64,000 bases of DNA from an uncultured Acidobacteriota bacterium (lineage in GTDB: Bacteria; Acidobacteriota; Vicinamibacteria; Vicinamibacterales; CAVVIG01). Positions within the stretch are counted from its first letter, which is position 1; every line of letters begins with the position of its first letter. The notes beneath the pieces were generated by a model that worked only from the letters and a program-made list of their open reading frames with translations, was not told the DNA's origin and ran no database searches. Made by a program: the position numbers and the translations under genes. Shown one piece after another: positions 1 through 64,000 of this stretch. The stretch is taken from positions 607,537-671,536 of the forward strand of contig CAVXGU010000004.1 in NCBI GenBank assembly GCA_963761615.1. Direction: 5' to 3'.

Positions 1-179
1 ACGACAACACGGCAGGCAACCGGAACAACCCCGATCCGAACCAGTGGGTCGGCTACGGCAACCGGACGGTGGACGAGATGGGCCACGCCTGGGTGAACGT
101 GACCTACCTGAGCGATCAGGAGTACGCCGCCTGGTTGAAGAAGCACTCGAAGACTCCCAACCGGAGCCAGCAGCAGTAA
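1..179 (+). CDS. 3' end (window-truncated) of a secreted heme-c / PHM-like copper monooxygenase-family protein; tandem paralog of 478..1881
   Basis: Frame from nt 3 reads DNTAGNRNNPDPNQWVGYGNRTVDEMGHAWVNVTYLSDQEYAAWLKKHSKTPNRSQQQ, stop TAA 177-179. Manual alignment to 1703..1881 gives 13 mismatches in 179 nt. Confidence 0.85.
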   Translation, partial: DNTAGNRNNPDPNQWVGYGNRTVDEMGHAWVNVTYLSDQEYAAWLKKHSKTPNRSQQQ

Positions 180-196
180 GCCGTTCGGCACACCTT

Positions 197-230
197 GCGA
201 GGCGCCCGCCCACCGTGGCGGGTGCCTCGC
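197..230 (+). terminator. GC-rich hairpin after the truncated paralog (14-bp stem, 6-nt loop); no clear T-tract
   Basis: GCGAGGCGCCCGCC-caccgt-GGCGGGTGCCTCGC with one G-U wobble, 18 nt after the stop codon. Confidence 0.45.
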
Positions 231-345
231 CTCTGTCGCGGCCGACGCGTACTTGCGGTCGCCGCCCTCCGTTCGTAGACACACCGAGACAACTCGCCCG
301 ATCGGAACTCAGCCGCAGGTATTTTGTAAAAGTTGTCACGACGAC

Positions 346-374
346 TTGCGGCCGACGCCGCGCGGCGAGATACT
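346..374 (+). promoter_or_regulatory. Candidate sigma70-type promoter for 478..1881
   Basis: TTGCGG (346-351), 17-nt spacer, GATACT (369-374), beside the only AT-richer stretch of the 298-bp spacer. Confidence 0.3.
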
Positions 375-389
375 GACTCGTGCATACGA

Positions 390-447
390 TTGGAGCACAA
401 ACGGTTGGAGCACAAAGCGATATGTGCTACATTGTTTGAGCTCAAAC
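390..447 (+). promoter_or_regulatory. Operator-like repeats in the 5' leader of 478..1881
   Basis: Direct repeat TTGGAGCACAAA at 390-401 and 405-416 (15-bp period). Perfect 14-bp palindrome GTTTGAGCTCAAAC at 434-447, 30 nt upstream of ATG 478. Confidence 0.35.
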
Positions 448-477
448 TATGTTGGGGAACCCGGCAAGGAGGGTGAC

Positions 478-1881
478 ATGGAAGGTTCGAAGGGGACGGG
501 CTGGAGGGGCATGTGGCAGGCCGGCTTCGTGTCGGCAGCCGCGCTGTGCATGGCCGCGCCAGCCCTGGCGGCGGGCGCGCCGCCGACCGTGACGTTCACC
601 AAGGACGTCGCGCCGATTCTGCAGGCGAAGTGTCAGGACTGCCACCAGCCTGGATCCATCGCACCGATGTCGCTCATGACGTACGAGGAGACCCGTCCGT
701 GGGTCCGGGACATCCGTGAGCGGGTGTCGGAGCGCGAGATGCCGCCCTGGCACATCGACAAGTCGGTGGGCATCCAGAAGTTCAAGAACGACTTCTCGCT
801 GAGCGACGCGCAGATCGCGACGATCGTGAAGTGGGTGGACGAGGGCGCCCCGAAGGGCGACCCGGCCGACATGCCGCCGCCCAAGAAGATGCCGGATCCG
901 AACCAGTGGAAGGGCGTGATCGACGGCCTGGGCCAGCCCGACCTGGTCCTCACGTCGCCGTCGTGGACCGAGCCGCCGGTGCACCAGGACGTCTGGTGGC
1001 GGCCGGAGCAGCCGATTCCCATCACCGAGCCGCGCTGGGTGCGGGCGGTCGAGATCCGGCCCGCGACGACTCCCGGCCGGCGGATCTTCCATCACATCAT
1101 CGCCTACCGCGAGCTGAACGCGGACGAGGCCGACCAGGTGAACACGGGCACGGGCGGCGGGGGCCGGAACCTCGCACTGGTCGATGCCCTGGTCAACCGG
1201 CGCCCGCAGCTGATGGAGTGGGCGATCGGCAAGACCTACGACCTGTACCGCGCGGGCACCGGCAAGCGGATCGAACCGGGCGAGAAGATCTCGTGGGAGA
1301 TGCACATCCACGCCGTCGGCGAGCAGATCACGTCTGCCGCGCAGATTGCGATCTGGTTCTATCCGAAGGGCCAGGAGCCGAGCAAGGAGACCTATCTCGT
1401 CGGGTTCCAGGCGGTCGGCGACCGGACCCCGGGCAGCTCGGGTCTCGACATCCGGCCGAACAGCATCTCGATGTCCGAGGGCTTCACCACGCTCACGAAG
1501 AACGCGATTCTCGAGAACTTCCAGCCGCACATGCACCTGCGGGGGAAGGCGATGGAGCTCGAGGCCATCCTGCCGAACGGCCAGCACCAGGTCGTGAGCT
1601 TCGTGCGGAACTTCAACTTCAACTGGATGACGAACTACGTCTACGCCGACGATGCGGCGCCGGCGTTCCCGAAGGGGACGATCATCCACGTGACCGCCTG
1701 GTACGACAACACGGCGGGGAACCGGAACAACCCCGATCCGAACCAGTGGGTCGGCTACGGCAACCGGACGGTGGACGAGATGGGCCACGCGTGGGTGAAC
1801 GTGACGTATCTCACCGACCAGGAGTACGCCGCCTGGCTGAAGAAACACTCGAAGACTCCCAACCGGAGTCAGCAACAGTAG
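478..1881 (+). CDS. Secreted c-type heme (CxxCH) domain fused to a PHM/DBH-like type-2 copper monooxygenase-like core
   Basis: ATG 478 preceded by AAGGAGGG. Signal-peptide-like N-terminus (..AAALCMAAPALAAG). CQDCH at 631-645 followed by MPPWH. His/Met pattern HH (1090-1095), HIH (1303-1311), HMH (1528-1536), Met in VDEMGH (1780-1782). Stop TAG 1879-1881. Confidence 0.9.
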   Translation: MEGSKGTGWRGMWQAGFVSAAALCMAAPALAAGAPPTVTFTKDVAPILQAKCQDCHQPGSIAPMSLMTYEETRPWVRDIRERVSEREMPPWHIDKSVGIQKFKNDFSLSDAQIATIVKWVDEGAPKGDPADMPPPKKMPDPNQWKGVIDGLGQPDLVLTSPSWTEPPVHQDVWWRPEQPIPITEPRWVRAVEIRPATTPGRRIFHHIIAYRELNADEADQVNTGTGGGGRNLALVDALVNRRPQLMEWAIGKTYDLYRAGTGKRIEPGEKISWEMHIHAVGEQITSAAQIAIWFYPKGQEPSKETYLVGFQAVGDRTPGSSGLDIRPNSISMSEGFTTLTKNAILENFQPHMHLRGKAMELEAILPNGQHQVVSFVRNFNFNWMTNYVYADDAAPAFPKGTIIHVTAWYDNTAGNRNNPDPNQWVGYGNRTVDEMGHAWVNVTYLTDQEYAAWLKKHSKTPNRSQQQ

Positions 1882-1894
1882 TCCAACGACGCGC

Positions 1895-1931
1895 GGGGCG
1901 CCGTCCTGCAGGGCGGCGCCCCGCCCTTTTT
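1895..1931 (+). terminator. Intrinsic terminator between the monooxygenase-like gene and its partner gene
   Basis: GGGGCGCCGTCC-tgca-GGGCGGCGCCCC stem-loop (1895-1922) followed by GCCC and TTTTT (1927-1931). Confidence 0.7.
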
Positions 1932-1953
1932 CGCGCGAGCGGGAAGGCATCGC

Positions 1954-2850
1954 ATGAAGTCGGTGACGTGGGTACTCAGCGCAGCAGCAGTTTCGGCGAT
2001 GATGGTGGCGGCGGTGGCGGTGGTGGGCGCGCAGCAGTCGATCGTGTTGCCCGGTCAGCCGCATGCCGAGTTCGGTGACAGCATCACGCCCGCCTACGAG
2101 GGATGGTTCAACGCCCCCGATGGTTCGCAGAACTTCCTGTTCGGGTACTACAACCGCAACAGCAAACAGATCATCGACATTCCTGTCGGCCCGAACAACA
2201 ACGTCCAGCCCGGCGGGCCCGACCTCGGCCAGCCGACACACTTCCTGACCGGCCGCCAGTGGGGCCTCTTCGTCATCCCCGCGCCGAAGGGCTACACGCT
2301 GCAGGACAAGCCGTTCGTCTGGTCGATCACGGCCAACGGGAAGCAGATCCAGATCCCGACGGACTTCAAGCCGGAGTTCAACGTCGACGTGCTCAACGAC
2401 GCGGAACATAACACGCCGCCGGTGGTCAAGTTCGACATGAAGGGCCAGACGGTCCAGGGACCGATCAACACCTCGTTCGATGAGACGGCGACGGTCGGCA
2501 AGCCGATGGATCTTCCGATCTCGGCGACCGACGACAACATCTACACGAGCGGCAGCAATGCCCCGCGCTCGCGGCTCGGCGATCCCGTCCGGTTCAGATG
2601 GATTCTGTACCGCGGCCCCGCCGACCCGACCTTTGCGAAGTCGACGCCGAAGTTCATGCTCACGAGCGGCGGCGACACCATCGGCAAGCCAGTGTCCGGC
2701 AAGAGCGACACGACCGTCACCTTCCCGCAGGCAGGCGAGTACTGGCTGCAGCTGACCGCGAACGACTACTCGGGGCCCGGCGGCACCGGATCCGGGGCCG
2801 CGGGCTGCTGCTGGACCAACACGCTCGTGAAGGTCAAGGTCGCTCCGTAG
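1954..2850 (+). CDS. Secreted hypothetical protein, conserved partner of the heme/copper enzyme; C-terminal CCW motif
   Basis: ATG 1954 with GGGAAGG upstream. Signal peptide (..VAAVAVVGAQQ). No catalytic motif recognised. The second half looks PKD/Ig-like (GEYWLQLTANDYSG). Ends ..AAGCCWTNTLVKVKVAP. Paralog at 34832..35716. Confidence 0.85.
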   Translation: MKSVTWVLSAAAVSAMMVAAVAVVGAQQSIVLPGQPHAEFGDSITPAYEGWFNAPDGSQNFLFGYYNRNSKQIIDIPVGPNNNVQPGGPDLGQPTHFLTGRQWGLFVIPAPKGYTLQDKPFVWSITANGKQIQIPTDFKPEFNVDVLNDAEHNTPPVVKFDMKGQTVQGPINTSFDETATVGKPMDLPISATDDNIYTSGSNAPRSRLGDPVRFRWILYRGPADPTFAKSTPKFMLTSGGDTIGKPVSGKSDTTVTFPQAGEYWLQLTANDYSGPGGTGSGAAGCCWTNTLVKVKVAP

Positions 2851-2934
2851 CGCACCCCTCCAGGCCACCCGGTCGCGTCCCGCGCGGCCGGGCGGTTGTC
2901 TTCCGATCGCCGGTCGAATAGCATCGCGGGATCC

Positions 2935-4185
2935 GTGCTGTTCGACCAGCCCGCCTTCCTCTTCGTCTTCCTGCCGATCGTCCTGGCGGCCTTCTATCTC
3001 GCGCTGCTGGTGGAGCGATTGCCCAGGCGGTGGTTCGGCTGGGCGTCGGAGGCGAGCACCTGGGTGCTGGTCGGCGCCGGCGCGTACTTCGTCTGGGCGG
3101 GCGGTCAGGCGTTCCTCGCGCTCCCGGGGTCGGCGCCGGCGTTCGCGCCGGCCGGGGCCCTCGTGCTCTTCTGCCTCGTCGTCTCGTCGCTCGTCGATTC
3201 CTCACGCGGCGAGGCCACCTTCGACCGCTCGATCGACGTCACGCTGTACGTCCTGCAGTTCCCGTTGCTGGTCGCCGGGCCGATCATCCGCTTCAAGGAC
3301 TTCGCGTCGCAGCGCGCCCGGCGCGCCGTCGGCATGGGGCCCTTCACCTACGGCGTCCGGCGCGTCGTCACCGGACTGGTGAAGGCGGTCCTGGTGGGCG
3401 GGACGCTGGCGGCGCCGGCCAACGCGATCTTCGCGCAGCCGTCGTGGCAGCTCACGACCGATGCCGCGTGGCTCGGCGCCGCGTGCTACGGACTGCAGAT
3501 CTACTTCCAGTTCTCGGGCTACTCGGACGTGGCCATCGGGCTCGGGCGGATGCTGGGCTTCCGCTATCCGGAGAACTTCCGCCGCCCCTATACCGCGGCG
3601 TCGATGCGGGACTTCTGGCGCCACTGGAACGTCACGCTCGTCCAGTGGCTGCGCGACTATCTCTATCTGCCGATCGCCGGACGCGACAACCCGACGCCGC
3701 GCCTCTATCTCAACATGGTCGTCGGGTTCTGTCTCATGGGCCTCTGGCACGGCGGCCGGTGGACCGTCGTGGCCTGGGCGGTCTACTCGAGCCTGTGGCT
3801 GGCGCTCGAGGCGATCGGCCTCGGCGATCGGATCGACCGCCTGCCGGTCGCCCTGCGGCACCTCTACGTGCTGTTCGTCGTCGGCGTGGGCTGGGTGATT
3901 CTGCGGCCCGGCGTCGAGGCAGGCACGCTGCGCTACCTCGCGATCATGGCGGGGGCCCAGGGCCGCGATTTTACGGCGCTCGGCTACATGACCCTGTGGC
4001 GCTGGGCGGCGCTCGCCACGGCGGTCCTGTTCGCCGGGCCGCTCGTGCCCTGGATCAGCCGCTGGAGGGTGAGCGTGGATGCCGCGACGACGTCGCTCCT
4101 GATGATGATGACGGCGATGGGGGTCCTGGCCTGGAAGAGCGGGACCGACTTCGTCGACTCGATTCGCCATCACGACCGGGCCTAG
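2935..4185 (+). CDS. MBOAT family O-acyltransferase (AlgI/DltB-like)
   Basis: Polytopic membrane protein with the typical N-terminus VLFDQPAFLFVFLPIV and a conserved His context GLWHGG. GTG 2935 is preferred; TTG 2896 is the longest in-frame start. Confidence 0.8.
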   Translation: MLFDQPAFLFVFLPIVLAAFYLALLVERLPRRWFGWASEASTWVLVGAGAYFVWAGGQAFLALPGSAPAFAPAGALVLFCLVVSSLVDSSRGEATFDRSIDVTLYVLQFPLLVAGPIIRFKDFASQRARRAVGMGPFTYGVRRVVTGLVKAVLVGGTLAAPANAIFAQPSWQLTTDAAWLGAACYGLQIYFQFSGYSDVAIGLGRMLGFRYPENFRRPYTAASMRDFWRHWNVTLVQWLRDYLYLPIAGRDNPTPRLYLNMVVGFCLMGLWHGGRWTVVAWAVYSSLWLALEAIGLGDRIDRLPVALRHLYVLFVVGVGWVILRPGVEAGTLRYLAIMAGAQGRDFTALGYMTLWRWAALATAVLFAGPLVPWISRWRVSVDAATTSLLMMMTAMGVLAWKSGTDFVDSIRHHDRA

Positions 4186-4245
4186 CACCGCCCCGGGGGC
4201 CGGGTGCTACCATCGGGTCGTCAGGGTCTGGAGGACGCGGAGGCG

Positions 4246-4848
4246 ATGGCTCGAATCAGGCTGGCCCGCGAGGCGGACGCGGGCGCGATCGCGGCGATCT
4301 ACGCGCCGTTCGTCGAGGACACGGCGACCTCGTTCGAGACGCTCCCGCCGGCCCGCGAGGAGATGGTGCGACGGATCGCGGCGACCACGGCCGGCTACCC
4401 GTGGCTCGTGTGCGAGATTGGCGACGGCATCGCCGGGTACGCCTACGCCACGCAGCATCGGGGTCGGGCGGCCTATCGATGGTCGGTCGACACGTCGGTG
4501 TACATCGACCCCGCCCACCATCGCCGCGGCGTGGGCCGCGGCCTGTACGCGTCGCTCTTCGAGATCCTGCGGGCGCAAGGCTTCGTGAACGCCTACGCCG
4601 GAATCACGCTGCCCAATCCAGGCAGCGTCGCCTTGCACGAGGCGGTCGGCTTCACGAAGGTCGGCGTCTACGAACGGGTGGGCTACAAGCGCGGCACGTG
4701 GCACGACGTCGGCTGGTGGCATCTCGCCCTCGGCGTGCACGGCGCCGCGCCCGGCGAGCCGGTCCCGCTGGCCGGCGTCGTGGACGGTCCGGACTGGGAG
4801 GTCCTGGTCGCCAGCGGCGCGGCGCTCGTCCGGGCGGAGATCGGTTGA
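4246..4848 (+). CDS. GNAT family N-acetyltransferase (phosphinothricin/amino-acid acetyltransferase-like)
   Basis: ATG 4246 after GGAGG. IRLAREADAGAIAAIY.., HRRGVGRGLYASL (acetyl-CoA binding loop), ..GFTKVGVYERVGYKRGTWHDVGWW. Confidence 0.85.
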   Translation: MARIRLAREADAGAIAAIYAPFVEDTATSFETLPPAREEMVRRIAATTAGYPWLVCEIGDGIAGYAYATQHRGRAAYRWSVDTSVYIDPAHHRRGVGRGLYASLFEILRAQGFVNAYAGITLPNPGSVALHEAVGFTKVGVYERVGYKRGTWHDVGWWHLALGVHGAAPGEPVPLAGVVDGPDWEVLVASGAALVRAEIG

Positions 4849-4939
4849 GCCAGTCGAATCGTCTCCCTGTGCGCGACGTCGATCGGCCCGGCGGCGACGT
4901 TCACGTGGGTTGCCGACTGGCCGCCGGGGAGGCCTGACC

Positions 4940-5682
4940 GTGACCGGACATATCGTGGCGCTCGGCGGAGGCGGGTTCTCGATGGAGCCCGACAACCCGC
5001 TCCTCGACGACTTCATCCTGTCCCTCGCCCGCCGGCAGCCGGCGCGCGTGTGCTTCATTCCGACCGCAAGCGCCGATTCGGCCCAGTACATCGTCAAGTT
5101 CTACCGCGCGTTCGCCGGCCGCTCGGTACCGGCAGACTTGACGTTTTTCGAATCCGACGAGCCTGCCGCGCAGGCCGTCCACGACCGCCGGCCTCGCGGC
5201 GTTCGTCCGTGAACAGGACGTCTTCTACGTGGGCGGCGGCAATACGGCCAACCTGCTCGCGATGTGGCGCGTCCACGGCCTCGACGTGCTCCTGCGTCGG
5301 GCCTGGCGTTCCGGCGCGGTCCTGTGCGGCGTCAGCGCCGGCATGCTGTGCTGGTTCGAGGGAGGCGTGACGGACTCCTTCGGCGATCTGCAGTACTCTG
5401 CGGGACGGATTGGGGCTCCTGCGCGGGACGGCCTGCCCGCACTACGACGGGGAACCCGGCCGACGCCCCGCGTACCACGAGATCGTGGCCGCAGGGGCGC
5501 CGGCCGGCTATGCAGTCGACGACGGCGCGGCGCTGCACTTCGAAGGCTCGCGCTTCAGGGAAGCGGTCAGCTCGCGTCCGACAGCCGACGCCTATCGCGT
5601 CGCTCGCCGCCGGGGACAGGTCGCGGAGACGTCGCTGCAGGCCCGGTACCTCGGCGCCGGCCGGCGCCCGCGTCGCGTCTGA
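4940..5682 (+). pseudogene. Peptidase E / S51 family dipeptidase gene broken by two frameshifts
   Basis: Homology runs through three frames. Frame of 4940: HIVALGGGGFSMEPDNPLLDDFILSLA..VCFIPTASADS. Frame of 5229: AFVREQDVFYVGGGNTANLLAMWRVHGLD..CGVSAGMLCWFEGGVTDSFGD. Frame of 5410: LRDGLGLLRGTACPHYDGEPGRRPAYHEIV..DDGAALHF. Shifts lie near 5145-5190 (T5 run at 5144-5148) and 5388-5400. Confidence 0.65.
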
Positions 5683-5689
5683 GCGGGTG

Positions 5690-6403
5690 ATGTCGATCGC
5701 GGCCCGTCGCACGCGAATCGAGGGCGTCCTGTTCGACCTCGATCAGACGCTGACCGACCGGCTCGCGTCCATCCGCGAGTACGCCGGCCGGTTTCACTTG
5801 CGCTTCGGCGACCGGCTGGACGATGCCAGTCCGGCGGAAATCGCCCGGACGATCGACGCGTTCGACGCTCTGGGCTACGCGCCGCGCCAGGACGTCTTCG
5901 ACGCCCTCAGGCAGCTGCCGGGCTGGCGCCCCGCCCCCGACCCGGCGGAGATCCGCGAGCACTACCTGGCGGTCTTCCCGTCCTGCACGGTCGGATGCCA
6001 CGGACTGGTCGAGGTGCTCGACGCGCTCGCCGGGCGCGGCTATCGCATGGGTATCGTGACGAACGGCAGCGTCCGGTCGCAGCGGGCGAAGATCGAGACG
6101 CTCGGGGTCGGACCGTACTTCTCGACCGTGGTCATCAGCGAGGCCGTGGGCCTGTCGAAGCCGGACGCGCGGATCTTCCATCTGGCCGCGCGCAACGCCG
6201 GCGTCGAGCCCCAGGCCTGCGTCTTCGTCGGAGACCATCCACGCGGCGACGTGATCGGCGCCCGCGACGCCGGGCTCACCGCGGTCTGGCGGGAAGGCGT
6301 GCACCCGTGGCCGCTGGACGTGCCGCCTCCCGAACGGCAGGTCCGCGCGCTCGCGGAGCTGCTGGATCTCCCCGAGCTCGGCGACGGCCCCCCTCGAACC
6401 TGA
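5690..6403 (+). CDS. HAD family hydrolase
   Basis: ATG 5690. Motif I VLFDLDQTLTD, motif II GIVTNGS, motif III/IV K-P...VFVGDHPRGDVIGA. Confidence 0.85.
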   Translation: MSIAARRTRIEGVLFDLDQTLTDRLASIREYAGRFHLRFGDRLDDASPAEIARTIDAFDALGYAPRQDVFDALRQLPGWRPAPDPAEIREHYLAVFPSCTVGCHGLVEVLDALAGRGYRMGIVTNGSVRSQRAKIETLGVGPYFSTVVISEAVGLSKPDARIFHLAARNAGVEPQACVFVGDHPRGDVIGARDAGLTAVWREGVHPWPLDVPPPERQVRALAELLDLPELGDGPPRT

Positions 6404-6427
6404 CGCGGCGGACACCGACGGGCAGGA

Positions 6428-6550
6428 GCGCCCTACAGTGTGTTCGAGATCGATGTCGCGCCGAGATCGGTGCAGCCGCGGACCGTCAGGTCCGCCAATG
6501 CGAAGCCGACCTGAAGGTCGGCCGCTACAGCGAAAACGAAGACCGCTCTA
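6428..6550 (-). repeat. REP-like intergenic element, copy 1 (two hairpins plus two 17-nt units); inverted relative to copy 2
   Basis: Hairpins GCGGACC-gtca-GGTCCGC (6478-6495) and GCCGACC-tgaa-GGTCGGC (6505-6522). The reverse complement is about 90% identical by eye to 16766..16925. The element ends on the TAG stop (6550-6548) of the ATPase gene. Confidence 0.8.
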
Positions 6551-7570
6551 GACAGCCTCGATGTCCGGCTGCTCGGCACTGATGCGACTGCAGGCAGCCC
6601 AGTGATCCGGCTGGATCTCGACGAGCGCCGGCTCCGACTGCGCGCACGCCTCGATGGCGTACGGGCACCGCGTGTGGAAGCGGCAGCCTGACGGCGGATC
6701 GATCGGGGAGGGGACGTCTCCCTGCAGCACGATGCGACGGCGGCGCGCCTCGGCGTCGGGATCGGGCAGCGGCACGGCCGAGATGAGCGCCTTCGTATAC
6801 GGCATGAGCGGCCGGTCGTAGATCTCCGTTGCCCCCGCCACCTCGACGATCTTCCCCAGATACATCACCGCGACCCGGTCCGACGTATGGCGGATCGCGC
6901 GCAGGTCGTGCGAGATGAAGAGGAAGGTCAGGGTGCGCTCGCGGCGGAGGCGCTCGATCAGGTTGAGGATTTGCGCCTGGATCGACACGTCGAGCGCCGA
7001 GATCGGCTCGTCGGCCACGATGAAGTCGGGCTCGGTGGCCAGGGCGCGCGCGATGCCGATGCGCTGCTGCTGCCCGCCGGAGAACTCGTGCGGATAGCGA
7101 TTGATGAACCGCTCGCTCAGGCCGACGACGGCCATCAGCTCCCGGACGCGGTCTCGGCACGCCAGGCCAGCGGCCAGGCGGAAGGTCTCGATGGGCTCGG
7201 CGATGATCTCGCCGACGGTCATCCGCGGGTCGAGGGAGGCGTACGGGTCCTGGAAGATCATCTGCATGTGGCGGCGCTCGCGGCGCAGCCGCGCGGCCGG
7301 AAGCGCCGTGATCTCCGTGCCGCGGAACGTGACCCGGCCGCCGGTGGGCTCCACCAGCCGCAGGATCGCGCGGCCCAGCGTCGTCTTGCCGCAGCCGCTC
7401 TCCCCGACGAGGCCGAGCGTCTCGCCCGGGCGGATGTCGAACGACACCCCGTCGACGCTCCGCACGACCTGTGGCACGGGACTGCCGCCCGTGAGGCGAT
7501 CGAGGAGGGTGCCGCCCCCGATGGGAAAGTGGACCTGCAGGTCCTGCACCGAGACGAGGGGAGTCGTCAC
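6548..7570 (-). CDS. Oligopeptide/dipeptide ABC transporter ATP-binding protein (OppF/DppF type)
   Basis: Walker A GESGCGKT, signature FSGGQQQR, Walker B FIVADEP, C-terminal oligopeptide domain ([12 protein letters not shown]). GTG 7570 overlaps the upstream stop (GTGA). Confidence 0.9.
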
Positions 7571-8580
7571 GCCGGTTCGCCCGCGTACACCTCGCGCGCG
7601 AAGTGGCAGAGCGACTGGTGTCCGGGCGCCAACTGGACGAGCGGCGGGAAGTCGCGATGACAGACGTCCTCGGCCCGGTCGCATCGGGGTGCGAACGGGC
7701 AGCCCGGCGGCAGGTGGGCGACATCAGGCGGCAGGCCCGGGATCTGGTGCAGATCCCGTCCGGCAGGTTCCGAGGGGTCCGGCACCGACAGCAGAAGGCC
7801 AATGGTGTAGGGATTGCCGGGTCGCATGAAGAGTTCCCGGGTGGGAGCGCTCTCGAAGACGTGCCCCGCGTACATCACCAGGATGCGGTCGGCCATTCCG
7901 GCCACGACGCCGAGATCGTGGGTGATGAGGATGACGCTGCTGCCGGTCTCGCCCTTGAGGGTGCGGATCAGGTCCAGGATCTGGGCCTGAATGGTCACGT
8001 CCAGCGCCGTCGTCGGCTCGTCGGCAATGAGCAGTTCGGGGCGGCAGGCGAGCGCCATGGCGATCATGACGCGCTGGCGCATGCCGCCCGAGAACTGGTG
8101 CGGGTAGCCGTCGATGCGCGTCGCCGCGTCCGGAATCCCGACCGTCTCCAGCATGCGGATCGCGTGGGCGCGCGCCTGCGCCCTCGTGTGTCCCAGGTGC
8201 AGCCGGGTCACTTCGGCCAGCTGCGCCGAAATCCGCATGAACGGATTGAGGGACGTCATCGGGTCCTGGAAGATCATCGCGATCCGCTTGCCGCGGACCT
8301 TGCGCATCGCTTCGTCCTGGAGCGTCAGGAGGTTCACGCCGTCGAAGACGATCTCGCCGCCGACGATGCGGCCGGGAGGCGAGGGGATGAGCCGGAGGAT
8401 GGAGAGGCTGGTCACCGACTTTCCCGAGCCCGACTCGCCGACGATGCCGAGGGTCTCGCCGCGGTTGAGGTCGAAGCTCACGCCATCCACGGCTTTGGCG
8501 GTCTGACCTTCCTCGTCGAACCACGTCCGCAGACCCTTGACGCTCAGCAGGGCTGCCGGCGCCGATAACGCGTCGGTCAT
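7567..8580 (-). CDS. Oligopeptide/dipeptide ABC transporter ATP-binding protein (OppD/DppD type)
   Basis: [29 protein letters not shown]-terminal [10 protein letters not shown]. Confidence 0.9.
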
Positions 8581-9528
8581 CTAGCCCCTCCTCATCTGCG
8601 GGTCCAGGGCGTCGCGCAGGCCGTCGCCGAGGAAGTTCAACGAGACGAGCGTCAGGGCCATCGTCAAGCCCGGGAAGATCAGCTGCCACGGGAAGACGGC
8701 GATGTTCTGGATGCCGTCGGCGGACAGGCTGCCCCACGAGGCGAGCGGCGCCTGCACGCCGAGGCCCAGAAACGACAGGAACGCCTCGAGCAGCATGACC
8801 GACGGCACGGTGAGGGTCGCGTAGACGACGACCGGCCCGAGCGCATTCGGAATCAGGTGGCGGAGGACGATCTTCGGTGCCGATACGCCGGTGGCGCGCG
8901 CGGCCAGCACGAACTCGAGCGACTTGAGCGACATCACCTGCCCGCGCACGATACGCGCCATCGTGAGCCAGGAGACCGCGCCGAGCGCGACGAACAGCAG
9001 CACGAGCTGTCCGAACGGGGACTGGCCGCCGAAGAACGCCAGGAGGACGATGACGACCATCATGTAGGGAATGGCGTACAGCACGTCGACGATCCGCATC
9101 ATGATCTCGTCGACGCGGCCGCCCGCGTAGCCGGCCGTCGCGCCGAACGCAATCCCGATGACGAGGGAGACGAGCGTCGAGATGATCCCGACCATCAGCG
9201 AGATGCGCCCGCCGATGAGCACGCGGGCGAGCAGGTCGCGTCCAGCCGTGTCGGTGCCCATCGGATGCGTCCAGGAGAAGCCGCCGTCGGGTCCGGTAAA
9301 CGGCGCCATCGCCTTGATGAGGGACAGGTCCGTCGGGATGTAGTCGTACGTATATCCGGTCGTGCGCGCGATGATCGGCGGGCCCAGGAGGCATCCGACG
9401 ACCATGGTGGTCACCACCCACAGACCGAACATCGCGAGCCGGTTGCGCTTCAGCCGCCGCCAGGCGTCGCGCCAGAGCGAGGTGCCGCCGGCGGCATCGG
9501 CCACCGTGACCAAGTCGTCCGCCGCCAT
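8581..9528 (-). CDS. Peptide ABC transporter permease (OppC/DppC type)
   Basis: Starts MAADDLVTV.. at 9528 (aa 306 of the 620-aa ORF), ATGA overlap with the upstream permease stop. Typical GTDxxGRDLLARV and binding-protein-dependent transport motifs. Confidence 0.85.
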   Translation of the reverse strand: MAADDLVTVADAAGGTSLWRDAWRRLKRNRLAMFGLWVVTTMVVGCLLGPPIIARTTGYTYDYIPTDLSLIKAMAPFTGPDGGFSWTHPMGTDTAGRDLLARVLIGGRISLMVGIISTLVSLVIGIAFGATAGYAGGRVDEIMMRIVDVLYAIPYMMVVIVLLAFFGGQSPFGQLVLLFVALGAVSWLTMARIVRGQVMSLKSLEFVLAARATGVSAPKIVLRHLIPNALGPVVVYATLTVPSVMLLEAFLSFLGLGVQAPLASWGSLSADGIQNIAVFPWQLIFPGLTMALTLVSLNFLGDGLRDALDPQMRRG

Positions 9529-10443
9529 CAGTAGCGGATTCTCGGGTCGATGAATCCGTAGGCGATATCGACCAGGAGGTTGAACAGCAGAATCGCGATC
9601 GAGGTGAAGGCTACGATCCCGAGAATGAGCGGCTCGTCGCGGTTGAGGTTCGCGTTGATGAAGTAATTGCCCAGCCCGGGCAGGGCGAAGATCCGTTCGA
9701 CGACCACCGTGCCGATGACGAGGAACGCGAGCGCGGGCCCGGAGAAGGAGACGACCGGGAGGAGGCCGCCGCGGAGCGCGTGGCGGACGATGATCGTCCG
9801 CTCGGGGAGTCCCTTGGCGCGGGCCGTGCGGATGTAGTTGGACCGGAGCACCTCGAGCATGCCCGATCGCGTCAGCCTCGCAATGTACGCCATGTAGAGG
9901 GCCGACAGGGTGAGCACGGGCAGGATGAGGTGCCGGTCGAGTCCCCAGCGCGCCGGGGGCAGCCAGAACCACGTGAGCGAGAAGACCAGGACCGAGGATC
10001 GGTCCGAGGACGAAGTTCGGCAGCGAAATTCCGATCATCGCCGCGGCCATCGAGGCGTAGTCCGTCCGGGAGTTCTGCCGCATCGCGGCGATCACGCCAG
10101 ACGGGATCCCGACCAGGAGCGCCAGCATGTACGCGAGCGTCCCGAGCGTGGCCGACACCGGCAGCGCCGCGACGAGGATGCCGTTGACCGACTGGCCCGT
10201 GTACTCGAGGGACGTACCGAAATCACCGCGTGCGGTGTTCGCGAGCATCTTCCCGTACTGCACGTACCACGGCCGGTCCAGGCCGTATTTCGCCCGGATG
10301 TTCTGCTCGACGGCGGGTGGCAGCGGCTTCTCGCCGGTGTAGAAGTTGCCGGGCGCCAGGCGAATCAGGCCCCACGTGAGCGAGAGGACGACGAAGACCA
10401 TGGGGACGGCGACGAGCAGCCGCCGGATGACGAACCGCAGCAC
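9528..10443 (-). pseudogene. Peptide ABC transporter permease (OppB/DppB type) with a single-base frameshift (or assembly indel)
   Basis: Length is 916 nt, not a multiple of 3. The N-terminal frame (10443 down) is sensible to ..SLPNFVLGPIL (codon 9996-9994). The continuation VLVFSLTWFWLPPARWGLDRHLILPVLTLSALYMAYIARLT is in the frame of ORF 9528..9917, starting at 9992. One extra base lies near 9993. Confidence 0.6.
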
Positions 10444-10444
10444 G

Positions 10445-12127
10445 TCAGGAGCCGGTCCCCGAGCCGGACGCGCCGTCCCACCTCGCCGGGTCGTGCTCGA
10501 TGTAGACGAACTTCCACGGATGCATCGTGAGCGGATTCGCGTACAGCCCCTTCACGTACGGCTTCTTCAGGAAGCTGGTCGACGTCGTCTGCAAGGGGAT
10601 GACGGGCTGCTCCTCGAGGAGGTGGCTTTCCGCCCTGGCGAGGAGCGCGTAGCGGCGCGCGGGATCGGGCTCCCGGTTGGCGTCCGACAGCATCTTCTGG
10701 TACGTGGCGTCGGTCCAGCCCGTGCCGTTGTCCGATCCCGCCGTCGAGAAGATGTTGAGAAACGTGTAGGGGTCCACGTAATCACCGACCCAGTCGCCTC
10801 GGGCGATGCCCTTGTACTGCAGCCTGGCCCGCGCGTCGAGGAACGTTCGCCACTCCACGTTCTTGAGCGGAACGGTCAGCCCCAGGTGCTGCTTCCACTG
10901 CGCCTGGACGAACTCCGCGATGTTCTTATTGCCGGCGCTCGTGTTGTAGGTGAGCTCGACCTCCGAGATCGGGAACGTCGAAGGGTCGTAGGCACCGTTC
11001 GCGTCGTGGTAGCCGGCCTCGACCAGCAGGGCGCGCGCGCGCGCCGGGTCGAACGGGTCGCCTTTCGGATAGGGATAGTCCTCGAAGACGCCCTGGGGCA
11101 CGAAGCCCGTCAATGGCTTCGTGTAGTGCAGGTAGTGCGCCAGACCCACCTTGTCGATCGCCGCGTTGAACGCCTTGCGGACGCGCACGTCGTTCATCGG
11201 CGGCCGCGTCGTGTTGAAGCAGTAGTAGGCGTTGGCGAGCTCGGGTGCGTCCTGGTAGTCGACGTACTGCCGCATGCCCTCGATCCATGCCTGCGGCACC
11301 ATGTGGTTGTACACGGCGTCCACCTCGCCCGCCTTGTACAGGTTCATCATCGTCGTCTGGTCTTCGACGGGGTAGAAGGTGATGCGCTGGAGCCGGACGC
11401 GCGCGGCGTCCCAGTACATCGGGTTCCTGACCACGGTCAGGACGTCGTAGGGCCGCCAGGTCTCGAGCGTAAACGGGCCGCTCGCGACGAGGTGGCCCGG
11501 GCGGGTCCAGGCGTCGCCGTACTGCTCGATCGCCTGGCGCGGCACCACCGCGAAGAACTGGTTGCACAGCAGGCCCGGCAGGAACGGCTCGGGCTCGCGC
11601 AGCCGGATCCGCAGCGTGTGCGGGCCGAGCGCATCCACCCCGAGGTCCTCCGCCCTGGCCTTTCCCGCGTTGTACGCCTCGGCGTTGACGATGCCGTAGG
11701 CCAGGTAGGCGTTCCGCGCGGCGAATGCGGGCGACAGGCCGCGGCGCAGGCTGTAGACGAAGTCGTCGGCCGTGATCGGCGTGCCGTCGGACCAGCGCGC
11801 GTCGGGACGGAGGTGGAAGGTGAATTCGGTGTTGTCGCCGTTGGCATCCCAGCTCGACGCGATGGCCGGAGTCGGGAGCGAGGTCTTCGGGTCGTAGCCG
11901 GTCAGACCCTCGAAGAGCGCCAGGTAGATCCGCGCCTCCGGCTGTCCCGTGCTCACCTGGGGATCGAGGGACTCCGGTTCGGGGCCCGAGATGTAGCGCA
12001 GTACCTGGCCGGCCGGCGGGTCCGTCTTGCCGAAGTACCGGCCGGTGCCCGCGGCGGCCGTGCAGCCGGCCAGGGCCACGGCGGGCAGCGCCATCGCGGC
12101 GAGGAGCCAGGGCGTCGACGCTCGCAT
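10445..12127 (-). CDS. ABC transporter substrate-binding lipoprotein, family 5 (peptide/nickel)
   Basis: Signal plus lipobox ..LPAVALAGC. Family-5 SBP length and sequence. ATG 12127 has GAGGG 4 nt upstream; the alternative ATG is 12148. Confidence 0.85.
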   Translation of the reverse strand: MRASTPWLLAAMALPAVALAGCTAAAGTGRYFGKTDPPAGQVLRYISGPEPESLDPQVSTGQPEARIYLALFEGLTGYDPKTSLPTPAIASSWDANGDNTEFTFHLRPDARWSDGTPITADDFVYSLRRGLSPAFAARNAYLAYGIVNAEAYNAGKARAEDLGVDALGPHTLRIRLREPEPFLPGLLCNQFFAVVPRQAIEQYGDAWTRPGHLVASGPFTLETWRPYDVLTVVRNPMYWDAARVRLQRITFYPVEDQTTMMNLYKAGEVDAVYNHMVPQAWIEGMRQYVDYQDAPELANAYYCFNTTRPPMNDVRVRKAFNAAIDKVGLAHYLHYTKPLTGFVPQGVFEDYPYPKGDPFDPARARALLVEAGYHDANGAYDPSTFPISEVELTYNTSAGNKNIAEFVQAQWKQHLGLTVPLKNVEWRTFLDARARLQYKGIARGDWVGDYVDPYTFLNIFSTAGSDNGTGWTDATYQKMLSDANREPDPARRYALLARAESHLLEEQPVIPLQTTSTSFLKKPYVKGLYANPLTMHPWKFVYIEHDPARWDGASGSGTGS

Positions 12128-12200
12128 GACGCCCTCAGCGTAGCGCATTTCCCGCCGGCGGCGGGGTTCCCGCTTCTCAGCTCCCCGGTTCCTCCGTCAG

Positions 12201-15200
12201 CTAGAAGCCCGGCGAGAGGCTGAACTGGAAGATCCAGTTGCGCGACGGGCGCTGGAACGGGTGCGCGAAGGAGAACTCGCCGACGGCGTAGCCGAACAGG
12301 CTGACGCGGAACGCGACGCCGGCGCTCGTGACGGCCTTGCGGTCGCCGCCGAAGATCGACGGCGACTGGTTGCTGTTCCACGCCACGCCCCCGTCAGCGA
12401 AGAGGGCCACCTCGACGGGCAGCGGGCCGTACATCCGCGTCGAGGCCGCGGCGCGGAAGGGACGCAGCAGCGGAAAGCGGAATTCCAGGTTGCCGATCAG
12501 CATGCGGCTGCCGAGCAGGTTGTCGAACGCCGGGCAGGTCCCGTTGGTGTTGTTCCCGCAGTCGGCCGCCGTGAACGAGTTGACGTCGTAGCCGCGCACC
12601 AGCTCCGGATAACCGATGTAGAGCGGATAGAGCCGCGTGTCTTCGCCGCCCGATCCGTAGCGCCCGTAGTGCATGACGCGCGCCGCGATGGTGTAGAAGG
12701 AGACCGGCATGAAGTAGCGCCGGTAGTCGGCGGTGACGCTCGTGAAGTTGAGCGACCCGAACGTCGGCGAGGCCTCCACGCGGTACCGCTGCCCCTCGAC
12801 CGGGCTCGTCGGGCCGAAGTTCGTCGTGTCGAAGACGTAGGCGGCCGACGAGGTGCCGAGCGTCAGCGACGGCGCCGCGCTGTTCGTGACGTTCGTGTGG
12901 GACACGAGCCCGCCCGTGATCAGCGAATAGGCGGTGGTGTCGAGGATCTGCTCGAAGGAGATCTGCGAGACGCCGGCCTGGAACTCCACCCGGCGCGCCC
13001 GGTCCAGCGGGTACGCGACGAGGCCGGCGGCGCTCCGCTCGGTCTGACGATAGATCGTCGCCTGGTCGATCTCGATCGGCTCCCCGGCCGTCGTCTGGCC
13101 GAGGCCGATCGAGTACCCGCCGCTCAGATACGGCACCTGGCCGCCGACGATGCCCCAGTTCAGGCGGTGCGCCTGATTGAGATACGCGACCTGCGCGGAG
13201 ATGTCGTTGCCGCTCAGGCTGCCGCTGATCGCCTGGTTGTACTGGACGGCCGTGAGGAGCTGGTGGTCGTTCAGCATGTCGGCGAACTGCAGCGCGATGC
13301 CGCCGCCTACCGTCGCGCCGAAGCGGTCGGCGCCCGCGGCGATCACGGGCTGGCCCACGCCCTCGAGGCTCAAGCCGGCGTGGTACGGCTTGACGGGATA
13401 GCTCTCCTCCGGCGGCAGGCCGAAGGTGGGGTCGCCCAGCATCTGGGCCACGAGACTCGGCTCCCGCTTGAGCGGCGGCAGCGCGCCGCCGTTGGTGGCC
13501 TCGCTGGCCTGGGTCGCGGCGCGGGTCGCCAGGTCCAGCGTGTAGATGTTGTAGTTGCCGTCGTCATACACGCTGAACGCCGCGACGCCGGTCTTGGTCG
13601 ACACCGTGAGCGCGGGGCTCGTCGCGGTGATCCCGCTCACGCCCGTCGTGATGTTGGTGAGAGCCGTCATCGCGCCCGACTGCGGGTCGAGGCGGTACAG
13701 GTTGGGAATGCCCGTGCGGTTCGAGATGACGTACAGGGCGTGCCCGTCCGGCGACCACTGCGGGTTGATCGCCGAGCCGCCCGAAGGGCCGGCGTCCGTC
13801 ACGCGGCGGATGCGTCCGTCGTTCAGGTCGACGATCCCAATCTCGTAGGCGCCCAGGGCGAGCGTGTCCAGGTTCGTCGAGAACCGGTCGGTGGCGAAGG
13901 CCACCTCGTGCCCGTCCGGCGACCACGACGGCTGCAGGTCCGCGTACGCATCGTTGGTGAGCTGCCGCAGGGCCTTCGTGTCGAGGTTGTAGGTGTAGAG
14001 GTCGGTCAGCCCCTGCTTGAGGCCGGTGAAGGCGAGCTGCTTCCCGTCGGGCGACCAGGCGGGATTGAGGACCTGGTCGATCCCGGGCAGATCGATCTCC
14101 TGGATCTTGTTGCCGCTGTCGGCGTCGAAGATCGCGACCGCGGGCGTGCCGCCGGTCATCGCCGCGATGGCGATGCGCTTGCCGGTCGCGTCCCAGGCCC
14201 CGGAGGAGTCCAGCGACTCGATGCTCGAGAAGTGCGGGTCGGTCGCGGTGCTCGTCAGCCGGCGGATCGTCTGGCCGTTGGCGGTGTCGGCGATGAAGAG
14301 ATCGGTCGAGAAGAAGCTGCGCTGCGAGAGGAAGGCGATGCGGCTCCCGTCGGGGCTGAGGGCCGGCCCGATGTTCATGTCGGCGCCGAGGCCCTTGCCC
14401 GCGACGGCGACCTTGCCGATCTCGCTGGGACGCGTGGTGGAGGCGATCGTCGCGCGATAGGTGTCGCGGATGCTCTCCTGCCAGGCGGCGGACAGCTGCT
14501 TGGTGTCCATTTCGAGCAGCTTCTTGAAGGCAGCGTCGACGTCGCCGTCGATCGCGGCGTTGACGAGCAGCTTGGGAATGATCTGATCGCCCCAGCGGCC
14601 GCCGACGTACGCCCAGAGCGCCTGGCCCCAGCGGTACGGGAAGTACTTCGGGTCGTTCAGGTCCTTGATGGACGGCAGCTTGTCGTGGCTGGCGGCGTCG
14701 CGCAGCCACATCGCCGTGTTGGGGTCCACGGGCCCGAGCGAGAAGTACTCGGCCATGCCCTCGACGAACCACAGCGGGAGCTGCTGGGCGCCGTTCTGTC
14801 CGGGCGGCGCGTCGGGTTCCGCCGTGACGTCGAACTGGAATGCGTGCACGAGCTCGTGGCCGACGACGTGGTTCGTGTCCTCGAGCAATCCGCCGAGCGG
14901 CATGATGATCCGGCGGCGAATCGACTCGGTCACGCCGCCCGTCGCCTCGCCGATGTCGCCGAGCAGGTTCGTCTGCCGGAAGTCGGCCGGCGACGCGTAC
15001 AGGATGAGCGGCTGGCGGCCCCGGAGGTCGTGGTCGAACAGCTTCGACAGGCGCGAGTACCAGCGCTCGGCCAGCCGCGCCGTGATCTCGGCGCCCGCCT
15101 GCTCGCGCGTGTAGAAATAGACGTCGAAGTGGTTGGTCGAGAGAACGTGGAAATCCAGATTGTGGTACTGGACCTTGTTCTGCCCGAAGTACTGCCCGTC

Positions 15201-15275
15201 GGCGGGCGTGACCCCGCCCGCCAGGCATGCCGCCGCGATCACCGCCGTGACGAGCCAGCCGCGCCGTCTGCGCAT
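12201..15275 (-). CDS. Outer-membrane fusion protein: peptidase-MA-like (HExxH) domain + TolB/PD40 beta-propeller repeats + Omp85/BamA-type C-terminal barrel
   Basis: ATG 15275 with GGGAGG upstream and a signal peptide. HELVHAF...EGMAEYF. Repeated SPDGxxIAF/WSPDG motifs (x5). C-terminus ..FSFAHPFQRPSRNWIFQFSLSPGF ends in Phe. Confidence 0.85.
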   Translation of the reverse strand: MRRRRGWLVTAVIAAACLAGGVTPADGQYFGQNKVQYHNLDFHVLSTNHFDVYFYTREQAGAEITARLAERWYSRLSKLFDHDLRGRQPLILYASPADFRQTNLLGDIGEATGGVTESIRRRIIMPLGGLLEDTNHVVGHELVHAFQFDVTAEPDAPPGQNGAQQLPLWFVEGMAEYFSLGPVDPNTAMWLRDAASHDKLPSIKDLNDPKYFPYRWGQALWAYVGGRWGDQIIPKLLVNAAIDGDVDAAFKKLLEMDTKQLSAAWQESIRDTYRATIASTTRPSEIGKVAVAGKGLGADMNIGPALSPDGSRIAFLSQRSFFSTDLFIADTANGQTIRRLTSTATDPHFSSIESLDSSGAWDATGKRIAIAAMTGGTPAVAIFDADSGNKIQEIDLPGIDQVLNPAWSPDGKQLAFTGLKQGLTDLYTYNLDTKALRQLTNDAYADLQPSWSPDGHEVAFATDRFSTNLDTLALGAYEIGIVDLNDGRIRRVTDAGPSGGSAINPQWSPDGHALYVISNRTGIPNLYRLDPQSGAMTALTNITTGVSGITATSPALTVSTKTGVAAFSVYDDGNYNIYTLDLATRAATQASEATNGGALPPLKREPSLVAQMLGDPTFGLPPEESYPVKPYHAGLSLEGVGQPVIAAGADRFGATVGGGIALQFADMLNDHQLLTAVQYNQAISGSLSGNDISAQVAYLNQAHRLNWGIVGGQVPYLSGGYSIGLGQTTAGEPIEIDQATIYRQTERSAAGLVAYPLDRARRVEFQAGVSQISFEQILDTTAYSLITGGLVSHTNVTNSAAPSLTLGTSSAAYVFDTTNFGPTSPVEGQRYRVEASPTFGSLNFTSVTADYRRYFMPVSFYTIAARVMHYGRYGSGGEDTRLYPLYIGYPELVRGYDVNSFTAADCGNNTNGTCPAFDNLLGSRMLIGNLEFRFPLLRPFRAAASTRMYGPLPVEVALFADGGVAWNSNQSPSIFGGDRKAVTSAGVAFRVSLFGYAVGEFSFAHPFQRPSRNWIFQFSLSPGF

Positions 15276-15345
15276 GGTGTGAAGCCTCCCCGTAGCGTGC
15301 GCTCTAGGTTCCAGACTCTGGATGCGGCCGTTCGGCCGGGGCGCC

Positions 15346-15858
15346 CTACGGATTCTTGGGTTTGACGGTGACGTAGCCCCAGTAGCAGTGCCCGTTCTCG
15401 CCCCATGCAAAGACCATGACGTCGCCGCCCTTCCGGTCCAGGAACGCGCCGGAGTGGAGCTCGGCGTCGCTCGGCGGCAGCTGGATCGCGAACTGGTCCA
15501 GCGTGGACTCGTGCGTGAAGGTGACCAGGCGGCCCTTGTCGTTGTCCGTCTCCGAGACCAGCCGCCACCGCGAATTGGGCTGGGAGGTGTCGGCGTCTGA
15601 CGGCAGCGTCACCGCCACCCCGCCGTGGGGCCCGTTGACCATCACCTTGTCCTCGTTTCGCGACAGGTGCTCTACACTGTCGAGGACAATCGGCTCGTAC
15701 ATCCCGGTCACGTCGTACTTGTCCGATTCGCCCACGAGGCGAACCTGGCCGGCCGCCACCTCCTCGCCCGCCGCCTTCGCCTCCGGGGCCTTCGAGCATC
15801 CCGCCGGCAGCAGGACGAGGAGCGGCAACGCGATCCAGCGGGCGGCGGCGCTTGTCAT
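15346..15858 (-). CDS. Hypothetical lipoprotein
   Basis: Signal peptide with lipobox LLPAGC; coding-like composition; no family recognised. Confidence 0.7.
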   Translation of the reverse strand: MTSAAARWIALPLLVLLPAGCSKAPEAKAAGEEVAAGQVRLVGESDKYDVTGMYEPIVLDSVEHLSRNEDKVMVNGPHGGVAVTLPSDADTSQPNSRWRLVSETDNDKGRLVTFTHESTLDQFAIQLPPSDAELHSGAFLDRKGGDVMVFAWGENGHCYWGYVTVKPKNP

Positions 15859-15889
15859 CTCTCGTTGAGTATGCCATCAATCACGGGAG

Positions 15890-16768
15890 ATGGCTCGGAT
15901 CAGCGAGCGGCTCGACGAGAACGTGGACGGGGACTTCTTCGTCGATGCCTCGTGCATCGACTGCGACGCGTGCCGCCAGATCGCGCCGGACACCTTCCGC
16001 GATCACGGGGGACAGTCGAGCGTCTACCGCCAGCCGCAGACGGAAACCGACGAGCTGCGCGCGCTGATGGCGCTCGTCGCCTGTCCGACGGCGTCGATCG
16101 GCACCCGCTCGGGCCGGAGCGCGCGCGAGGCCGTGCGTGCGTTCCCGTCGGTGGTCGTCGACAACGTGTACTTCTGCGGCTTCACCGCCGAATCGAGCTT
16201 CGGCGCCTGGTCCTATCTGATCGTGCGACCGCCGGAGGCCGGCGGCAACGTCCTGGTGGATTCCCCGCGGTTCACCGCGCCGCTGGCGCGGCGGCTCGAG
16301 GCGATGGGTGGCGTCGCGCTCATGTACCTCTCGCACCGCGACGATATCGCCGACCACGCGAAGTTCGCGGCGCACTTCGGCTGTCCGCGCGTGATGCATG
16401 AGGCCGATGGCGCCGCGCGGCTCGGCGTCGAGCGCGTCACCACGGGTCGCGACCTCCTGCCCCTCGATGCCCAGCTGCTCTCGATCCCGACGCCCGGCCA
16501 CACGCGGGGGCACCAGGTGCTCCTGTACGGGGCGCGCGCGCTCTTCACCGGCGATCACCTCGCCTGGTCGCCCGAGCGCGGGCGGCTCACGGCCTTCCGC
16601 GACGTCTGCTGGGACTCCTGGGCGGAGCAGACGCGTTCGATGGAGCGTCTGCTCGGGTACCGCTTCGAGTGGGTCCTTCCGGGCCACGGACGCATCGCGC
16701 ACCTGCCCGCCGCCGAGATGCACGCGAGCCTCGAGCGGTGCGTGGAGGCCATGAAGGGCGCCCGCTAG
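15890..16768 (+). CDS. Ferredoxin-domain / MBL-fold metallo-hydrolase fusion protein
   Basis: N-terminal CIDCDAC...ACP cluster motif, then MBL-type motifs (LSHRDDIADH, TPGHTRGH, GDH). Confidence 0.8.
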   Translation: MARISERLDENVDGDFFVDASCIDCDACRQIAPDTFRDHGGQSSVYRQPQTETDELRALMALVACPTASIGTRSGRSAREAVRAFPSVVVDNVYFCGFTAESSFGAWSYLIVRPPEAGGNVLVDSPRFTAPLARRLEAMGGVALMYLSHRDDIADHAKFAAHFGCPRVMHEADGAARLGVERVTTGRDLLPLDAQLLSIPTPGHTRGHQVLLYGARALFTGDHLAWSPERGRLTAFRDVCWDSWAEQTRSMERLLGYRFEWVLPGHGRIAHLPAAEMHASLERCVEAMKGAR

Positions 16769-16925
16769 AGCGGTTTCCGTTTTCGCTGTAGCGGCCGACC
16801 TTCAGGTCGGCTGCGGATTGGCGGACCTGAAGGTCCGCGGCTACACCGATCTCGGGGCGACACCGATCTCGCGGCGACATCGATCTCGCGGCGACATCAA
16901 TCTCGAAAACGCCGTAGGCTCTCGG
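16766..16925 (+). repeat. REP-like intergenic element, copy 2 (two hairpins plus four 17-nt tandem units)
   Basis: Begins on the TAG stop 16766-16768. Hairpins GCCGACC-ttca-GGTCGGC (16794-16811) and GCGGACC-tgaa-GGTCCGC (16821-16838). 17-nt units (CGACAYCGATCTCGCGG-like) at 16841-16908. Confidence 0.8.
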
Positions 16926-16942
16926 CTGGGCCACAGCCACCG

Positions 16943-17938
16943 TCAGCGTCGGGCGCCTTGCGGCGTCAGTTCCCAGCCCCCTGCGAAGAGCCGCATCAGC
17001 ACCCCCAGGTCCTCCGGAATCGGCGCGGTGATTTCCAACGCGTCGCCCGTCCAGGGATGTCTGAAGGTCGTGCGCCAGGCGTGCAGCGCCTGGCGGGGAA
17101 AGGCCGAGAGCTGTGCCGCGAGGGCGGAGTCGCCGATGTCCTGCCAGCGCGGGGCGCCGTAGACGCGGTCGCCGAGGATCGGCCAGCCGCGGGCGGCGAG
17201 GTGCACGCGGATCTGGTGTGTGCGTCCGGTGAGAAGCCTGCAGCGCAGGAGCGCGAGGCCCACCGGGGCGGCGGCGATCCGCCCCCGTCGCTCGAAGAGC
17301 GTGACGCTCGGCGAGCCGGCCGTCTCCGACGCGACGCGCCGGCGCCGGTCGCGCGGATCGGGCGCGATGCCGAGCTCGATGCGCCCGCGGGCCGACTTGA
17401 CCTTCCCGTAGACGATCGCGAGGTAGTCCTTTGCGGCCTCGTCCGCCGCCAGGGCCCGCTGAAGCGCCCTGTGGGCCTCCCCGGTCTTGGCCACGATCAT
17501 GACGCCGGACGTGAACTGGTCGAGCCGGCCGACGAGCGAGGGGCGATGGCCGTCCGGCCACTCGCGCGCCAGCCCCGCCAGCGCGTTCATCATCGTGCCC
17601 TCTGCATGCCGGAAGCCTGGATGGGCGACGATCCCCGCGGGCTTGTCGACCGCCATCAGGTAGCGGTCCTCGTAGAGGATCGCAATCGGCGCGTCCTCGG
17701 CCCGGAGCGTGCGCCTCGGCGTGGGGGCGTCCGGGCGCGCGATCGAGACGACCGCGCCGCACGCGACGCGCGCAGCGGGCCGGTCGACCGGGCGCCCGTT
17801 CACCTGGACGCGGCCCGCGGCGATCCACCCCTGCACCCGCGTTCGCGACGCGCGGTCGGCGCCGCCCAGATGCCGGCGGATCACGTGGTCGAGCCGCCGC
17901 CCCGCGTCGCCGCGGTCGAGGACGAAGGTCTGGCGCAC
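16943..17938 (-). CDS. RluA/RluD family pseudouridine synthase
   Basis: S4-like N-terminus (RLDHVIRRHL), catalytic motif GRLDQFTSG, TGRTHQIRVHLA. Start uncertain: GTG 17938 gives the usual N-terminal length; the longest ORF starts at TTG 17992. Confidence 0.8.
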   Translation of the reverse strand: MRQTFVLDRGDAGRRLDHVIRRHLGGADRASRTRVQGWIAAGRVQVNGRPVDRPAARVACGAVVSIARPDAPTPRRTLRAEDAPIAILYEDRYLMAVDKPAGIVAHPGFRHAEGTMMNALAGLAREWPDGHRPSLVGRLDQFTSGVMIVAKTGEAHRALQRALAADEAAKDYLAIVYGKVKSARGRIELGIAPDPRDRRRRVASETAGSPSVTLFERRGRIAAAPVGLALLRCRLLTGRTHQIRVHLAARGWPILGDRVYGAPRWQDIGDSALAAQLSAFPRQALHAWRTTFRHPWTGDALEITAPIPEDLGVLMRLFAGGWELTPQGARR

Positions 17939-18123
17939 GACGCCAAGGTAGCAGAAGAAACGCAGGCGCTGAGGACCGGAGATTCGGAGCAACGGAGCGG
18001 CATGCCGGGGGCCGGGAGGTTGTCATCGAATGTCGCGCAAGGAGATTGCCTGGAGGCGTGCCGGCAGGTGATAATTGGGACTGCAACGACTACCGGGGGT
18101 TGCGCGACTCGCCGAGGGATGTC

Positions 18124-19482
18124 ATGAATCGTTGGAGCGTCATTGGCATTGTGGGAGTTCTGGCCGCCGGGGCGGTCACGTGGGGCGTGGCGGCGAGGTC
18201 CGCCGATGACCAGCCGACGGTGATCGTGAGGACGGGCGACGTGTCCACCGGACCCGTCACCCGGCACATCGTGGCCTCCGGCACCATCGAGGCCGAGTCG
18301 ACCGTCGACGTCGGCAGCCAGGTGTCCGGCACCGTGCAGTCGCTCGAGGCCGACTACAACTCCATCGTGCACAAGGGCCAGGTGGTCGCGCACCTCGACC
18401 CGTCCACCTACCGGGCCCAGTACGCCAAGGCGCAGGCCGCGCTCGCACAGGCCAAGGCCGACCAGGCCCGATACCAGGCCGCCCTCACCGACGCGCAGAC
18501 GAAGTACACGCGGTCGTCCGAGCTCAGTCGGAAGGGCCTGGTCACGGCGATCGACCTCGCGGACGCGAAGGCGGCAGTGGGGCAGGCCCAGGCCAGCCTC
18601 CGCTCGGCGCAGTCGCAGGTCGTCGTCGCGCAGGCGTCGCTCGACCAGGCGAAAGTGAACCTCGATTACACCGTGATCCGATCGCCGATCGACGGGATCG
18701 TCGTGGCGCGCCTCGTGGACGTGGGCCAGACGGTCGCCGCGCGCCTGAACGCGCCCGTCCTCTTCACGATCGCACAGGACTTCAAGCACCTGCAGCTCGA
18801 GCTGCAGGTCGACGAAGACGAGGTCTCCGACATCCACAAGGGGCAATCGGCGACTTTCTCCGTCGAGGCGTTTCCCGGCGAGACCTTTCAGGGGACGGTG
18901 TCGCAGGTTCGCCTTCAGCCCGACCAGGCGGCGACGACGACGGTGAGCTCCGACGGGCTGACGCGGATGCGCCAGCCGCGGGTCATCACCTACACGGCCA
19001 TCGTGCAGATCAGCAATCCTGCCGAGGAGCTGCGTCCGGGCATGACGGCGATCGCGACCGTCGCGATGCCGCAGTGCGACAGCTGCCTGCGCGTCCCGAA
19101 CGACGCGGTGGCCTTCCGTCCGTCGCAGGACGTGCTCGAGGCGCTCGGCCAGAAGCCGCTCGACCCGCCGGCCGACGATCCGGCGGATCCGGCGGCCGGC
19201 CAGATCGCCGCCGCGACACCTGCCGAGGGGGTGCCCGGCACCGTCTGGCACTACGTCGACGACCGGCTCCAGCCGACCCCCGTGCGCATCGGCGCTCAGG
19301 GCGATCAGTTCACCGAGATCCTCAACGGCAAGCTCGATGCCGGCCAGCCGGTGGTCACGAGCGCCAGGCTCCCCACCGTGCAGCTTCCCACGGCGCGATC
19401 TCCGCTCGCGCCGCAGCCGCCGCGCTTCCGCCGGGGCGGCTTCCGCGGTTTCGGGGGAGGCGGCGGGTTCCGGGGACGCTGA
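18124..19482 (+). CDS. Efflux transporter periplasmic adaptor subunit (HlyD/MacA-like membrane fusion protein)
   Basis: ATG 18124, N-terminal TM anchor, lipoyl/coiled-coil/beta-barrel pattern (..SQVSGTVQSL..LDYTVIRSPIDGIV..). Gly/Arg-rich tail RFRRGGFRGFGGGGGFRGR. Confidence 0.85.
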   Translation: MNRWSVIGIVGVLAAGAVTWGVAARSADDQPTVIVRTGDVSTGPVTRHIVASGTIEAESTVDVGSQVSGTVQSLEADYNSIVHKGQVVAHLDPSTYRAQYAKAQAALAQAKADQARYQAALTDAQTKYTRSSELSRKGLVTAIDLADAKAAVGQAQASLRSAQSQVVVAQASLDQAKVNLDYTVIRSPIDGIVVARLVDVGQTVAARLNAPVLFTIAQDFKHLQLELQVDEDEVSDIHKGQSATFSVEAFPGETFQGTVSQVRLQPDQAATTTVSSDGLTRMRQPRVITYTAIVQISNPAEELRPGMTAIATVAMPQCDSCLRVPNDAVAFRPSQDVLEALGQKPLDPPADDPADPAAGQIAAATPAEGVPGTVWHYVDDRLQPTPVRIGAQGDQFTEILNGKLDAGQPVVTSARLPTVQLPTARSPLAPQPPRFRRGGFRGFGGGGGFRGR

Positions 19483-19498
19483 GGGTGCCCGCCGAAGC

Positions 19499-21085
19499 CT
19501 ACTTCGGAATCTCCAGCCGCTGTCCCACCTGGATCACTGTCGAGACCAGACCGTTCGCCTCGACCAGCTGGCGCACCGTGGTGCCGTAGCGGCCGGCGAT
19601 CCGGCCCAGCGTCTCGCCGGCCCGGACGACGTGGACGGCCGCGCTGCGCGCGCGGGACGCCACGCGGTCGCCTCCGGTCCAGACGAGCGGCGACCATCCG
19701 GTGGCGCCGCCGTTGGGAATGTCCAGCGACTGGCCGATGTAGATCCGCGTCGACCGGCCCAGGTGGTTCGCGTTCTGCAGTGCCGACACCGAGGTCCCGA
19801 AGCGGCGGGCGATCGAGCCGAGCGTATCGCCGTGGTCGATCCGGTAGGTGACCGCGAGCTGGCGGTCGCGCTTGCGCGCCGCCGGCAGCTCGTCGAATGC
19901 GTCGCGGAAGTCGGCGAGGTGCCCCTCTGGCACGCGCAGCGGGTAGCTTGCCGGCACGAGCAGGTGCCCCTGCACGACCTCCGCGTCGAGCGCCGGGTTC
20001 AGGTCGGCGAGGCGAGCGGCCGGCGTGCCCGTGAGGTGCGCCAGGTCGAGCAGCGAGACGTACTTCCCGGGGATGAACTCGTCGAAGGCGAGCGCCGGCA
20101 GCGGGTCCACCTCGGGGAAGACCTCGTCGCGCTCGGCGTAAAGAGTCGCCACCGCCACGAACTCCGCGTAGAAGTTCCTCGACGCGAACCCGAAGCTCGG
20201 CGAGTGGTACCGCTCGACGATGACGCCGATGTCGTTGCTGCCGACCTGGCTGACCGCCCGCACCATCCCGGCGATCCCGTGATTGTAGGCCGTCAACGCC
20301 ACCGGCCAGCTGTGCACGCGGCCGTAGTGCTCGGCGAGCAGCCTGGCCGCGCCCTCGGCGGCCAGCCAGACGTCCGATCGCTCGTCCACGGCGGGGCCGA
20401 TCTGGAGGTAGAGGCGGCCCGTGGACCTCGTGAACTGCCAGACCCCGGAGGCCCCGGCCTTCGAGCGCGCCTCGTAGTTGAACATCGACTCCACGAAGGG
20501 GAGGCGGGCAATCTCGGTCGGCACGCCGTACTTGGCGAGGATTCGCTCGATGCCGGGGATGAACATGCCCGAGGTGCGCAGGGCGTCCCGGAACGTGTCG
20601 CGCAGCCCGCCCTGGGCGCGCACGCGGTCGATGGCCGCACGGAAGTCGGTCGACGGGCGCTGGGCGTCGGCGAAGAGGGCGCGCACGCGGGCCTCGTCGG
20701 CCGGGTCGGCCTGCGCGCCGCGCTGGCCGGCGAGCGCCCGCAGGATTCCCTGATACTTCTCGATCGCCCGCTGCACGCGGTCGCGCCGTGCCCGCTCCAC
20801 CGCGACGTCCGACGCACCCTGCTCGACGAGATCGCCGACGTCGACCACGTCGTAGATGACGTCGAGGTTGGTGTCGTCGTGGATCACCGTCTGGGTGGAG
20901 TCGTACTTGGAGAAGATCGCCCGCCAGAAGCGGACGTTCGGCTGGAGCACGGCGGGAACGGGGAAGACGGCGGGATCGAGCGCCGGCTCGTTTTGCTGAG
21001 CTTGGGAGGACGCGGCGGTCATGGCGACCGCGAGCATCGCGGCCAGAATCACACGGAGCCGTCGGGTGCGGGTACTGCCCGTCAA
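19499..21085 (-). CDS. mltD: Lytic transglycosylase with two C-terminal LysM domains (MltD-like)
   Basis: SLT catalytic motif ESMFNYEARSKAGASGVWQF. LysM repeats YRIDHGDTLGSIARRF.. and HVVRAGETLGRIAGRY... Signal peptide. The longest start is TTG 21085. Confidence 0.8.
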   Translation of the reverse strand: MTGSTRTRRLRVILAAMLAVAMTAASSQAQQNEPALDPAVFPVPAVLQPNVRFWRAIFSKYDSTQTVIHDDTNLDVIYDVVDVGDLVEQGASDVAVERARRDRVQRAIEKYQGILRALAGQRGAQADPADEARVRALFADAQRPSTDFRAAIDRVRAQGGLRDTFRDALRTSGMFIPGIERILAKYGVPTEIARLPFVESMFNYEARSKAGASGVWQFTRSTGRLYLQIGPAVDERSDVWLAAEGAARLLAEHYGRVHSWPVALTAYNHGIAGMVRAVSQVGSNDIGVIVERYHSPSFGFASRNFYAEFVAVATLYAERDEVFPEVDPLPALAFDEFIPGKYVSLLDLAHLTGTPAARLADLNPALDAEVVQGHLLVPASYPLRVPEGHLADFRDAFDELPAARKRDRQLAVTYRIDHGDTLGSIARRFGTSVSALQNANHLGRSTRIYIGQSLDIPNGGATGWSPLVWTGGDRVASRARSAAVHVVRAGETLGRIAGRYGTTVRQLVEANGLVSTVIQVGQRLEIPK

Positions 21086-21181
21086 TGACCTCGCGTCAGA
21101 GTACTACGCTCACGGCCAGGGTACAAGCCAGCCTGCAGGCCCGTGCTGCGCGCTGCAGGGCAGGCGCGAGTAAACGTCGCG

Positions 21182-21412
21182 TCAGTTCGCCGAACACGAG
21201 CCGGGGCCCCGCGGATCGCCGCAGACGCCGCACGGCCCGGCACTGCGTGCGGGTCGGTCGGACGGGCCGGATCCCACCGCCACCGCGAACACGGACAGCT
21301 GCTTCTCCAGGTCTTCGCCGGCACAGGCGGGGCACACGGGCCTCTGGTCGGCGCGCGTCAGGTACTCGAACCGGTGACCGCAGGCACGGCAGGCGTATTC
21401 GAAGAGCGGCAT
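21182..21412 (-). CDS. FmdB-family zinc-ribbon protein
   Basis: MPLFEYACRACGHRFE...CPACAG, the typical CxxC..CxxC zinc ribbon N-terminus. Confidence 0.8.
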   Translation of the reverse strand: MPLFEYACRACGHRFEYLTRADQRPVCPACAGEDLEKQLSVFAVAVGSGPSDRPARSAGPCGVCGDPRGPGSCSAN

Positions 21413-21416
21413 GGCG

Positions 21417-22214
21417 TCAGTTCTTGACGGCCCTTGTGAGCAGGTAGTCCTGGCGCACGAGGTTGCCGGCGAAGTAGTCGGCGATCACGGCTTCCATGGC
21501 GTGCCGGAGCTCGGCGAGCCTGCCACGGTCGGACGCCTCGAGCATCTCGACGGCCTTGCGGAAGGGCCCGACCGTGCGCTCCAGGAACTCGCGCAGGTGC
21601 GCCGGACTGAGCGCGGGCACGAGCATCCGCTCGGTGTCGAAGACGATGTCGCGGACCGCTGCGCCGAGGCGCTCGCGGATGATCGCCGGCACCCCCCACT
21701 GCGGCGGCGGCGCGATGCCAGGCGGCGGAGGCGGCATGTAGCGGCCGAGCAGCACGAACGTCCGGCCGACGAGCAGTTCGGGCGGCCAGGTGGCGAACGC
21801 GATCACCCCGTCAGGCCGGAGCACCCGGAGCATGGAGGCGATGGCCAGTTCGGGCCGTGGCGCGAACATGTGGCCGAACTGGCTCACGACCACGTCGAAC
21901 GAGTTGTCGTCGAAGGGAAGGGCTTCGGCGTCGCCCTCCCGGAACTCCACCTGGACGCTGGCGGTCCGGGCGTTGGCCTGCGCGGCCTCCAGCAGGTCGG
22001 GGGTCATGTCCACGCCCGTCACGCGGGCGCCGAGCCGCGCCGCGGTGACCGCGACGACGCCGGTGCCGCAGCCCACGTCGAGGACGCGCTGGCCGGCGGC
22101 GATCCGCGCGAAGGCGGCGAGCGTCGCGGCCGGCGCCGTCGTCAGGCTCTGGACCGGCGCGAAATGCGCCCAGCCCGCCTTCTGGCTGGTCTTGAACGCC
22201 TCGATCGGATCCAT
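21417..22214 (-). CDS. Class I SAM-dependent methyltransferase
   Basis: Motif I VLDVGCGTG; post-I and motif II spacing typical of the Methyltransf_11 type. Confidence 0.85.
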   Translation of the reverse strand: MDPIEAFKTSQKAGWAHFAPVQSLTTAPAATLAAFARIAAGQRVLDVGCGTGVVAVTAARLGARVTGVDMTPDLLEAAQANARTASVQVEFREGDAEALPFDDNSFDVVVSQFGHMFAPRPELAIASMLRVLRPDGVIAFATWPPELLVGRTFVLLGRYMPPPPPGIAPPPQWGVPAIIRERLGAAVRDIVFDTERMLVPALSPAHLREFLERTVGPFRKAVEMLEASDRGRLAELRHAMEAVIADYFAGNLVRQDYLLTRAVKN

Positions 22215-22221
22215 ACCGCTC

Positions 22222-23382
22222 CTAGGCGACGGTGAACTTGCGAACCGTCTGCGAGTTGTCCTCGAGGAAGGTCTTCTTGTTCGCGAGATCTTCGGCGGTC
22301 GGCTGCACCTGACCGTTCACGTCGGTCACGCGCGAGACGATGGTGTGTTCGCCGGCGGCCGGGCCGCTCCACGAATAGCGGAACAGCTTCCATGCGTACT
22401 TCGCGCTCGTGGCCGGGTCCAGCGTCGCCCGCTGCCACGGGCCGTCGTCCACTTTCACTTCGACGGACTTGATGGGCGTCCCGTCGTTCAGCACGACGCC
22501 GAGCGCCGTGTACTGCGGCCCCGCGTGCGTGAGCCGCGCGATGAACGACTTGAGGTGCATGCGGGTGACGGCGGTCTCGATCCAGTGCATCTCGCCGTCG
22601 ATCATCACGCCCTTGAGGGTCCGGTACCACCGCGCCTGGAAGTTGCCGAGGTACTCGTCCTCCTGGATGTAGATCTCGGAGAGCCACTTCACGTTCGAGA
22701 CGGCGTACCAGCCCGGCACGATCAGGCGCAGCGGCTGGCCCTGGGGCTTGGTGAGCGGCGCGCCGTTGAGCGCCCACACGAGCAGGGGCTCGGGCGCGAG
22801 GGCCATTTCGCGGTTGAGCGCGCGCCCGAACTGCTGCACGACCTTGTTCGTCCGTCCGCGGAACTCGACGTCCTCCTCCTTGCGGTCGGTCCCGAAGAAG
22901 ATGAACGTGCGGGCTTCGGGCTTCACGCCGGCGCGGTTGAGCACGGTCTTGAGCGGGACGCCGGTCCAGCGGCCGTTGCCCGACAGGCCCTGGATCGGTC
23001 CGCGATTGCCCGAGCACTCGAAGCCGATCATCTGCTCGGTCGATCCGATCGCCTTGAGGTCGTCGATCGTCAGCGAGAGCGGCCGGTCGACCAGCCCCGA
23101 GATCCTGAGGCGGTACGCCGCCAGGTCGACGTCGGGATGGCCGTAGTGCTGGGTGGTGAAGAACTGATCGGCGGGCGTGATCGGCCCGTCGATCGTGCGC
23201 GTGTCGAGCGTCCGCCGCTCGCCCGATCCGGTGTTGAAGGTGGCGGGCACGTCGGAGAACGGCACGGCCTCCTCGCCCTGCGCCAGGGCGGGCAGCACCC
23301 AGTCGGGTACCCCGAGCAGCCCCAGGCCCACGGCGCCCAGCCCGGTCTTCAGCACGTCACGCCGAGTCGTCTCGATCGCCAT
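22222..23382 (-). CDS. Periplasmic molybdopterin oxidoreductase of the sulfite oxidase/SorA family
   Basis: ATG 23382 after GGAGGA. Tat signal TTRRDVLKTGLG. Moco-Cys context GFECSGN. Moco domain plus C-terminal dimerisation-domain length (386 aa). Confidence 0.8.
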   Translation of the reverse strand: MAIETTRRDVLKTGLGAVGLGLLGVPDWVLPALAQGEEAVPFSDVPATFNTGSGERRTLDTRTIDGPITPADQFFTTQHYGHPDVDLAAYRLRISGLVDRPLSLTIDDLKAIGSTEQMIGFECSGNRGPIQGLSGNGRWTGVPLKTVLNRAGVKPEARTFIFFGTDRKEEDVEFRGRTNKVVQQFGRALNREMALAPEPLLVWALNGAPLTKPQGQPLRLIVPGWYAVSNVKWLSEIYIQEDEYLGNFQARWYRTLKGVMIDGEMHWIETAVTRMHLKSFIARLTHAGPQYTALGVVLNDGTPIKSVEVKVDDGPWQRATLDPATSAKYAWKLFRYSWSGPAAGEHTIVSRVTDVNGQVQPTAEDLANKKTFLEDNSQTVRKFTVA

Positions 23383-23425
23383 GAGTCCTCCGGGGGCACG
23401 CGGCACCAGGCGCCGGCACCCGTCT

Positions 23426-23971
23426 CTACTTCTTGTTCTTCGCCGCGTAGTCGAGCGCGAATGTCTTGAGCCGCGAGCTCGTCAGGCCGAGGGACGCGGC
23501 TTCGGCGCTCGCGCGATCCACGTCCCAGCCGTCCACGTCGATCCGCTTGATCAGCCACATCGCCGCCGCGCGGTTGCCGCTGGCGCAGTGGATGTACGCC
23601 GGCTGGTTCTCCGGCGCGGTCACGGCCGCGAGGAACTTCTGGATCATCGCGGGATCCGGATTGGCGCCGTTGATCGGGACGTTCACGAAGTGGATGCCGG
23701 CGGCCTTGGCGGCCGCCGCCTCCTCGTCGATATTGGCGTCCCGCTCGGTCGGTTCCCGCAGATCGATGTCGGCCACGAACCCGAGTTTCTTGATCTCGGC
23801 GACGCCCTGCGGCGTGGTCGCGCCGCCGCAGGCGATGGTCGTCTGCAGGCGGGCGAAGTTACGGATGCCCGGGACGTCCATCTTCTCGACCTGCTGGGCC
23901 CGCGCGGCGGCGGGGGCGAGCAGCACGGCGACGGCCGCGGCCAGAACGAATACCTTGCGCATGGTTGTCAT
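23426..23971 (-). CDS. Periplasmic DUF442/TIGR01244-like protein with a PTP-type CX5R loop (putative sulfurtransferase/phosphatase fold)
   Basis: Signal peptide MTTMRKVFVLAAAVAVLLAPAAARAQQ. Active-site-like HCASGNRA. Start ATG 23971 or 23962. Confidence 0.7.
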   Translation of the reverse strand: MTTMRKVFVLAAAVAVLLAPAAARAQQVEKMDVPGIRNFARLQTTIACGGATTPQGVAEIKKLGFVADIDLREPTERDANIDEEAAAAKAAGIHFVNVPINGANPDPAMIQKFLAAVTAPENQPAYIHCASGNRAAAMWLIKRIDVDGWDVDRASAEAASLGLTSSRLKTFALDYAAKNKK

Positions 23972-23973
23972 CT

Positions 23974-24175
23974 CTCTTTCACTGGCGGTGGGGCCCCACC
24001 CCCACCGCGAACTGACGCCGATGCTCGCGCCCGGATCTCCATGTCCTGGGGCTCGCATGGCCGCAGGCGCTTGCTCTTTCACTGGCGGTGGGGCCCCACC
24101 CCCCACCGCGAACTGACGCCGATGCTCGCCCTTGGATTCCCATGTCCCCGAGGCGCGCATGGCCGCAGGCTCATG
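23974..24175 (-). repeat. Tandem duplication of a ~100-bp non-coding unit filling the whole spacer between two genes
   Basis: Unit A is 23974-24073 (100 nt) and unit B is 24074-24175 (102 nt). The first ~62 nt of the two units are identical apart from a 1-nt indel; the rest is diverged. Each unit carries the palindrome GGTGGGGCCCCACC (23987-24000, 24087-24100). Confidence 0.85.
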
Positions 24176-24881
24176 CCACGAACGAAAACGAATACCCATG
24201 CTCCTGCGCCCGGTTCACGGCAACGATGCCGGCCGGGACCATGTGGGCGTTGGCGCTCACGAGATTCGAGGTGAGCTCCTTGTAGACGTCGTCGGCCGAC
24301 TGGCCGGTGGCGCGGGCGATGCCGCCCGAGATGCCGCGCGTCGCCATCATGCAGACCGCGAGCCGCAGACCATGGTCCAGCATCCGCTGCAGCGTCATGC
24401 CGCGGCTGGCGAGCTGGGAGCCGTAGCCCGACGCCATGTACAGGTTGACGGTCGCGGGCTGGTTCGTCTTCGGATCGTTCTTCACCGCCTGGGATGACAG
24501 CTGCGCCGAGTACTTCGCCCACATCGCGTCGTTGAACGCGAAGGGCGTCGACTCGTGACGGGCGCAGATGATGAGGGCGATCTCGCTGTCCTTCAACCCG
24601 TAGGCACTGGCGTTGACGCCGTACACGTTGTTGCCGAAGAACAGCGCGCGGCCGAATCCATCCGCCGTCGGTGCATCCATGAAGAAGCGGTGCACGCCCG
24701 GAACCTCGTCGAGCCAGGCGTCCTCGGGATGGCGCGCCGGCTGGAAGCCCGACGCGGCCTGCGGCGTCTGCGCCGCCACGGCGGCGGTGCGGCCGCCCAG
24801 GACGGCGCCGAGCCCGGCCACGGCGGCTCCGCTCCGCGAAAGGAACCGTCGTCTCCCCAGGGTGTCGCGTGTCTCAGCCAT
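24171..24881 (-). CDS. Tat-signal periplasmic protein of unknown function (possibly DsrE/DsrF-like fold)
   Basis: ATG 24881 after GAGGAG. Twin-arginine signal LGRRRFLSRSGAAVAG. 236 aa. Conserved-looking ..LAVCMMATRG. The fold assignment is a guess. Confidence 0.7.
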   Translation of the reverse strand: MAETRDTLGRRRFLSRSGAAVAGLGAVLGGRTAAVAAQTPQAASGFQPARHPEDAWLDEVPGVHRFFMDAPTADGFGRALFFGNNVYGVNASAYGLKDSEIALIICARHESTPFAFNDAMWAKYSAQLSSQAVKNDPKTNQPATVNLYMASGYGSQLASRGMTLQRMLDHGLRLAVCMMATRGISGGIARATGQSADDVYKELTSNLVSANAHMVPAGIVAVNRAQEHGYSFSFVA

Positions 24882-24956
24882 GGAACTCCTCACCTTTGCG
24901 GGCTCGCCTCCGGCCCGGAACACCGTTACACTAACGCCAGCAGCTCGATTCCGTCC

Positions 24957-25883
24957 ATGACAGTTTATCTGAGGAGCCTCTTCCTCGTGCTCGTCGTCGG
25001 CCTGGCGGCGGGATGTTCGGCGCCGCGCCCGACGACGCCCGGCGTCCCCTGGTACCCGCTGGATGGACCGCTCGTCCCCGCGAACATGACCATGGTCGCG
25101 GCGTGGGACTACCCGAAGAACCCGCTGACCGACCCGTCCCTCGGCAAGTCGCCGGTCGCGAACGCCGTCCGCCAGGGGTTCCGGATCTTCACCGACACGC
25201 CGAAAGAGGCGGCCCGCCTGACCGGCGGCCAGATGTCCTGCAGCAACTGCCACCTGAACGGCGGCCAGCGGGAAAAGGCGCTGCCGCTCGTCGCCATCGC
25301 CCAGGTGTTCCCCGAGTACAACAAGCGCGCCGGCCGTCTCTTCTCGCTGCCCGATCGCATCGTCGACTGCTTCATCCGGAGCGAGAACGGGGCCGGGAGC
25401 GACGGGGCGGTGGAGGCGCAGCCCACCGACCCGGAAGTGCTGGCGGTGTCGGCGTACCTGGTCTGGCTGGCGCGCGGCGTCGAGGTGGGCACCCAGCCGC
25501 CCTGGCGCGGCCAGAACGCGATCGCCGCGAAGGATCTGATTCCGGTGAACAAGCTCGACCCGAAGCGCGGGGAGACGCTCTTCGCCGACAAGTGCGTCTC
25601 CTGCCACGGCAAGGACGGCCAGGGCGTGAGCGTGGGCGACAAGAAACCGGGTCCGCTGTGGGGCCCGGGATCCTGGAACGACGGCGCGGGGGCGGCGCGC
25701 GTCTACACCCTCGCGGGCATCATCCGGTACATGATGCCGTATCTGGCCCCGGGCAGCCTGACCGACGAACAGGCGCAGCAGATCGCCGCCTTCATCAACT
25801 CGCAGCCGCGGCCCGCTTATCCGTTCAAGGACAAGGACTACCTCACCGAGAAGCTGCCCGCCGACGCGGTGTACTACCACTGA
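24957..25883 (+). CDS. tsdA: Diheme c-type cytochrome lipoprotein, thiosulfate dehydrogenase (TsdA) family
   Basis: Lipobox LAAGC. Two CxxCH motifs (CSNCH, CVSCH). DRIVDCFIRSENG matches the TsdA/SoxA Cys-ligand region. PLWGPGSWNDGAGAARVYTLAGIIRYMMP and GSLTDEQAQQIAAFI match the TsdA C-terminal heme domain as I recall it. Confidence 0.7.
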   Translation: MTVYLRSLFLVLVVGLAAGCSAPRPTTPGVPWYPLDGPLVPANMTMVAAWDYPKNPLTDPSLGKSPVANAVRQGFRIFTDTPKEAARLTGGQMSCSNCHLNGGQREKALPLVAIAQVFPEYNKRAGRLFSLPDRIVDCFIRSENGAGSDGAVEAQPTDPEVLAVSAYLVWLARGVEVGTQPPWRGQNAIAAKDLIPVNKLDPKRGETLFADKCVSCHGKDGQGVSVGDKKPGPLWGPGSWNDGAGAARVYTLAGIIRYMMPYLAPGSLTDEQAQQIAAFINSQPRPAYPFKDKDYLTEKLPADAVYYH

Positions 25884-25944
25884 AGATCCAGGCGCCCGGC
25901 TGCAGGCCCGCGCCCGGCAACGTGCCGGGGGCGCGCCCCGCGCC

Positions 25945-27261
25945 TCATTCGTGCAGCCGCTGATCCCCTGACACCGAGGCGTCGCCAGACACGGCGTACG
26001 CGACCGCGGCGCCGATGAGCGCGGGAACGATGAAGGCGTGTCCCCCGGTGGCTTCCGCGACGAAGACGACGGCGGCGAGGGGCGTCTTGTAGCCGGCGGC
26101 GATGAAGGATGCCATGCCGACGGCCGCGTAGAGGTCGATCGACGGGGCATGAATCCACTGCCCGAACGCCGTGCCGAACGCTTCGCCCGTCAGGAAGAGC
26201 GGCACGAACATCGCGCTGACGCCTCCCGAGGCGAGCGAACAGAGCGTGGCGGTCAGCTTGAGGACGCCGAACGTGACGAGCTCCGCGGGCGTATGGGCGG
26301 CGCCGAGGATCAACCCGACCGCCTCGTAATTGGGGCCGATCGGGATGAGCGAGTCCTTGAACGCCGCCACGAAGGCGAGCCCGCAGAGGCCGGTCAGCAG
26401 GCCGCCGACGGCCAGCTTGAGCCAGTGCGGCCGCCGGCTGCGGACGACGCGGCCGCGCACGCGGCGGAACGCGATGGCGAAGAGCATCGCGACGAGGCCG
26501 ATGCCCGCCCCGAGCACGGCGGACCACGCCAGGTCGGCCCGCGTGAACGAGGCCGCGCTCGCGAAGTCGAAGATGGGCGAGGCGCCGAGGCACGACGCGA
26601 GCGTGGCGTAGGCCACGACCGAGGCGATGAGCGAGGGGAGCAGCGCCTCGTGGGCGAGGTCGTCGGTGAAGGGCATCTCGAGGGCGAAGACGAGGCCCGT
26701 CAGCGGGGCACGGAACACGGCCGCCATGCCGGCCGCGGCGCCGCTGATCAGCATGATGCGGCGCTCGCGCGCCGACGGCGCCAGGCGCCGGAGCTTCGTC
26801 CACAGCCAGGATCCGACCGCGCCGCCGCCGTAGATGCTGGGGCCCTCGAGCGCCGCGCTGCCGCCGCAGCCGACCGTCGTGATCGCCGCGAGCAGCTTGG
26901 GCAGGAACGGGCCCATGTCCACGGCGCCTTCGTGATGGTGGTAGGCGCGGATGATCTCTTCGGTCGAGTGTTCGTTGGGATCCGGCGTCAGCCGCTGCAT
27001 GATGAGGCCCGTGATCGTGAAGCCGGCTGCGAGCCCGGGGACGATCGTCCACGGATGGCCGAGGTAGCAGGCCAGGACGATCGGCCAGATCGCGCGCAGG
27101 ATCACCGTCACGATCGCCACGATCAGGAGACCCGTGACGACTCCGATGACTGGCGCGATGGCGAGCCACTTGTGGAGGTTGCGCCCGTAGGCCGCGCCGA
27201 GGTCGTCCTGGACGCCGGGCAGGTACCGTCGCAGCCTCGAGGCGCGGGCAGTGACGGCCAC
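25945..27261 (-). CDS. ClC family voltage-gated chloride channel / H+-Cl- antiporter
   Basis: ALEGPSI (GxEGP-type motif), FRAPLTGLVFALEM, SAMFVPLF, GYKTPLAAVVFVAEATG. GTG 27261 lies 1 nt after the marR stop; the longest ORF (27387) would overlap marR by 125 nt. Confidence 0.8.
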   Translation of the reverse strand: MAVTARASRLRRYLPGVQDDLGAAYGRNLHKWLAIAPVIGVVTGLLIVAIVTVILRAIWPIVLACYLGHPWTIVPGLAAGFTITGLIMQRLTPDPNEHSTEEIIRAYHHHEGAVDMGPFLPKLLAAITTVGCGGSAALEGPSIYGGGAVGSWLWTKLRRLAPSARERRIMLISGAAAGMAAVFRAPLTGLVFALEMPFTDDLAHEALLPSLIASVVAYATLASCLGASPIFDFASAASFTRADLAWSAVLGAGIGLVAMLFAIAFRRVRGRVVRSRRPHWLKLAVGGLLTGLCGLAFVAAFKDSLIPIGPNYEAVGLILGAAHTPAELVTFGVLKLTATLCSLASGGVSAMFVPLFLTGEAFGTAFGQWIHAPSIDLYAAVGMASFIAAGYKTPLAAVVFVAEATGGHAFIVPALIGAAVAYAVSGDASVSGDQRLHE

Positions 27262-27262
27262 C

Positions 27263-27763
27263 CTAGCGTCCGCCGTTGCGCTCGAAGAACATGACGGGAC
27301 GCTCGCGGTGCGCCACCGCGCGGGCGATGCGCCGCATCGTGGATGCCAGGTCGTGCCGCGTTGCGTCGGGCAGGGCGCGCAGGGCATCGATGATGTCCGT
27401 CTGCGCCGCGACCGGGGCGGCCCGGAGGGCCGTGCGGCCCCGGGGCGTGATCGACAGGGCGCGGCGCCGCCCGTCGGTCGGGGACCGCCGCGCGCGCACC
27501 AGCCCGCGCCGTGTCAGGCGCGAGACGACGACCGAGACCGAGCTCTGGTGCGTGTAGGTTCGCGCGGCCAGGTCGTTCACGGACAGCCCGTCGTGGTCGC
27601 GCAGCAGCTCGAGGATGAAGATCTGGGCCGCCGTGAGGCCGTTGCGACGCTCGGCCTCGCGCGACGACTCCCGCAGGCGCTGCACGATGTGCCGGATCGC
27701 ATCGAGGATCGCCTGGATGTCCCGGCTCTCGCGACTTCCCGCCGCATTTGAATGGGAACCCAT
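27263..27763 (-). CDS. MarR family transcriptional regulator
   Basis: Winged-helix region LTAAQIFILELLRDHDGLSVNDLAARTYTHQSSVSVVVSRLTRRGLV..DGRR. Confidence 0.85.
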   Translation of the reverse strand: MGSHSNAAGSRESRDIQAILDAIRHIVQRLRESSREAERRNGLTAAQIFILELLRDHDGLSVNDLAARTYTHQSSVSVVVSRLTRRGLVRARRSPTDGRRRALSITPRGRTALRAAPVAAQTDIIDALRALPDATRHDLASTMRRIARAVAHRERPVMFFERNGGR

Positions 27764-27779
27764 GTATATAGGCTACCAC

Positions 27780-28080
27780 GGGTGCCGGGCGCCAGGCACC
27801 AGGTGCCAGGTGCGCGTGCCGGGGTGCCAGGTGCCGGGTGCCGGGTGCCGGAGTGCGTGATGCCGGGGTACGTGGTGCCCGGTGCCCGGCGCGTGGTGCG
27901 GGTGCGGGGTGCCCGATGCGGGGTGAGGTGCGCCACCCGGCATCCGGCACGGGGTACGGCACCCCGCACCCTGCACCCGGCATCTGGCACCGGGCACGGC
28001 ACCCCGCACCCTGCACCCGGCACCTGGCACCTGGTGCCCGGCACCCGCACCCGGCACGCGGTGCCTGGCGCCCGGCACCC
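27780..28080. repeat. ~300-bp imperfect palindrome built from GGTGCC(G/A)GG / CCGGCACC units, with 21-nt perfect terminal inverted repeats
   Basis: GGGTGCCGGGCGCCAGGCACC at 27780-27800 is the exact reverse complement of 28060-28080. The left half is G-strand units and the right half is C-strand units; the centre is near 27930. An internal 40-bp direct repeat lies at 27956-27995 / 27996-28035. Confidence 0.85.
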
Positions 28081-28081
28081 G

Positions 28082-28969
28082 TTACCTGAGATACCGGTTG
28101 AACCAGTCCATCGTCCGCTGCCAGGCGAGCGTGGCGGCGGCCTGGTCGTAGCGCGGGGTCGTGTCGTTGTGGAAGCCGTGGTTGGCGCCCTTGTAGATGT
28201 AGCCTTCATGGGGCACCCCGGCCGCCGTGAGCATCCGGTCGTAGTCGGGCCAGGTGGCGGCCAGGCGCGTGTCCAGCTCCCCGTGGTGCACGAGCACCGG
28301 CGCCTTGATCTTGGCGACCTCCGCGGGCGGTGGCACGGCGCCGTAGAACGCGACGGCGGCGCCCAGATCCGGCAGGCGGGTCGCCAGCGTGTTGGCGATT
28401 CCACCGCCGAAGCAGAAGCCGACGACGCCGATCTTGCCGGTGCAGTCGGGCCGTGCCTTGAGCCAGCGCGCGGAGGCGACGAAGTCCTCGGTCATCTTGC
28501 CGCGATCGACCTGCTGGAAGAGCTGGCCGCCCTTCTCGTCGTCGCCCGGATAGCCGCCCACCGAGGTGAGGCCGTCGGGCGCGAAGGCGATGAAGTTGGC
28601 CGTCGCGAGCCGGCGCGCGACATCCTCGATGTACGGGTTCAGCCCGCGGTTCTCGTGGATGACCAGGACGCCCGGACGCTTGCCGCTCCGGCTGGCGGGC
28701 TCGACGAAGTAGCCGCGGATCTCGCCGTTGCCCTGGGGCGAGGGCACCGTGACGCGGCTCGTGGCGATGCGGCCGTCGGTCGGCGCGACCTGCTGCGCCC
28801 ACGCGTAGTTGGGCCGGAGCTGGTCGAACAGCGCCGCCGCCGTCACCCCGCCGACGGCGAACTTGCTCGCCCGCTGGAGGAATCCGCGCCGGTCGATCTC
28901 GCCATGGACGTACTCGTGGAAGATGTCGAGGAGCTCCTGCGGGAAGTCGGACGCCTTCTTGCGTTCCAT
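28082..28969 (-). CDS. Dienelactone hydrolase family protein with a Tat-like signal
   Basis: ATG 28969 after AAGGAG. EIDRRGFLQRASKFAVGG signal. DLH-type core (GVVGFCFGG nucleophile elbow, ..HGELD.., ..GANHGFHND). Confidence 0.85.
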   Translation of the reverse strand: MERKKASDFPQELLDIFHEYVHGEIDRRGFLQRASKFAVGGVTAAALFDQLRPNYAWAQQVAPTDGRIATSRVTVPSPQGNGEIRGYFVEPASRSGKRPGVLVIHENRGLNPYIEDVARRLATANFIAFAPDGLTSVGGYPGDDEKGGQLFQQVDRGKMTEDFVASARWLKARPDCTGKIGVVGFCFGGGIANTLATRLPDLGAAVAFYGAVPPPAEVAKIKAPVLVHHGELDTRLAATWPDYDRMLTAAGVPHEGYIYKGANHGFHNDTTPRYDQAAATLAWQRTMDWFNRYLR

Positions 28970-29094
28970 CGATGCCACTCCTTTCGGCGCGAGGCGCTCG
29001 GCTGTCGGCGAGGCCAAGCCTGCGCATTCTACTGTGCGCTCCCGTCTCCGCGCGTCCGGGCAGACGCGCCCCCGAGCGCCCAAGGCACCGTACA

Positions 29095-30102
29095 ATGACT
29101 CCCGCCATGCTGCCGTCTCCGCCGCCCCTCCGCGTCGCTTTCCTGGGGTGCGGCTTCATCACGCGCGTGCACAGCCGGCACCTGCGGCGGCTCCGCGCCG
29201 CGATCGTGCCGTGCTATGCGAGCCGCGACGCGGCCAAGGCGGCGGAATACGCGCGGCGGTTCGGCGGCGCCGCCAGCTACGCGAGCTACGACGCCGCCGT
29301 CGCCGATCCGGCGGTCGACGCCGTGGTCGTCGCCGTGCCGCCCAGGTACCACCTCGAATGGACGCTGCGTGCGCTCGACGCCGGCAAGCACGTGCTCGTC
29401 GAGAAACCGGCGTTTCCCGCGACCGCGGATTTCGCGACGGCGGCGGCGGCCCGCGATCGCGCGCGGCGCGTCGTGCTCGTCGGCGAGAACGATCACTACA
29501 AGCCCCTCGCCGTGTGCCTCCGGCGCCTCGTGGCCGAGGGCGCGATCGGCGACATGGTGTTCGCGCACTTCACGACGATCGCGCACCGGCTCAAGGCCGC
29601 CGACGACTGGCGCAACGACGAGGCGATGGCGGGCGGCGACGCGTTCTTCGAGGAGGGCATCCACTGGCTTCACCTCGCCGGCAGCCTCGGCCCGCGCATC
29701 ACCAGCGTCCACGGGTTCCGTCCACCGGCGTCACGCGACGGCGTCGATCGGCGCGCGAAGAGCATGATGGTCGCCTTCCGCTACGACAACGGCGCCGTCG
29801 GCACCCTGTACTACTCGCGTGAGATCCCGTCGTTCTTCCACGGCCTGCGCCTGTCCAAGCTGTTCGGACGCGGCGGCGTCATCACGTTCGAGTCGAACGG
29901 CCTGTTCGTCGTCTCGCGGGGCCGGCGGTTCCAGCCGATGGTGCCGGGCCTGCGCGACATCCGCGGCTACCAGGCGATGTACCGTGACTTCGTCCGGGCG
30001 ATTCGCGAGGGCGGCCGCCCGCAGATGAGCCTCGAAGCGGCGCTGGACGATCAGCGGCTGATGGATCAGGTGTACGCCGTCCGCGAGCAGTCCGCGCCGT
30101 GA
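29095..30102 (+). CDS. Gfo/Idh/MocA family oxidoreductase
   Basis: Rossmann N-terminus LRVAFLGCGFITRVH and EKP motif (HVLVEKPA). ATG 29095 or 29107. Confidence 0.85.
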   Translation: MTPAMLPSPPPLRVAFLGCGFITRVHSRHLRRLRAAIVPCYASRDAAKAAEYARRFGGAASYASYDAAVADPAVDAVVVAVPPRYHLEWTLRALDAGKHVLVEKPAFPATADFATAAAARDRARRVVLVGENDHYKPLAVCLRRLVAEGAIGDMVFAHFTTIAHRLKAADDWRNDEAMAGGDAFFEEGIHWLHLAGSLGPRITSVHGFRPPASRDGVDRRAKSMMVAFRYDNGAVGTLYYSREIPSFFHGLRLSKLFGRGGVITFESNGLFVVSRGRRFQPMVPGLRDIRGYQAMYRDFVRAIREGGRPQMSLEAALDDQRLMDQVYAVREQSAP

Positions 30103-31613
30103 GCGAGCACTACGACATCGTGATCATCGGGAGCGGCGCCGGTGGCGGGACGATCGCCAGGGCGCTCGCCGCGACGGAGGCGCGGATCCTGCTGCTCGAG
30201 CGCGGCGACTTCGTGCCGTCCGAGGAGGAGAACTGGAGCCCGGACGCCGTCTGGCGCCAGCTCCGCTACCGGACGACCGAGCGCTGGCTGGACGGCCAGG
30301 GCCGGCCGTTCCGGCCCTACACGCACTACTGCGTCGGGGGGAACAGCAAGTTCTGGGGCAGCGTTCTCTTCCGGCTGCGCCGTGAAGACTTCGAGGCGGC
30401 CGAGCACCCGGGCGGTGTGTCGCCGGCCTGGCCGATTGGCTACGACACCCTCGCCCCGTACTACGACCAGGCCGAACGCCTCTACGAGGTGCACGGAGCG
30501 ACCGGCCTCGATCCCACCGAACCCCCCCGCGGCCCCTATCCGCACGCGCCGATCCCGCATTCCGAGGAGATGTCGGAGATGGTCGCCGGGCTGCGCCGGC
30601 TCGGCCTGCATCCGTCGCCCCTGCCGCTCGGGCTGATCCGCCCCGGCGAGCCGGGAGGCTGCGTCCTGTGCGACACGTGCAACTCGTTCCCCTGCCGTCT
30701 TCGCAGGAAGAGCGACGCGGAGGTGTGCGCCGTTCGCGACGCGATGCGCCGGCCCACGCTCTCGCTGTGGACCAAGGCAAGGGCGCGCCGCCTGCTCACC
30801 GATCCCTCGGGGCACCGGGTCGAGGCCGTCGAGGTCGAGCGCGGCGGCGAGGTCATCCGCGTCGAGGGCGGCCTGTTCGTCGTCTCGTGCGGCGCGGTGA
30901 ACTCCGCGGCGCTGCTCCTGCAGTCGGCGAACGGGGCGCACCCCGCCGGCCTGGCCAACGGCTCCGGGCTCGTCGGCCGCCGCTACATGGCGCACCAGGC
31001 GACCATGATGGAAGGGTTCCACCCGCTGCGGCCCAACCACACGGTCTTCCAGAAGACCGTGGCGATCAACGACTTCTACCTGCGGGGCGCCGACGGCCGG
31101 CCGCCGCTCGGACAGATTCAGTCGCAGGGGCGGACGCATGGCGTGATGGCGCAGACCGTGTACCCCTGGATTCCGCTGTGGGCCTACGAGTGGTGGGTCG
31201 CCCGCGGCGTGGACTGGCTCGCGATGTCCGAGGATCTGCCGCAGCCCGACAACCGGGTCACGGTCGAGGGCGACGGCCGGATCCGGCTCGCCTACCAGTC
31301 GAACAACACGGACGCCCACCGGCGCCTCGTGCGCGAGATGACCACGATCCTCAAGCGCCTGGGCTTCTGGACCGTGATCACGCACTCCCACGGCGCGCAG
31401 AACACGACGCACCAGTGCGGCACGCTGGTGTTCGGCACGGATCCGGCAGCCTCGGTGCTCGACCCGTACTGCCGATCGCACGAGGTGCGCAACCTGTTCG
31501 TCGTCGACGCCTCGTTCTTCCCTTCGTCGGCCGCCGTCAACCCGGCGCTGACGATCATCGCGCAGGCCCTGCGCGTCGCGGACCACATCAAGGACACGGA
31601 GTTGAGAGCGTGA
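30099..31613 (+). CDS. GMC family FAD-dependent oxidoreductase
   Basis: YDIVIIGSGAGGG FAD-binding fold and C-terminal GMC region (..HQCGTLVFG..NLFVVDASFFPSS). GTGA overlap with the upstream stop. Confidence 0.85.
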   Translation: MSEHYDIVIIGSGAGGGTIARALAATEARILLLERGDFVPSEEENWSPDAVWRQLRYRTTERWLDGQGRPFRPYTHYCVGGNSKFWGSVLFRLRREDFEAAEHPGGVSPAWPIGYDTLAPYYDQAERLYEVHGATGLDPTEPPRGPYPHAPIPHSEEMSEMVAGLRRLGLHPSPLPLGLIRPGEPGGCVLCDTCNSFPCRLRRKSDAEVCAVRDAMRRPTLSLWTKARARRLLTDPSGHRVEAVEVERGGEVIRVEGGLFVVSCGAVNSAALLLQSANGAHPAGLANGSGLVGRRYMAHQATMMEGFHPLRPNHTVFQKTVAINDFYLRGADGRPPLGQIQSQGRTHGVMAQTVYPWIPLWAYEWWVARGVDWLAMSEDLPQPDNRVTVEGDGRIRLAYQSNNTDAHRRLVREMTTILKRLGFWTVITHSHGAQNTTHQCGTLVFGTDPAASVLDPYCRSHEVRNLFVVDASFFPSSAAVNPALTIIAQALRVADHIKDTELRA

Positions 31614-32269
31614 GAGCACGATCCCTGAGCCACATCGGCATCACCGTGTCGGATTTCGACAAGGCGGTCCAGTTCTACTGGGACGTGTTCGGCTGCCCGG
31701 TCGTGGGCGTCTCCGAGGCCCCACCCGAGCGCGTGCGGACGTTCTTCGGCGTCGACGCGCCGCAACCCTCCTGCAAGATCGGCTGGGTGCGGGTGCCGGG
31801 CGGCGGGATCCTCGAGATCTTCGGGTTCACGCCGGCGCTCCCGCCCGGCTCGATCCTCTGGAACCGCGTCGGGCTCACGCACTTCAGCTTCAACGTGCGC
31901 GACACGCAGAAGTGGTACGACTACCTGATCGGCAAGGGCGTCGAGTGCCTCGGAAGGCCCGAGCGGTCGCCGCGCGGCCACACCTTCTTCTTCGCGCGCG
32001 ACTTCGACGGCAACCTGATCGAGATGATCGATCTCGGCCGCATGCACTACGTGCTGTCGTGGGGCGGCGCGCTCGGCGGGTGGCTCTTCAGGCGGGGACG
32101 ATACAAGCAGGTACTACGGAGGCGACCGGGAAACGGCGGATCGGGGGAACTGAGGAACGGCAGTTCCCCGGTTCCCCGAGTCCCGGGTGCTCAGCTCTGT
32201 GCGGGCTTGGGCAGCAGGATGTTCGTCGCGAGACCGGTCCATCGGAGCGGGACGATGACCGCCCAGTAG
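31610..32269 (+). CDS. VOC (glyoxalase/bleomycin-resistance/dioxygenase) family protein with a non-conserved-looking C-terminal tail
   Basis: GTG 31610 overlaps the upstream TGA. LSHIGITVSDFDKAVQFYWDVFG...HFSFNV...DGNLIEMI. The last ~50 codons run through a hairpin and overlap the convergent desaturase gene by 79 nt. Confidence 0.7.
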   Translation: MRARSLSHIGITVSDFDKAVQFYWDVFGCPVVGVSEAPPERVRTFFGVDAPQPSCKIGWVRVPGGGILEIFGFTPALPPGSILWNRVGLTHFSFNVRDTQKWYDYLIGKGVECLGRPERSPRGHTFFFARDFDGNLIEMIDLGRMHYVLSWGGALGGWLFRRGRYKQVLRRRPGNGGSGELRNGSSPVPRVPGAQLCAGLGSRMFVARPVHRSGTMTAQ

Positions 32270-33027
32270 CCCCAGTCGGCGACCGCTTCCCACTTGGTCC
32301 AGGCAAAGCGGGCGGTGGCCTGCTGGCCGTGGTGGTTGTTGTGGAACCCCTCGCCCGCCGTCAGCAGGGCGACGACCCAGTTGTTGAACGTCTTGATTGC
32401 GTACGCGGCGCGCGAGTTCTGGTAGCCCCCCAGCCACCGGTGCGGCCAGTGGCAGAGCGCGTTGATCGACGGATTCAACAGGAAGACGAACGTGGCCGCG
32501 TGGATGAGCGCGGCCGCCGTGCCGAGGACGAGGCCTTCGATCAGGGCGTCGGTGAGCGACTTGTGGTGAAACAGCGCCTGCACGCCCAGCGTGACCCAGA
32601 GGAACGCCGTGCCGACCAGCAGGCCCATCCACCCGCGCCGGAAGAAGTGGCGATCCCACCACGTCCGCTTGGCGAGGATGTCACGCGCGAAGAGCGACAG
32701 GGTCTCGGGGTGCTTGCGCAGTTCGGTTAGGTAGTACCAGACATTGCCGAGCTGGATGTGCCAGAAGCCCTCCAGCCACGGGCTGTGCGGGTCGCGCTTG
32801 TTCGGCGCCACCTCGACGTCCGAGAAGGCATGGTGCTTCCGGTGCACCGCGGCCCAGACGGCCGGGTCGACGCCGGTCGTGATCCAGTTCGTGAACTTGA
32901 ACCACCACTCCGCGATCGGGTGCAGGGTCAGCGCGCGGTGCGTCACCGTTCGGTGAAGGTAGACCGTCGTCGCCGGCACCGCCAGCAGGAAGGTCGGGAT
33001 CAGGGACCAGAGCCACGCCCGGAGCAT
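32191..33027 (-). CDS. Membrane acyl-CoA/acyl-lipid fatty acid desaturase (Delta-9-like)
   Basis: Three His boxes: HRTVTH, HRKHH, HNNHH; 4-TM topology. Confidence 0.85.
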   Translation of the reverse strand: MLRAWLWSLIPTFLLAVPATTVYLHRTVTHRALTLHPIAEWWFKFTNWITTGVDPAVWAAVHRKHHAFSDVEVAPNKRDPHSPWLEGFWHIQLGNVWYYLTELRKHPETLSLFARDILAKRTWWDRHFFRRGWMGLLVGTAFLWVTLGVQALFHHKSLTDALIEGLVLGTAAALIHAATFVFLLNPSINALCHWPHRWLGGYQNSRAAYAIKTFNNWVVALLTAGEGFHNNHHGQQATARFAWTKWEAVADWGYWAVIVPLRWTGLATNILLPKPAQS

Positions 33028-33305
33028 CTATCAGCGCCTCCCGGAAAAGGATACGAATCGCCTGGAACGAATACTCAATTGTAGCGTGTTTCCGAGGACG
33101 GCCGCCCGGCGACCTGGCACCTTTTCCGCGACATCGCGACGCGTTGCCCGCGCGTCGGAAACCCGGCACCCTCCTCGGGGGCGGCGAGCCCTTCGCGCTG
33201 TTCACGCGCGCGCCAAAGCGCAAAAAATCTCCGGTCCGACACCCCGGTTACATTAGAATACAAAGTAGACTGGCCGATATTTTCGGCGAGGGGGAGGGGA
33301 GCTCA

Positions 33306-34730
33306 ATGACTGGTACACGGAAAGGGTGGCGCATCGCCCGGACGAGCGTGGCGGCGCTCGGCGCCATCGCCACGATGGCAGTACCGGCCCTGGCGGCGGA
33401 CGGCGCCGCCGCACAGGTCACGTTCAGCAAGGACATCGCGCCGATCTTCCAGGCGAAATGCCAGGACTGTCATCAGCCGAACTCGATTGCGCCGATGTCG
33501 CTCATCACGTACCAGGAGGCGCGGCCGTGGGCTCGCGACATCCGTGAGCGCGTGGCGGCGCACCAGATGCCGCCCTGGCACATCGACAAGAGCGTCGGGA
33601 TCCAGAAGTTCAAGAACGACATGTCGCTCACCGATGAGCAGGTCGACACGATCGTGCGCTGGGTCGACGGCGGCGCGCCCCAGGGCGATCCGAAGGATAT
33701 CCCGCCGGCCAAGCCGATCACGACGACGAACGAGTGGCGCGGCCAGATGGACGGCTTCGGGCCGCCGGACCTGGTCGTCCGCGCCGACGAGTACATGATG
33801 CCGGCCGCCCATCAGGACGTCTGGTGGCGTCCGATGAGCGAGATTCCCATCAGCGAGCCTCGCTGGGTCAAGATGGTCGAGATCCGGCCGACCAGCCTTC
33901 AGGCCCGCAAGACCCTGCACCACTCGATCGCGTACCTCGTGCTGAACAACGACCCGGACGCCGTGAATACCGGGACCGGGGCGACGGCATCGGCCGGGCC
34001 CGCGGCGCGCGGCGCGGGCATCGACCCCGACGACCTCGTCAACCGCCGCCCGCAGCTCATGGAGTGGGCCATCGGCAAGGGCTACGACCTCTACCGCCCC
34101 GACACCGGCAAGCTGCTGGTCCCGGGCGAGAAGATCTCGTGGGACGAGCACATTCACGCCGCGGGCGAGGACACGTCGACGGGCTCCGAGATCGGCATCT
34201 GGTTCTACCCGAAAGGCCAGGAGCCGCGTCACCGCAGCTACCTCGTGGGCTTCACCGGCATTCGGCGCGCGCCGGGCGCGCCCGCTCTCGACATCCCGCC
34301 GAACTCGATCGCCTACACGGAAGGGTTCACTCTGCTCAGGGAGAACACCCTCATCGAGAACTTCCAGCCGCACTTCCACCTGCGCGGCAAGGCGATGCAG
34401 GTCGAGGCGATCCTGCCCAACGGCACGACGCAGATCGTCAGCTACGTGGGCAACTTCAACTTCAACTGGATGACCAACTACATCTACGCCGACGATGCGG
34501 CGCCGGTGTTCCCGAAGGGGACGATCATCCACGTCACCGCGTGGTACGACAACACCCGCGCGAACAAGAACAACCCCGACCCCGACCAGTGGGTCGGCTA
34601 CGGCGACCGCACCGTGGACGAGATGGCGCACGCGTGGATGAACGTCACGTACCTCTCGGACCAGGAGTACCAGCAGCTGATCGCCGAGCGCAAGGCGAAG
34701 TCCGCGTCGGGATCCCAGCAGCAGCAGTAG
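33306..34730 (+). CDS. Second full-length secreted heme-c / PHM-like copper monooxygenase-like protein (paralog of 478..1881)
   Basis: ATG 33306 after GGGGAGGGGA. Signal peptide. CQDCH (33459-33473), MPPWH, LHHSIAY, EHIHAAG, QPHFHLRGKAM, VDEMAHAW all conserved. Roughly two-thirds identical to 478..1881 by eye. Confidence 0.9.
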   Translation: MTGTRKGWRIARTSVAALGAIATMAVPALAADGAAAQVTFSKDIAPIFQAKCQDCHQPNSIAPMSLITYQEARPWARDIRERVAAHQMPPWHIDKSVGIQKFKNDMSLTDEQVDTIVRWVDGGAPQGDPKDIPPAKPITTTNEWRGQMDGFGPPDLVVRADEYMMPAAHQDVWWRPMSEIPISEPRWVKMVEIRPTSLQARKTLHHSIAYLVLNNDPDAVNTGTGATASAGPAARGAGIDPDDLVNRRPQLMEWAIGKGYDLYRPDTGKLLVPGEKISWDEHIHAAGEDTSTGSEIGIWFYPKGQEPRHRSYLVGFTGIRRAPGAPALDIPPNSIAYTEGFTLLRENTLIENFQPHFHLRGKAMQVEAILPNGTTQIVSYVGNFNFNWMTNYIYADDAAPVFPKGTIIHVTAWYDNTRANKNNPDPDQWVGYGDRTVDEMAHAWMNVTYLSDQEYQQLIAERKAKSASGSQQQQ

Positions 34731-34767
34731 CGAACGAGGTCAGACACGCCGGTTTCCAAACCGCGCG

Positions 34768-34800
34768 CGACGGGGCCGGGCCAGGCGCCCGGCTCCGTCG
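34768..34800 (+). terminator. GC-rich hairpin between the second enzyme gene and its partner (13-bp stem, no T-tract)
   Basis: CGACGGGGCCGGG-ccaggcg-CCCGGCTCCGTCG with one G-U wobble. Confidence 0.4.
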
Positions 34801-34831
34801 CGTCCATCCTTCCCAAGTGAGAGTTCTGCGC

Positions 34832-35716
34832 ATGAAGTCCTATCGATATCCGGTTCTGTTCCTGTGCGCGGCGGTCGCCGTGGCCGGCGTCGTGCTGTCG
34901 GCGCAGCGGCTGCCCATCGAGCCCCCCAAGGCCTTCGGCACCAGCATCACCGGCGCCTTCGAGGGCTGGTTCGACAACCCGGGCGGCGGCGGGCGCGGCT
35001 TCCTGGTCGGCTATCTCAATCGCAACCTGCAGACGGACATCGACGTCCCGATCGGGCCCAACAACCGCATCGAGCCCGGCGGCCCCGACCAGGGCCAGCC
35101 GACGCACTTCCTGCACGGGCGCCGCTACGGCATGTTCGTCGTGCCCGTGCCGAAGGACTTCACGTCGGCGGACCAGCGGCTGACGTGGACCATCGTGGTG
35201 AACGGCCAGAGCACCGTGATCCCGCTCCGCCTGCACCCCGACTACGTCGTGAGTCCGTTCACCGACGTCGCCGTCGGCAACACGCCGCCCGTCGTCAGGC
35301 TCTCCGAGCACGGGCCGACCAGCCAGGGGCCCGTCGCCGCGATCGCGACCGCGGAGTCGCGGACGACGAGCGTGTCGCAGCCGCTGACCCTCGAGGTCTG
35401 GGCGACCGACGATGCCAAGTACACGAGCGGCACGAACGCGCCGATGCGGAACCCGCCGCCGCCGGTCCGGATGCTCTGGTCGCAGTTCCGCGGAACGGGC
35501 AAGGTGACGTTCGGCGCGGCCGAGCCCACGTTCGAGATCACCAAGGGCGGTCAGGTGGATCAGCCGTTCGAGGGCAAAGCCACGACGACGGCGACATTCA
35601 GCGCGCCGGGCGACTACTTCCTCCACGCCACGGTGAACGACTACTCGGGTGACGGCGGTGGCGGCGAGGTGTGCTGCTGGACGACGGCCATGCTGAAGGT
35701 GACGGTGACTCCGTAG
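34832..35716 (+). CDS. Secreted hypothetical protein, paralog of 1954..2850 (CCW-motif partner)
   Basis: ATG 34832. Signal peptide. Conserved blocks GWF(N/D).P, IGPNN..(Q/E)PGGPD.GQPTHFL, TPPVV, NDYSG, ..EVCCWTTAMLKVTVTP. Confidence 0.85.
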   Translation: MKSYRYPVLFLCAAVAVAGVVLSAQRLPIEPPKAFGTSITGAFEGWFDNPGGGGRGFLVGYLNRNLQTDIDVPIGPNNRIEPGGPDQGQPTHFLHGRRYGMFVVPVPKDFTSADQRLTWTIVVNGQSTVIPLRLHPDYVVSPFTDVAVGNTPPVVRLSEHGPTSQGPVAAIATAESRTTSVSQPLTLEVWATDDAKYTSGTNAPMRNPPPPVRMLWSQFRGTGKVTFGAAEPTFEITKGGQVDQPFEGKATTTATFSAPGDYFLHATVNDYSGDGGGGEVCCWTTAMLKVTVTP

Positions 35717-35730
35717 CGGCTCGAGGTCAC

Positions 35731-35818
35731 GGGCTCAAGGCTCTCGGCTCTGGGCTCTCGGCTCTCGGCGGAACACGATGCAGTGCGACACCGTGGTCGG
35801 CCCGGAGCCCGGAGCCCG
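35731..35818. repeat. Inverted arrays of 7-nt tandem repeats (GGCTCTN x5, then CCCGGAG x2-3) between convergent genes
   Basis: GGGCTCA AGGCTCT CGGCTCT GGGCTCT CGGCTCT at 35731-35765 and CCCGGAG CCCGGAG CCCG at 35801-35818. The arms are partly complementary (GGGCTC/GAGCCC blocks). Confidence 0.7.
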
Positions 35819-36577
35819 TCAGTCCCCCCGGCGGACGAGGCTCAGCAGATAGGCGGCGGTCGCGACCATGACGATGAGCGGGCCGCTCTCGCGGTGGAGC
35901 GTCGCGGCCATCCAGGCGCCGAGCGCCGTCGACAGGACGGCAACGGCCACCGACACGGCGAGCATCCCGTTCAGGTTCGTGGCCACCCGCTTGGCGGTCG
36001 CCGCCGGGACGATGATGAGCGCGCCCATCAGCAGGACGCCCAGGTAGCGCAGTCCCAGCGCGATCGTCAGGGCGAACATCTCCAGGTACAGCAGGTTCAG
36101 GCGCCTCACATTCACGCCCGCCGTGCGCGCGACGTCGGGTGAAATCAGCGCGACCACCAGGCTGTTGCGCTGGCGGAGGATGAAGGTGACGATCACGACG
36201 GACGCCACGGCCCCGAACACCAGCTCGGCCCGGCTGAGGGCGCCGACGCCGCCGAAGAGCGCGTCGACCAAGTCCTCGCCGGAGGTCGTCAGGCTCCCGA
36301 CGGCCAGCGCGGCCGAGAAGACGATGCCGATCACGGTCTCGGTGGCGGCGCGCGTCCGATCCTCGAGCGCCCAGACGAGCAGCGCGCCGAAGAAGAGCAT
36401 CGCGACCGCACCGAAGATCGGATGAATCCCGAGCGCCAGCGCCACGCCGATGCCGGGGAGCGCGACGTGCGAGAGCGGATCGGCGGCGAGCGCCATGCGC
36501 CGCATGACCGCGAAGCAGCCGACGAGGCCGGCCGCCACGGCCATCGCGAGCGCCAGGAGGAGGGCGTCAGCAGGCAT
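35819..36577 (-). CDS. Metal ABC transporter permease (ABC-3, ZnuB/MntB-like)
   Basis: Polytopic protein with the typical ABC-3 permease sequence (..DPLSHVALPGIG.., ..LIIVPAATA..). Confidence 0.85.
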   Translation of the reverse strand: MPADALLLALAMAVAAGLVGCFAVMRRMALAADPLSHVALPGIGVALALGIHPIFGAVAMLFFGALLVWALEDRTRAATETVIGIVFSAALAVGSLTTSGEDLVDALFGGVGALSRAELVFGAVASVVIVTFILRQRNSLVVALISPDVARTAGVNVRRLNLLYLEMFALTIALGLRYLGVLLMGALIIVPAATAKRVATNLNGMLAVSVAVAVLSTALGAWMAATLHRESGPLIVMVATAAYLLSLVRRGD

Positions 36578-36579
36578 GT

Positions 36580-37275
36580 TCAGTGTTCGTGGACGTGGTA
36601 CCCCACCGAGGTGCCGTACAGCTCCCGCAGCAGTTCGGGCGTGAGGATCGCCTGAGGGGGCCCGACGCAGGTCTGCATCCGGCCCAGGCAGAGCACCTGC
36701 GTCGCGTAGCGGTAGACGACCGACAGCTCGTGCGAGATGAAGAGCACCGTCAGGCCCTGCTCCTGCTGGAGCCGGCGGACGAGCTCGTTCAGCTGCTCCT
36801 GCCCCGGCTCGTCGACGCCCGCGGTCGGCTCGTCGAGCAGGAGCACCGTGGGGTCGCCGAGCAGCGCGAAGCCGACGAGCAGCCGCTGGAACTGTCCCCC
36901 CGAGAGAATGCCGATCGGCCGCGCCGCGACGTCGGGCGTCACGCCGACGAGCGACAGGATGCGCGAGAGGCCGGAATCGGCCTCACGCGCGATCGCCGCG
37001 CGGGCGCGGAGAAAGTCCATACCGGTGACCGGGACGTCGCGTTCGAGATCGAGCTTCTGCGGGACATACCCAATCCGCGTGCCGCGCCTCCACCGGATGG
37101 CGCCCTCGTAGGGCAGCGCTCCGATGAGCGCGCGGAACAGCACGGTCTTGCCGGCCCCGTTCGGCCCGAGGATGGCGAGCGACGTCCCGGGATCCACCTG
37201 AAATCCGAGGTCCGACAGCACGGTGGTCCTGCCGAACCGGACCGTGAGGTGGGCGACGTCGAGAATGGGTTCCAC
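36580..37275 (-). CDS. Metal ABC transporter ATP-binding protein (ZnuC/MntA-like)
   Basis: GPNGAGKT, LSGGQFQR, LLLDEPTAGVD. No cognate binding-protein gene is adjacent. Confidence 0.85.
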   Translation of the reverse strand: MEPILDVAHLTVRFGRTTVLSDLGFQVDPGTSLAILGPNGAGKTVLFRALIGALPYEGAIRWRRGTRIGYVPQKLDLERDVPVTGMDFLRARAAIAREADSGLSRILSLVGVTPDVAARPIGILSGGQFQRLLVGFALLGDPTVLLLDEPTAGVDEPGQEQLNELVRRLQQEQGLTVLFISHELSVVYRYATQVLCLGRMQTCVGPPQAILTPELLRELYGTSVGYHVHEH

Positions 37276-37292
37276 GGAGGGGTCAATTATAG

Positions 37293-37328
37293 GGTTCTCG
37301 AGGTTCTCGGGGTTCTCGAGGTTCTTCT
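37293..37328 (-). repeat. Array of four 9-nt tandem repeats (GGTTCTCGR on the + strand, i.e. YCGAGAACC on the - strand)
   Basis: GGTTCTCGA GGTTCTCGG GGTTCTCGA GGTTCTTCT at 37293-37328. Confidence 0.8.
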
Positions 37329-37566
37329 ACCCTCGAGCATTTGGGGCTTCGGCGGTCTTCAGGTAGCGCACCAGCCGGTTGCTGGCTTTCAGCGTCCGCA
37401 GGCACAGGCGCAGCAGGCGGTCGTAGCGTTCGTCGTCCAGATAGCCTCGATCGTGCGCCTCGGCGAGGTGGCACTTTGTCTCGTGCAGCGAGCCGTTCGC
37501 GATCGCCAGGAAGCGTGAGAATTCCCGCTTCGAACCGTCGCACGCCCACGGCGCCACGCGCGGCAC
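37327..37566 (-). pseudogene. N-terminally truncated four-helix-bundle protein (23S rRNA intervening-sequence protein family) remnant
   Basis: ..SKREFSRFLAIANGSLHETKCHLAEAHDRGYLDDERYDRLL.. matches the C-terminal half of the family. Only 79 codons remain and an in-frame stop lies 7 codons upstream of GTG 37566. The ~50 N-terminal residues have no room before the divergent gene. Confidence 0.55.
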
Positions 37567-37606
37567 GATTGGGGCCAGGAATTCTCAGTGGACCCGAAAA
37601 CGCGGC

Positions 37607-37633
37607 GAGAACCCCGAGAACCCTGAGAACCCC
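37607..37633 (+). repeat. Array of three 9-nt tandem repeats GAGAACCCY, inverted relative to 37293..37328
   Basis: GAGAACCCC GAGAACCCT GAGAACCCC at 37607-37633. Confidence 0.8.
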
Positions 37634-37697
37634 GACTGCCACGCTGGCAATTGCGAAGGAGGCCGACGATAATCGCGCCTGGGGCCAGGAGCGTGCG

Positions 37698-38438
37698 ATG
37701 GTAGTCGACGTCAACGGCATCGGTCTGCACTGGCAGTCCGTCGGAGAGGGAGAGCCGCTCCTCTGGCTGCACGGCGGGATGGGCTGTGGCGACGACTGGC
37801 GCCACGTCTTCCCGGAAGTTCCGGAGGGCTTCCGCCTGATCGCGCCGGATCTGCGCGGGCACGGCGCGTCGATCGACCCGTCCGGCGCGTTCACGTTCCG
37901 CCAGTGCGCCGACGACATCCTGGCCCTGCTCGATCACCTCGGTCTCGCGAGCGTCAAGGCCCTCGGACTGAGCGGCGGCGGGATCGTCCTGCTCCACATG
38001 GCCACCCGCCGCCCGTCCGCGATTACGTCGATGGTGATCGTCAGCGCCCCGCCGTACCTTCCGGAGGAGGCCCGGGCGATTCAACGTGCCTTCTCCGAAG
38101 CGTCGCTCACCGCGGACGACATGGCGCGGATGCGCCGGAGCCACACGGGCGGCGAGCCGCAGATCCGGCAGCTCGTCGAGACGATGCGCGGTCTGGCGGA
38201 CGGTTACGACGACGTCAACTTCACGCCGCCGTATCTGGGCACGATCACCGCCGACACCCTGATCGTCTTCGGCGACCGCGACCCGCTCTATCCCGTGTCG
38301 CTGGCCTTCGAGCTGCGCCGGGCGATCCCGCGCTCGACCCTCTGGGTCGTGCCGGGCGGTGGCCACGCTCCGGTGTTCGGCGAGCACGCCCAGCCGTTCA
38401 GGACGGCGGCGACGGCATTTCTGCGCGACCGCGCATGA
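37698..38438 (+). CDS. Alpha/beta hydrolase
   Basis: ATG 37698 after AGGAG. HGGMG oxyanion region, nucleophile elbow GLSGGG, C-terminal ..PGGGHAP. Confidence 0.85.
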   Translation: MVVDVNGIGLHWQSVGEGEPLLWLHGGMGCGDDWRHVFPEVPEGFRLIAPDLRGHGASIDPSGAFTFRQCADDILALLDHLGLASVKALGLSGGGIVLLHMATRRPSAITSMVIVSAPPYLPEEARAIQRAFSEASLTADDMARMRRSHTGGEPQIRQLVETMRGLADGYDDVNFTPPYLGTITADTLIVFGDRDPLYPVSLAFELRRAIPRSTLWVVPGGGHAPVFGEHAQPFRTAATAFLRDRA

Positions 38439-38452
38439 ACGCGACGCCGTCG

Positions 38453-38503
38453 GAGCACCGAGAACCCCGAGAACCCCGAGCACCCCGAGAACCCCGAGAA
38501 CCC
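38453..38503 (+). repeat. Array of six 9-nt-type tandem repeats GAG(A/C)ACCCC immediately upstream of the USP gene
   Basis: GAGCACC GAGAACCCC GAGAACCCC GAGCACCCC GAGAACCCC GAGAACCC at 38453-38503. Confidence 0.8.
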
Positions 38504-38520
38504 GGGGTAGAGTATTGACA

Positions 38521-39441
38521 ATGGATATCAAACGGATTCTGTGTCCGACCGATTTTTCGGAGACGTCGGCGCACGCGGCGGCGCAGGCCATGGCGATCGC
38601 GTCGTGGTACCACGCGCGCGTGACGGCGCTGCACGTGCTCAGCTCGCTCACGGTCGCGGTGCCTGGCCTCGCGACGGTCCACATGAAGGAAGGCGCCGTC
38701 AACGACGCCGACGTGCGCCAGATGGCCCGCAAGGAGATCGTCGAGACGTTCGCGGCCAACGGCCCCGCCGGCGTGGAGGTGGAACCGCTGGTGGACTCGG
38801 GCGATCCGACGCAGCGCATCCTCGAGTGCGCGCTGGGGCTGCCCGCGGACCTGATCGTCATGGGCACGCACGGACTCGGCGGCTTCGAGCACTTCGTCCT
38901 GGGCTCGGTCACCGAGAAGGTGCTGCGCAAGGCGCCGTGCCCCGTGCTCACAGTGCCGCCCCGCGCCCAGACCCGCGCGCGGCTGCCGTTCAAGCGCCTG
39001 CTCTGCGCGGTGGACTTCTCCGAGTCGTCCCTGCAGGCCGTGCAGCTGGCGGCCTCGCTCGCCAAGGAGTCGGACGCCGAGCTCGACCTGCTGCACGTGA
39101 TCGAGTGGCCGTGGACGGAGCCGCCGGCCCCGGACTTCGCCGCGATCCCGCCGGAGCAGGCGCTGGCGCTCGCCGAGTTCCGCCGCTACAGCGAAGAGAC
39201 CGCGGCGTCGCGCCTCGAGAGCCTCGTGCCGACCGGGCCCGGGGCCTCCCGCCGCCCCGTCGCCAGAGTGACCAACGGCAAGCCGTACGTCCAGATCCTG
39301 GACGTCGCCAGCGAAGAGCACGTCGACCTCATCGTCATCGGCGTTCACGGGCACAACGTGCTGGACCGGGCGTTCTTCGGATCGACGGTCAACCAGGTCG
39401 TGCGCCGGGCGAGCTGTCCGGTGCTCACTCTGCGGCAGTAG
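38521..39441 (+). CDS. Universal stress protein with tandem USP domains
   Basis: MDIKRILCPTDFSETS.. and a second ..KRLLCAVDFSESS.. domain. Each ends in a G-x2-G-x9-GS(V/T) ATP-binding-type motif (GTHGLGGFEHFVLGSVTEKV; GVHGHNVLDRAFFGSTVNQV). Confidence 0.9.
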   Translation: MDIKRILCPTDFSETSAHAAAQAMAIASWYHARVTALHVLSSLTVAVPGLATVHMKEGAVNDADVRQMARKEIVETFAANGPAGVEVEPLVDSGDPTQRILECALGLPADLIVMGTHGLGGFEHFVLGSVTEKVLRKAPCPVLTVPPRAQTRARLPFKRLLCAVDFSESSLQAVQLAASLAKESDAELDLLHVIEWPWTEPPAPDFAAIPPEQALALAEFRRYSEETAASRLESLVPTGPGASRRPVARVTNGKPYVQILDVASEEHVDLIVIGVHGHNVLDRAFFGSTVNQVVRRASCPVLTLRQ

Positions 39442-41875
39442 GCGCGGCCCCTTTCGCGGCGGCCGCCCCGGCGCCGGCCTCGGCCGCCGCGACGCGGAAC
39501 GTGGTGGCGACGGCGACGTCCGGATTGAGCGAGATCGAGTCGATGCCCTCGCCGACCAGCCAGGCCGCGAAGTCGGGATAGTCCGACGGCGCCTGACCGC
39601 AGATTCCGATCGGCTTGTGCAGCTTGCGCGCCGCCGCGATGGCACGTGCGATCATCCAGCGTACGGCCTCGTTGCGCTCGTCGAACAGGCGGGCCACGGT
39701 GCCCGAGTCGCGGTCGAGGCCGAGCGTCAGCTGCGTGAGGTCGTTCGACCCGATGGAGAAGCCGTCGAACACCTGGAGGAAGGCCTCGGCCAGGATGGCG
39801 TTCGACGGGACCTCGCACATCGCGTAGATCTCGAGGCCGTCCTCGCCCTGCCGCAGCCCGTTGGCCGCCATGACCTCGATGACGCGGCGGCCTTCGTCCA
39901 CGGTGCGGCAGAACGGGATCATCACCTTGATGTTGGTCAGACCCAGCTCGCCGCGCGCGCGTCGGATGGCGGCGCACTCGAGGGCGAATCCCTCCGCGTA
40001 GCGCTCGTCGTAGTACCGGGAGGCCCCGCGGAAGCCCAGCATCGGGTTCTCCTCGGCCGGCTCGAACTCCCCCCCGCCCACGAGCTGCGCGTACTCGTTG
40101 GTCTTGAAGTCGCTCATCCGCACGATCACCGGCTTGGGATAGAACGCTGCCGCGAGGCGTCCGATGCCCTCGCTGAACCGCCGGACGAAGAAGTCGCCGG
40201 CCGCCTCGGGGCCGATCCGGGCCGCGATGTCCTTGACGACCTGCGGATCCTTCAGGCGCGGATAGCGCACGAGCGCCATCGGGTGGATGCCGATGTGGTT
40301 GGTGATGACGAACTCGGCGCGCGCCAGGCCCACGCCCTGGTTGGGGATGCGGGCCAGGTCGAAGGCGCGGCTCGGATCGCCGACGATCAGCATCACGTGC
40401 GTGCGGGTCTGGGGCACGCGCGAGGCATCGACGCGCGCGACCTCGAACGGCACTCGACCGGCGTAGACGTGGCCTTCGGCGCCTTCGGCGCAGCAGACCG
40501 TCACGTCGGCGCCGCTCTGCAGCGTGCGCGTCGCGTTCTCGGTGCCGACGATGCACGGGAGGCCGAACTCGCGGGACACGATGGCCGCGTGGGCGGTGCG
40601 CCCGCCCTTGTCGGTAACGATGGCCGACACGCGGCGCATCACCGGCTCCCAGTCCGGATCGGTCATCTCGGCGACCAGCACGTCGCCATCCTGGACGGCG
40701 TCGAGGGCCGACACCTCCCGCACCACCCGCACGCGTCCGCTGCCGATGCGCTCACCCACGGCCTGGCCGCGCACGAGCGGTTCGCCGGGCTTGGCCGTCA
40801 GGTGGTACACCTCCGCCACGGACGTGTGCGCCCTGGCGGAGTGTACGGTCTCGGGCCGCGCCTGGACGATGAACAGCTGGCCCGTGAGGCCGTCCTTGGC
40901 CCACTCGATGTCCATCGGCTGCGCGTGCCCCGCGAGCGTCGAGTAGTGCTCTTCGATCAGGCAGGCCCACCGCGCCAGCGTCAGCACGTCGTCGTCGCCC
41001 AGGCAGAAGCGCGCGCGCTCGTCGGCGGGCGTCGGCTCGCTGCGCGTGGCCTTGGTACCGCCGGCGTAGACGAGGCGCACCTCCTTGGTGCCCAGGCTCC
41101 GGCTGACGATCGCGCGATGTCCGGTCGCGAGCGTCGGCTTGAACACCGTCCACTCGTCAGGCGTGACGACGCCCTGGACGATGAACTCGCCGAGGCCGTA
41201 GACCCCGGAGACCGTGACGACGTCCCGGAAACCGGACTCGGTGTCCAGCGTGAAGATCACGCCGGAGCTCGCCTTGTCGGAGCGCACCATGGGCATGACG
41301 CCGACCGAGAGCGCGACCTTGAGCTGGTCGTAGCCGAGCCGCGCCCGGTAGCTGATCGCGCGATCCGTGAAGAGCGACGAGTAGCACGCCTGGACGGCGC
41401 GGAGCAGACCTTCGCGCCCGCGGACGTTGAGGAAGGTCTCGGCCGCTCCGGCGAAGGACGCCTCGGGCAGGTCCTCGGCGGTGGCCGACGAGCGGACGGC
41501 GAGCTCCGGCTCGCGTCCCGCGCGCGCGCACAGCCGGTCGTAGCCGGCGAGGATGGACGTGCGCAGGCTGTCGGGCAGGGTCGTCTCGAGCACGGCCGCC
41601 CGGGCGGCCTCGCCGCGGTGGGCGAGCTCGGCGAGGTTCTCGGCGTCGAAGGTCGAGAAGATCGACTGCAGGCGGGCCCGGAGGCCGCCGGCGTCGAGCA
41701 GACGCCAGTACGCGTCGGCGGTGGTGGCGAAGCCGTCGAGCACGCCGACGCCCCTGGGCTGGAGCGCTCGGAAGAGCTCGCCGAGCGACGCATTCTTCCC
41801 GCCGACGCGCGGAAGGTCGGCCAGCGTGATGTCGGCGAAGTCGAGCACGTCGGGTGCGGGCGATGGGGGTGTCAT
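39425..41875 (-). CDS. ppsA: Phosphoenolpyruvate synthase (pyruvate, water dikinase)
   Basis: ATG 41875. N-terminal LPRVGGKNASLGE, phosphohistidine motif GGRTAHAAIVSREFGLPCIVG, C-terminal PEP-utilising TIM barrel (..GFSIGSNDLTQL..). The 3' end overlaps the USP gene by 17 nt. Confidence 0.9.
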   Translation of the reverse strand: MTPPSPAPDVLDFADITLADLPRVGGKNASLGELFRALQPRGVGVLDGFATTADAYWRLLDAGGLRARLQSIFSTFDAENLAELAHRGEAARAAVLETTLPDSLRTSILAGYDRLCARAGREPELAVRSSATAEDLPEASFAGAAETFLNVRGREGLLRAVQACYSSLFTDRAISYRARLGYDQLKVALSVGVMPMVRSDKASSGVIFTLDTESGFRDVVTVSGVYGLGEFIVQGVVTPDEWTVFKPTLATGHRAIVSRSLGTKEVRLVYAGGTKATRSEPTPADERARFCLGDDDVLTLARWACLIEEHYSTLAGHAQPMDIEWAKDGLTGQLFIVQARPETVHSARAHTSVAEVYHLTAKPGEPLVRGQAVGERIGSGRVRVVREVSALDAVQDGDVLVAEMTDPDWEPVMRRVSAIVTDKGGRTAHAAIVSREFGLPCIVGTENATRTLQSGADVTVCCAEGAEGHVYAGRVPFEVARVDASRVPQTRTHVMLIVGDPSRAFDLARIPNQGVGLARAEFVITNHIGIHPMALVRYPRLKDPQVVKDIAARIGPEAAGDFFVRRFSEGIGRLAAAFYPKPVIVRMSDFKTNEYAQLVGGGEFEPAEENPMLGFRGASRYYDERYAEGFALECAAIRRARGELGLTNIKVMIPFCRTVDEGRRVIEVMAANGLRQGEDGLEIYAMCEVPSNAILAEAFLQVFDGFSIGSNDLTQLTLGLDRDSGTVARLFDERNEAVRWMIARAIAAARKLHKPIGICGQAPSDYPDFAAWLVGEGIDSISLNPDVAVATTFRVAAAEAGAGAAAAKGAAPTAAE

Positions 41876-42095
41876 GTCGAAGCTCCAGTGTTCGCGCGTG
41901 CGCCGCGGGTGTCTGTGGATGTCAGCGTCGACCGCTGCAAGATCGTCTCCCGGGACGATGGCGCCGGTGCGCCTGCGGACACGGGATTTGACGGGATTCC
42001 GACGCGTCGGGTCTCGAAGCCCGGCGGATCGTCGACAGCGGGCGCATTTGCGCCAGCACGGGTCTTGCGTCAGCCTGTAGGCAGGGAGGTTCCCC

Positions 42096-42278
42096 ATGCA
42101 GCTCCAGCTGAGTGACACCGAAGCCGGCATCCTCAGGGATGTCCTGAGCGATTACCTGTCGGGCCTGAAGCGGGAAGTCGCGCGCACCGAACAGCACGAA
42201 TACCGCCACATGCTGGTTCAGCGGCAGGAGCTCTGCGAGCGCCTGTTCAAGCAGCTGGGGGCCGGCGCGGCGACGTAA
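42096..42278 (+). CDS. Small (60 aa) helical hypothetical protein
   Basis: ATG 42096 preceded by GGGAGG. GC3-rich codon usage like its neighbours. Amphipathic-helix-like sequence MQLQLSDTEAGILRDVLSDYLSGLKREVARTEQHEYRHML.. No family recognised. Confidence 0.5.
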   Translation: MQLQLSDTEAGILRDVLSDYLSGLKREVARTEQHEYRHMLVQRQELCERLFKQLGAGAAT

Positions 42279-42367
42279 GGGCGGGCAGCCGCCACCAGAC
42301 AGGCCTTGGCCGATCCGGCCGGCGCGTATTAACCTTCCACGCCGTGAACAACGCAGGTCGGGCCTGA

Positions 42368-43585
42368 ATGGACAAGGTGGCGCGGGCGAACCAGCGCAAC
42401 GCCGTGCTGGCCGGTTTCCTCGGCTGGACCTTCGACGCGTTCGACTACTTCGTCCTCACCTACGTTCTCGAGGACGTTGCCCGGGCGTACCACCGGTCGC
42501 GGCCCGAGATTGCCCTCGCCCTGACGCTGTCGCTCGCGATGCGCCCGGTGGGCGCGATCATCTTCGGCCTGGCGGCCGATCACTTCGGCCGCCGCGTGCC
42601 GCTGATGATCAACGTGATCTTCTACGGCAGCGTGTCGGTCCTGTCCGGCATCGCCCCGACGTACGGCACGTTCATGCTCCTTCGCCTGCTCTTCGGCATC
42701 GGCATGGGCGGCGAGTGGGGTGTCGGCGCGTCGCTCGCGCTCGAGTCGGCGTCGCCGCGGCTGCGGGGGCTGCTGTCAGGGGTGCTCCAGGAAGGCTACG
42801 CGATCGGCAACCTGGTGGCGGCGCTCGGGTTCCGCTTCATCTATCCGTACTTCAACGCGATGCTGCCCGGGAACGGCTGGCGGTTCCTGTTCTTCCTGGG
42901 GGGGTTGCCGGCAATCCTGTCGCTCTACATCCGGTCCCACGTGCGCGAGTCCGAGGCCTGGCGCGAGCATCACACCGAGTGGGGCGCCTACTGGCGCTCG
43001 ATCTTCCAGCACTGGCGCCGGTTCCTCTACATCGTCGCCCTGATGGCGATGATGAACCTGATTGCCCACGGCACGCAGGACATCTACCCGACGCTGCTCG
43101 GCACGTTCGGATTCGGACAGAAGTCGATCGCCGACATCATCGCGCTGTCCATGGTCGGGGCCATCATCGGCGGGCTGGTGTTCGGGTACTACTCGGACCG
43201 CGTGGGCCGGCGCCGCGCGATGGTGACGGCGACGCTCGCGGCGCTGCTGGTCGTCCCGTTCTGGCTCTCGGGATCCAGCACCGTCCGGATCCTGATCGGC
43301 GTGTTCCTGATGCAGTTCTTCGTGCAGGGGGCGTGGGGCGTGATTCCCGCGCACATCAACGAGCTCTCGCCGGGGAACCTGCGCGGCTTCTTCCCGGGGT
43401 TCGCCTACCAGATCGGCGTGCTCGTCGCGTCGAGCATCCCCTACGTCGAATCGGCGCTCGGCGAGCGCTTCACCTACGCGCAGGCGATGGGCGGCCTCGT
43501 GACGGCGATCCTCCTGATCGGCACCGTGATCATCTGGCTGGGACCGGAGCAGAAGGGCATCGCGTTTCGCCGGTCCGACGCCTGA
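42368..43585 (+). CDS. MFS transporter
   Basis: 12-TM pattern and MFS signature DHFGRR between TM2 and TM3, repeated as SDRVGRRR in the second half. Confidence 0.85.
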   Translation: MDKVARANQRNAVLAGFLGWTFDAFDYFVLTYVLEDVARAYHRSRPEIALALTLSLAMRPVGAIIFGLAADHFGRRVPLMINVIFYGSVSVLSGIAPTYGTFMLLRLLFGIGMGGEWGVGASLALESASPRLRGLLSGVLQEGYAIGNLVAALGFRFIYPYFNAMLPGNGWRFLFFLGGLPAILSLYIRSHVRESEAWREHHTEWGAYWRSIFQHWRRFLYIVALMAMMNLIAHGTQDIYPTLLGTFGFGQKSIADIIALSMVGAIIGGLVFGYYSDRVGRRRAMVTATLAALLVVPFWLSGSSTVRILIGVFLMQFFVQGAWGVIPAHINELSPGNLRGFFPGFAYQIGVLVASSIPYVESALGERFTYAQAMGGLVTAILLIGTVIIWLGPEQKGIAFRRSDA

Positions 43586-43631
43586 TGCCTGACGCCGGGT
43601 TGCGCCCGGTGTGGAGCGGCGGCCACGAACC

Positions 43632-45371
43632 TCAGGGCGTCGCCCACCCGATGTCCTGATAGACCCAGGGCGTCTCGAAGCCGAAGGCGCCGAAGTTCAC
43701 GAGACCCTTGCGGGTCGGCACGATCTCGGGCCGCTGATACAGCGTCAGCGAGTGGACTTCCTGCCAGATCATGGCGTCGGCCTGGTTGGCGAGGGCGATG
43801 GCCTTCTCGCGATCGAACTCCCGGCTCGCGCGCAGCATGAGGGCGTCGAGCCCGGGGCTGCCGATCCGGGCGTAGTTCTGCTGGATGTCCAGCTGGCCTT
43901 CCGCATTCCTGGTCGGATTGACGTAGATGGACTTGACGGAGCTGACGGGAAACGGCGTGCCCATCCAGGCGAACAGCGTGAAGTCGAACTGCCCGGGCCG
44001 CACGTACTTGTCGAAGAAGTCGTTGGAGGGCACGGTCTCGATCGCCACCGTGACGCCGACCTGTGCCAGCATGTTCTGAATCAGCTCGCCGATCTGTCGT
44101 GCGGTCTGCACCCCCGCCGGAATGACGAGGTGGATCGTCAGGGCATCGCCCGCCTTCTTCCTGACGTTCCCGTCGAGCGTCCAGCCGGCCTCGTCCAGCA
44201 ACTGCGCCGACCGGGCGGGGTCGTACCGACCGACGTCGCCCGAGTTGTCCTCGTACCCGTGCTGGTTTTCCATGAAGATGTGGTTGTTCAGCACCGTGGG
44301 CTGCATGCCGAGCGGCGAGAGCATGGCCCGGGCGATCGCCTGGCGATTGATGGCCATCGCGAGCGCCCGCCGGACGCGGACGTCCTGCAGTTGAGGGCTG
44401 GCGCCGTTGAGGGTCAAGTGGGTGAAGTTCGGGCCGCCGGCCACCCGGAGGTCGATGTCCGGCATGACCCTGGCGCGCTGGTACTTGCTCGCGTCGGACG
44501 CGAGGTCCAGCGCGTCGATCTCGTTGTTGGCCAGCGCATCGATCTGCGCGTCGGGCTGGATCACGCGGAACACGATCCGGTCCAGCTTGGCGCGGTTGCC
44601 CCACCACTTCTCGTTCCGGACCAGCGTGATCGTCTGTGATGTCCGGTCGATCGCATCCAGTCTGAACGGTCCGGCGGTGGTGAGCAGCGTCTCCTTCCAC
44701 CCGTCGTTGAAGACCGCCGGGTTCTTGTTCGTCGCTGCCGGGTAGAACGGTGCGAAGAGCGCCTGCCAGTCCGCGAACGGCGTCTTGTAGGTGACGATGG
44801 CCTCGTAGTCGTTCTTGCCTTTCGTCACGCTCCCGATGTTCTCGTAGCCGTTCGCCGACGAGATGCGATAGGCGTGGTCTGCGCCGCCGCTCGCCTTCCA
44901 CTGCCAGTACAGGTCCTCCCACGTGATCGGCGTCCCGTCGTACCACCGCGCCTTCGGGTTCAGCTCGTAGGTGACGACCTCCTGCGGGTCGGTGGCGAGG
45001 GTCGCCTCGGAAGCCAGGTAGTCCGGATTCCACACGGGGGAGCCGGCGGCATCGGTCGTGTAGAGGTTCGGCATGAGGGCGGAGAGCACCCACACGCCGC
45101 TCTGGTCCGTGCCGTCGATCTCGTTCACGTTGAAGTTGGCAGGCATCGTGTCGAGCGGCCAGGTGAAGGTGCCGCCGTCCCGGATCCGGTCGCGCGGCGT
45201 GGGCACGATGTCGTTCGCCTTCGCGGACGGGGGCTTCCCGGTACCGCCTGGCGGCGTCGCGCCGGGGCCGCCACCGCTGCCGCCACAGGCGGACGCGGTC
45301 ACGAGCAGGACCGCCCCCGCGATTGTCAGGGAGCCCAGAGCCCAGAGCCGAGAGCCTGTTCGATATGTCAC
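43632..45371 (-). CDS. ABC transporter substrate-binding lipoprotein, family 5 (copy 1 of a tandem pair)
   Basis: GTG 45371 forms a GTGA overlap with the upstream stop (alternative ATG 45383). Lipobox LVTASAC. Highly similar throughout to 45368..47092. Confidence 0.85.
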   Translation of the reverse strand: MTYRTGSRLWALGSLTIAGAVLLVTASACGGSGGGPGATPPGGTGKPPSAKANDIVPTPRDRIRDGGTFTWPLDTMPANFNVNEIDGTDQSGVWVLSALMPNLYTTDAAGSPVWNPDYLASEATLATDPQEVVTYELNPKARWYDGTPITWEDLYWQWKASGGADHAYRISSANGYENIGSVTKGKNDYEAIVTYKTPFADWQALFAPFYPAATNKNPAVFNDGWKETLLTTAGPFRLDAIDRTSQTITLVRNEKWWGNRAKLDRIVFRVIQPDAQIDALANNEIDALDLASDASKYQRARVMPDIDLRVAGGPNFTHLTLNGASPQLQDVRVRRALAMAINRQAIARAMLSPLGMQPTVLNNHIFMENQHGYEDNSGDVGRYDPARSAQLLDEAGWTLDGNVRKKAGDALTIHLVIPAGVQTARQIGELIQNMLAQVGVTVAIETVPSNDFFDKYVRPGQFDFTLFAWMGTPFPVSSVKSIYVNPTRNAEGQLDIQQNYARIGSPGLDALMLRASREFDREKAIALANQADAMIWQEVHSLTLYQRPEIVPTRKGLVNFGAFGFETPWVYQDIGWATP

Positions 45372-47092
45372 TGCTTCGCCCATCCGATGTCCTGATAGGT
45401 CCACGGGGTCTGGAGACCGAAGGCCCCGAAGTTCACGAGGCTCCGCCGCGTCGCGATGATCTCCGGCCGCTGGTAGAGCGTGAGCGAGTGGACTTCCTGC
45501 CAGATGAGGGCGTCGATCTGGTTCCCGAGCGCGATCGCCTTCGCACGATCGAACTCCGCGCCGGCCTCGTCGAACAGGTGGTCGATCTCGTCGCTGCCAA
45601 TCCGGGCGTAGTTCTGCTGGATGTCGAGCTGGCCCTGGGCATTCTTCGTCGGCTTCGCGTAGACGGACTTCGACGAGCTGATCGGGAACGGCGTGCCCAT
45701 CCACGAGAAGATCGTGAAGTCGAACTGGCCGGGAGAGATGTACTTGTCGAAGAAGTCGTTGAGGGGCACGGTATCGATGTTCACGGCGACGCCCAGCTGC
45801 CCGAGCATGTTCTGCACGAGCTCGGACTCCTGCCGAGACGTCTGGATGCCCGAGGGGATCACCAGGCGGATGTCGAGCGGCTTCCCGTCCTTCTTGCGGA
45901 CGCCGCCGTCCAGCTTCCACCCGGCCTCGTCCAGGAGCTCGGCGGCCTTCTTCGGGTCGTACTTGCCGACCTCGCCCGAGTTGTCCTGGTAGCCACGCTG
46001 GTTCTCCATGAAGATGTGGTTGTTCAGCACGTCGGGCGCCATCCCGAGCGGGCCGAGCATCGCGCTGGCGATCGCGGCGCGGTCGATGCCCATCGCCAGG
46101 GCGGTTCGGACGCGCACGTCCTGCAGGTTCGGGCTCGTCCCGTTCATGGTGAGGTGACGGAAGTTGGGGCCGCCCGCCACCCGAAGATCGACGTTCTCGA
46201 TGGCCCTGGCCCGCTGGTAGTTGCTCGCGGCGGGCCCGACGTCCATGGCGTCGATCTCGCCGTTGGCCAGCGCGTCGACCTGGGCGTCGGGCTCGATGAC
46301 GCGGAACACGATGCGATCCAGCTTCGCCGGCTGGCCCCACCACTTGTCGTTGCGGACCAGCGTGACCGTCTTCGACGTCTGGTTGATGTTGTCGAGCTTG
46401 AAGGGGCCGGCGGTCGTGAGGGGGCCGTTCTTCCATCCCTCGTTGAAGACTTTCGGGTTCTTGTCGGTCGAGGCCGGATAGAACGGCGAAAAGAGCGCCT
46501 GCCAGTCCGCGAACTTCTTGCCGAACGTGACGACGGCCTCGTAGTCGTTCTTGCCGCGCGTGACGTTCTCGATGTTCTCGTAGCCGTTGGCGGACGAGAT
46601 GCGGTAGGCGTGGTCGCGCCCGTTGCTCGCCTTCCACTGCCAGTAGATGTCCTCCCACGTGATGGGCGTCCCGTCGTACCACGTCGCCTTCGGATTCAGG
46701 TCGTAGGTGACGATCTGCTTCGGATCGGTGACGAGCGTCGGTTCCGACGCCAGGTAGTCCGGATCCCACTCCGGCGTGCCGCTCGCGTCCGCCGTGTAGA
46801 GGTTGGGCATGAGGGCGCCGATGATGTAGGAGCCGTTCAAGTCGGTGCCATCCAGCTCGTTGTAGTTGAAGTTCGCCGTGATGTTGTCGATCGGCCACGT
46901 GAAGGTGCCGCCGTCCTGCACCTGGTCGCGCGGAACGGAGTGCACGTCGTTCGCCTTGGCGGGTGGGGGAGGGGTGCCGGCGGCGGGCGCGCCGCTCGTC
47001 GCCGTCGTGCTGCCGCTGCCGCCGCAGCCGGACGCGACCAGCACGACCGCCGACAGCAAGACCGCGAGACCGAATCCACTTCTGCGTTTCAA
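45368..47092 (-). CDS. ABC transporter substrate-binding lipoprotein, family 5 (copy 2 of a tandem pair)
   Basis: Signal plus lipobox LVASGC. TTG start at 47092 per the ORF track, AGGGGG upstream. Confidence 0.85.
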   Translation of the reverse strand: MKRRSGFGLAVLLSAVVLVASGCGGSGSTTATSGAPAAGTPPPPAKANDVHSVPRDQVQDGGTFTWPIDNITANFNYNELDGTDLNGSYIIGALMPNLYTADASGTPEWDPDYLASEPTLVTDPKQIVTYDLNPKATWYDGTPITWEDIYWQWKASNGRDHAYRISSANGYENIENVTRGKNDYEAVVTFGKKFADWQALFSPFYPASTDKNPKVFNEGWKNGPLTTAGPFKLDNINQTSKTVTLVRNDKWWGQPAKLDRIVFRVIEPDAQVDALANGEIDAMDVGPAASNYQRARAIENVDLRVAGGPNFRHLTMNGTSPNLQDVRVRTALAMGIDRAAIASAMLGPLGMAPDVLNNHIFMENQRGYQDNSGEVGKYDPKKAAELLDEAGWKLDGGVRKKDGKPLDIRLVIPSGIQTSRQESELVQNMLGQLGVAVNIDTVPLNDFFDKYISPGQFDFTIFSWMGTPFPISSSKSVYAKPTKNAQGQLDIQQNYARIGSDEIDHLFDEAGAEFDRAKAIALGNQIDALIWQEVHSLTLYQRPEIIATRRSLVNFGAFGLQTPWTYQDIGWAKQ

Positions 47093-47105
47093 TGGTGCCC
47101 CCTGT

Positions 47106-47195
47106 CGGCTCTGGCTTCCGGCTTCTGGCTCCCGGCCGGTCCGAGCCCCGCGGCCGTCGTGATCTGCCTGAAGCCCGGAGTCCGGAGCCCTGAGC

Positions 47196-47197
<2 letters not shown>
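47106..47197. repeat. Inverted arrays of 7-nt tandem repeats in the ATPase-SBP intercistronic spacer
   Basis: GGCTCTG GCTTCCG GCTTCTG GCTCCCG at 47107-47134, and GAAGCCC GGAGTCC GGAGCCC TGAGCC at about 47170-47196 in the opposite orientation. Confidence 0.7.
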
Positions 47198-49282
<2,085 letters not shown>

Positions 49283-49286
<4 letters not shown>

Positions 49287-50158
49287 GATGCGGCGTTTGC
49301 TCCTTCGGTCGGGTCGAGGGCGTTGCGCAGCCCGTCGCCGACGAGGTTGATGGCCAGCACGAGCGCCACGAGGAGGCCCGCGGGGAAGTAGAACTCCCAC
49401 GGATAGGTCAGGGCTGCGCCCGAGTAGTCGCCGATGAGGGTGCCGAGCGAGACGTCGGGCGGCTGCACCCCGAAGCCGAAGAACGACAGGCCGACCTCGG
49501 CGAGGATGAGCGAACTGACGTTCACGGTGGCGTCGATGATGAGCAGCGACGCCATGTTGGGCAGGATGTGCCGGAAGATGATGCGCCAGCCGGGCACGCC
49601 CATGTAGCGGGCGGCCCGGACGAACTCGCGCTCCTTGAGCGACAGCGTCAGGCCCCGCACGATGCGCGCCGTGATCATCCACTGGAAGGCCGCGAGCAGC
49701 AGGACCAGGAGGAGCCAGCTGTGTCCGTGGAACGTCGGCGACAGGATCGCGATGATGAGGAAGGCGGGAAGGACGAGCAGGAGGTCGATGAAGGTGAGGA
49801 GCGCCGTGTTGAGGAACCCGCCGAAGTACCCGGCGAACGACCCCATCACGGCGGCCACCGCGGTCGACATCAGCGCGCCGAGGATCCCGATGATCATCGA
49901 CTTCTGCATGCCGCGCATCGTCAAGGCGAACATGTCGAAGCCGTTCTGCGTCGTGCCGAACCAGTGCCGGGCGTTCGGCGGCGACAGGAAGGACTGGAAG
50001 TCGAGCTGGTTGTACTGCCAGCGGGTGACGTACGGGCTGCCGTAGGCGGCGGCGAAGAGCAGCGCCACGGCGACCAGGCCGACCATCGCGAGCCGCTCGC
50101 GGCGGAAGCGCTGGAACACCAGGCGTCCGCGGGAGGTCGCGTGGACGTCTGCCGCCAT
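49283..50158 (-). CDS. Peptide ABC transporter permease (DppC/OppC type)
   Basis: ATG 50158 (Met13 of the ORF), 5 nt after the upstream stop; typical permease sequence. Confidence 0.85.
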
Positions 50159-50162
50159 CCCG

Positions 50163-51155
50163 TCAGACCCGGACCCGCGGGTCGAGCGCCGCATACGCCA
50201 CGTCGGAAAGGAATCCGGCGATGAGCACGAGGACCGCCACGAACAGCGTGACGCCCGCGACGGAGTTGACGTCGTTCTTCGTCACCGAGTCGACGAAATA
50301 CTCGCCCATCCCGTGCCACCCGAAGATCTTCTCGGTGAAGGTCGCTCCGACGAAGAGGAGCGCGAACTCGTAGGCGAAGAACGTCGCCATGGGAATGAGG
50401 GCGGTGCGCAGGCCGTGGCGGATGAGGGCCCGCGACCGCCGGAGTCCCTTGGCGCGCGCGGTCCGCAGGAAGTCGCTCCCCAGCACGTCGAGCATGGCGC
50501 TGCGCTGGTATCGGCCGTAGAACGCCATGGCCGCGACCGTCAGGACCAGCGACGGCAGCGCCAGGTGGCCCAGCCGGTTGACGATGCCGGTCCAGGACCA
50601 CGGATTCAGGCCGGGGGTGATCTCCCCCGTCGTGTACAGCAGCTTCGTATCCCCGGTGAATCCGAGCAGGTTGTTGATCCCGATACCCCCGTTCTTGAAG
50701 AGCACCGCCAGGACGACGACCGGAATCGACAGGATGACGAAGGAGAACACCGTCAGGACGTGATCGGACCACTGCCGCTGTTTGACGGCCCCGTAGGCGC
50801 CCGCGGCGACGCCCAGGAACGTGCCCAGGAGCGAGCCGATGAGCATCAGCCGGAGACTGACCCAGATGCGGCGGGAGATCTCGTCGTTCACGGGCGTGTT
50901 GTCGACCGTCCGCCCGAGATCGCCGTGGAGCACGCCGCCCGCCCACCGCTCGAAGCGGATGGCGAGCGGCGTCTTGTCGTTCATGTTGATCGCGTCGAGG
51001 GCGGAATCCACGACGGCCGGCGGCGGCGGGGGATTGCGGCCCTCGTACCGCGCCCGGGGATTGAGCTGCGTGGCGGCGAGGACGTACGCGACGGACGTGG
51101 ACACGACGACGAGGACGATCAGATAGACCAGCCGTCGGACGAGGAACGCGGCCAT
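50163..51155 (-). CDS. Peptide ABC transporter permease (DppB/OppB type)
   Basis: MAAFLVRRLVYLIVLVV.. is the typical OppB N-terminus. DFLRTARAKGL motif. Ends ..DPRVRV. Confidence 0.9.
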   Translation of the reverse strand: MAAFLVRRLVYLIVLVVVSTSVAYVLAATQLNPRARYEGRNPPPPPAVVDSALDAINMNDKTPLAIRFERWAGGVLHGDLGRTVDNTPVNDEISRRIWVSLRLMLIGSLLGTFLGVAAGAYGAVKQRQWSDHVLTVFSFVILSIPVVVLAVLFKNGGIGINNLLGFTGDTKLLYTTGEITPGLNPWSWTGIVNRLGHLALPSLVLTVAAMAFYGRYQRSAMLDVLGSDFLRTARAKGLRRSRALIRHGLRTALIPMATFFAYEFALLFVGATFTEKIFGWHGMGEYFVDSVTKNDVNSVAGVTLFVAVLVLIAGFLSDVAYAALDPRVRV

Positions 51156-51197
51156 CGCTCCGTCAATTGTAGTCGATGGCCCGCGGCGCCCGCCGGG

Positions 51198-51944
51198 CTA
51201 CTCCCACCGGAAGACGCGCGAGGACACGGCCGTGAACGCGGCGGCGATCAGCACGAGCATGACGACGTCGCCGAGATGGCCGGACCAGCCGTCGCCGTAC
51301 CAGATGCCTCGCAGCAGCGAGACGGCATAGGTCATCGGCGAGACGCGCGCGACCAGGCCGAGCGCCGGCGGCAGATCCCCGACGGGCACGAACAGCCCCG
51401 AGATCCCCAGCAGGGGATAGAAGATCAGCGTCCCGATCGGCTGGGCGAAGCGGGCGGTGCGGACGAGGCTGGCGAGGACGAAGCCCATCGCGAGAATGCT
51501 CAGCGTGCTGAAGAGGAGCGCCAGCGCGAAGCCCACGAGCGGGACGCCGGGATCGATGGGGTAGTAGCGTCTCCCCGCCAGGATCATGAGCGCCAGCGTC
51601 ACGGCCGTGAACAGCAGCTTCACCAGCACGTGCGCCGCCAGAATCGTGGGCGGCCGGAGCGGCGTCGCCCGCAGGCGCTTGAGAATGCCGCTGTCGCGGT
51701 AGATGGAGATGACGGCGACCAGCGACAGCGAGGCGCTGATGGCGATGAGCAGCGCGCCGAAGACCGGCAGATCGGCGCCGATCGCCCCGGGGACCTCGCC
51801 GCCTTGTCTCGCATCGCCGCCGAGCACTCGCCCCAGCAGGACGAACAGGACGACCGGCAGCACCACCGTCCCGACGACGCCCAGCGGCTCGCGGACGAAG
51901 ATCTTGATCTCCAGCCAGGTCAGTTTCAGCAGTCCGCGTGACAT
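51198..51944 (-). CDS. ABC-2 type exporter permease
   Basis: 6-TM ABC-2 membrane protein directly downstream of its ATPase gene. Confidence 0.8.
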   Translation of the reverse strand: MSRGLLKLTWLEIKIFVREPLGVVGTVVLPVVLFVLLGRVLGGDARQGGEVPGAIGADLPVFGALLIAISASLSLVAVISIYRDSGILKRLRATPLRPPTILAAHVLVKLLFTAVTLALMILAGRRYYPIDPGVPLVGFALALLFSTLSILAMGFVLASLVRTARFAQPIGTLIFYPLLGISGLFVPVGDLPPALGLVARVSPMTYAVSLLRGIWYGDGWSGHLGDVVMLVLIAAAFTAVSSRVFRWE

Positions 51945-51948
51945 CGTG

Positions 51949-52878
51949 TCAGTCCCGGATCGCGTGGCCGGTCAGCTCGAGGAAGACGTCCTCGAGCGTG
52001 GGGATCTCGGTGCGGAAGTCGGTCACCCGCATCCGGTGCTCCGCCAGGCACTGGATCACCTGCGTGACGACGTCGCCGCCGCCGCGAATCGTGATCTCGT
52101 GTCCGTCGCCCTCGGCCACCGTCACCGCCGGAATCGCACGAAAGCGCCCGGCCGCGGCCGGATCCTCGATCGCGACGACGACCGTTCGCACCGGGCAGTG
52201 GCGCCGCACGAGCGCCGCCGGCGGACCGATGTCCACGATGCGGCCGTGGTCGATGATGGCGACCCGGTCGCACAGACGCTGCGCCTCTTCCATCAGGTGG
52301 GTCGTCAGGAAGACCGTCCGTCCCTTGCGGCGGATGTCGCGCACCAGCTCCCAGATGGCGCGCCGTGCCTGCGGGTCCAGTCCCGTCGTCAGCTCGTCGA
52401 GGAAGACCACGTCCGGGCTGTTGACCAGGGCGAGGGCGATGAAGAGGCGCTGCTTCTGGCCGCCGGAGAGCGTCATGAACCACGCCCGGCGCTTGTCGCC
52501 GAGGCCGAGCTGTTCGATCAGGCCGTCGGCGTCGACGCGCGTGCCGTAGAGCGCCGCCCACAGGTCCACGGCCTCCCGCACCTCGATCCGCTTCTGGAGC
52601 TGGGCCTCCTGGAGCTGCACGCCGATCCGCTGCTGGAGTGCGGCAGCCTGGCGCGCCGGATCGAGCCCGAGGACGGAGATCGTCCCCCGATCCGGAACGC
52701 GCAGTCCCTCGACGCACTCCATCGTCGTGGTCTTGCCGGCGCCGTTGGGGCCGATCAGGCCGAAGATCTCGCCGGCCTCGACGTCGAACGACACGTCATC
52801 GACGGCGACCGTGCGGCCGTAGGTCTTGTGGACGTGCGCCACGTGGATCACGGCGCTGCGTGTCGTCAGTCCCGCCAT
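51949..52878 (-). CDS. ABC-2 type exporter ATP-binding protein
   Basis: ATG 52878 (Met30 of the ORF). GPNGAGKTT, LSGGQKQR, VVFLDELTTGLD. Confidence 0.85.
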   Translation of the reverse strand: MAGLTTRSAVIHVAHVHKTYGRTVAVDDVSFDVEAGEIFGLIGPNGAGKTTTMECVEGLRVPDRGTISVLGLDPARQAAALQQRIGVQLQEAQLQKRIEVREAVDLWAALYGTRVDADGLIEQLGLGDKRRAWFMTLSGGQKQRLFIALALVNSPDVVFLDELTTGLDPQARRAIWELVRDIRRKGRTVFLTTHLMEEAQRLCDRVAIIDHGRIVDIGPPAALVRRHCPVRTVVVAIEDPAAAGRFRAIPAVTVAEGDGHEITIRGGGDVVTQVIQCLAEHRMRVTDFRTEIPTLEDVFLELTGHAIRD

Positions 52879-53064
52879 CGGTCGTGAGGATGTTACACGC
52901 GGATCCGTCGCGCCGAACAGATGAGGCGAACCGGAACCTTCCCTTTTGGGGCGGATCCGAGTCATGCTGTCAGACGTTCGCTTGCCCCGTCCCGACGTCT
53001 CGCGACCGATCCGCCGCCGCCACGCCGGAACATCCCGTCACCGCGTTCGAAGGGAGGCCAGCAG

Positions 53065-55593
53065 ATGGGCCAGGTGGTGCGTGACGAGACCACGCCGGCG
53101 TCGAAGCCAATCCCCGACACGCTCGACCACCTGCGCGCCCGCCTGGCGGAGCATCCTGGCGGGCTGACCGCCGCCCAGGTCGACGCCGCCCGCCAGCAGT
53201 TCGGCTACAACGAGCTGCCCGAAGCAAAGACCAGCCTCCTCGCGCGGTTCCTCTCCTACTGGTGGGGCCCCATCGCCTGGATGATCGAATCCGCCGCGAT
53301 CCTCTCGGCGCTCGTGCGGCACTGGACCGACTTCGCGATCATCCTGGCCCTCCTGGTGATGAACGCCGGCGTCGGATTCTGGGAGGAATTCCAGGCGGGC
53401 AACGCGATCGCGGCCCTCAAAGCGCGGCTCGCCCTGCGCGCCCGCGTCAAGCGCGATGGCGCCTGGACGACGGTGGCCGCGCGGGAGCTCGTGCCCGACG
53501 ACCAGATCCGCCTCCGCTTCGGCGACATCCTGCCGGCCGACGCCCAGCTCCTCGACGGCGATCCCATCGAAGTCGATCAGTCGGCGCTGACCGGCGAATC
53601 GCTGCCGGTGACCCGCAAACCCGGCGATACGGTCTACGCGGGCTCGATCGTCAAGCGCGGCGAGATCGGCGCCGTCGTGTCCGCGACCGGCGCGCGCACC
53701 TACATGGGCCGCACGGCCCACCTGGTGGAGTCGGCGCACGCCGCCAGCCACTTCCAGCGCGCGGTGCTCAAGATCGGCGACTACCTGATCGTCGTCGCCG
53801 TCCTGCTCGTCGTGCTGATCCTGGGGGTGGCGATCTTCCGCGGCGATCCGATCCTGACGACGCTGCAGTTCTGCCTCGTCCTGACGGTCGCTGCCGTGCC
53901 CGTCGCCATGCCGGCCGTGCTGTCGGTCACGATGGCCGTGGGGGCCCGCGTGCTGGCCCGGCGTCAGGCGATCGTGACGCGGCTGGCGGCGATGGAGGAG
54001 CTGGCGGGCATCGACGTGCTCTGCTCCGACAAGACCGGCACGCTCACGCAGAACGTCCTCACGCCCGGGGATCCCTTCTGCGCGCCCGGCGTCGCCCCCG
54101 ACGCGCTGCTCCTCGCCGCCGCCCTCGCGTCCCAGGCGCAGAACGAGGATCCCATCGACCTGGCGGTGCTCGGCGCCGTCGCCGATCGACGCGCGCTCGA
54201 GGCGTACCGCCTCGTGCACTTCGAGCCGTTCGACCCGGTGCACAAGCGGACCGAGGCGGAGGTCGAGGGCCGCGACGGCCGGCACCTGCACGTCGCCAAG
54301 GGGGCGCCGCAGGTGATCCTGGACCTCGCCGCGCCCCCCGACCGTCAGGCGGCCATGCGCGCGGTGGACGACTTCGCGGCCCGCGGTTTCCGCGCGCTCG
54401 GCGTCGCGCAGAGCGCCGACGGCACGGCGTGGCAGTTCCTCGGCCTGCTGCCGCTCTTCGACCCGCCGCGTCCGGATTCGAAGGAGACGATCGCGACCGC
54501 GATGCGCATGGGCATCGCGGTGAAGATGGTGACCGGCGATCAGCTCGCCATCGCAAAGGAGACGGCGCGCCAGCTCGGCCTGGGCGACCGCATCGTCGAC
54601 GCGTCGGGGCTCGACGCCGGAGACGGCGGCGCGGCGGGTCTGGCGCGCAAGATCGAGAACGCCGACGGCTTCGCGCAGGTGTTTCCCGAGCACAAGTTCC
54701 GGATCGTGGAGGTCCTCCAGCAGCGCGGGCACTTCGTCGGCATGACGGGCGACGGCGTCAACGACGCGCCGGCCCTCAAGCAAGCCGACGCGGGCATCGC
54801 CGTCTCCGGCGCCACCGACGCCGCGCGGGCGGCCGCCGACATCGCGCTCCTCCAGCCCGGCCTCTCCGTCATCGTCGGAGCCGTCGACGAGAGCCGGAAG
54901 ATGTTCCAGCGGATGAACAGCTACGCGATCTACCGGATCGCCGAGACGCTGCGCGTGCTGCTGTTCATGACGCTCTCGATCCTCGTCTTCAACTTCTATC
55001 CGGTCACCGCCGTGATGCTCGTGCTGCTGGCGATCCTCAACGACGGCGCGATCCTGTCGATCGCCTACGATCGGGTGCCGAAGTCGGATCGCCCGGAATC
55101 CTGGAACATGCCGGTCGTCCTGGGCATCGCCAGTGCGCTCGGCCTCGCCGGCGTCGTGGCCTCCTTCGGGCTGTTCTACGCCGCCGAGCGCGTGTTCCAC
55201 GTCGGGCGCGACACCATCCAGTCGCTGATGTACCTCAAGCTCTCGGTGGCGGGGCACCTGACGATCTTCGTGACGCGCACGCGCAAGCGGTTCTGGCAGA
55301 CCCGCCCGGCCGGCATCCTGCTCGGCGCCGTCCTGGCGACGCAGCTGGTCGCGACGCTGATCGCCGTCTACGGCGTCTTCATCTCGCCGATCGGCTGGAC
55401 GTGGGCGATCGCGGTCTGGGTGTACGCCCTGGCGTGGTTCGTCGTGAACGACCAGATCAAGATCGCGGCCTATCGCGTGTTCGACGCGCGCGAGACCGGG
55501 CTCCTGCTCCAACGCGTACGGTCGCACACGATGCGGCACATCTGGGACTCGTTCGCCGGCGCAGCGAAGGCGCACCGGCCGGGGGTGCGATGA
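53065..55593 (+). CDS. P-type ATPase of the plasma-membrane H+-ATPase (P3A) type
   Basis: ATG 53065 after AAGGGAGG. N-terminal [21 protein letters not shown], phosphorylation motif [28 protein letters not shown]. 842 aa. Confidence 0.85.
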
Positions 55594-58010
55594 CGAAGAC
55601 GCTCTCACGCGGACTGTTGCAGCGCATGAACGCCTACTGGCGCGCGGCCAACTACCTGTCCGTGGGCCAGATCTACCTGATGGACAACCCCCTCCTGAAG
55701 CGGCCGCTCACGCCGGCCGACATCAAACCGCGCCTGCTGGGCCACTGGGGGACGACCCCCGGACTGAACTTCGTCTACGTCCACCTCAACCGGCTGATCA
55801 CCGAACACGACCTCGACCTGATCCTCATCGTCGGCCCGGGTCACGGCGGGCCGGGGATCGTCGCGAACACGTACCTCGAGGGCACCTACAGCGAGCTGTA
55901 CCCGAACGTGTCGTGCGACGAGCCGGGCATGAAGCGGCTGTTCACGCAGTTCTCCTTTCCCGGCGGCATCCCCAGCCACTGCGCGCCCGAGACGCCCGGG
56001 TCGATCAACGAGGGCGGCGAGCTCGGGTACAGCCTCGCCCACGCGTACGGCGCGGCCTTCGACAACCCCGGTCTCTTCGTGACGTGCATCATCGGCGACG
56101 GCGAAGCGGAAACCGGCGCCCTGGCCACGAGCTGGCACTCGAACAAGTTCTTCAACCCGGCGCGGGACGGCGCGGTGCTCCCGATCCTCCACCTGAACGG
56201 CTACAAGATCGCGAACCCGACGGTGCTCGCCCGGATCGGCCGCGACGAGCTCGGCCGCCTCCTGACCGGCTACGGGTACGAGCCCGTGTTCGTCGCCGGC
56301 GACGACCCGATGGCCGTGCACTCGCTGCTCGCCGACGCCCTGGATCGCGCGCTCGACCGGATCCGGGCGATCCAGTCGGCGGCGCGCGCCCGCGGGTTCA
56401 AGCGCCGCCAGGCCTGGCCGGTCGTCGTGCTGGAGACGCCGAAGGGCTGGACCGGACCGAAGATCGTCGACGGCCTCCGCGTCGAAGGGACGTTCCGCGC
56501 CCACCAGGTGCCCCTCGCCGAGGTGCGGACCCGGCGGTCGCACTTGAAGATGCTCGAACGGTGGATGAAGAGCTACGAGCCGGCCGAGTTGTTCGACGAC
56601 CACGGCGCGCCCGATCCGCGCCTGGCCGAGCTCGCGCCGAAGGGGGACCGACGGATCGGCGCGAACCCGCACGCCAACGGCGGACGGCTGCTGCGCGACC
56701 TGCGCATGCCGGACTTCCGGACCTATGCCGTCGAGGTGGGCGCGCCGGGGACGACCCGCGCCGAGGCGACGCGCGTGGCCGGCGGGTTCCTCCGGGACGT
56801 GATGCAGGCCAACTGGGACGCGCGGAACTTCCGCGTCTTCGGTGCCGACGAGACCGCCTCGAACCGGCTCAGCAGCCTGTTCGACATCACCAGCCGGACG
56901 TCCACCGCCGAGATCCTGCCCGGCGACGACCACGTCTCGCCCGACGGCCGCGTGATGGAGGTCCTCAGCGAGCACCTCTGCCAGGGCTGGCTCGAGGGCT
57001 ACCTGCTGACCGGTCGGCACGGCTTCTTCTCGTGCTACGAGGCCTTCATCCACATCGTGGACTCGATGTTCAACCAGCACGCCAAGTGGCTGAAGGTGAC
57101 GCGGGGCATTCCCTGGCGGCGGCCGATCGCGTCGCTGAACTACCTGCTGACCTCGCACGTCTGGCGGCAGGACCACAACGGTTTCAGCCATCAGGACCCC
57201 GGCTTCCTCGACCACGTCGTCAACAAGAAGGCCGACGTCATCCGGGTCTACCTGCCGCCCGATGCGAACACGCTGCTCTCCGTCGTCGATCACTGCCTGC
57301 GGAGCCGGCACTACGTCAACGTGATCGTGGCCGGCAAGCAGCCCGAGCTCCAGTGGCTCGACATGGACACCGCCGTGAAGCACTGCACGGCCGGCGTCGG
57401 CGTGTGGGAATGGGCGAGCAGCGACCGCGGCAGCGAGCCCGACGTCGTGATGGCGTGCGCCGGCGACGTGCCGACGCTCGAGACGCTCGCGGCCGTCGAA
57501 CTGCTGCGGCAGCACCTGCCCGCACTCAAGGTGCGCGTGGTGAACGTGGTGGACCTGATGACGCTGCAGCCGCACAGCGAACACCCCCACGGGCTGAGCG
57601 ATCGCGACTTCGACGCGATCTTCACCATCGACAAGCCGATCATCTTCGCCTTCCACGGCTACCCCTGGCTGATCCACCGGCTGACCTACCGCCGGACGAG
57701 CCACGCGAACCTCCACGTCCGGGGCTACAAGGAAGAGGGCACGACGACGACGCCTTTCGACATGGTGGTGATGAACGACCTGGACCGCTTCCACCTGGCG
57801 GGCGACGTCATCGACCGCATTCCCGGCCTGGGCGCCCGCGCCGCCTACGCGAAGCAGTTCCTCCGGGACAAGCTGCTCGACCACAAGCAGTACGTCCGGC
57901 AGTACGGGGAGGACATGCCCGAGATCCGGAACTGGGTCTGGCAGGCGGCCGCGCCGGCCGGCAGGACGCGGCGTGCCGCGCGCGGCCGGACGCGGCGGAC
58001 CGGGCGATGA
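55590..58010 (+). CDS. xfp: Phosphoketolase (xylulose-5-P/fructose-6-P phosphoketolase)
   Basis: ATGA overlap with the ATPase stop. N-terminal [39 protein letters not shown] signature. 806 aa. Confidence 0.92.
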
Positions 58011-59692
58011 CGGCCGCGGGTTCGGGCGTGAGCCCGCTGGCGGGGACACCGCCCGACGCGGCGATGCTCGTGGACGTCTCGAAGCTCGTCGCCGCCTACT
58101 TCGACGAGCGGCCGGACCCGGCCATCGAGGCGCAGCGCGTCGCCTTCGGCACGTCCGGGCACCGCGGCTCGGCGTTCGCCCGTTCCTTCAACGAGTGGCA
58201 CATCCTCGCGATCACCGAGGCGATCTGCGAGTACCGGGCCGCCCACGGGATCGACGGTCCGATCTTCGTGGGACGCGACACGCACGCGCTGTCCGAGCCG
58301 GCGTGGACGAGCGCCCTCGAGGTCCTCGCGGCCCACGACGTCCCCGTGATGGCGTCGGCGCGCGACGAGTTCACGCCGACGCCGGTGGTGTCGCATGCGA
58401 TTCTCACCTACAACCGCGGCCGGAGCCGCGGGCGGGCCGACGGCATCGTCATCACGCCGTCGCACAACCCGCCCGAGGACGGCGGCTTCAAGTACGATCC
58501 GCCGCACGGCGGGCCGGCCGGCGCGCAGACGACGTCGTGGATCCAGCGCCGGGCCAACGAGCTGCTCGCCGCCGGGCTCGCCGGCGTGGTGCGGATGCCG
58601 CTCGAGCAGGCGCGGCGCGCCCCGACCGTCCACCGCCACGACTTCCTCGACGCGTACGTGGCCGATCTGGGGTCGGTGCTCGATCTCGACGCCGTCCGCG
58701 CGTCCGGGCTGCGGATCGGCGTCGATCCCCTCGGCGGCGCCGGCGTCCACTACTGGGCGCCGATCGCCGAACGCTGGGGCCTGGACCTGACCGTGGTGAG
58801 CGATGTCGTGGATCCGACCTTCCGGTTCATGACGCTCGACTGGGACGGCCGCATCCGGATGGATCCGTCGTCGCCGTACGCGATGCGGCGGCTCGTCGGC
58901 CTGAAGAATCGCTTCGACGTCGCCTTCGCCTGCGATACGGATCACGACCGTCACGGCGTCGTCGCGCCGAGCGTGGGGCTCGTCCCGCCGAACCACTACC
59001 TGGCGGTCTGCATCCACTACCTGTTCGCGCACCGCGACGGATGGGGACGCGATGCGGCGGTCGGCAAGACGCTCGTCAGCAGCACGATGATCGACCGCGT
59101 CGCGGCGGCGCTGGGTCGCCGGGTCGTCGAGACGCCCGTCGGATTCAAGTGGTTCGTCGACGGCCTCCTGGACGGATCGCTCGGGTTTGCCGGAGAGGAG
59201 AGCGCCGGCGCCACGTTCCTCCGGCGCGACGGAACCGTGTGGACGACCGACAAGGACGGGATCGCCGCGGCGCTGCTCGCAGCCGAGATCACGGCGCGGC
59301 TCGGGCGGGATCCGGGCGACGTGTACCGGACGCTCACCGAGACGCACGGCGCACCGGCGTACGCCCGCATCGAGGCGGAAGCCACGCCGGAGGAGAAGAA
59401 GCGCCTCGCCTCGCTGTCGCGAGCCGACATCGCGGGCGACACGCTCGCCGGGGAGCCGATCCTGCAGGTGCTGACCGACGCGCCGGGTGACGGCCAGCCG
59501 ATCGGCGGGGTGAAGGTGACCACGGCGAGCGGATGGTTCGCCGCGCGGCCGTCGGGGACCGAGGATGTGTACAAGATCTATGCGGAGAGCTTCCGGGGAG
59601 CAGCGCATCTGGAGGCGATTCAGACCGAGGCGCGGGCGATGGTGACGGCGGCCCTCGCCCGTGGTGCGGGCGCCGCGGCAGGAGAGCGATGA
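58007..59692 (+). CDS. pgm: Phosphoglucomutase, alpha-D-glucose-phosphate specific
   Basis: ATGA overlap with the xfp stop. FGTSGHRG, active-site [20 protein letters not shown]. 561 aa. Confidence 0.9.
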
Positions 59693-62223
59693 GCCACCCG
59701 ATGGACACGACGAGGGCGCCAGGGCCGTTCCGGTCCGACGCGCTCACCGAGCTGGCCCTCGACCTGCGGTGGTCGTTCAACCACGCCGCCGACGCGGTGT
59801 GGCGCCGGCTGGACCCGGTGCTCTGGGACCTGACGCACAACCCGTGGTTCGTGCTGCAGACCGCGTCGCACGCGCGCCTCGAGGAGGTCGCGGGCGACGC
59901 CGACTTCCAGCAGCTCATCGCCGACGTCGTCCGCGAGAAACGGCAGGCGACCGAGTCGCCCGGGTGGTTCGGGAGGACCTATCCAGAGGCTTCGCTCGCG
60001 CGCGTCGCCTACTTCAGCATGGAGTTCATGTTGACCGAGGCGCTGCCAATCTATTCCGGCGGTCTTGGCAACGTGGCGGGCGACCAGCTGAAAGCCGCCA
60101 GCAACCTCGGCGTTCCGGTCGTGGGCGTGGGCCTGCTCTACCAGCAGGGGTACTTCCGGCAGACGCTGGACGCGCAGGGCCGCCAGCAGGCGCTGTACCC
60201 GTTCAACGACCCGGGCCAGCTGCCCATCCGTCCGCTGCGGGACGCGACGGGGGAGTGGATGCGGTTTCCCATCGCATTCGGCGGCGCGGACGTGTGGATT
60301 CGCGTGTGGCAGGCGCAGATCGGCCGCGTGCGCCTCTACCTGCTCGACACGAACGATCCGGCGAACACCCCGTCGAGCCGCGGCATCACGAGCGAGCTGT
60401 ACGGCGGCGACGCGGAGTTGCGCCTCAAGCAGGAGATCGTGCTGGGCATCGGCGGGTGGCGCGCGCTGTGCGGGAGCGGACCGGCGCCGGACGTCTGTCA
60501 CCTGAACGAGGGGCATGCCGCCTTCGCCGTGCTGGAGCGGGCGCGCACCCACATGGCGTCCGGCGGGCAGTCGTTCGAGCTCGCGCTGGCGGTGACGCGC
60601 GTTGGCAACCTCTTCACGACGCACACGCCGGTCGACGCGGGGTTCGACCGCTTCGCCCCCGATCTGATGGCCCGGTATCTGGCGGCGTACGCGGAGCACG
60701 ATCTCGGGATCGCGTTCGACGATCTGCTCGCCATGGGACGACGCGATCGCACCGACGCCCGTGAGCCGTTCAACATGGCGTACCTCGCCGTCCGCGGCAG
60801 CGGTGCGGTCAACGGCGTCAGCCGGCTGCACGGTGAGGTGAGCCGCCGGATCTTCCAGCCGCTGTTCCCGCGCTGGCCCCGCGCCGACGTCCCCGTCGGG
60901 TACGTGACCAACGGCGTCCACATGCCGTCGTGGGATTCGGCCGACGCAGACCGGCTGTGGGAGTCGACCTGCGGCAAGGAGCGCTGGCGCTGGACGATGC
61001 CCGACATGGAACAGGAGTTCCGCCACGTCACCGACGAGGCGCTGTGGCAGCTCAGGACCGACTCCCGCGGCGCCTTCGTGGCGTACGTGCGCGAGCGGCT
61101 CGCCCGGCAGCTCGCGGAGCAGGGCGCTCCGGCCGTCGACGTGGCGAACGCCGGGCGGATCTTCGAGCGCGACGCGCTCACGATCGGCTTCGCGCGCCGC
61201 TTCGCGTCCTACAAGCGGCCGAACCTGCTGCTGCACGACCCGGATCGGCTGGCGCGGCTCCTGTCGGACCGCCAGCGGCCCGTGCAGCTGGTGGTCGCCG
61301 GCAAAGCGCATCCCCAGGACGCCGTCGGCCAGGCGCTCGTCGCGGAGTGGGTGCGCTTCATCGCGCGGCCGGACGTGCGCGGGCGGGTCGTCTTCCTGGC
61401 GGACTACGACGTGCTCATGGCCGAGCGCCTCGTCCAGGGGATCGACCTCTGGATCAACACGCCCCGGCGGCCCTGGGAAGCCTGCGGCACGAGCGGCATG
61501 AAGGTGCTCGTGAACGGGGGGCTGAACTGCTCGGAGCTCGACGGCTGGTGGGCCGAGGCCTACACGCCCGAGGTCGGCTGGGCGATCGGGGACCGCCGCG
61601 AACACGACGAGGATCCGGCGTGGGACGCGTCGGAGGCCGACGTGCTGTATGCGCTGCTCGAGGGCGAGATCGTCCCGGCGTTCTACGATCGGGACGCGCG
61701 CGGCATCCCGGCGCACTGGGTGGCGCGGATGCGCGAGAGCATGGCGCGGCTCACGCCGGCGTTCTCCGCCAACCGGTCGGTCCGCGAGTACACCGAGACC
61801 CGCTACCTGCCGCTCGCCGCCGCGTATCACGCACGCGCGGCGGACGCGGGCGAGGCCGGTGCGGCCCTGCTGACCTGGCGCACGGCGCTCGAACGCAGCT
61901 GGGCGGCGGCGAGGTTCACGAGCCGCGAGGTCGACACCGCCGACGGCCATCACACGTTCCGGGTCGGCGTCGACCTCGGCGGGCTCGATCCGGACGGCGT
62001 TCGCGTCGAGCTGTACGCGGAAGGCGGCCCGGGGGACGAGCCGGCCCGCGTGGTCTTGCCGCGCGCCGCGCCCGGTGGTCACGACGGCCGCCCGCTCTAC
62101 GTCGGTTCGGTTCCGGCCTCGCGGCCGGCCAGCGACTTCACGCCGCGACTCGTGCCCCATCGGGCCGGCGCGTCGATCCCCCTGGAGGCGCCGCTGATTC
62201 TCTGGGATGATCGAGGCCGATGA
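59689..62223 (+). CDS. glgP: Alpha-glucan (glycogen/maltodextrin) phosphorylase, GT35
   Basis: ATGA overlap with the pgm stop. YFSMEF...YSGGLG.LAGD-type N-terminus (here GGLGNVAGD). PLP-lysine region EACGTSGMK. Confidence 0.88.
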
Positions 62224-64000
62224 CAACGCCACCCACCGAGAAGAGCCCCGTCACGTCGAAGCAGACGCCGGGCGCGCCCCGCGGGCCGCGCGGCGCCCCC
62301 CCGCCGCGGACCCCGCCGCCCACCCCGCCGGCGGGGAAGGGCCCCCAGCCCCCGCGCATCGGTCCGCTGACGTGGCTGCTGTTCCTGCTGCTCATCGTCT
62401 GGAACATCTGGTCGTTCCTGCCGAACCAGAACGCGGGCGTCCAGCTGCCGTACAGCGCCTTCGTCGCGCAGGTCGAGGGCGGCAACGTCGCGCGGGTGCA
62501 CATCGAGGGCGACGCGATCAGCGGGAGCTTCGCGAAGGAGATCACCTGGCCGCAGCCGGCCGGGGCGAGCGGCGGCACGCCGCCGGCGGCGTCCCAGGGC
62601 GGTGGTGAATCGCAGGCGGGCAGCGCGCCGGCGCCGCAGAAGTACACCTCGTTCCGCACGACGTTTCCGAGTGTCGTGGGGGACACCTCGCTGATGCCGC
62701 TGCTCCAGTCGCATCACGTGGTCATGGACGTCCAGGCGCCGTCGGAGCCGTGGTTCACCCTGCTGCTGACCAACGGCCTGCCCATATTGCTCATCATCGG
62801 CTTCCTCGTGTGGATGGGACGGCAGGCCGCCAAGAGCCAGCAGGGGATGTTCGGGTTCGGACGCACCCGCGCGAAGCGCTACTCGCCGGACCGGCCGAAG
62901 GTGACGTTCGCCGACGTCGCGGGCGCCGACGAGGCGAAGGCGGATCTCACCGAGGTCGTCGACTTCCTGCAGCACCCGGGCAAGTACCTCGAGATCGGCG
63001 CGAAGATCCCGCGCGGTGTGCTGCTCGTCGGCCCGCCTGGAACGGGCAAGACGCTGCTGGGGCGCGCCGTCGCCGGCGAAGCGGGCACGCCGTTCTTCAG
63101 CATCAGCGGGTCGGAGTTCGTGGAGATGTTCGTCGGCGTCGGCGCGAGCCGCGTGCGGGACCTCTTCACGCAGGCCAAGGCCGCCGAGCCGTCGATCGTG
63201 TTCATCGACGAGCTGGATGCCGTGGGGCGCCGGCGCGGCGCGGGTCTCGGCGCGGTGAACGACGAGCGGGAGCAGACGCTCAACCAGCTGCTCGTCGAGA
63301 TGGACGGATTCGACGAGCGCCAGCAGGTGATCATCCTCGCGGCCACCAACCGGCCGGACGTGCTCGACCCGGCGCTCCTGCGCCCGGGGCGCTTCGACCG
63401 CCAGGTGGTCGTGCCGCTGCCGGACTGGCGCGGCCGCGAGGGGATCCTGCGGATCCACACGCGGCACCTCCATCTCGCCGAGGGCGTGGATCTCCAGCGC
63501 CTCGCGCGGACCGCCACGGGCCTCAGCGGCGCCGACCTCGCGAACCTGTGCAATGAGGCCGCGCTCCACGCGGCGCGCCAGAACCGCACCGAGGTCGCCA
63601 TGGACGACTTCGAGCAGGCCTGGGACAAGATCGTGCTGGGCGCGGAGCGGTCGACGGTGCTGACGCCGCGGGATCGGCGGATTGTCGCCTATCACGAGGG
63701 CGGACACGCGGTGGTGGCCTGGCTCACGCCGGGCGCCGATCTCGTCCGCAAGGTGACCATCGTGCCACGCGGCCGCGCGCTCGGCGTCACCGAACAGCTG
63801 CCGACCGAGGACCGCTACAACATGAGCCGGACCGAGCTCCTCGCGCGGATCGACGTGATGCTCGGCGGGCGCACGTCCGAAGCGCTGGTGATCGGCGACA
63901 TCACGACCGGCGCCGAGAACGACCTGCTGCAGGCCACGCAGCTGGCGCGGCGGATGATCACGCGATGGGGGATGGGCGAACTGGGGCCGGTCGCGTTCTC
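62220..64000 (+). CDS. ftsH: ATP-dependent zinc metalloprotease FtsH (3' end beyond the window), with a Pro-rich N-terminal extension
   Basis: Not in the ORF track because no stop falls in the window. ATG 62220 forms an ATGA overlap with the glgP stop. Translation gives two TM segments, Walker A GPPGTGKT, Walker [31 protein letters not shown], and zinc motif HEGGH. Confidence 0.9.

Follow-up and report, generated by a model that had tools for sequence, protein, structure and literature searches.

The window analyzed here, a stretch of 64,000 nucleotides, encodes close to its start a protein of 467 residues (gene A) in which a predicted class-I cytochrome c-like domain precedes a core of the PHM/DBH type. 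We consider it likely that gene A is a periplasmic two-copper monooxygenase of the PHM/DBH type, which is fed with electrons by its own c-heme and which hydroxylates a C–H bond. In animals, oxygenase cores of this type make the amidated peptide hormones and noradrenaline. The bacterial protein and its relatives share with PHM the two-domain fold and all six copper ligands, and the gene is paired with that of a secreted Ig-like protein in most of the loci that we compared.

Domain organization of gene A

The reading frame of gene A is preceded by a ribosome-binding site (GGAGG) about 6 nt 5' of the ATG at position 478. The N-terminus of the protein, MEGSKGTGWRGMWQAGFVSAAALCMAAPALA followed by AG, presents a basic n-region, a hydrophobic core and an AxA site; it looks like a Sec signal peptide, so export of the protein is predicted. 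The predicted two-copper core that follows the cytochrome-like domain comprises about 290 residues. An earlier note on this DNA, made from the letters alone, had described a signal peptide, then a c-heme domain with a single CxxCH, and then a series of candidate metal ligands. On re-reading the frame, the signal peptide, the CxxCH domain and every one of the motifs were recovered at the same coordinates (Table 1).

Table 1. Features of gene A, its copies, the partner genes and the hairpins, in window coordinates.
Feature	Position	Strand	Basis
3' end (58 codons and stop) of a further tandem paralog, cut by the window start	3..179	+	translation, DNA identity
G+C-rich hairpin after the upstream copy, stem of about 14 bp	197..230	+	read from sequence, GCGAGGCGCCCGCC...GGCGGGTGCCTCGC
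Gene A, predicted secreted heme-c/PHM-like two-copper protein, 467 aa	478..1881	+	ORF, motifs, RBS, fold, ligand alignment, conservation
Predicted signal peptide, aa 1-32 (ending in AAPALA, followed by AG)	478..573	+	read from sequence; putative cleavage site
Class-I cytochrome c-like domain, aa ~36-125	583..852	+	weak Pfam matches, three-helix model, invariant CxxCH/M88
CQDCH (C52-Q-D-C55-H56), aa 52-56	631..645	+	
MPPWH, aa 88-92 (position given for M88)	739..741	+	
CuH-type N-terminal beta-sandwich, aa ~165-300	970..1377	+	hhalign pairing, conservation
HH, aa 205-206	1090..1095	+	
HIH, aa 276-278 (H276 at 1303..1305)	1303..1311	+	
CuM-type C-terminal beta-sandwich, aa ~301-452	1378..1833	+	hhalign pairing, PF03712 matches in relatives, conservation
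HMH, aa 351-353	1528..1536	+	
M435	1780..1782	+	
Terminator-like hairpin between gene A and partner gene, 14 pairs, 13 of them G-C, then CCTTTTT	1893..1924	+	
Partner gene A, predicted secreted Ig-like beta-sandwich protein, 298 aa	1954..2850	+	ORF, family, invariant columns, model, pairing
Terminator-like hairpin after partner gene	2868..2892	+	
Paralog B of the heme-copper protein, 474 aa	33306..34730	+	64-65% identical to gene A, all ligands kept
Partner protein of paralog B, 294 aa, with GQPTHF and CCW as in partner A	34832..35716	+	47% identical to partner A over BLASTP alignment

The predicted heme domain

Judged from sequence and model, the N-terminal domain is class-I c-type cytochrome-like: it contains a CxxCH, a distal methionine and a three-helix fold (residues 40-53, 69-84 and 110-121 in the AlphaFold2 model). 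Gene A itself scores 16.6 bits against PF13442 in Pfam, for a cut-off of 27. Paralog B reaches 24.9 bits against PF00034, above the gathering score of 21.3, and Cytochrome_CBB3 (PF13442) is matched by 46 of 60 diverse relatives, with a best E-value of 4e-9. When the PDB was searched by sequence and by profile, the sole match was to hydrazine synthase alpha (E 0.075), whose heme-c region is aligned to the CxxCH stretch; no match was obtained for the core of gene A.

The earlier note had held that a CxxCH missing from most homologs would speak against a heme fusion. We surveyed a set of 270 homologs, composed of 120 close ones and 150 representatives of 50%-identity clusters, and find C52, C55 and H56 in all 241 of those that cover the site. 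M88 is kept in 242 of 243, and this residue is the probable distal axial ligand of the predicted heme.

Fold and profile evidence for a predicted two-copper core

The AlphaFold2 model of gene A, built on 43 homologs (pLDDT 71.5, pTM 0.74), shows two beta-sandwiches behind the three-helix domain of the N-terminus. Its pLDDT is below 50 for residues 1-34 and for the loops 222-241, 312-321 and 427-435, the last of which ends at M435. Comparison of the model with the PDB by Foldseek returns PHM and DBH as the best 27 matches (E 6e-10 to 1e-7, probability 1.00), with a TM score of about 0.6, normalized to PHM, over some 305 columns. Generic jelly rolls with TM scores under 0.3 rank below them.

Sixty diverse members of the family, 30-52% identical to gene A, were combined into a profile and aligned by hhalign with the rat PHM core, whose sequence was taken from PDB entry 4e4z. 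The alignment (95.7% probability, E 9.5e-9, 248 columns) places all six copper ligands in register. At CuH, H205 and H206 coincide with H107 and H108 of PHM, and H276 with H172; at CuM, H351 and H353 coincide with H242 and H244, and M435 with M314. In agreement with the proposal of the earlier note, the core is PHM/DBH-like by both the Foldseek and the hhalign comparison, and the order of its ligands is that of PHM. The search with Pfam profiles, which the same note had suggested, gave oxygenase matches for part of the relatives and none for the window. No protein of the window matches an oxygenase domain at E<=1, the C-terminal 340 residues of gene A being left blank, and the NCBIfam scan of the window proteins found nothing. 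When the 60 diverse relatives were scanned singly (E<=0.01), Cu2_monoox_C (PF03712) was found in 28 and Cu2_monooxygen (PF01082) in six. Of ten relatives examined, two lie above the PF03712 gathering score of 23 (P0238 with 25.0 bits, P0251 with 23.9 bits); as these distant members pass the Pfam threshold, the architecture is implicitly present in the domain databases.

The profile alignment, the Pfam matches of the relatives and the Foldseek result argue that gene A represents a divergent clade that is tied to PHM and DBH by both sequence and fold. As far as sequence and model can tell, its core has the fold, the CuH ligands and the CuM ligands of the PHM/DBH superfamily, and two copper sites are predicted.

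Conservation of the copper ligands and of the substrate residues

Conservation of the six ligands across homologs had been named by the earlier note as a check. In the 270-homolog set the six copper ligands, the CxxCH and M88 are conserved at 98.7-100%, which rules out a chance pattern of histidines. For CuH, H205 is kept in 236 of 239 homologs, H206 in 235 of 238 and H276 in 233 of 234; for CuM, H351 and H353 are each kept in 234 of 234 and M435 in 216 of 217. The HxH motif that the note had listed at residues 276-278 holds for its first histidine. The second, H278, is a non-ligand neighbor and is a histidine in 185 of 234 homologs (79%). This variability fits PHM, which has a single histidine (H172) at that position. 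With six ligands near-invariant and H278 at only 79%, selection acts on exactly the ligand set of PHM.

This pattern bears on a reading that we regard as very improbable, in which the core is a non-catalytic PHM/PNGase-F-like sandwich that binds a ligand or copper, and the protein as a whole serves as a cytochrome in electron transfer, or in copper handling. The lack of a direct Pfam match for the core of gene A agrees with it, as does the annotation found in the sources, which is cytochrome c family protein only. The best structural matches are nonetheless PHM and DBH enzymes and not PNGase F. Moreover, among clusters that are 30-50% identical it is exactly the six catalytic ligands that are near-invariant while their surroundings vary, which argues for selection on a working two-copper site. 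A PNGase-F-like non-catalytic domain was rejected on this ground, the copper ligands being under selection.

The residues by which PHM recognizes its substrate are a different matter. R240, N316 and Y318 of PHM, which bind the peptide, are aligned by hhalign with Q349, H437 and W439 of gene A. These are kept as glutamine in 171 of 234 homologs, as histidine in 143 of 215 and as tryptophan in 159 of 215, respectively. An orthologue of the peptide-amidating PHM is ruled out by these replacements. Since the carboxylate-binding residues of PHM are among what is replaced, the substrate should not be a glycine-extended peptide, and the chemistry could also differ from that of PHM.

The absence of the PHM organic-substrate residues would also suit a heme-copper redox enzyme of the oxidase or peroxidase type, which acts on O2, H2O2 or a nitrogen oxide and hydroxylates no organic molecule; the closest parallel is found in the copper nitrite reductases to which a cytochrome c is fused. 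An arrangement in which a c-heme supplies two copper sites would fit such an activity equally well, and PHM binds nitrite, azide and CO at CuM, according to the titles of PDB entries. We nevertheless regard this activity as unlikely. The His2Met ligand set of CuM and the entire fold are of the hydroxylase type, the several diverged paralogs per genome with their variable loops point to diverse substrates, and no nitrogen-cycle or oxidative-stress gene is found among the conserved neighbors in 82 loci.

Copies and family size

The ligand residues that the earlier note had described as common to gene A and paralog B are all present in the latter (CQDCH at 52-56, HH at 205-206, HIH at 282-284, HFH at 356-358, and M440). 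A further copy ends at the very start of the window: the frame-3 translation of 3..179, DNTAGNRNNPDPNQWVGYGNRTVDEMGHAWVNVTYLSDQEYAAWLKKHSKTPNRSQQQ followed by a stop codon, matches the C-terminus of gene A in all but one residue, and its DNA is near-identical to 1703..1881. The hairpin downstream of this copy was left unflagged in the terminator scan because no T-run follows it. Elsewhere on the same contig lies P0392, which is 89% identical to gene A. The genome thus has at least four copies, counting gene A, paralog B, the fragment at 3..179 and P0392. Tandem duplication of the oxygenase gene is common, being seen at the loci L038, L051, L062, L065 and L071 as well as in this window.

Gene A has at least 8000 close homologs, all named either "hypothetical protein" or "mono/diheme cytochrome c family protein", and an exhaustive profile search yields 16,450 clusters at 50% identity (E<=1e-3). 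The close relatives come mainly from Acidobacteriota. Several diverged paralogs occur per genome, which fits an enzyme family with varied substrates and not a single housekeeping reaction. Full-text searches of the literature turned up neither a bacterial enzyme resembling PHM or DBH nor its fusion to cytochrome c, and no experimental work on any member of the family.

The partner gene and the neighborhood

Gene pairing was analyzed in 82 loci, 80 found by scanning species-representative genomes and two from metagenome contigs, nearly all of them from Acidobacteriota (Vicinamibacterales, Bryobacteraceae and Terriglobia). In 75 of these loci the gene directly downstream of the oxygenase gene encodes the same kind of partner protein, and two of the seven exceptions lie at a contig edge. 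Partner A has a signal peptide and belongs to a family of proteins of about 295 residues (2769 members, all unnamed), throughout which GQPTH96F, NDYSG and C285-C286-W287 are invariant. In its model (pLDDT 67), the partner consists of Ig-like sandwiches strung together, for which Foldseek finds generic Ig-like tandem domains; C285-C286-W287 and H96 are located in or beside low-confidence loops. Pfam gives a weak PKD match only, and the PDB profile search with the partner gave no match. The enzyme probably works together with this secreted Ig-like CCW protein, which could serve as a subunit, as a carrier of the substrate or as a metallochaperone. Strict co-transcription of the two genes is not certain, as a strong terminator-like hairpin stands between them.

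The pairing raises the question of whether the partner is itself the substrate. If gene A were a protein-modifying maturase, the NDYSG...CCW region of the partner would be hydroxylated or crosslinked, for example to a quinone-like cofactor derived from Cys and Trp, comparable with the maturation of TTQ and CTQ enzymes by MauG or LodB. The near one-to-one association of the genes (75/82 loci) is in keeping with such a role, and so are the invariant C285-C286-W287 and H96 in their low-confidence loops on an otherwise ordinary Ig-like scaffold, and the lack of a recognizable catalytic fold in the partner. We hold the maturase to be improbable even so. Two or three oxygenase genes in tandem occur with one partner or with none in view (3..1881 in this window; L038, L062, L071), the oxygenases as a family seem to outnumber the partners (at least 8000 against 2769), and nothing direct indicates a modified residue.

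With the exception of the partner, no neighbor recurs in more than 13 of the 82 loci. Genes for TonB-dependent-receptor-like proteins are found at 13 loci, for PQQ-dehydrogenase-like proteins at 10 and for NHL/PAL-like propellers at nine. They lie on both strands and their positions vary, and none of the three is counted as part of the system. The neighbors in the window itself are unrelated (MBOAT, GNAT, HAD, a GMC oxidoreductase, a fatty-acid desaturase and a metal ABC transporter), and scans for tRNA genes and Rfam families found none in the window.

A wider interpretation of the locus can be drawn in two forms, neither of which we would expect to hold. In the first, the oxygenase and its CCW partner would form a new periplasmic two-protein system, where respiratory electrons delivered through the c-heme drive modification of the partner, or of a substrate that the partner presents, with a Cys-Trp-derived cofactor as one example. 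In the second, the oxygenase would, together with the PAL-like NHL propellers (9/82 loci), correspond in prokaryotes to the PHM and PAL amidation pathway of animals, or be ancestral to it, and would act on a substrate different from the animal one.

Proposed mechanism

For the c-heme-fed monooxygenase that we favor, the following sequence of events can be proposed. Gene A and its paralogs would be exported by the Sec pathway, each with a mono-heme class-I cytochrome c domain ahead of the CuH domain. The heme would be attached to C52 and C55, with H56 and M88 as axial ligands, and would take up single electrons from the periplasmic respiratory pool, be it from soluble cytochromes or from dehydrogenases. 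It would pass them to CuH, bound by H205, H206 and H276, and in doing so would replace the ascorbate or the cytochrome b561 of the animal enzymes. From CuH the electrons would proceed to CuM, bound by H351, H353 and M435, where O2 would be activated and a C–H bond of the bound substrate hydroxylated.

Significance

To our knowledge, copper monooxygenases of the PHM and DBH type have been treated as eukaryotic enzymes. A survey of cuproproteomes from 2020 lists PHM and DBH (there DBM) under eukaryotes only (PMC7435645). The prokaryotic branch described here numbers no fewer than 16,000 clusters (50% identity), and its oxygenase core escapes current annotation. Its close relatives are plentiful among the Acidobacteriota of soils, with several copies per genome. 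How electrons are transferred over a long range into the CuH/CuM pair is still debated for PHM. With a fused c-heme in place of ascorbate, gene A would offer a self-contained system for this transfer, and the fusion would link the respiratory chain directly with periplasmic C–H hydroxylation. Should the enzymes act on environmental organics or on proteins, this family could account for an important oxidative activity of soils that has been overlooked, and it could supply hydroxylation biocatalysts that need no ascorbate.

Comparison with known systems

Among the bacterial entries of PF03712 and PF01082, none of which has a functional name, P0238 and P0251 carry the same cytochrome c N-terminus as gene A. 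Gene A and its close clade (>8000 sequences) differ from these entries in falling below the detection of both models.

A heme dedicated to a copper site has precedents. The cytochrome domain of cellobiose dehydrogenase delivers electrons to LPMOs, and there are copper nitrite reductases with a fused cytochrome c. By analogy, the heme domain of gene A may likewise be the point of entry for single electrons on their way to a copper site. The copper domains of these proteins are of unrelated fold, which makes them functional analogues only.

PHM (PDB codes 1PHM, 1SDW and 4E4Z) resembles gene A in its two-domain beta-sandwich (Foldseek E ~1e-9) and in the register of the six ligands, at a sequence identity of about 12-15%. 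Gene A is without disulfides, unlike PHM, and the only cysteines of the mature protein are the two of the heme motif. While PHM uses free ascorbate, gene A has a c-heme domain fused at its N-terminus, for which covalent heme attachment is predicted. It further differs from PHM/PAM in being bacterial and predicted to be periplasmic, in having no fused PAL domain, and in the substrate residues discussed above.

The same catalytic core is found in DBH, tyramine beta-monooxygenase and MOXD1 (PDB code 4ZEL, Foldseek rank 9). The domain layout of DBH has been described (PMC12164859). Gene A is without the dimerization domain of DBH, and its accessory domain is, by prediction, a class-I cytochrome c with a CxxCH and not a beta-sandwich like the DOMON domain of DBH. 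The two proteins nevertheless have in common an accessory N-terminal domain ahead of the CuH domain, and in gene A the putative heme domain stands in the place of DOMON.

Copies of the heme-copper gene and their flanking sequences

The genome holds at least four heme-copper paralogs, because two further copies add to gene A (the heme-copper gene at 478..1881) and its paralog B. The window opens directly upstream of gene A with the 3' end of one of these copies, nearly identical to gene A in DNA sequence; this is a tandem duplication. The other, P0392, is 89% identical and is encoded on the same 823-kb contig.

A strong G+C-rich hairpin lies 3' of both tandem copies. The hairpin that precedes the partner gene, which encodes an Ig-like protein, has a T-run, and this arrangement suggests either attenuated read-through into the partner or its separate expression. 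About 60-90 nt 5' of the gene A start sits a direct repeat that may be an operator site; no counterpart was seen upstream of paralog B.

Other arrays occur in the window. The adjoining heptamer arrays consist of about 21 copies of CGGGTGC, then about 22 copies of CACCCGG. The 9-nt arrays flank genes around 37.3-38.5 kb and translate to PREPREPRE in some frames.

Coordinates of features in the window and, for the propeller gene, in locus L004
Feature	Location	Strand
3' end of further heme-copper gene copy	window 3..179	+
G+C-rich hairpin, 3' of upstream copy	window about 197..230	+
15-nt direct repeat ACGATTGGAGCACAA, 2.3 copies	window 386..421	+
G+C-rich hairpin, 3' of gene A	window 1893..1924	+
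Two adjoining heptamer arrays, inverted orientation	window 27779..28081	
Three short 9-nt arrays, unit CCGAGAACC or complement	window 37293..37325, 37606..37635, 38458..38503	
NHL beta-propeller gene	L004 3960..5072	

Domain fusions of the heme-copper module and a PAL-like neighbouring gene

In the distant relatives P0131, P0144, P0214 and P0251, the heme-copper module is fused to extra domains: AhpC/TSA with a thioredoxin-like domain, EF-hands, a 5'-nucleotidase C-terminal domain, or TPR repeats.

Animal PAM is made of two halves, PHM and PAL. Of the 82 loci compared, nine (L004, L017, L019, L024, L034, L040, L046, L059 and L074) carry an NHL beta-propeller gene no more than 6 kb from the heme-copper gene, with differing placement and strand; none of the nine is the window. 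Aligned over its full length with what we take to be the PAL sequence, the propeller protein is 29% identical and keeps the equivalents of Y654, H690, R706 and H786. For the propeller protein, the match to PAM's PAL domain (PDB 3fvz) has an E value of 7e-23.

Follow-up and report, generated by a model that had tools for sequence, protein, structure and literature searches.

Noradrenaline and amidated peptide hormones are made in animals by enzymes of the PHM/DBH type. Both PHM and DBH are textbook examples of copper enzymes and, to our knowledge, have been investigated nearly exclusively in animals; it is still debated how their CuH site gets reduced and how electrons move between the two coppers. 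Here, we describe a bacterial two-gene module in which an enzyme with this fold carries a c-type heme domain and is followed by a partner gene. The module occurs twice in a 64,000-nucleotide stretch of DNA from an uncultured Acidobacteriota bacterium, which we refer to as "the window." Family members currently carry the labels "hypothetical" or "cytochrome c family protein," and a literature search, with most subscription journals outside its coverage, returned no description of this family of bacterial, cytochrome-fused PHM/DBH-like enzymes.

Two copies of an enzyme-partner module

Both modules consist of an enzyme gene and a partner gene in identical order on the + strand (Table 1), with a start-to-start distance of 32.8 kb and a gap of 30.5 kb between them. 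All four open reading frames that a first-pass annotation of this DNA had listed were present at their coordinates, and for three of them the gene calls in the protein collection agreed in length (P0391, 467 aa; P0001, 474 aa; P0121, 294 aa). HMM searches of all six frames recovered exactly two enzyme and two partner copies within the window. By BLASTP, the two enzymes are identical at 301 of 474 positions (64%, E = 0.0) and the two partners at 129 of 272 (47%, E = 8e-83), which excludes chance resemblance and agrees with an earlier estimate by eye of about two-thirds for the enzyme and less for the partner. At the DNA level, the copies are 27 to 40% diverged, and the GC3 of module 1 equals that of the rest of the genome (0.89 to 0.90). 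All candidate metal ligands are identical between the two enzyme copies, and the enzymes of the module 1 clade show fixed differences at only 10 of 200 highly conserved positions, all of them conservative. The first-pass annotation had suggested paralogous modules with different specificities, a view for which this comparison of the enzymes gave no evidence. Enzyme copy 1 is preceded by an AAGGAGG ribosome-binding site at a distance of 7 nt.

Table 1. Features of the two modules in window coordinates. Signal peptides were read by eye.
Feature	Position (nt)	Strand	Description
Enzyme copy 1	478..1881	+	467 aa; signal peptide, monoheme cytochrome c domain, then PHM/DBH-like two-copper domain
Enzyme copy 1, heme motifs	CxxCH 631..645; MPPW 739..750	+	
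Enzyme copy 1, copper motifs	HH 1090..1095; H of HIHA from 1303; HMH 1528..1536; DEM 1774..1782	+	
Spacer hairpin 1	1893..1924	+	14-bp stem (13 GC pairs), 4-nt loop, then CCTTTTT; z = -3.25
Partner copy 1	1954..2850	+	298 aa; signal peptide and two predicted beta-sandwich domains
Partner copy 1, motifs	GQPTHF 2227..2244; NDYSG 2761..2775; CCW 2806..2814	+	
Terminator-like hairpin	2868..2892	+	11 pairs; directly after partner 1
Enzyme copy 2	33306..34730	+	474 aa; signal peptide, cytochrome c domain, then PHM/DBH-like domain
Enzyme copy 2, heme motifs	C52-x-x-C55-H56 33459..33473; M88 33567	+	
Enzyme copy 2, copper ligands (candidate)	H205 H206 33918..33923; H282 34149; H356/H358 34371..34379; M440 34623	+	
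Spacer hairpin 2	34767..34801	+	15-bp stem (one G-U pair), 5-nt loop, no T-run; z = -2.91
Partner copy 2	34832..35716	+	294 aa; signal peptide and two predicted beta-sandwich domains
Partner copy 2, motifs	GQPTHF 35093..35110; NDYSG 35636..35650; Gly-rich loop, then C281 C282 W283 35672..35680	+	

The enzyme joins a cytochrome c domain to a PHM/DBH fold

The N-terminal 120 residues of the enzyme are helical, contain CxxCH, and match cytochrome c families. Judged from its sequence, with CxxCH and a distal Met, this part is a class I c-type cytochrome domain. Pfam Cytochrom_C scored copy 2 at 24.9 bits against a cut-off of 21.3, with copy 1 below threshold. Beyond this weak match, neither Pfam nor NCBIfam provided an annotation for the enzyme, none of the four proteins matched an NCBIfam family, and a search of PDB sequences with the enzyme as a single sequence gave only a marginal cytochrome c match. 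Across 40 diverse members at 30 to 49% identity, the heme residues C52, C55, H56, and M88 (in MPPW) are invariant, as are H205, H282, H356, and H358, while H206 and M440 are at least 90% conserved.

The C-terminal two-thirds of the enzyme has the PHM/DBH two-copper monooxygenase fold, as seen in the structure model, in a profile search of the PDB, and in Pfam matches of distant relatives. The AF2 model of enzyme 2, a model of only moderate confidence (mean pLDDT 65; residues 213 to 262 form a disordered loop), matched DBH (4zel, E 2.3e-10) and ~30 PHM structures (E 1e-9 to 1e-7, probability 1.00) in Foldseek, with TM scores of 0.4 to 0.53 normalised to PHM over ~315 aligned columns. A profile of the 40 diverse members found DBH (E 4.5e-9) and PHM (E 7e-9) among PDB sequences and aligned the HH, H, and HxH of the family with the PHM copper ligands H107/H108, H172, and H242/H244 (PMC12164859). 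The candidate ligands H205/H206/H282 thereby show the CuH arrangement of a His-His pair with a third His about 65 to 75 residues later, and H356/H358/M440 show the CuM arrangement of His-x-His with a Met about 70 to 80 residues later. M440 sits in a conserved DEM motif beyond the stretch that the profile aligns to PHM and DBH, so its equivalence to PHM M314 is drawn from motif and spacing only.

The assignment holds at the level of the superfamily: Up to E = 1, Pfam matched neither copper domain in the window's two enzymes, while distant relatives exceed the Cu2_monoox_C cut-off of 23 (P0377, 28.2; P0335, 23.8; P0334, 23.5 bits) and display a Pfam architecture of cytochrome c, Cu2_monooxygen, and Cu2_monoox_C. 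A comparison with PHM proper found that Arg240, which binds the peptidylglycine carboxylate in PHM (PMC12164859), is not kept; the family profile and the two window copies have a Gln (FQPHxH) there instead. A comparison with DBH and tyramine beta-monooxygenase proper found no N-terminal DOMON domain and the cytochrome c region in its place.

The partner is an exported protein without known relative

The partner is an exported protein of two predicted beta-sandwich domains without a known relative. Its structure model displays two all-beta domains, for which the fold matches were generic Ig-like proteins at TM ~0.2, and Pfam PKD appeared below threshold in 10 of 26 members (best E 0.0087). PDB sequence searches returned nothing, with the partner either as a single sequence or as a profile. 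No likeness to CopC, PCuAC, CusF, or a SoxY-type carrier was seen in Pfam, NCBIfam, PDB sequences, or the Foldseek top 50. We also considered that the partner might be a diverged copy of an enzyme domain, which is ruled out by the lack of homology between the two in a profile-profile comparison (probability 0.6%).

The most conserved part of the partner is a loop of the N-terminal domain, PGGPDxGQPTHF. In the main subfamily, a His, a vicinal Cys pair, and a Trp are invariant, and the CCW motif comes directly after a flexible Gly-rich loop of low model confidence. A distant partner (L068) contains neither the Gly loop nor CCW and retains the motifs of the N-terminal domain; because of this case, we downgraded the idea that the Gly loop and CCW form the core of partner function.

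Enzyme and partner genes are paired across genomes and metagenomes

The two genes were found adjacent from whichever side the search was anchored. The partner lies downstream in 74 of 75 informative enzyme-anchored genome loci, one of which (L040) is an in-frame fused ORF, and the enzyme lies upstream on the same strand in all 70 informative partner-anchored metagenome loci. The same pairing is seen in more than 140 independent loci of genomes and metagenomes. The first-pass annotation had named partner-like genes located away from the enzyme as one observation that would speak against a functional pair, and none occurred among the 70 partner-anchored loci. The exception is an enzyme without a partner (L024); a partner is likewise missing for more distant paralogues of the enzyme, some of which are stand-alone proteins and others fusions with TPR or HMBD domains. 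Searches for related loci used the closer alignments A1 and A2, and partner 1 as sole query found no relative in metagenome contigs. No conserved third gene was found in the flanks of ~165 loci, where the commonest flank cluster reached only 26 loci with mixed positions and orientations. Gene context gave no clue to the substrate, with no catabolic genes conserved nearby.

Among 135 junctions between the two genes, 68 overlap, mostly by 4 nt, and a further 32 have at most 20 nt between the genes. Terminator-like intergenic hairpins occur in about a quarter of loci, including both modules of the window. Unequal expression of the two genes is accordingly possible, and a sub-stoichiometric helper would be as compatible with it as a subunit. 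Spacer hairpin 1, which separates the enzyme gene from the partner gene, resembles an intrinsic terminator in having a GC-rich stem-loop followed by a T-run, and the hairpin after partner 1 probably marks the end of operon 1. The GC hairpin that had been noted as part of the shared architecture is present in both spacers, with stems of 14 to 15 bp, but it is no general feature of the family, as it was seen only where the spacer is long. At gathering thresholds, Rfam matched no RNA family anywhere within the window, so that neither spacer hairpin corresponds to a known RNA element, and scans for sigma-70-type promoters found none near either module.

The pair is inherited as a unit

Neighbour-joining trees of 122 taxa showed that enzyme and partner have 58 of 119 bipartitions in common, compared to at most 2 in 500 label permutations, and the pairwise enzyme and partner distances correlate with a Mantel r = 0.75, a value reached by 0 of 2000 permutations. 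The module 1 clade was recovered in 200 of 200 bootstraps in both trees. Together, the shared bipartitions and this clade show that copying and inheritance involved the pair as a whole. The co-diversification of the two genes that the first-pass annotation had proposed to look for in phylogenies was hence borne out, and its view of a functional pair that diverged as a unit, rather than a chance adjacency, gains support from the adjacency in both directions and the congruence of the trees.

Both copies are under purifying selection. Within clades, to which these values are confined, dN/dS stayed below 1 throughout (enzyme, 0.12 to 0.40; partner, 0.19 to 0.71), where the numbers are rough only as dS is compressed by a GC3 of ~0.9; for the same reason, with dS compressed or saturated, dN/dS between module 1 and module 2 is uninformative. 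Module 1 belongs to a small early-branching lineage and module 2 to an abundant mainstream lineage of Acidobacteriota. Both modules also occur in two sister genomes, with order and strand conserved and separations of 117 and 75 kb.

These data are consistent with a whole pair that would have been duplicated, or acquired, as a unit long ago. For the second of these routes, module 1 would not be an in-genome duplicate of module 2 but a complete two-gene unit that arrived by horizontal transfer from an unsampled lineage, an origin that we regard as possible yet doubtful. It is favored by the small size of the module 1 clade (~7 clusters share ≥78% identity, and the next ones fall to ≤68%) and by the position of this clade, which both trees place close to the base of the sampled family and apart from the module 2 trio (0/200 and 5/200 bootstraps), although a distant outgroup makes neighbour-joining trees susceptible to long-branch artefacts. 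The GC3 of module 1, being that of its genome, argues against transfer, and so does its location in all three genomes that carry it, on the same strand and 31 to 117 kb upstream of module 2, an arrangement in keeping with an old local duplication. By duplication or by transfer, the pair moved as a unit either way.

A putative periplasmic redox system

We consider it fairly probable that each module forms an operon of two genes encoding a periplasmic redox system, made up of an exported heme c-two-copper monooxygenase and an accessory partner, which was copied or acquired as a pair. Electrons from a periplasmic respiratory carrier would enter the heme c domain and pass to the CuH site (H205, H206, H282), a route that would replace the ascorbate or cytochrome b561/DOMON systems of the animal enzymes. 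CuM (H356, H358, M440) would bind O2 and hydroxylate a C-H bond of a substrate. The partner would be made together with the enzyme from two genes that appear often to be translationally coupled, and it is most likely an obligate accessory subunit, which may for example bind and present the substrate or stabilise the enzyme. A bolder version, which we advance tentatively, is that the module represents a new class of periplasmic C-H hydroxylase, where the respiratory chain, and not ascorbate, would directly drive the PHM/DBH site through the fused heme c. Such an enzyme would function solely in complex with its partner, a two-domain protein not described before, whose part would be to present the substrate or to provide a modified Cys-Cys-Trp site of its own.

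The partner might instead be a dedicated copper chaperone or maturation "caddie" like MelC1, which would load the periplasmic enzyme with Cu, perhaps through His92 and the Cys-Cys-Trp motif, without being a permanent subunit. We judge this unlikely. A periplasmic beta-sandwich protein with an invariant His, Cys pair, and Trp in its main subfamily would suit such a task, T-run spacer hairpins could reduce partner expression relative to the enzyme, and at two loci (L029 and L103) a heavy-metal-binding-domain protein lies 3' of the partner gene. However, no sequence or fold likeness to any known chaperone was found, the distant L068 partner dispenses with the CCW while its N-terminal domain motifs persist, and the 4-nt overlaps at half of the junctions suggest equimolar synthesis.

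As to the enzyme itself, a role other than that of an oxygenase, such as electron transfer, oxidation or reduction of an inorganic small molecule, or copper handling in the periplasm, has in our assessment a low probability. It would accord with the absence of the PHM substrate-binding residues, R240 being aligned with Gln, with the lack of conserved catabolic neighbours, and with paralogues that have degenerate copper sites fused to a heavy-metal-binding domain and adjoin some modules. Yet DBH, too, has Gln at the R240 position, and the full HH/H/HxH/M set of the oxygen-activating PHM/DBH enzymes is kept over distances down to 30% identity, which argues for the monooxygenase.

It is very improbable, and speculative, that the partner is the substrate of the enzyme, with, for example, its Cys-Cys-Trp region oxidised to a protein-derived cofactor or crosslink and the modified partner as the functional product. 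PHM-type enzymes do use peptide substrates, CCW directly follows a flexible loop, and co-inheritance is strict, but the L068 pair remains paired without CCW or Gly loop, conservation peaks in the N-terminal domain, and nothing resembles a leader/core peptide arrangement. Last, that adjacency and repetition reflect chance or an assembly artefact is practically excluded by the BLASTP E-values, the recurrence of the pairing in independent loci, and a DNA divergence between the copies that is incompatible with a collapsed or duplicated assembly. We found no point in support of either.

Distribution and significance

The family is a large bacterial branch, with more than 7,000 clusters at 90% identity per query and ~2,100 clusters at 50% identity with E 1e-30 or better, and the two-gene operon occurs in thousands of sequences from soil Acidobacteria. 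With its built-in heme c donor and strictly co-inherited partner, it would offer a natural ascorbate-independent version of PHM/DBH chemistry that can be expressed and dissected. The duplication in the window and the two sister genomes with both copies provide a ready comparison of two diverged enzyme-partner pairs. The source organisms are among the most abundant soil bacteria, and if the module were indeed a new class of hydroxylase, the enzyme could be an unrecognised and quantitatively important oxidative step in soil organic-matter turnover.

Comparison with known systems

PHM, the catalytic core of PAM, shares with the enzyme two beta-sandwich domains (Foldseek probability 1.0) and the order of CuH (His-His...His) and CuM (His-x-His...Met) at similar spacing, with five of six ligands aligned by the profile. 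Unlike PHM, the enzyme is bacterial and predicted to be periplasmic, carries a c-type heme domain fused at its N terminus, has Gln in place of the carboxylate-binding Arg and an insertion of ~50 residues between HH and the third His, and comes with a dedicated partner gene and no PAL domain; sequence identity is ~10%. Within the group of DBH, tyramine beta-monooxygenase, and MOXD1, DBH (4zel) is the best match by both profile and fold and likewise has Gln at the R240 equivalent. In contrast to the N-terminal cytochrome c domain found here, DBH has an N-terminal DOMON and a C-terminal dimerisation domain and uses ascorbate.

Two further systems are analogous without being related. Streptomyces tyrosinase MelC2 and its caddie MelC1 also form a two-gene operon of a copper oxidase/oxygenase and a small dedicated helper that serves this enzyme alone, but there is no homology, and MelC1 is encoded upstream and has an SH2-like fold, whereas the partner described here is downstream, has two predicted Ig-like domains, and is a putative helper. 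Cellobiose dehydrogenase (CDH), which serves lytic polysaccharide monooxygenases, provides a purely functional analogy, in that a heme domain feeds a copper monooxygenase site and makes a small-molecule reductant unneeded. The folds are unrelated, and CDH contains heme b and works with a separate enzyme, whereas the heme c domain described here is part of the two-copper enzyme itself.

Two modules of an enzyme and its partner

Re-reading of the open reading frames (ORFs) placed both modules where the first-pass annotation had put them, all four on the plus strand, and for three of them independent gene calls in the protein collection (P0391, P0001 and P0121) gave equal lengths. In pairwise BLASTP alignments, the enzymes were 64% identical (301/474, E = 0.0) and the partners 47% (129/272, E = 8e-83), in line with the earlier estimate of about two-thirds for the enzyme and less for the partner. 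HMM searches in all six frames of the window recovered no copy of either gene beyond these two. The flanks of the two modules are unrelated. In the relative loci L085 and L086, too, MBOAT genes follow the module 1 orthologue at a distance of a few kb, so synteny around module 1 is partly kept.

Features of the window and of named relative loci (window coordinates unless a locus is given)
Feature	Coordinates	Strand	Remarks
Enzyme 1	478..1881	+	ORF, 467 aa
Spacer 1 hairpin	1893..1924		14-bp stem, T-run next; terminator-like score
Partner 1	1954..2850	+	ORF, 298 aa
MBOAT family acyltransferase gene	2896-4185	+	just downstream of module 1
GNAT gene			after module 1
CGGGTGC tandem array	27779-27925		~21 copies
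CACCCGG tandem array	27934-28081		~22 copies; adjoins CGGGTGC array, inverted
Fatty-acid desaturase gene			before module 2
Enzyme 2	33306..34730	+	ORF, 474 aa
Spacer 2 hairpin	34767..34801		15-bp stem, without T-run
Partner 2	34832..35716	+	ORF, 294 aa
GGCTCTC array			4.4 copies; directly after partner 2
ABC-3 metal transporter gene			after module 2
Short intergenic tandem arrays	35739-35769, 37293-37325, 37606-37635, 38458-38503		
Enzyme paralogue	L014 8959-11142	-	with TPR block
Orphan enzyme	L024 5722-7398	+	in MAG gp6 AA46
Enzyme paralogue	L029 8333-10432	+	~700 aa
Enzyme and partner in one ORF	L040 5962-8310	+	782 aa
Enzyme paralogue	L043 324-2558	-	with TPR block
Second, very divergent enzyme-partner pair	L068 8259-10468	-	convergent to main pair of L068
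Enzyme paralogue	L103 1117-3228	+	~700 aa

Pairing and junctions across relative loci

An enzyme-anchored scan with one genome per species, in which the best 80 of 527 loci were analysed (all Acidobacteriota, from Vicinamibacterales, Bryobacterales, Terriglobia and others), located the partner directly downstream on the same strand in 72. One further locus (L040) holds both proteins in one continuous ORF, another (L013) shows a partner start at the contig end, five end less than 200 bp from the enzyme, and one (L024) carries 5.7 kb of downstream sequence without a partner. Anchored on the partner, 80 metagenome loci had the enzyme immediately upstream in 69 and across a gap of ~1 kb in one; 10 had no upstream sequence. 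The pair was thus found in 74/75 and 70/70 informative loci, respectively, which supports the proposal of a functional pair over chance adjacency and contradicts the idea that partners generally lie away from enzymes. Comparison of the flanks of relative loci revealed no conserved third gene, and the unit is a self-contained two-gene operon.

The single ORF of L040 keeps the partner's signal-peptide-like segment inside and is either a natural fusion or the outcome of a lost stop codon or a sequencing error. The orphan enzyme of L024 is followed by an unrelated gene, and its genome also holds a normal pair (L041); MAG NC_groundwater_58 has two pairs (L062 and L082), so that several copies per genome are common.

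The GC hairpin reported for both module spacers is indeed present in each, and strong. Among 135 enzyme-partner junctions, 68 overlap, mostly by a 4-nt stop/start, 32 are spaced by 0-20 nt and 35 by more than 20 nt. Spacers longer than 40 nt (n = 29) had an unbroken helix of 8 bp or more in 24 cases, folded better than shuffles (z below -2) in 15 and included a T-run in 11, and the hairpin sequences of different spacers were unlike one another. Taken together, the junction counts, the hairpin frequency and the dissimilar sequences mark the hairpin as a recurrent but lineage-specific addition, with translational coupling as the ancestral or common state. Most plausibly, the hairpin would act as a partial terminator or 3′-end protector, by which the enzyme message outlasts or outnumbers the partner message.

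Other repeats occur in the window. The paired heptamer arrays at 28 kb could form a very long imperfect intergenic hairpin, and three sites around 37.3-38.5 kb share a 9-mer (GGTTCTCGA / CCGAGAACC), which occurs there in both orientations.

Joint divergence and origin of the modules

Across 122 non-redundant pairs, enzyme and partner pairwise distances correlated (Pearson 0.75, reached by 0 of 2000 Mantel permutations), the partner diverging ~1.6 times faster than the enzyme. Far from being incongruent, the neighbour-joining (NJ) trees of the two proteins had 58 of 119 bipartitions in common; label permutation gave 0.17 on average and at most 2. Because a common species history alone yields part of such a correlation, the paralogues provide a sharper test. 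Enzyme 1 has a handful of close relatives at 78-89% identity, after which identity drops to 68% or less; in the three fetched with their neighbours (L085, L086 and L087) the partner follows the enzyme each time, and the module 1 clade has a bootstrap of 200/200 in the enzyme tree and in the partner tree. Among the pairs analysed, module 1 enzymes were never joined to module 2-type partners, nor module 2 enzymes to module 1 partners. The L085 and L086 genomes also carry module 2 orthologues (L005 and L006, 88 and 85% identical to enzyme 2), 117 and 75 kb downstream of the module 1 orthologue, on the same strand. Since both modules recur in these genomes in the order of the window, the two-gene unit was duplicated or acquired as a unit before the three genomes diverged. 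The earlier reading of paralogous modules whose genes diverged together is borne out by both the trees and these sister genomes.

In NJ trees rooted on the distant L068 pair, an outgroup prone to long-branch effects, the module 1 clade splits off close to the base of the family as sampled, for both proteins, and has an ordinary root-to-tip length, which argues for an old paralogue and not a recent accelerated copy. Horizontal acquisition could also underlie the near-basal position, an explanation that we consider less likely than an old paralogue. The module 2 trio had a bootstrap of 200/200 for the enzyme and 72/200 for the partner: partner 2 is 67 and 65% identical to its presumed orthologues in L005 and L006 and 73 and 70% identical to those of L090 and L016, the enzymes of which are 75-76% identical to enzyme 2. 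This mismatch may reflect unequal rates of this fast-evolving protein or a past exchange of partners.

All dN/dS ratios (Nei-Gojobori) were below 1, among them 0.15 for the enzyme and 0.19 for the partner between L005 and L006, 0.16 and 0.42 between window module 2 and L005, and 0.12 and 0.35 between window module 1 and L087. These ratios are upper-biased because GC3 of ~0.9 compresses dS, and comparisons between modules 1 and 2 are uninformative. Both genes of both modules are under purifying selection, the partner being less constrained. Outside the module 1 clade, 200 enzyme columns showed at least 95% conservation; within the clade, a different residue was fixed in only 10 of them, each time conservatively (D to E, S to A, E to Q, G to A, T to S, F to M, V to L, Y to F, I to V and A to G; the F to M change lies between the two histidines of the CuM copper site). 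In the partner, 2 of 70 such columns were fixed to another residue. The modules differ most in the poorly modelled 213-262 enzyme loop, the length of which changes by 7 residues, and in the overall divergence of the partner. Nothing in the fixed differences or lengths indicates changed chemistry; the different specificities suggested at first pass would be possible as a change of substrate or regulation.

Identity of the enzyme

A weak cytochrome c signal at the N-terminus is the only Pfam match of the enzyme, and NCBIfam gave no match. From 25 homologues, AlphaFold2 produced a model (mean pLDDT 65) that matched human dopamine beta-hydroxylase (DBH) and ~30 structures of peptidylglycine alpha-hydroxylating monooxygenase (PHM) in Foldseek (E 2e-10 to 1e-7, probability 1.00). 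A search of 1.84 billion cluster representatives supplied 40 diverse relatives at 30-49% identity; run against PDB sequences, the profile made from them matched both DBH (E 4.5e-9) and PHM (E 7e-9). Distant members exceed the Pfam threshold for Cu2_monoox_C, with the domain order cytochrome c, Cu2_monooxygen, Cu2_monoox_C. These three independent lines place the C-terminal two-thirds in the PHM/DBH fold.

In the profile alignment, the family's HH, next conserved His and HxH coincide with PHM H107/H108, H172 and H242/H244, which are ligands of the CuH and CuM sites (PMC12164859). C52, C55, H56, M88, H205, H282, H356 and H358 (numbering of enzyme 2) are invariant in the 40 members, and for H206 and M440 conservation reaches at least 90%; these residues make up the heme c attachment motif, its likely distal Met and a complete set of six candidate PHM-type copper ligands. 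Both window enzymes have the heme-motif residues and all six ligands. PHM R240, which binds the peptide carboxylate of the substrate (PMC12164859), is replaced by Gln, as in DBH, and a peptide-amidating PHM orthologue is ruled out on this ground. At the start of both enzymes, reading by eye shows a hydrophobic signal sequence that ends in ALAA; this fits Sec export and periplasmic heme attachment.

Several enzyme paralogues differ in layout. Those of L029 and L103, directly downstream of a partner gene, combine a cytochrome c domain and a PHM-like domain, in which the His-His copper ligands are lost, with a heavy-metal-binding domain (Pfam HMBD, E 3e-10), a hint that some lineages have a copper link. 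Those of L014 and L043 have all copper ligands and a C-terminal TPR block without an adjacent partner; in L001 a TPR protein follows the pair.

The partner and a proposed mechanism

The partner comprises a signal peptide and two all-beta domains (model, pLDDT 72). Its fold matches are generic Ig-like proteins (TM ~0.2), Pfam PKD was sub-threshold in 10 of 26 members, and neither single-sequence nor profile searches found a PDB relative. Kinship with the enzyme was rejected by profile-profile comparison, which gave no homology. In the main subfamily EGW, Y.NRN, PGGPDxGQPTHF, ATDD and NDYSG, among others, are invariant, as are a Gly-rich loop and a subsequent Cys-Cys-Trp. Because the distant L068 partner keeps the N-terminal motifs, including GQPTHF, without the Gly loop and CCW, the N-terminal domain is the conserved core.

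The first gene of the pair encodes a heme c domain joined to a PHM/DBH-type two-copper domain, the whole probably exported and every candidate ligand conserved. The second encodes the partner, which is probably exported as well, is inherited together with the enzyme and is often coupled to it in translation. We propose that electrons from periplasmic carriers would enter at the heme, reduce CuH and pass to CuM, where O2 would be activated for C-H hydroxylation of a substrate, the partner presumably serving as an accessory subunit. That the partner is instead a copper-loading caddie seems rather unlikely, given that the L068 pair does without CCW and the Gly loop and that the partner has no PDB relative. 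A non-oxygenase redox role for the enzyme, with its conserved ligand set, we judge improbable. That the partner is the enzyme's substrate is very hard to credit, as the L068 pair is kept without these elements and the core lies in the N-terminal domain.

Comparison with known enzymes

The family is very large: among the matches listed, each query had over 7,000 clusters at 90% identity, and ~2,100 clusters at 50% identity reached E of 1e-30 or better. Its members are labelled "hypothetical" or "mono/diheme cytochrome c family protein" at source, and no description of it turned up in the full-text literature searched. The duplication itself is ordinary; the interest lies in the identity of the duplicated genes. 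Judged by fold and metal sites, the enzyme is a member of the PHM/DBH superfamily. It is not PHM, which has R240, nor is it DBH, in which a DOMON domain takes the place of the cytochrome c domain. Its fused c-type cytochrome, its predicted bacterial periplasmic setting and its obligatory, previously undescribed partner set it apart from both.

Follow-up and report, generated by a model that had tools for sequence, protein, structure and literature searches.

A P3A-type ATPase gene in a putative five-gene operon with phosphoketolase, phosphoglucomutase, glucan phosphorylase and FtsH genes, and its recurrent linkage to ATP-regenerating enzymes across bacterial phyla

Five genes at the right end of the window (the whole 64,000-nucleotide stretch of DNA analyzed) follow one another on the + strand and encode a P3A H+-ATPase, a phosphoketolase, a phosphoglucomutase, an alpha-glucan phosphorylase and FtsH, all with intact catalytic motifs. 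We consider it probable (roughly 0.6) that they form one coupled operon, the compact local form of a widespread, rearranging and horizontally mobile neighborhood in which a pump is joined to substrate-level ATP formation. The pump and the genes leading from reserve polymer to ATP are a conserved functional neighborhood, with a linkage that extends over distant taxa, does not depend on gene order and exceeds background. The individual feature is real and the operon would represent ATP-driven membrane energization in a new variant; our literature search found no paper on a pump plus glycogen/phosphoketolase unit. The five gene annotations offered in an earlier note on this DNA were all correct, with scores above curated cut-offs (Table 1).

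Table 1. Position, strand and supporting models of the chain and of the region upstream of it; L001 is the locus of the nearest relative.
Feature	Position	Strand	Basis
ABC-2 exporter pair (ATP-binding protein + ABC-2 permease), divergent	51198..52878	-	Pfam ABC_tran + DrrA1-3_C; ABC2_membrane
Upstream divergent intergenic region, presumed promoter + leader	52879..53064	.	blocks conserved with L001
P3A-type (plasma-membrane-type) H+-ATPase, 842 aa	53065..55593	+	TIGR01647
Xylulose-5-P/fructose-6-P phosphoketolase (Xfp), 806 aa	55590..58010	+	NF003619; XFP_N, XFP, XFP_C
Alpha-phosphoglucomutase (Pgm), 561 aa	58007..59692	+	TIGR01132; all four PGM_PMM domains
Alpha-glucan (glycogen/maltodextrin) phosphorylase (GlgP), DUF3417/TIGR02094 type, GT35, 844 aa	59689..62223	+	TIGR02094
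FtsH-family membrane AAA+ zinc protease	62220..64000, cut by window end at residue 593	+	TIGR01241

The chain is held together by four consecutive 4-nt gene overlaps, each reading ATGA (55590-55593, 58007-58010, 59689-59692 and 62220-62223), where the TGA ends the upstream gene and the ATG starts an unbroken ORF; all four had been listed before and were re-read in the sequence. The window has about 12 further close same-strand junctions, of which a single one overlaps by 4 nt (GTGA, 7567-7570), and four consecutive ATGA overlaps are therefore not the local norm. A G-rich or Shine-Dalgarno-like stretch lies 5-11 nt upstream of each internal start. An independent promoter or terminator inside the chain would have spoken against its unity; the scan of the interior gave neither + strand sites resembling a promoter or terminator nor an Rfam element, although at 70% G+C such scans carry little weight. 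The layout makes a single transcript with translational coupling plausible, and the five genes would then be co-transcribed. The presumed promoter and leader region contains a palindrome (GGAACCTTCC, 52933-52942) and a Shine-Dalgarno sequence (AAGGGAGG, 53050-53057) ahead of the ATPase start at 53065; its left edge was placed where the gene call in L001 puts the start of the ABC ATPase gene (alternative start, 52965), and within it no regulator was identified and no Rfam match obtained. The divergent ABC-2 exporter pair adjoins the pump gene not only in the window but also in L001, where its identity is 84-88%, and in a second related locus, L002; whether the pair is part of the module is uncertain.

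The ATPase scored 1003 bits against the TIGR01647 equivalog model (cut-off 615.5), and the Mg (316 bits), Ca (313 bits), K/Na (205 bits) and heavy-metal P-type models were all under their cut-offs. The best PDB matches (entries 5KSD, 7VH5 and 1MHS) were to AHA2 (1.5e-205) and Pma1 (~1e-192), with MgtA at 5e-76. The catalytic motifs are DKTGT (D322), TGES at 176 and GDGVND at 562, and the proton-path residues of AHA2, Asp684 (TM6), Arg655 (TM5) and Asn106 (TM2), align to D660, R630 and N100; this Asp, Arg and Asn are invariant across 19 bacterial homologues. A divalent-cation pump, the identity named beforehand as fatal to the proton reading, was rejected, with the Mg and Ca models (~315 bits) under cut-off and the proton-path residues kept, and the assignment to P3A stood. 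Proton transport would be the predicted activity of this bacterial enzyme, judged from its sequence. A 2023 review (PMC10654040) describes prokaryotic P3A pumps as occurring mainly in methanogens and their function as undetermined, proton transport having been demonstrated for none of them, and lists the origin of ATP-driven plasma-membrane energization as an open question in the P-type ATPase field; in contrast to the first of these points, the window pump has relatives in at least nine bacterial phyla as well as on plasmids. The pump is like AHA2/Pma1 and the archaeal P3A homologues in family (TIGR01647), catalytic motifs and the Asp, TM5 Arg and TM2 Asn, and like AHA2/Pma1 in its proposed job, where ATP would energize a membrane not energized by respiration. 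It differs from AHA2/Pma1 in being bacterial, in having 842 aa without N- and C-terminal regulatory domains (it has no C-terminal autoinhibitory R domain, the AHA2 alignment stopping at residue 801), and in being encoded together with its own ATP-supply genes. Control would have to be left to transcription, and perhaps to FtsH. Absence of the autoinhibitory domain is expected for prokaryotic P3A members and is not disqualifying.

Xfp scored 1472 against NF003619 (cut-off 962), has the domains PF09364, PF03894 and PF09363, and shows both signature motifs (EGGELGY at 141; G..DNP...GDGE at 154-172). Pgm scored 860 bits against TIGR01132 (cut-off 778), with the phosphoserine loop at 146 and TPSHNP at 150-155, and the alpha-glucan phosphorylase 784 bits against TIGR02094 (cut-off 192), with PF00343 and PF11897, an N-terminal DUF3417 region and the PLP-lysine motif GTSGMK at 600. 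The description of these genes as a self-contained module did not hold: ackA, pta, pgi and PPK2 are all absent from the 64-kb window, and the pathway is incomplete locally.

We surveyed the 80 best matches to the window ATPase, 79 of which are loci from other species (GTDB species representatives), by examining 10-kb neighborhoods. The 79 loci cover at least nine phyla. Xfp was found within 10 kb of the P3A ATPase in 33 of them and in 0 of 80 control loci (1.0 Mb; taxonomically unmatched to the P3A loci; Fisher p = 1e-12). PPK2 was present in 28/79, AckA in 17/79, GlgP in 15/79, class I FBA in 13/79 and Pgm in 9/79; the linked fuel genes were all 0/80 in the controls (Fisher p 1e-12 to 1e-20). 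Rarer neighbors were PGI and Pta (4 loci each), G6PD, 6PGD, TAL, a GlgX-like debranching enzyme and, in one locus, carbamate kinase; the ackA, pgi and pta steps missing from the window are thus held by the same kind of neighborhood elsewhere. Of the five genes Xfp, AckA, GlgP, Pgm and PPK2, 49/79 loci have one or more and 30/79 have none within 10 kb. The partners of the ATPase are usually its immediate same-strand neighbors (median Xfp-ATPase gap ~1.3 kb), often with a 4-nt overlap.

In L001, whose ATPase is 91% identical, the order ATPase-Xfp-Pgm-GlgP is that of the window, the junction coordinates overlap and the first junction is ATGA; only there was the order kept, and elsewhere Xfp is mostly upstream of the ATPase (24 of the 33 Xfp-carrying loci). 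L002 reads ATPase-ATGA-Pgm, and rearranged orders include Pgm-GlgP-AckA-Xfp-ATPase (L007), Xfp-FBA-ATPase-PPK2 (L068) and ATPase-Pgm-GlgP (L004). GlgP and Pgm are replaced by GH65 and beta-PGM in Rhodococcus AQ5-07 and Frondihabitans, and by GH130, PMI and a HAD protein in at least six loci. The divergences of ATPase and Xfp are modestly correlated (Mantel r = 0.36, p = 0.011). The synteny of P3A-ATPase with xfp and glgP, for which the earlier note had proposed a survey, does recur across phyla, and with this recurrence of the ATPase-Xfp-GlgP-Pgm linkage the note's central idea, a functional tie between the pump and glycogen and phosphoketolase catabolism, survived the comparison.

The module was also found on plasmids of cultured bacteria, so that the capacity for pump plus fuel moves on plasmids. 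A plasmid of Polymorphobacter megasporae carries cydAB-ATPase-PPK2-tkt-zwf-rpe-ackA-gnd-tal-pgi-rpiA-Xfp-FBA-...-pgm-tpiA, by its predicted genes a near-complete enzyme set for non-oxidative glycolysis. A Caballeronia plasmid has Pta-AckA-ATPase-PPK2 beside integrases, and Burkholderiaceae plasmids have MaoC/Pta-AckA-P3A ATPase-PPK2. Carriers amenable to laboratory work include Pandoraea sp. ASV26, Caballeronia SBC2, B. thailandensis AW34-19p, Polymorphobacter megasporae and Rhodococcus AQ5-07.

In the proposed mechanism GlgP would phosphorolyze glycogen to glucose-1-P with no ATP spent, Pgm would convert this to glucose-6-P, Pgi (gene elsewhere in this genome) would form fructose-6-P, Xfp would cleave the latter to yield acetyl-phosphate, and acetate kinase (gene also elsewhere in the genome) would turn acetyl-phosphate into ATP. 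The pump would use that ATP for proton expulsion, and membrane potential and cytoplasmic pH would be held when the respiratory chain cannot hold them. Since the phosphoketolase route gives no net reducing equivalents, no electron acceptor would be needed. In related loci PPK2 would supply polyphosphate as an alternative fuel, and Pta/MaoC with AckA would probably supply PHB. We infer the energetic coupling of the pump to the fuel enzymes; its trigger may be that respiration stops, and the data are equally compatible with acid stress or dormancy. A wider proposal, put forward tentatively and with the odds running somewhat against it, is that a bacterial P3A pump, a redox-neutral phosphoketolase cycle (natural non-oxidative glycolysis, with as many as three acetyl-P from each hexose) and PPK2 make up a mobile "emergency power pack" from which aerobes could hold membrane potential and internal pH in anoxia, acid stress or dormancy at the expense of glycogen, trehalose, PHB or polyphosphate, and which could also be a prokaryotic precedent for eukaryotic ATP-driven plasma-membrane energization. 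The genomic context offers a first testable job for bacterial P3A pumps, which would run on ATP made from reserve polymers by substrate-level phosphorylation while respiration is unable to energize the membrane. It is also relevant to the survival of strict aerobes in soil, peat and lichens when no electron acceptor is available.

The same machinery could serve another purpose, as an acid-stress device in which the pump expels protons leaking in at low external pH, reserve ATP makes it independent of respiration, and anoxia is not the trigger. Many carriers are acidophiles or come from acidic habitats (Acidobacteriaceae, Methylacidiphilales, Ferrovum, Acidiphilium cryptum, peat and fen MAGs), although this habitat signal is biased by a database rich in acidic-soil MAGs, and neutrophiles and lichen and Antarctic isolates are also among the carriers. 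CLC Cl-/H+ exchangers recur nearby (8 loci and the Caballeronia plasmid), there are NhaA or NhaP-type exchangers and an HdeA/B chaperone in the vicinity too, and plant and fungal P3A pumps double as pH-stats (PMC10654040). We nevertheless find this purpose rather unlikely: the pathway would end in acetic acid, which acts as a permeant uncoupler at low pH, several clusters are flanked by cytochrome bd oxidase and USP genes, and Xfp is induced by microoxia in Bradyrhizobium (PMC6515984; Xfp is also a predicted member of the FixK regulon, PMC2908626). Far less probable is that the ATPase moves K+, Na+, Mg2+ or Ca2+ instead of protons, with the module acting in ion homeostasis. Some neighborhoods do contain Na+/H+ exchangers and K+ channels, and the review's verdict on prokaryotic P3A transport leaves room for such a cation, but the P3A score, the competing models under cut-off and the invariant proton-path residues all point to protons, and the TM5 Arg is absent from MgtA (PMC10654040).

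It could also be that there is no energetic coupling, the genes sharing a general stress or mobile island and having been shuffled into an operon here by chance, with roles for the pump and FtsH unrelated to glycogen and phosphoketolase. The neighborhoods are indeed mosaics with generic stress genes (USP, slipin/Band 7, HtrA, M50, YflT, aquaporin), IS elements and integrases, the fuel genes are absent from 30 loci, and the ATPase and Xfp divergences are only modestly correlated. However, the partners are very specific, being ATP-regenerating enzymes (AckA, PPK2, Xfp, one carbamate kinase) and enzymes of sugar-phosphate rearrangement, they are mostly immediate same-strand neighbors, often overlapping by 4 nt, and they are missing from all 80 control loci; the linkage outlasts both rearrangement and non-orthologous replacement of the phosphorylase/mutase pair. 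We judge chance assembly improbable.

The coupled operon that we favor resembles several known systems. As in the bifid shunt, heterolactic fermentation, xfp-ackA pairs and synthetic non-oxidative glycolysis, Xfp would lead to acetyl-P and AckA to ATP, and related loci (not the window) add Tal, Tkt, Rpe, Rpi, Tpi and Fba, as non-oxidative glycolysis does. A carbon-conserving cycle of the latter kind was reportedly published by Bogorad et al. in 2013, with an enzyme set matching that of the related loci; the present survey points to natural gene clusters holding a near-complete set. The differences from known phosphoketolase pathways are that the proposed feed is phosphorolysis of a reserve polymer, that the genes are physically linked to an ATP-consuming ion pump and not to growth metabolism, and that the window operon is without ackA and the rearrangement enzymes.

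Fermenting bacteria run the F1Fo-ATPase in reverse to extrude ions. The proposed mechanism shares with this, and with N-ATPase operons, the concept that substrate-level ATP is spent on ion extrusion to hold PMF and pH, whereas the pump here is a single-polypeptide P-type enzyme. The P3A stoichiometry in plants and fungi is 1 H+ per ATP (PMC10654040), so the gradient built per ATP could be steeper with a P-type pump than with a rotary enzyme. Aerobes have stress islands for low oxygen and dormancy, among them the lxa locus of Burkholderia cenocepacia and the DosR regulon of mycobacteria; for anoxic persistence these bring together USPs, acetate kinase, phosphate acetyltransferase, PHA genes and a P-type ATPase that transports cations (PMC3721108), and the gene content of the Burkholderiaceae plasmids described above is similar. 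The lxa ATPase, BCAM0318, was likened by the authors of the lxa paper to the cation-transporting ATPase of the DosR regulon, and their paper makes no mention of phosphoketolase or polyphosphate (PMC3721108). Differing from those islands, no known hypoxia or redox regulator motif was enriched here, DosR-, FNR- and Rex-type boxes included.

The last gene of the chain would finish near 64268, and the full-length FtsH (P0122) has 682 aa, scores 707 bits against TIGR01241 (cut-off 600) and contains two N-terminal TM segments, Walker A (GPPGTGKT), Walker B (DELD), the second region of homology and HEGGH. The genes most closely related to it (75-81% identity) lie in stress-type islands and not in a housekeeping context. 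FtsH adjoins the pump in four contexts only: the window, L002 and L081, both with FtsH directly downstream of the pump cluster, and plasmid p1 of B. thailandensis (FtsH-AckA-ATPase). The p1 FtsH is of another lineage (47% identical), and the linkage, although rare, thus arose more than once. The earlier note had called this FtsH dedicated, as it may be, but the linkage appears in just 1/79 genome loci, which for that set alone is near chance level. FtsH degrades the related P3B pumps MgtA and MgtB (PMC10710835), and this control of sister-subfamily pumps suggests what, in concrete terms, an FtsH encoded beside a pump could do: by analogy it probably sets pump amount or quality, the pump being its presumed target. 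Both cases pair a membrane AAA+ protease with a P-type ATPase; that of MgtA/MgtB involves the enterobacterial housekeeping FtsH guided by small peptides (MgtR, MgtS, MgtU), whereas here a paralogue-like FtsH is co-encoded with the pump. Seven contexts of close FtsH paralogues included the ATPase in one (L002), Xfp or Xfp remnants in three and CLC in two, and in L168 such a paralogue has an N-ATPase operon and a remnant of Xfp/AckA as neighbors.

One genome per GTDB species was scanned with an alignment of homologues of the P3A-type H+-ATPase (the pump) that opens the operon, and from at least 593 confirmed stretches 79 loci (L003–L081; ATPases 63–77% identical) were analysed; their flanking ORFs were clustered and Pfam-annotated, partners were scored by tblastn, and those within 10 kb of the ATPase were counted. 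Hosts belonged to the Acidobacteriota, Alpha-, Beta- and Gammaproteobacteria, Verrucomicrobiota, Nitrospirota, Bacteroidota, Actinomycetota, Planctomycetota, Elusimicrobiota, Chloroflexota and others. Phosphoketolase (Xfp) was found in 33 of the 79 loci, polyphosphate kinase 2 (PPK2) in 28, acetate kinase (AckA) in 17, a glucan phosphorylase of the operon type (GlgP) in 15 and class I fructose-bisphosphate aldolase (FBA) in 13, along with Pgm (9), glucose-6-P dehydrogenase (8), 6-phosphogluconate dehydrogenase (7), transaldolase (5), phosphoglucose isomerase (Pgi, 4), Pta (4) and a GlgX-like debranching enzyme (3). At least one of the fuel genes Xfp, AckA, GlgP, Pgm and PPK2 was present in 49 loci. 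Every partner count was zero in the control set of 80 FtsH-centred metagenome loci (1.0 Mb; generic FtsH, 44–61% identical among the matches listed), with Fisher p values of 1e-12 for Xfp and 2e-20 for any fuel gene. Where Xfp was present it preceded the ATPase, with both on one strand, in 24 of 33 loci, and ATPase-PPK2 was the commonest adjacent pair. Of the synteny in related genomes that the earlier note had proposed as a check, the linkage stands against the controls; strict gene order fails beyond the closest relative, because the order is not conserved among the 79 loci. Transfer of ATPase and Xfp as a unit was considered, and the modest co-inheritance correlation does not establish it. 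Several small or poorly characterised families also recurred directly beside the pump, namely slipin/Band 7 (8 loci), SpoIIAA-like/STAS (7, usually directly upstream), M50-CBS peptidase (7), PRC-barrel (6, and also plasmids) and aquaporin (5).

Pump clusters were also found on plasmids of cultured bacteria. That of Caballeronia sp. SBC2 carries MaoC/Pta-AckA-ATPase-PPK2, with integrases adjoining and a chloride channel nearby; that of Rhodococcus sp. AQ5-07 carries slipin-Xfp-class I FBA-ATPase-beta-phosphoglucomutase (beta-PGM)-GH65 phosphorylase together with USPs and NhaA, and that of Frondihabitans sp. slipin-GH65-Xfp...ATPase-beta-PGM. In Polymorphobacter megasporae the order is cydAB-ATPase-PPK2-PRC-tkt-zwf-rpe-ackA-gnd-tal-pgi-rpiA-Xfp-FBA-histidine phosphatase-giant glucan enzyme (an 8.5-kb "glucoamylase family" gene)-pgm-tpiA, the cluster being flanked by cydAB upstream and HdeA/B downstream; in gene content it is a near-complete natural non-oxidative-glycolysis enzyme set, with the histidine phosphatase family protein as candidate bisphosphatase. 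Sphingomonas paeninsulae (conjugative plasmid) and Lichenicola carry variants with GH130, GH65, tal, rpiA, tpiA, PPK2 and slipin. The entry step was always phosphorolysis followed by a mutase, carried out by unrelated enzymes in three versions: GlgP with alpha-Pgm, GH65 with beta-PGM, and GH130 with PMI and a HAD phosphomutase-like protein, the latter two swaps occurring also in L015, L035, L037, L039, L046 and L067 of the 79 loci. The same chemistry by unrelated enzymes, next to the ATP-regenerating AckA and PPK2, argues for function and against mere hitch-hiking of the genes. The plasmids and the 79 loci together support the core idea of the earlier note, that the pump may be coupled to reserve-carbohydrate and phosphoketolase catabolism. 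DUF3141 adjoins the pump on Burkholderiaceae and Acidiphilium plasmids.

In such a coupling, phosphorolysis would deliver hexose phosphate with no ATP spent, Xfp would form acetyl-phosphate, and AckA would convert this to ATP. The cycle of Bogorad et al. 2013, which uses Tal, Tkt, Rpe, Rpi, Tpi, Fba and a bisphosphatase, reportedly gives in principle three acetyl-phosphates from each hexose without net NAD(P)H, so that the extended cycle would suit a cell without an electron acceptor. The pump would spend the ATP on exporting protons, with a stoichiometry of one H+ per ATP like that of the P3A pumps of plants and fungi (PMC10654040). Polyphosphate could serve as another fuel via PPK2, and PHB probably via MaoC/Pta with AckA. 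The operon itself encodes Xfp, the pump and the enzymes by which glycogen enters; the 64-kb window contains no ackA, pgi, pta or PPK2, so the self-contained module once proposed is not to be found there, and the host's copies would have to be encoded outside it.

The operon itself lies in DNA of about 70% G+C, a level that holds across the whole window. For an RluD-like gene, the nearest relative with a name was in an Acidobacteriota MAG (60% identity), and the host may belong to the Acidobacteriota. All four junctions read ATGA, and each start codon therefore overlaps the preceding stop; the ORF and junction check bore out the five overlapping genes described before, and profile scores placed all five annotations above curated thresholds: proton-efflux P-type ATPase (TIGR01647, 1003 bits, cut-off 615.5), phosphoketolase (NF003619, 1472 bits, cut-off 962), phosphoglucomutase (TIGR01132, 860 bits, cut-off 778), alpha-glucan phosphorylase with DUF3417 (TIGR02094, 784 bits, cut-off 192) and FtsH (TIGR01241, 707 bits, cut-off 600). 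Active-site motifs were intact in all five proteins (ATPase, DKTGT, TGES and GDGVND; Xfp, both signature motifs; Pgm, TPSHNP; phosphorylase, GTSGMK; FtsH, Walker A, Walker B and HEGGH), and all five genes are ordinary representatives of known families. The window end cuts FtsH, whose full-length protein has 682 aa. A strong Shine-Dalgarno sequence, AAGGGAGG, lies before the first gene, and a G-rich stretch precedes every internal start. A longer ATPase start was rejected: it is without a Shine-Dalgarno sequence, it overlaps the divergent gene region, and homologues begin at the equivalent of 53065. Among about 12 other close same-strand junctions in the window, only one 4-nt overlap was seen.

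Coordinates of features in the window and in the loci compared with it
Locus	Position	Strand	Feature
Window	7567–7570		GTGA start/stop overlap between two oligopeptide-type ABC ATPase genes
Window	25945–27513	-	CLC-type chloride channel/antiporter gene
Window	38458–38503		Five tandem copies of 9-mer CCGAGAACC, 94% matches, then TAGAGTATTGACA
Window	38522–42151		Tandem universal-stress-protein (USP) gene (ATG at 38522; Usp domains) and convergent pyruvate phosphate dikinase gene
Window	51198–52878	-	DrrA-like ABC ATPase and ABC-2 permease, divergent from pump gene
Window	52890–52970		Intergenic blocks conserved with L001 (nearest relative)
Window	52921		Rejected longer ATPase start
Window	52933–52942		Palindrome GGAACCTTCC; counterpart in L001, GGAATCTTCC
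Window	53065 to window end	+	Five operon ORFs, head to tail
Window	55590	+	ATGA, ATPase/Xfp junction
Window	58007	+	ATGA, Xfp/Pgm junction
Window	59689	+	ATGA, Pgm/GlgP junction
Window	62220	+	ATGA, GlgP/FtsH junction
L001	12526–14932		Phosphoketolase split between two overlapping gene calls (347 and 481 aa)
L082	12132–12632		Short XFP_C (and weak acetate-kinase) fragment beside close FtsH paralogue
L083	12132–12599		As in L082
L168	8836–9387		As in L082
L171	8503–18376		GH65 disaccharide phosphorylase/beta-PGM or GH130/PMI/HAD (PMM-like) swap
L172	8695–14421		FtsH-AckA-P3A ATPase, B. thailandensis AW34-19p plasmid p1
L173	12004–26388		P. megasporae plasmid p29362-2, ATPase...tpiA cluster (with L175), one strand
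L175	1–16470		As in L173
L177	5341–15295		Swap as in L171

The best solved relatives of the ATPase were Arabidopsis AHA2 (E = 1.5e-205), then yeast and Neurospora Pma1, the Mg2+ pump MgtA being a far weaker match (E = 5e-76). Aligned with AHA2, the proton acceptor Asp684 corresponds to D660, Arg655 of TM5 to R630 and Asn106 of TM2 to N100, and these three residues were invariant in 19 bacterial homologues; the C-terminal regulatory domain is absent. Family assignment and residues speak against a divalent cation pump, the alternative that the earlier note had allowed for. Transport by a prokaryotic P3A member has never yet been demonstrated (PMC10654040). In a protein search the best 120 of at least 8000 candidates all had 67–100% identity; H+-transporting ATPase was the usual label, and the organism, named for a few of them, was bacterial.

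Either low oxygen or acid could be the trigger. Low oxygen is hinted at independently by the cytochrome bd and USP genes beside some clusters, by the induction of Xfp under microoxia in Bradyrhizobium (PMC6515984) and by a phosphoketolase predicted to belong to the FixK regulon (PMC2908626). Hints of acid are the many acidophilic or peat-derived hosts, the CLC and Na+/H+ exchangers that recur beside the pump, and an HdeA/B chaperone near it in one locus. DosR-type boxes in the window were not more frequent than chance, and FNR/CRP, Rex, DosR and ArcA-like boxes were not enriched upstream of core genes in the 79 loci; the hints and the regulator-motif scans could not discriminate between the two triggers. 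Within the chain a consensus scan of the + strand gave neither a sigma-70 promoter nor a terminator, and 51000–64000 was free of Rfam hits, both being weak evidence at this high G+C. The conserved palindrome upstream of the ATPase (GGAAnnTTCC) has a single occurrence in the window and shows no enrichment elsewhere.

In a full-text literature search that reached few subscription journals, no work was found linking a P3A pump with phosphoketolase, acetate kinase, PPK2 or glycogen phosphorylase; papers on bacteria, e.g. on Acidithiobacillus, do no more than list the pump gene. Among described systems, hypoxia islands come closest, for example the B. cenocepacia lxa locus, which combines USPs, PHA genes, ackA and pta with a cation ATPase and where phosphoketolase is unmentioned (PMC3721108); in general principle, the nearest parallel is the use of fermentative ATP to drive ion extrusion. 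The conserved, mobile pump-plus-fuel neighbourhood appears undescribed so far, and it suggests for bacterial P3A pumps a function that can be tested.

FtsH adjoins the pump in only one of the 79 GTDB loci (L081, Chloroflexota), which alone is not above chance, and follows the pump cluster also in the window lineage and in the relative L002. On the B. thailandensis plasmid, FtsH and AckA overlap by 4 nt and FtsH is of a different lineage, 47% identical to that of the window, suggesting independent recruitment; by gene context, the link seems to have arisen more than once. Of the dedicated FtsH in the earlier note, the recurrence in these places stands, and the link is weak across GTDB. The closest paralogues of the window FtsH (75–81% identity) sit in stress-type, not housekeeping, contexts: Xfp-cydAB-USP-DUF1614-FtsH, CLC-TrkA_C-FtsH, and beside Xfp remnants or an N-ATPase operon. 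SPFH/slipin and NfeD proteins recur near pump clusters; HflK and HflC are SPFH proteins that form an inner-membrane complex with FtsH (PMC13220708), and FtsH degrades MgtA and MgtB, sister P3B pumps (PMC10710835). Contexts, SPFH neighbours and this precedent make FtsH as pump control a reasonable, weakly supported proposal, in which FtsH would govern the amount or the quality of a pump devoid of an autoinhibitory domain; we give it rather less than even odds. The XFP_C/acetate-kinase fragments look like remnants of decayed xfp/ackA, and those in L168 lie beside the N-ATPase operon (AtpR, ATPase_gene1, F-type subunits).

In L001, a metagenome contig whose ATPase is 91% identical, the order is ATPase-Xfp-Pgm-GlgP, with overlapping junctions and the divergent ABC-2 transporter, as in the window; its split phosphoketolase is a frameshift, from sequencing error or in a pseudogene. 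L002 (ATPase 77% identical) has ATPase-ATGA-Pgm-FtsH, without Xfp or GlgP. The DrrA-like ABC ATPase/ABC-2 permease pair adjoins the pump in both. The CLC of the window is only about 30% identical to the CLCs that adjoin the pump in other loci. The tandem-USP and pyruvate phosphate dikinase genes, 11–15 kb upstream of the operon, are typical of stress/hypoxia islands, and the 9-mer array directly upstream of the tandem-USP gene may be a regulatory array.
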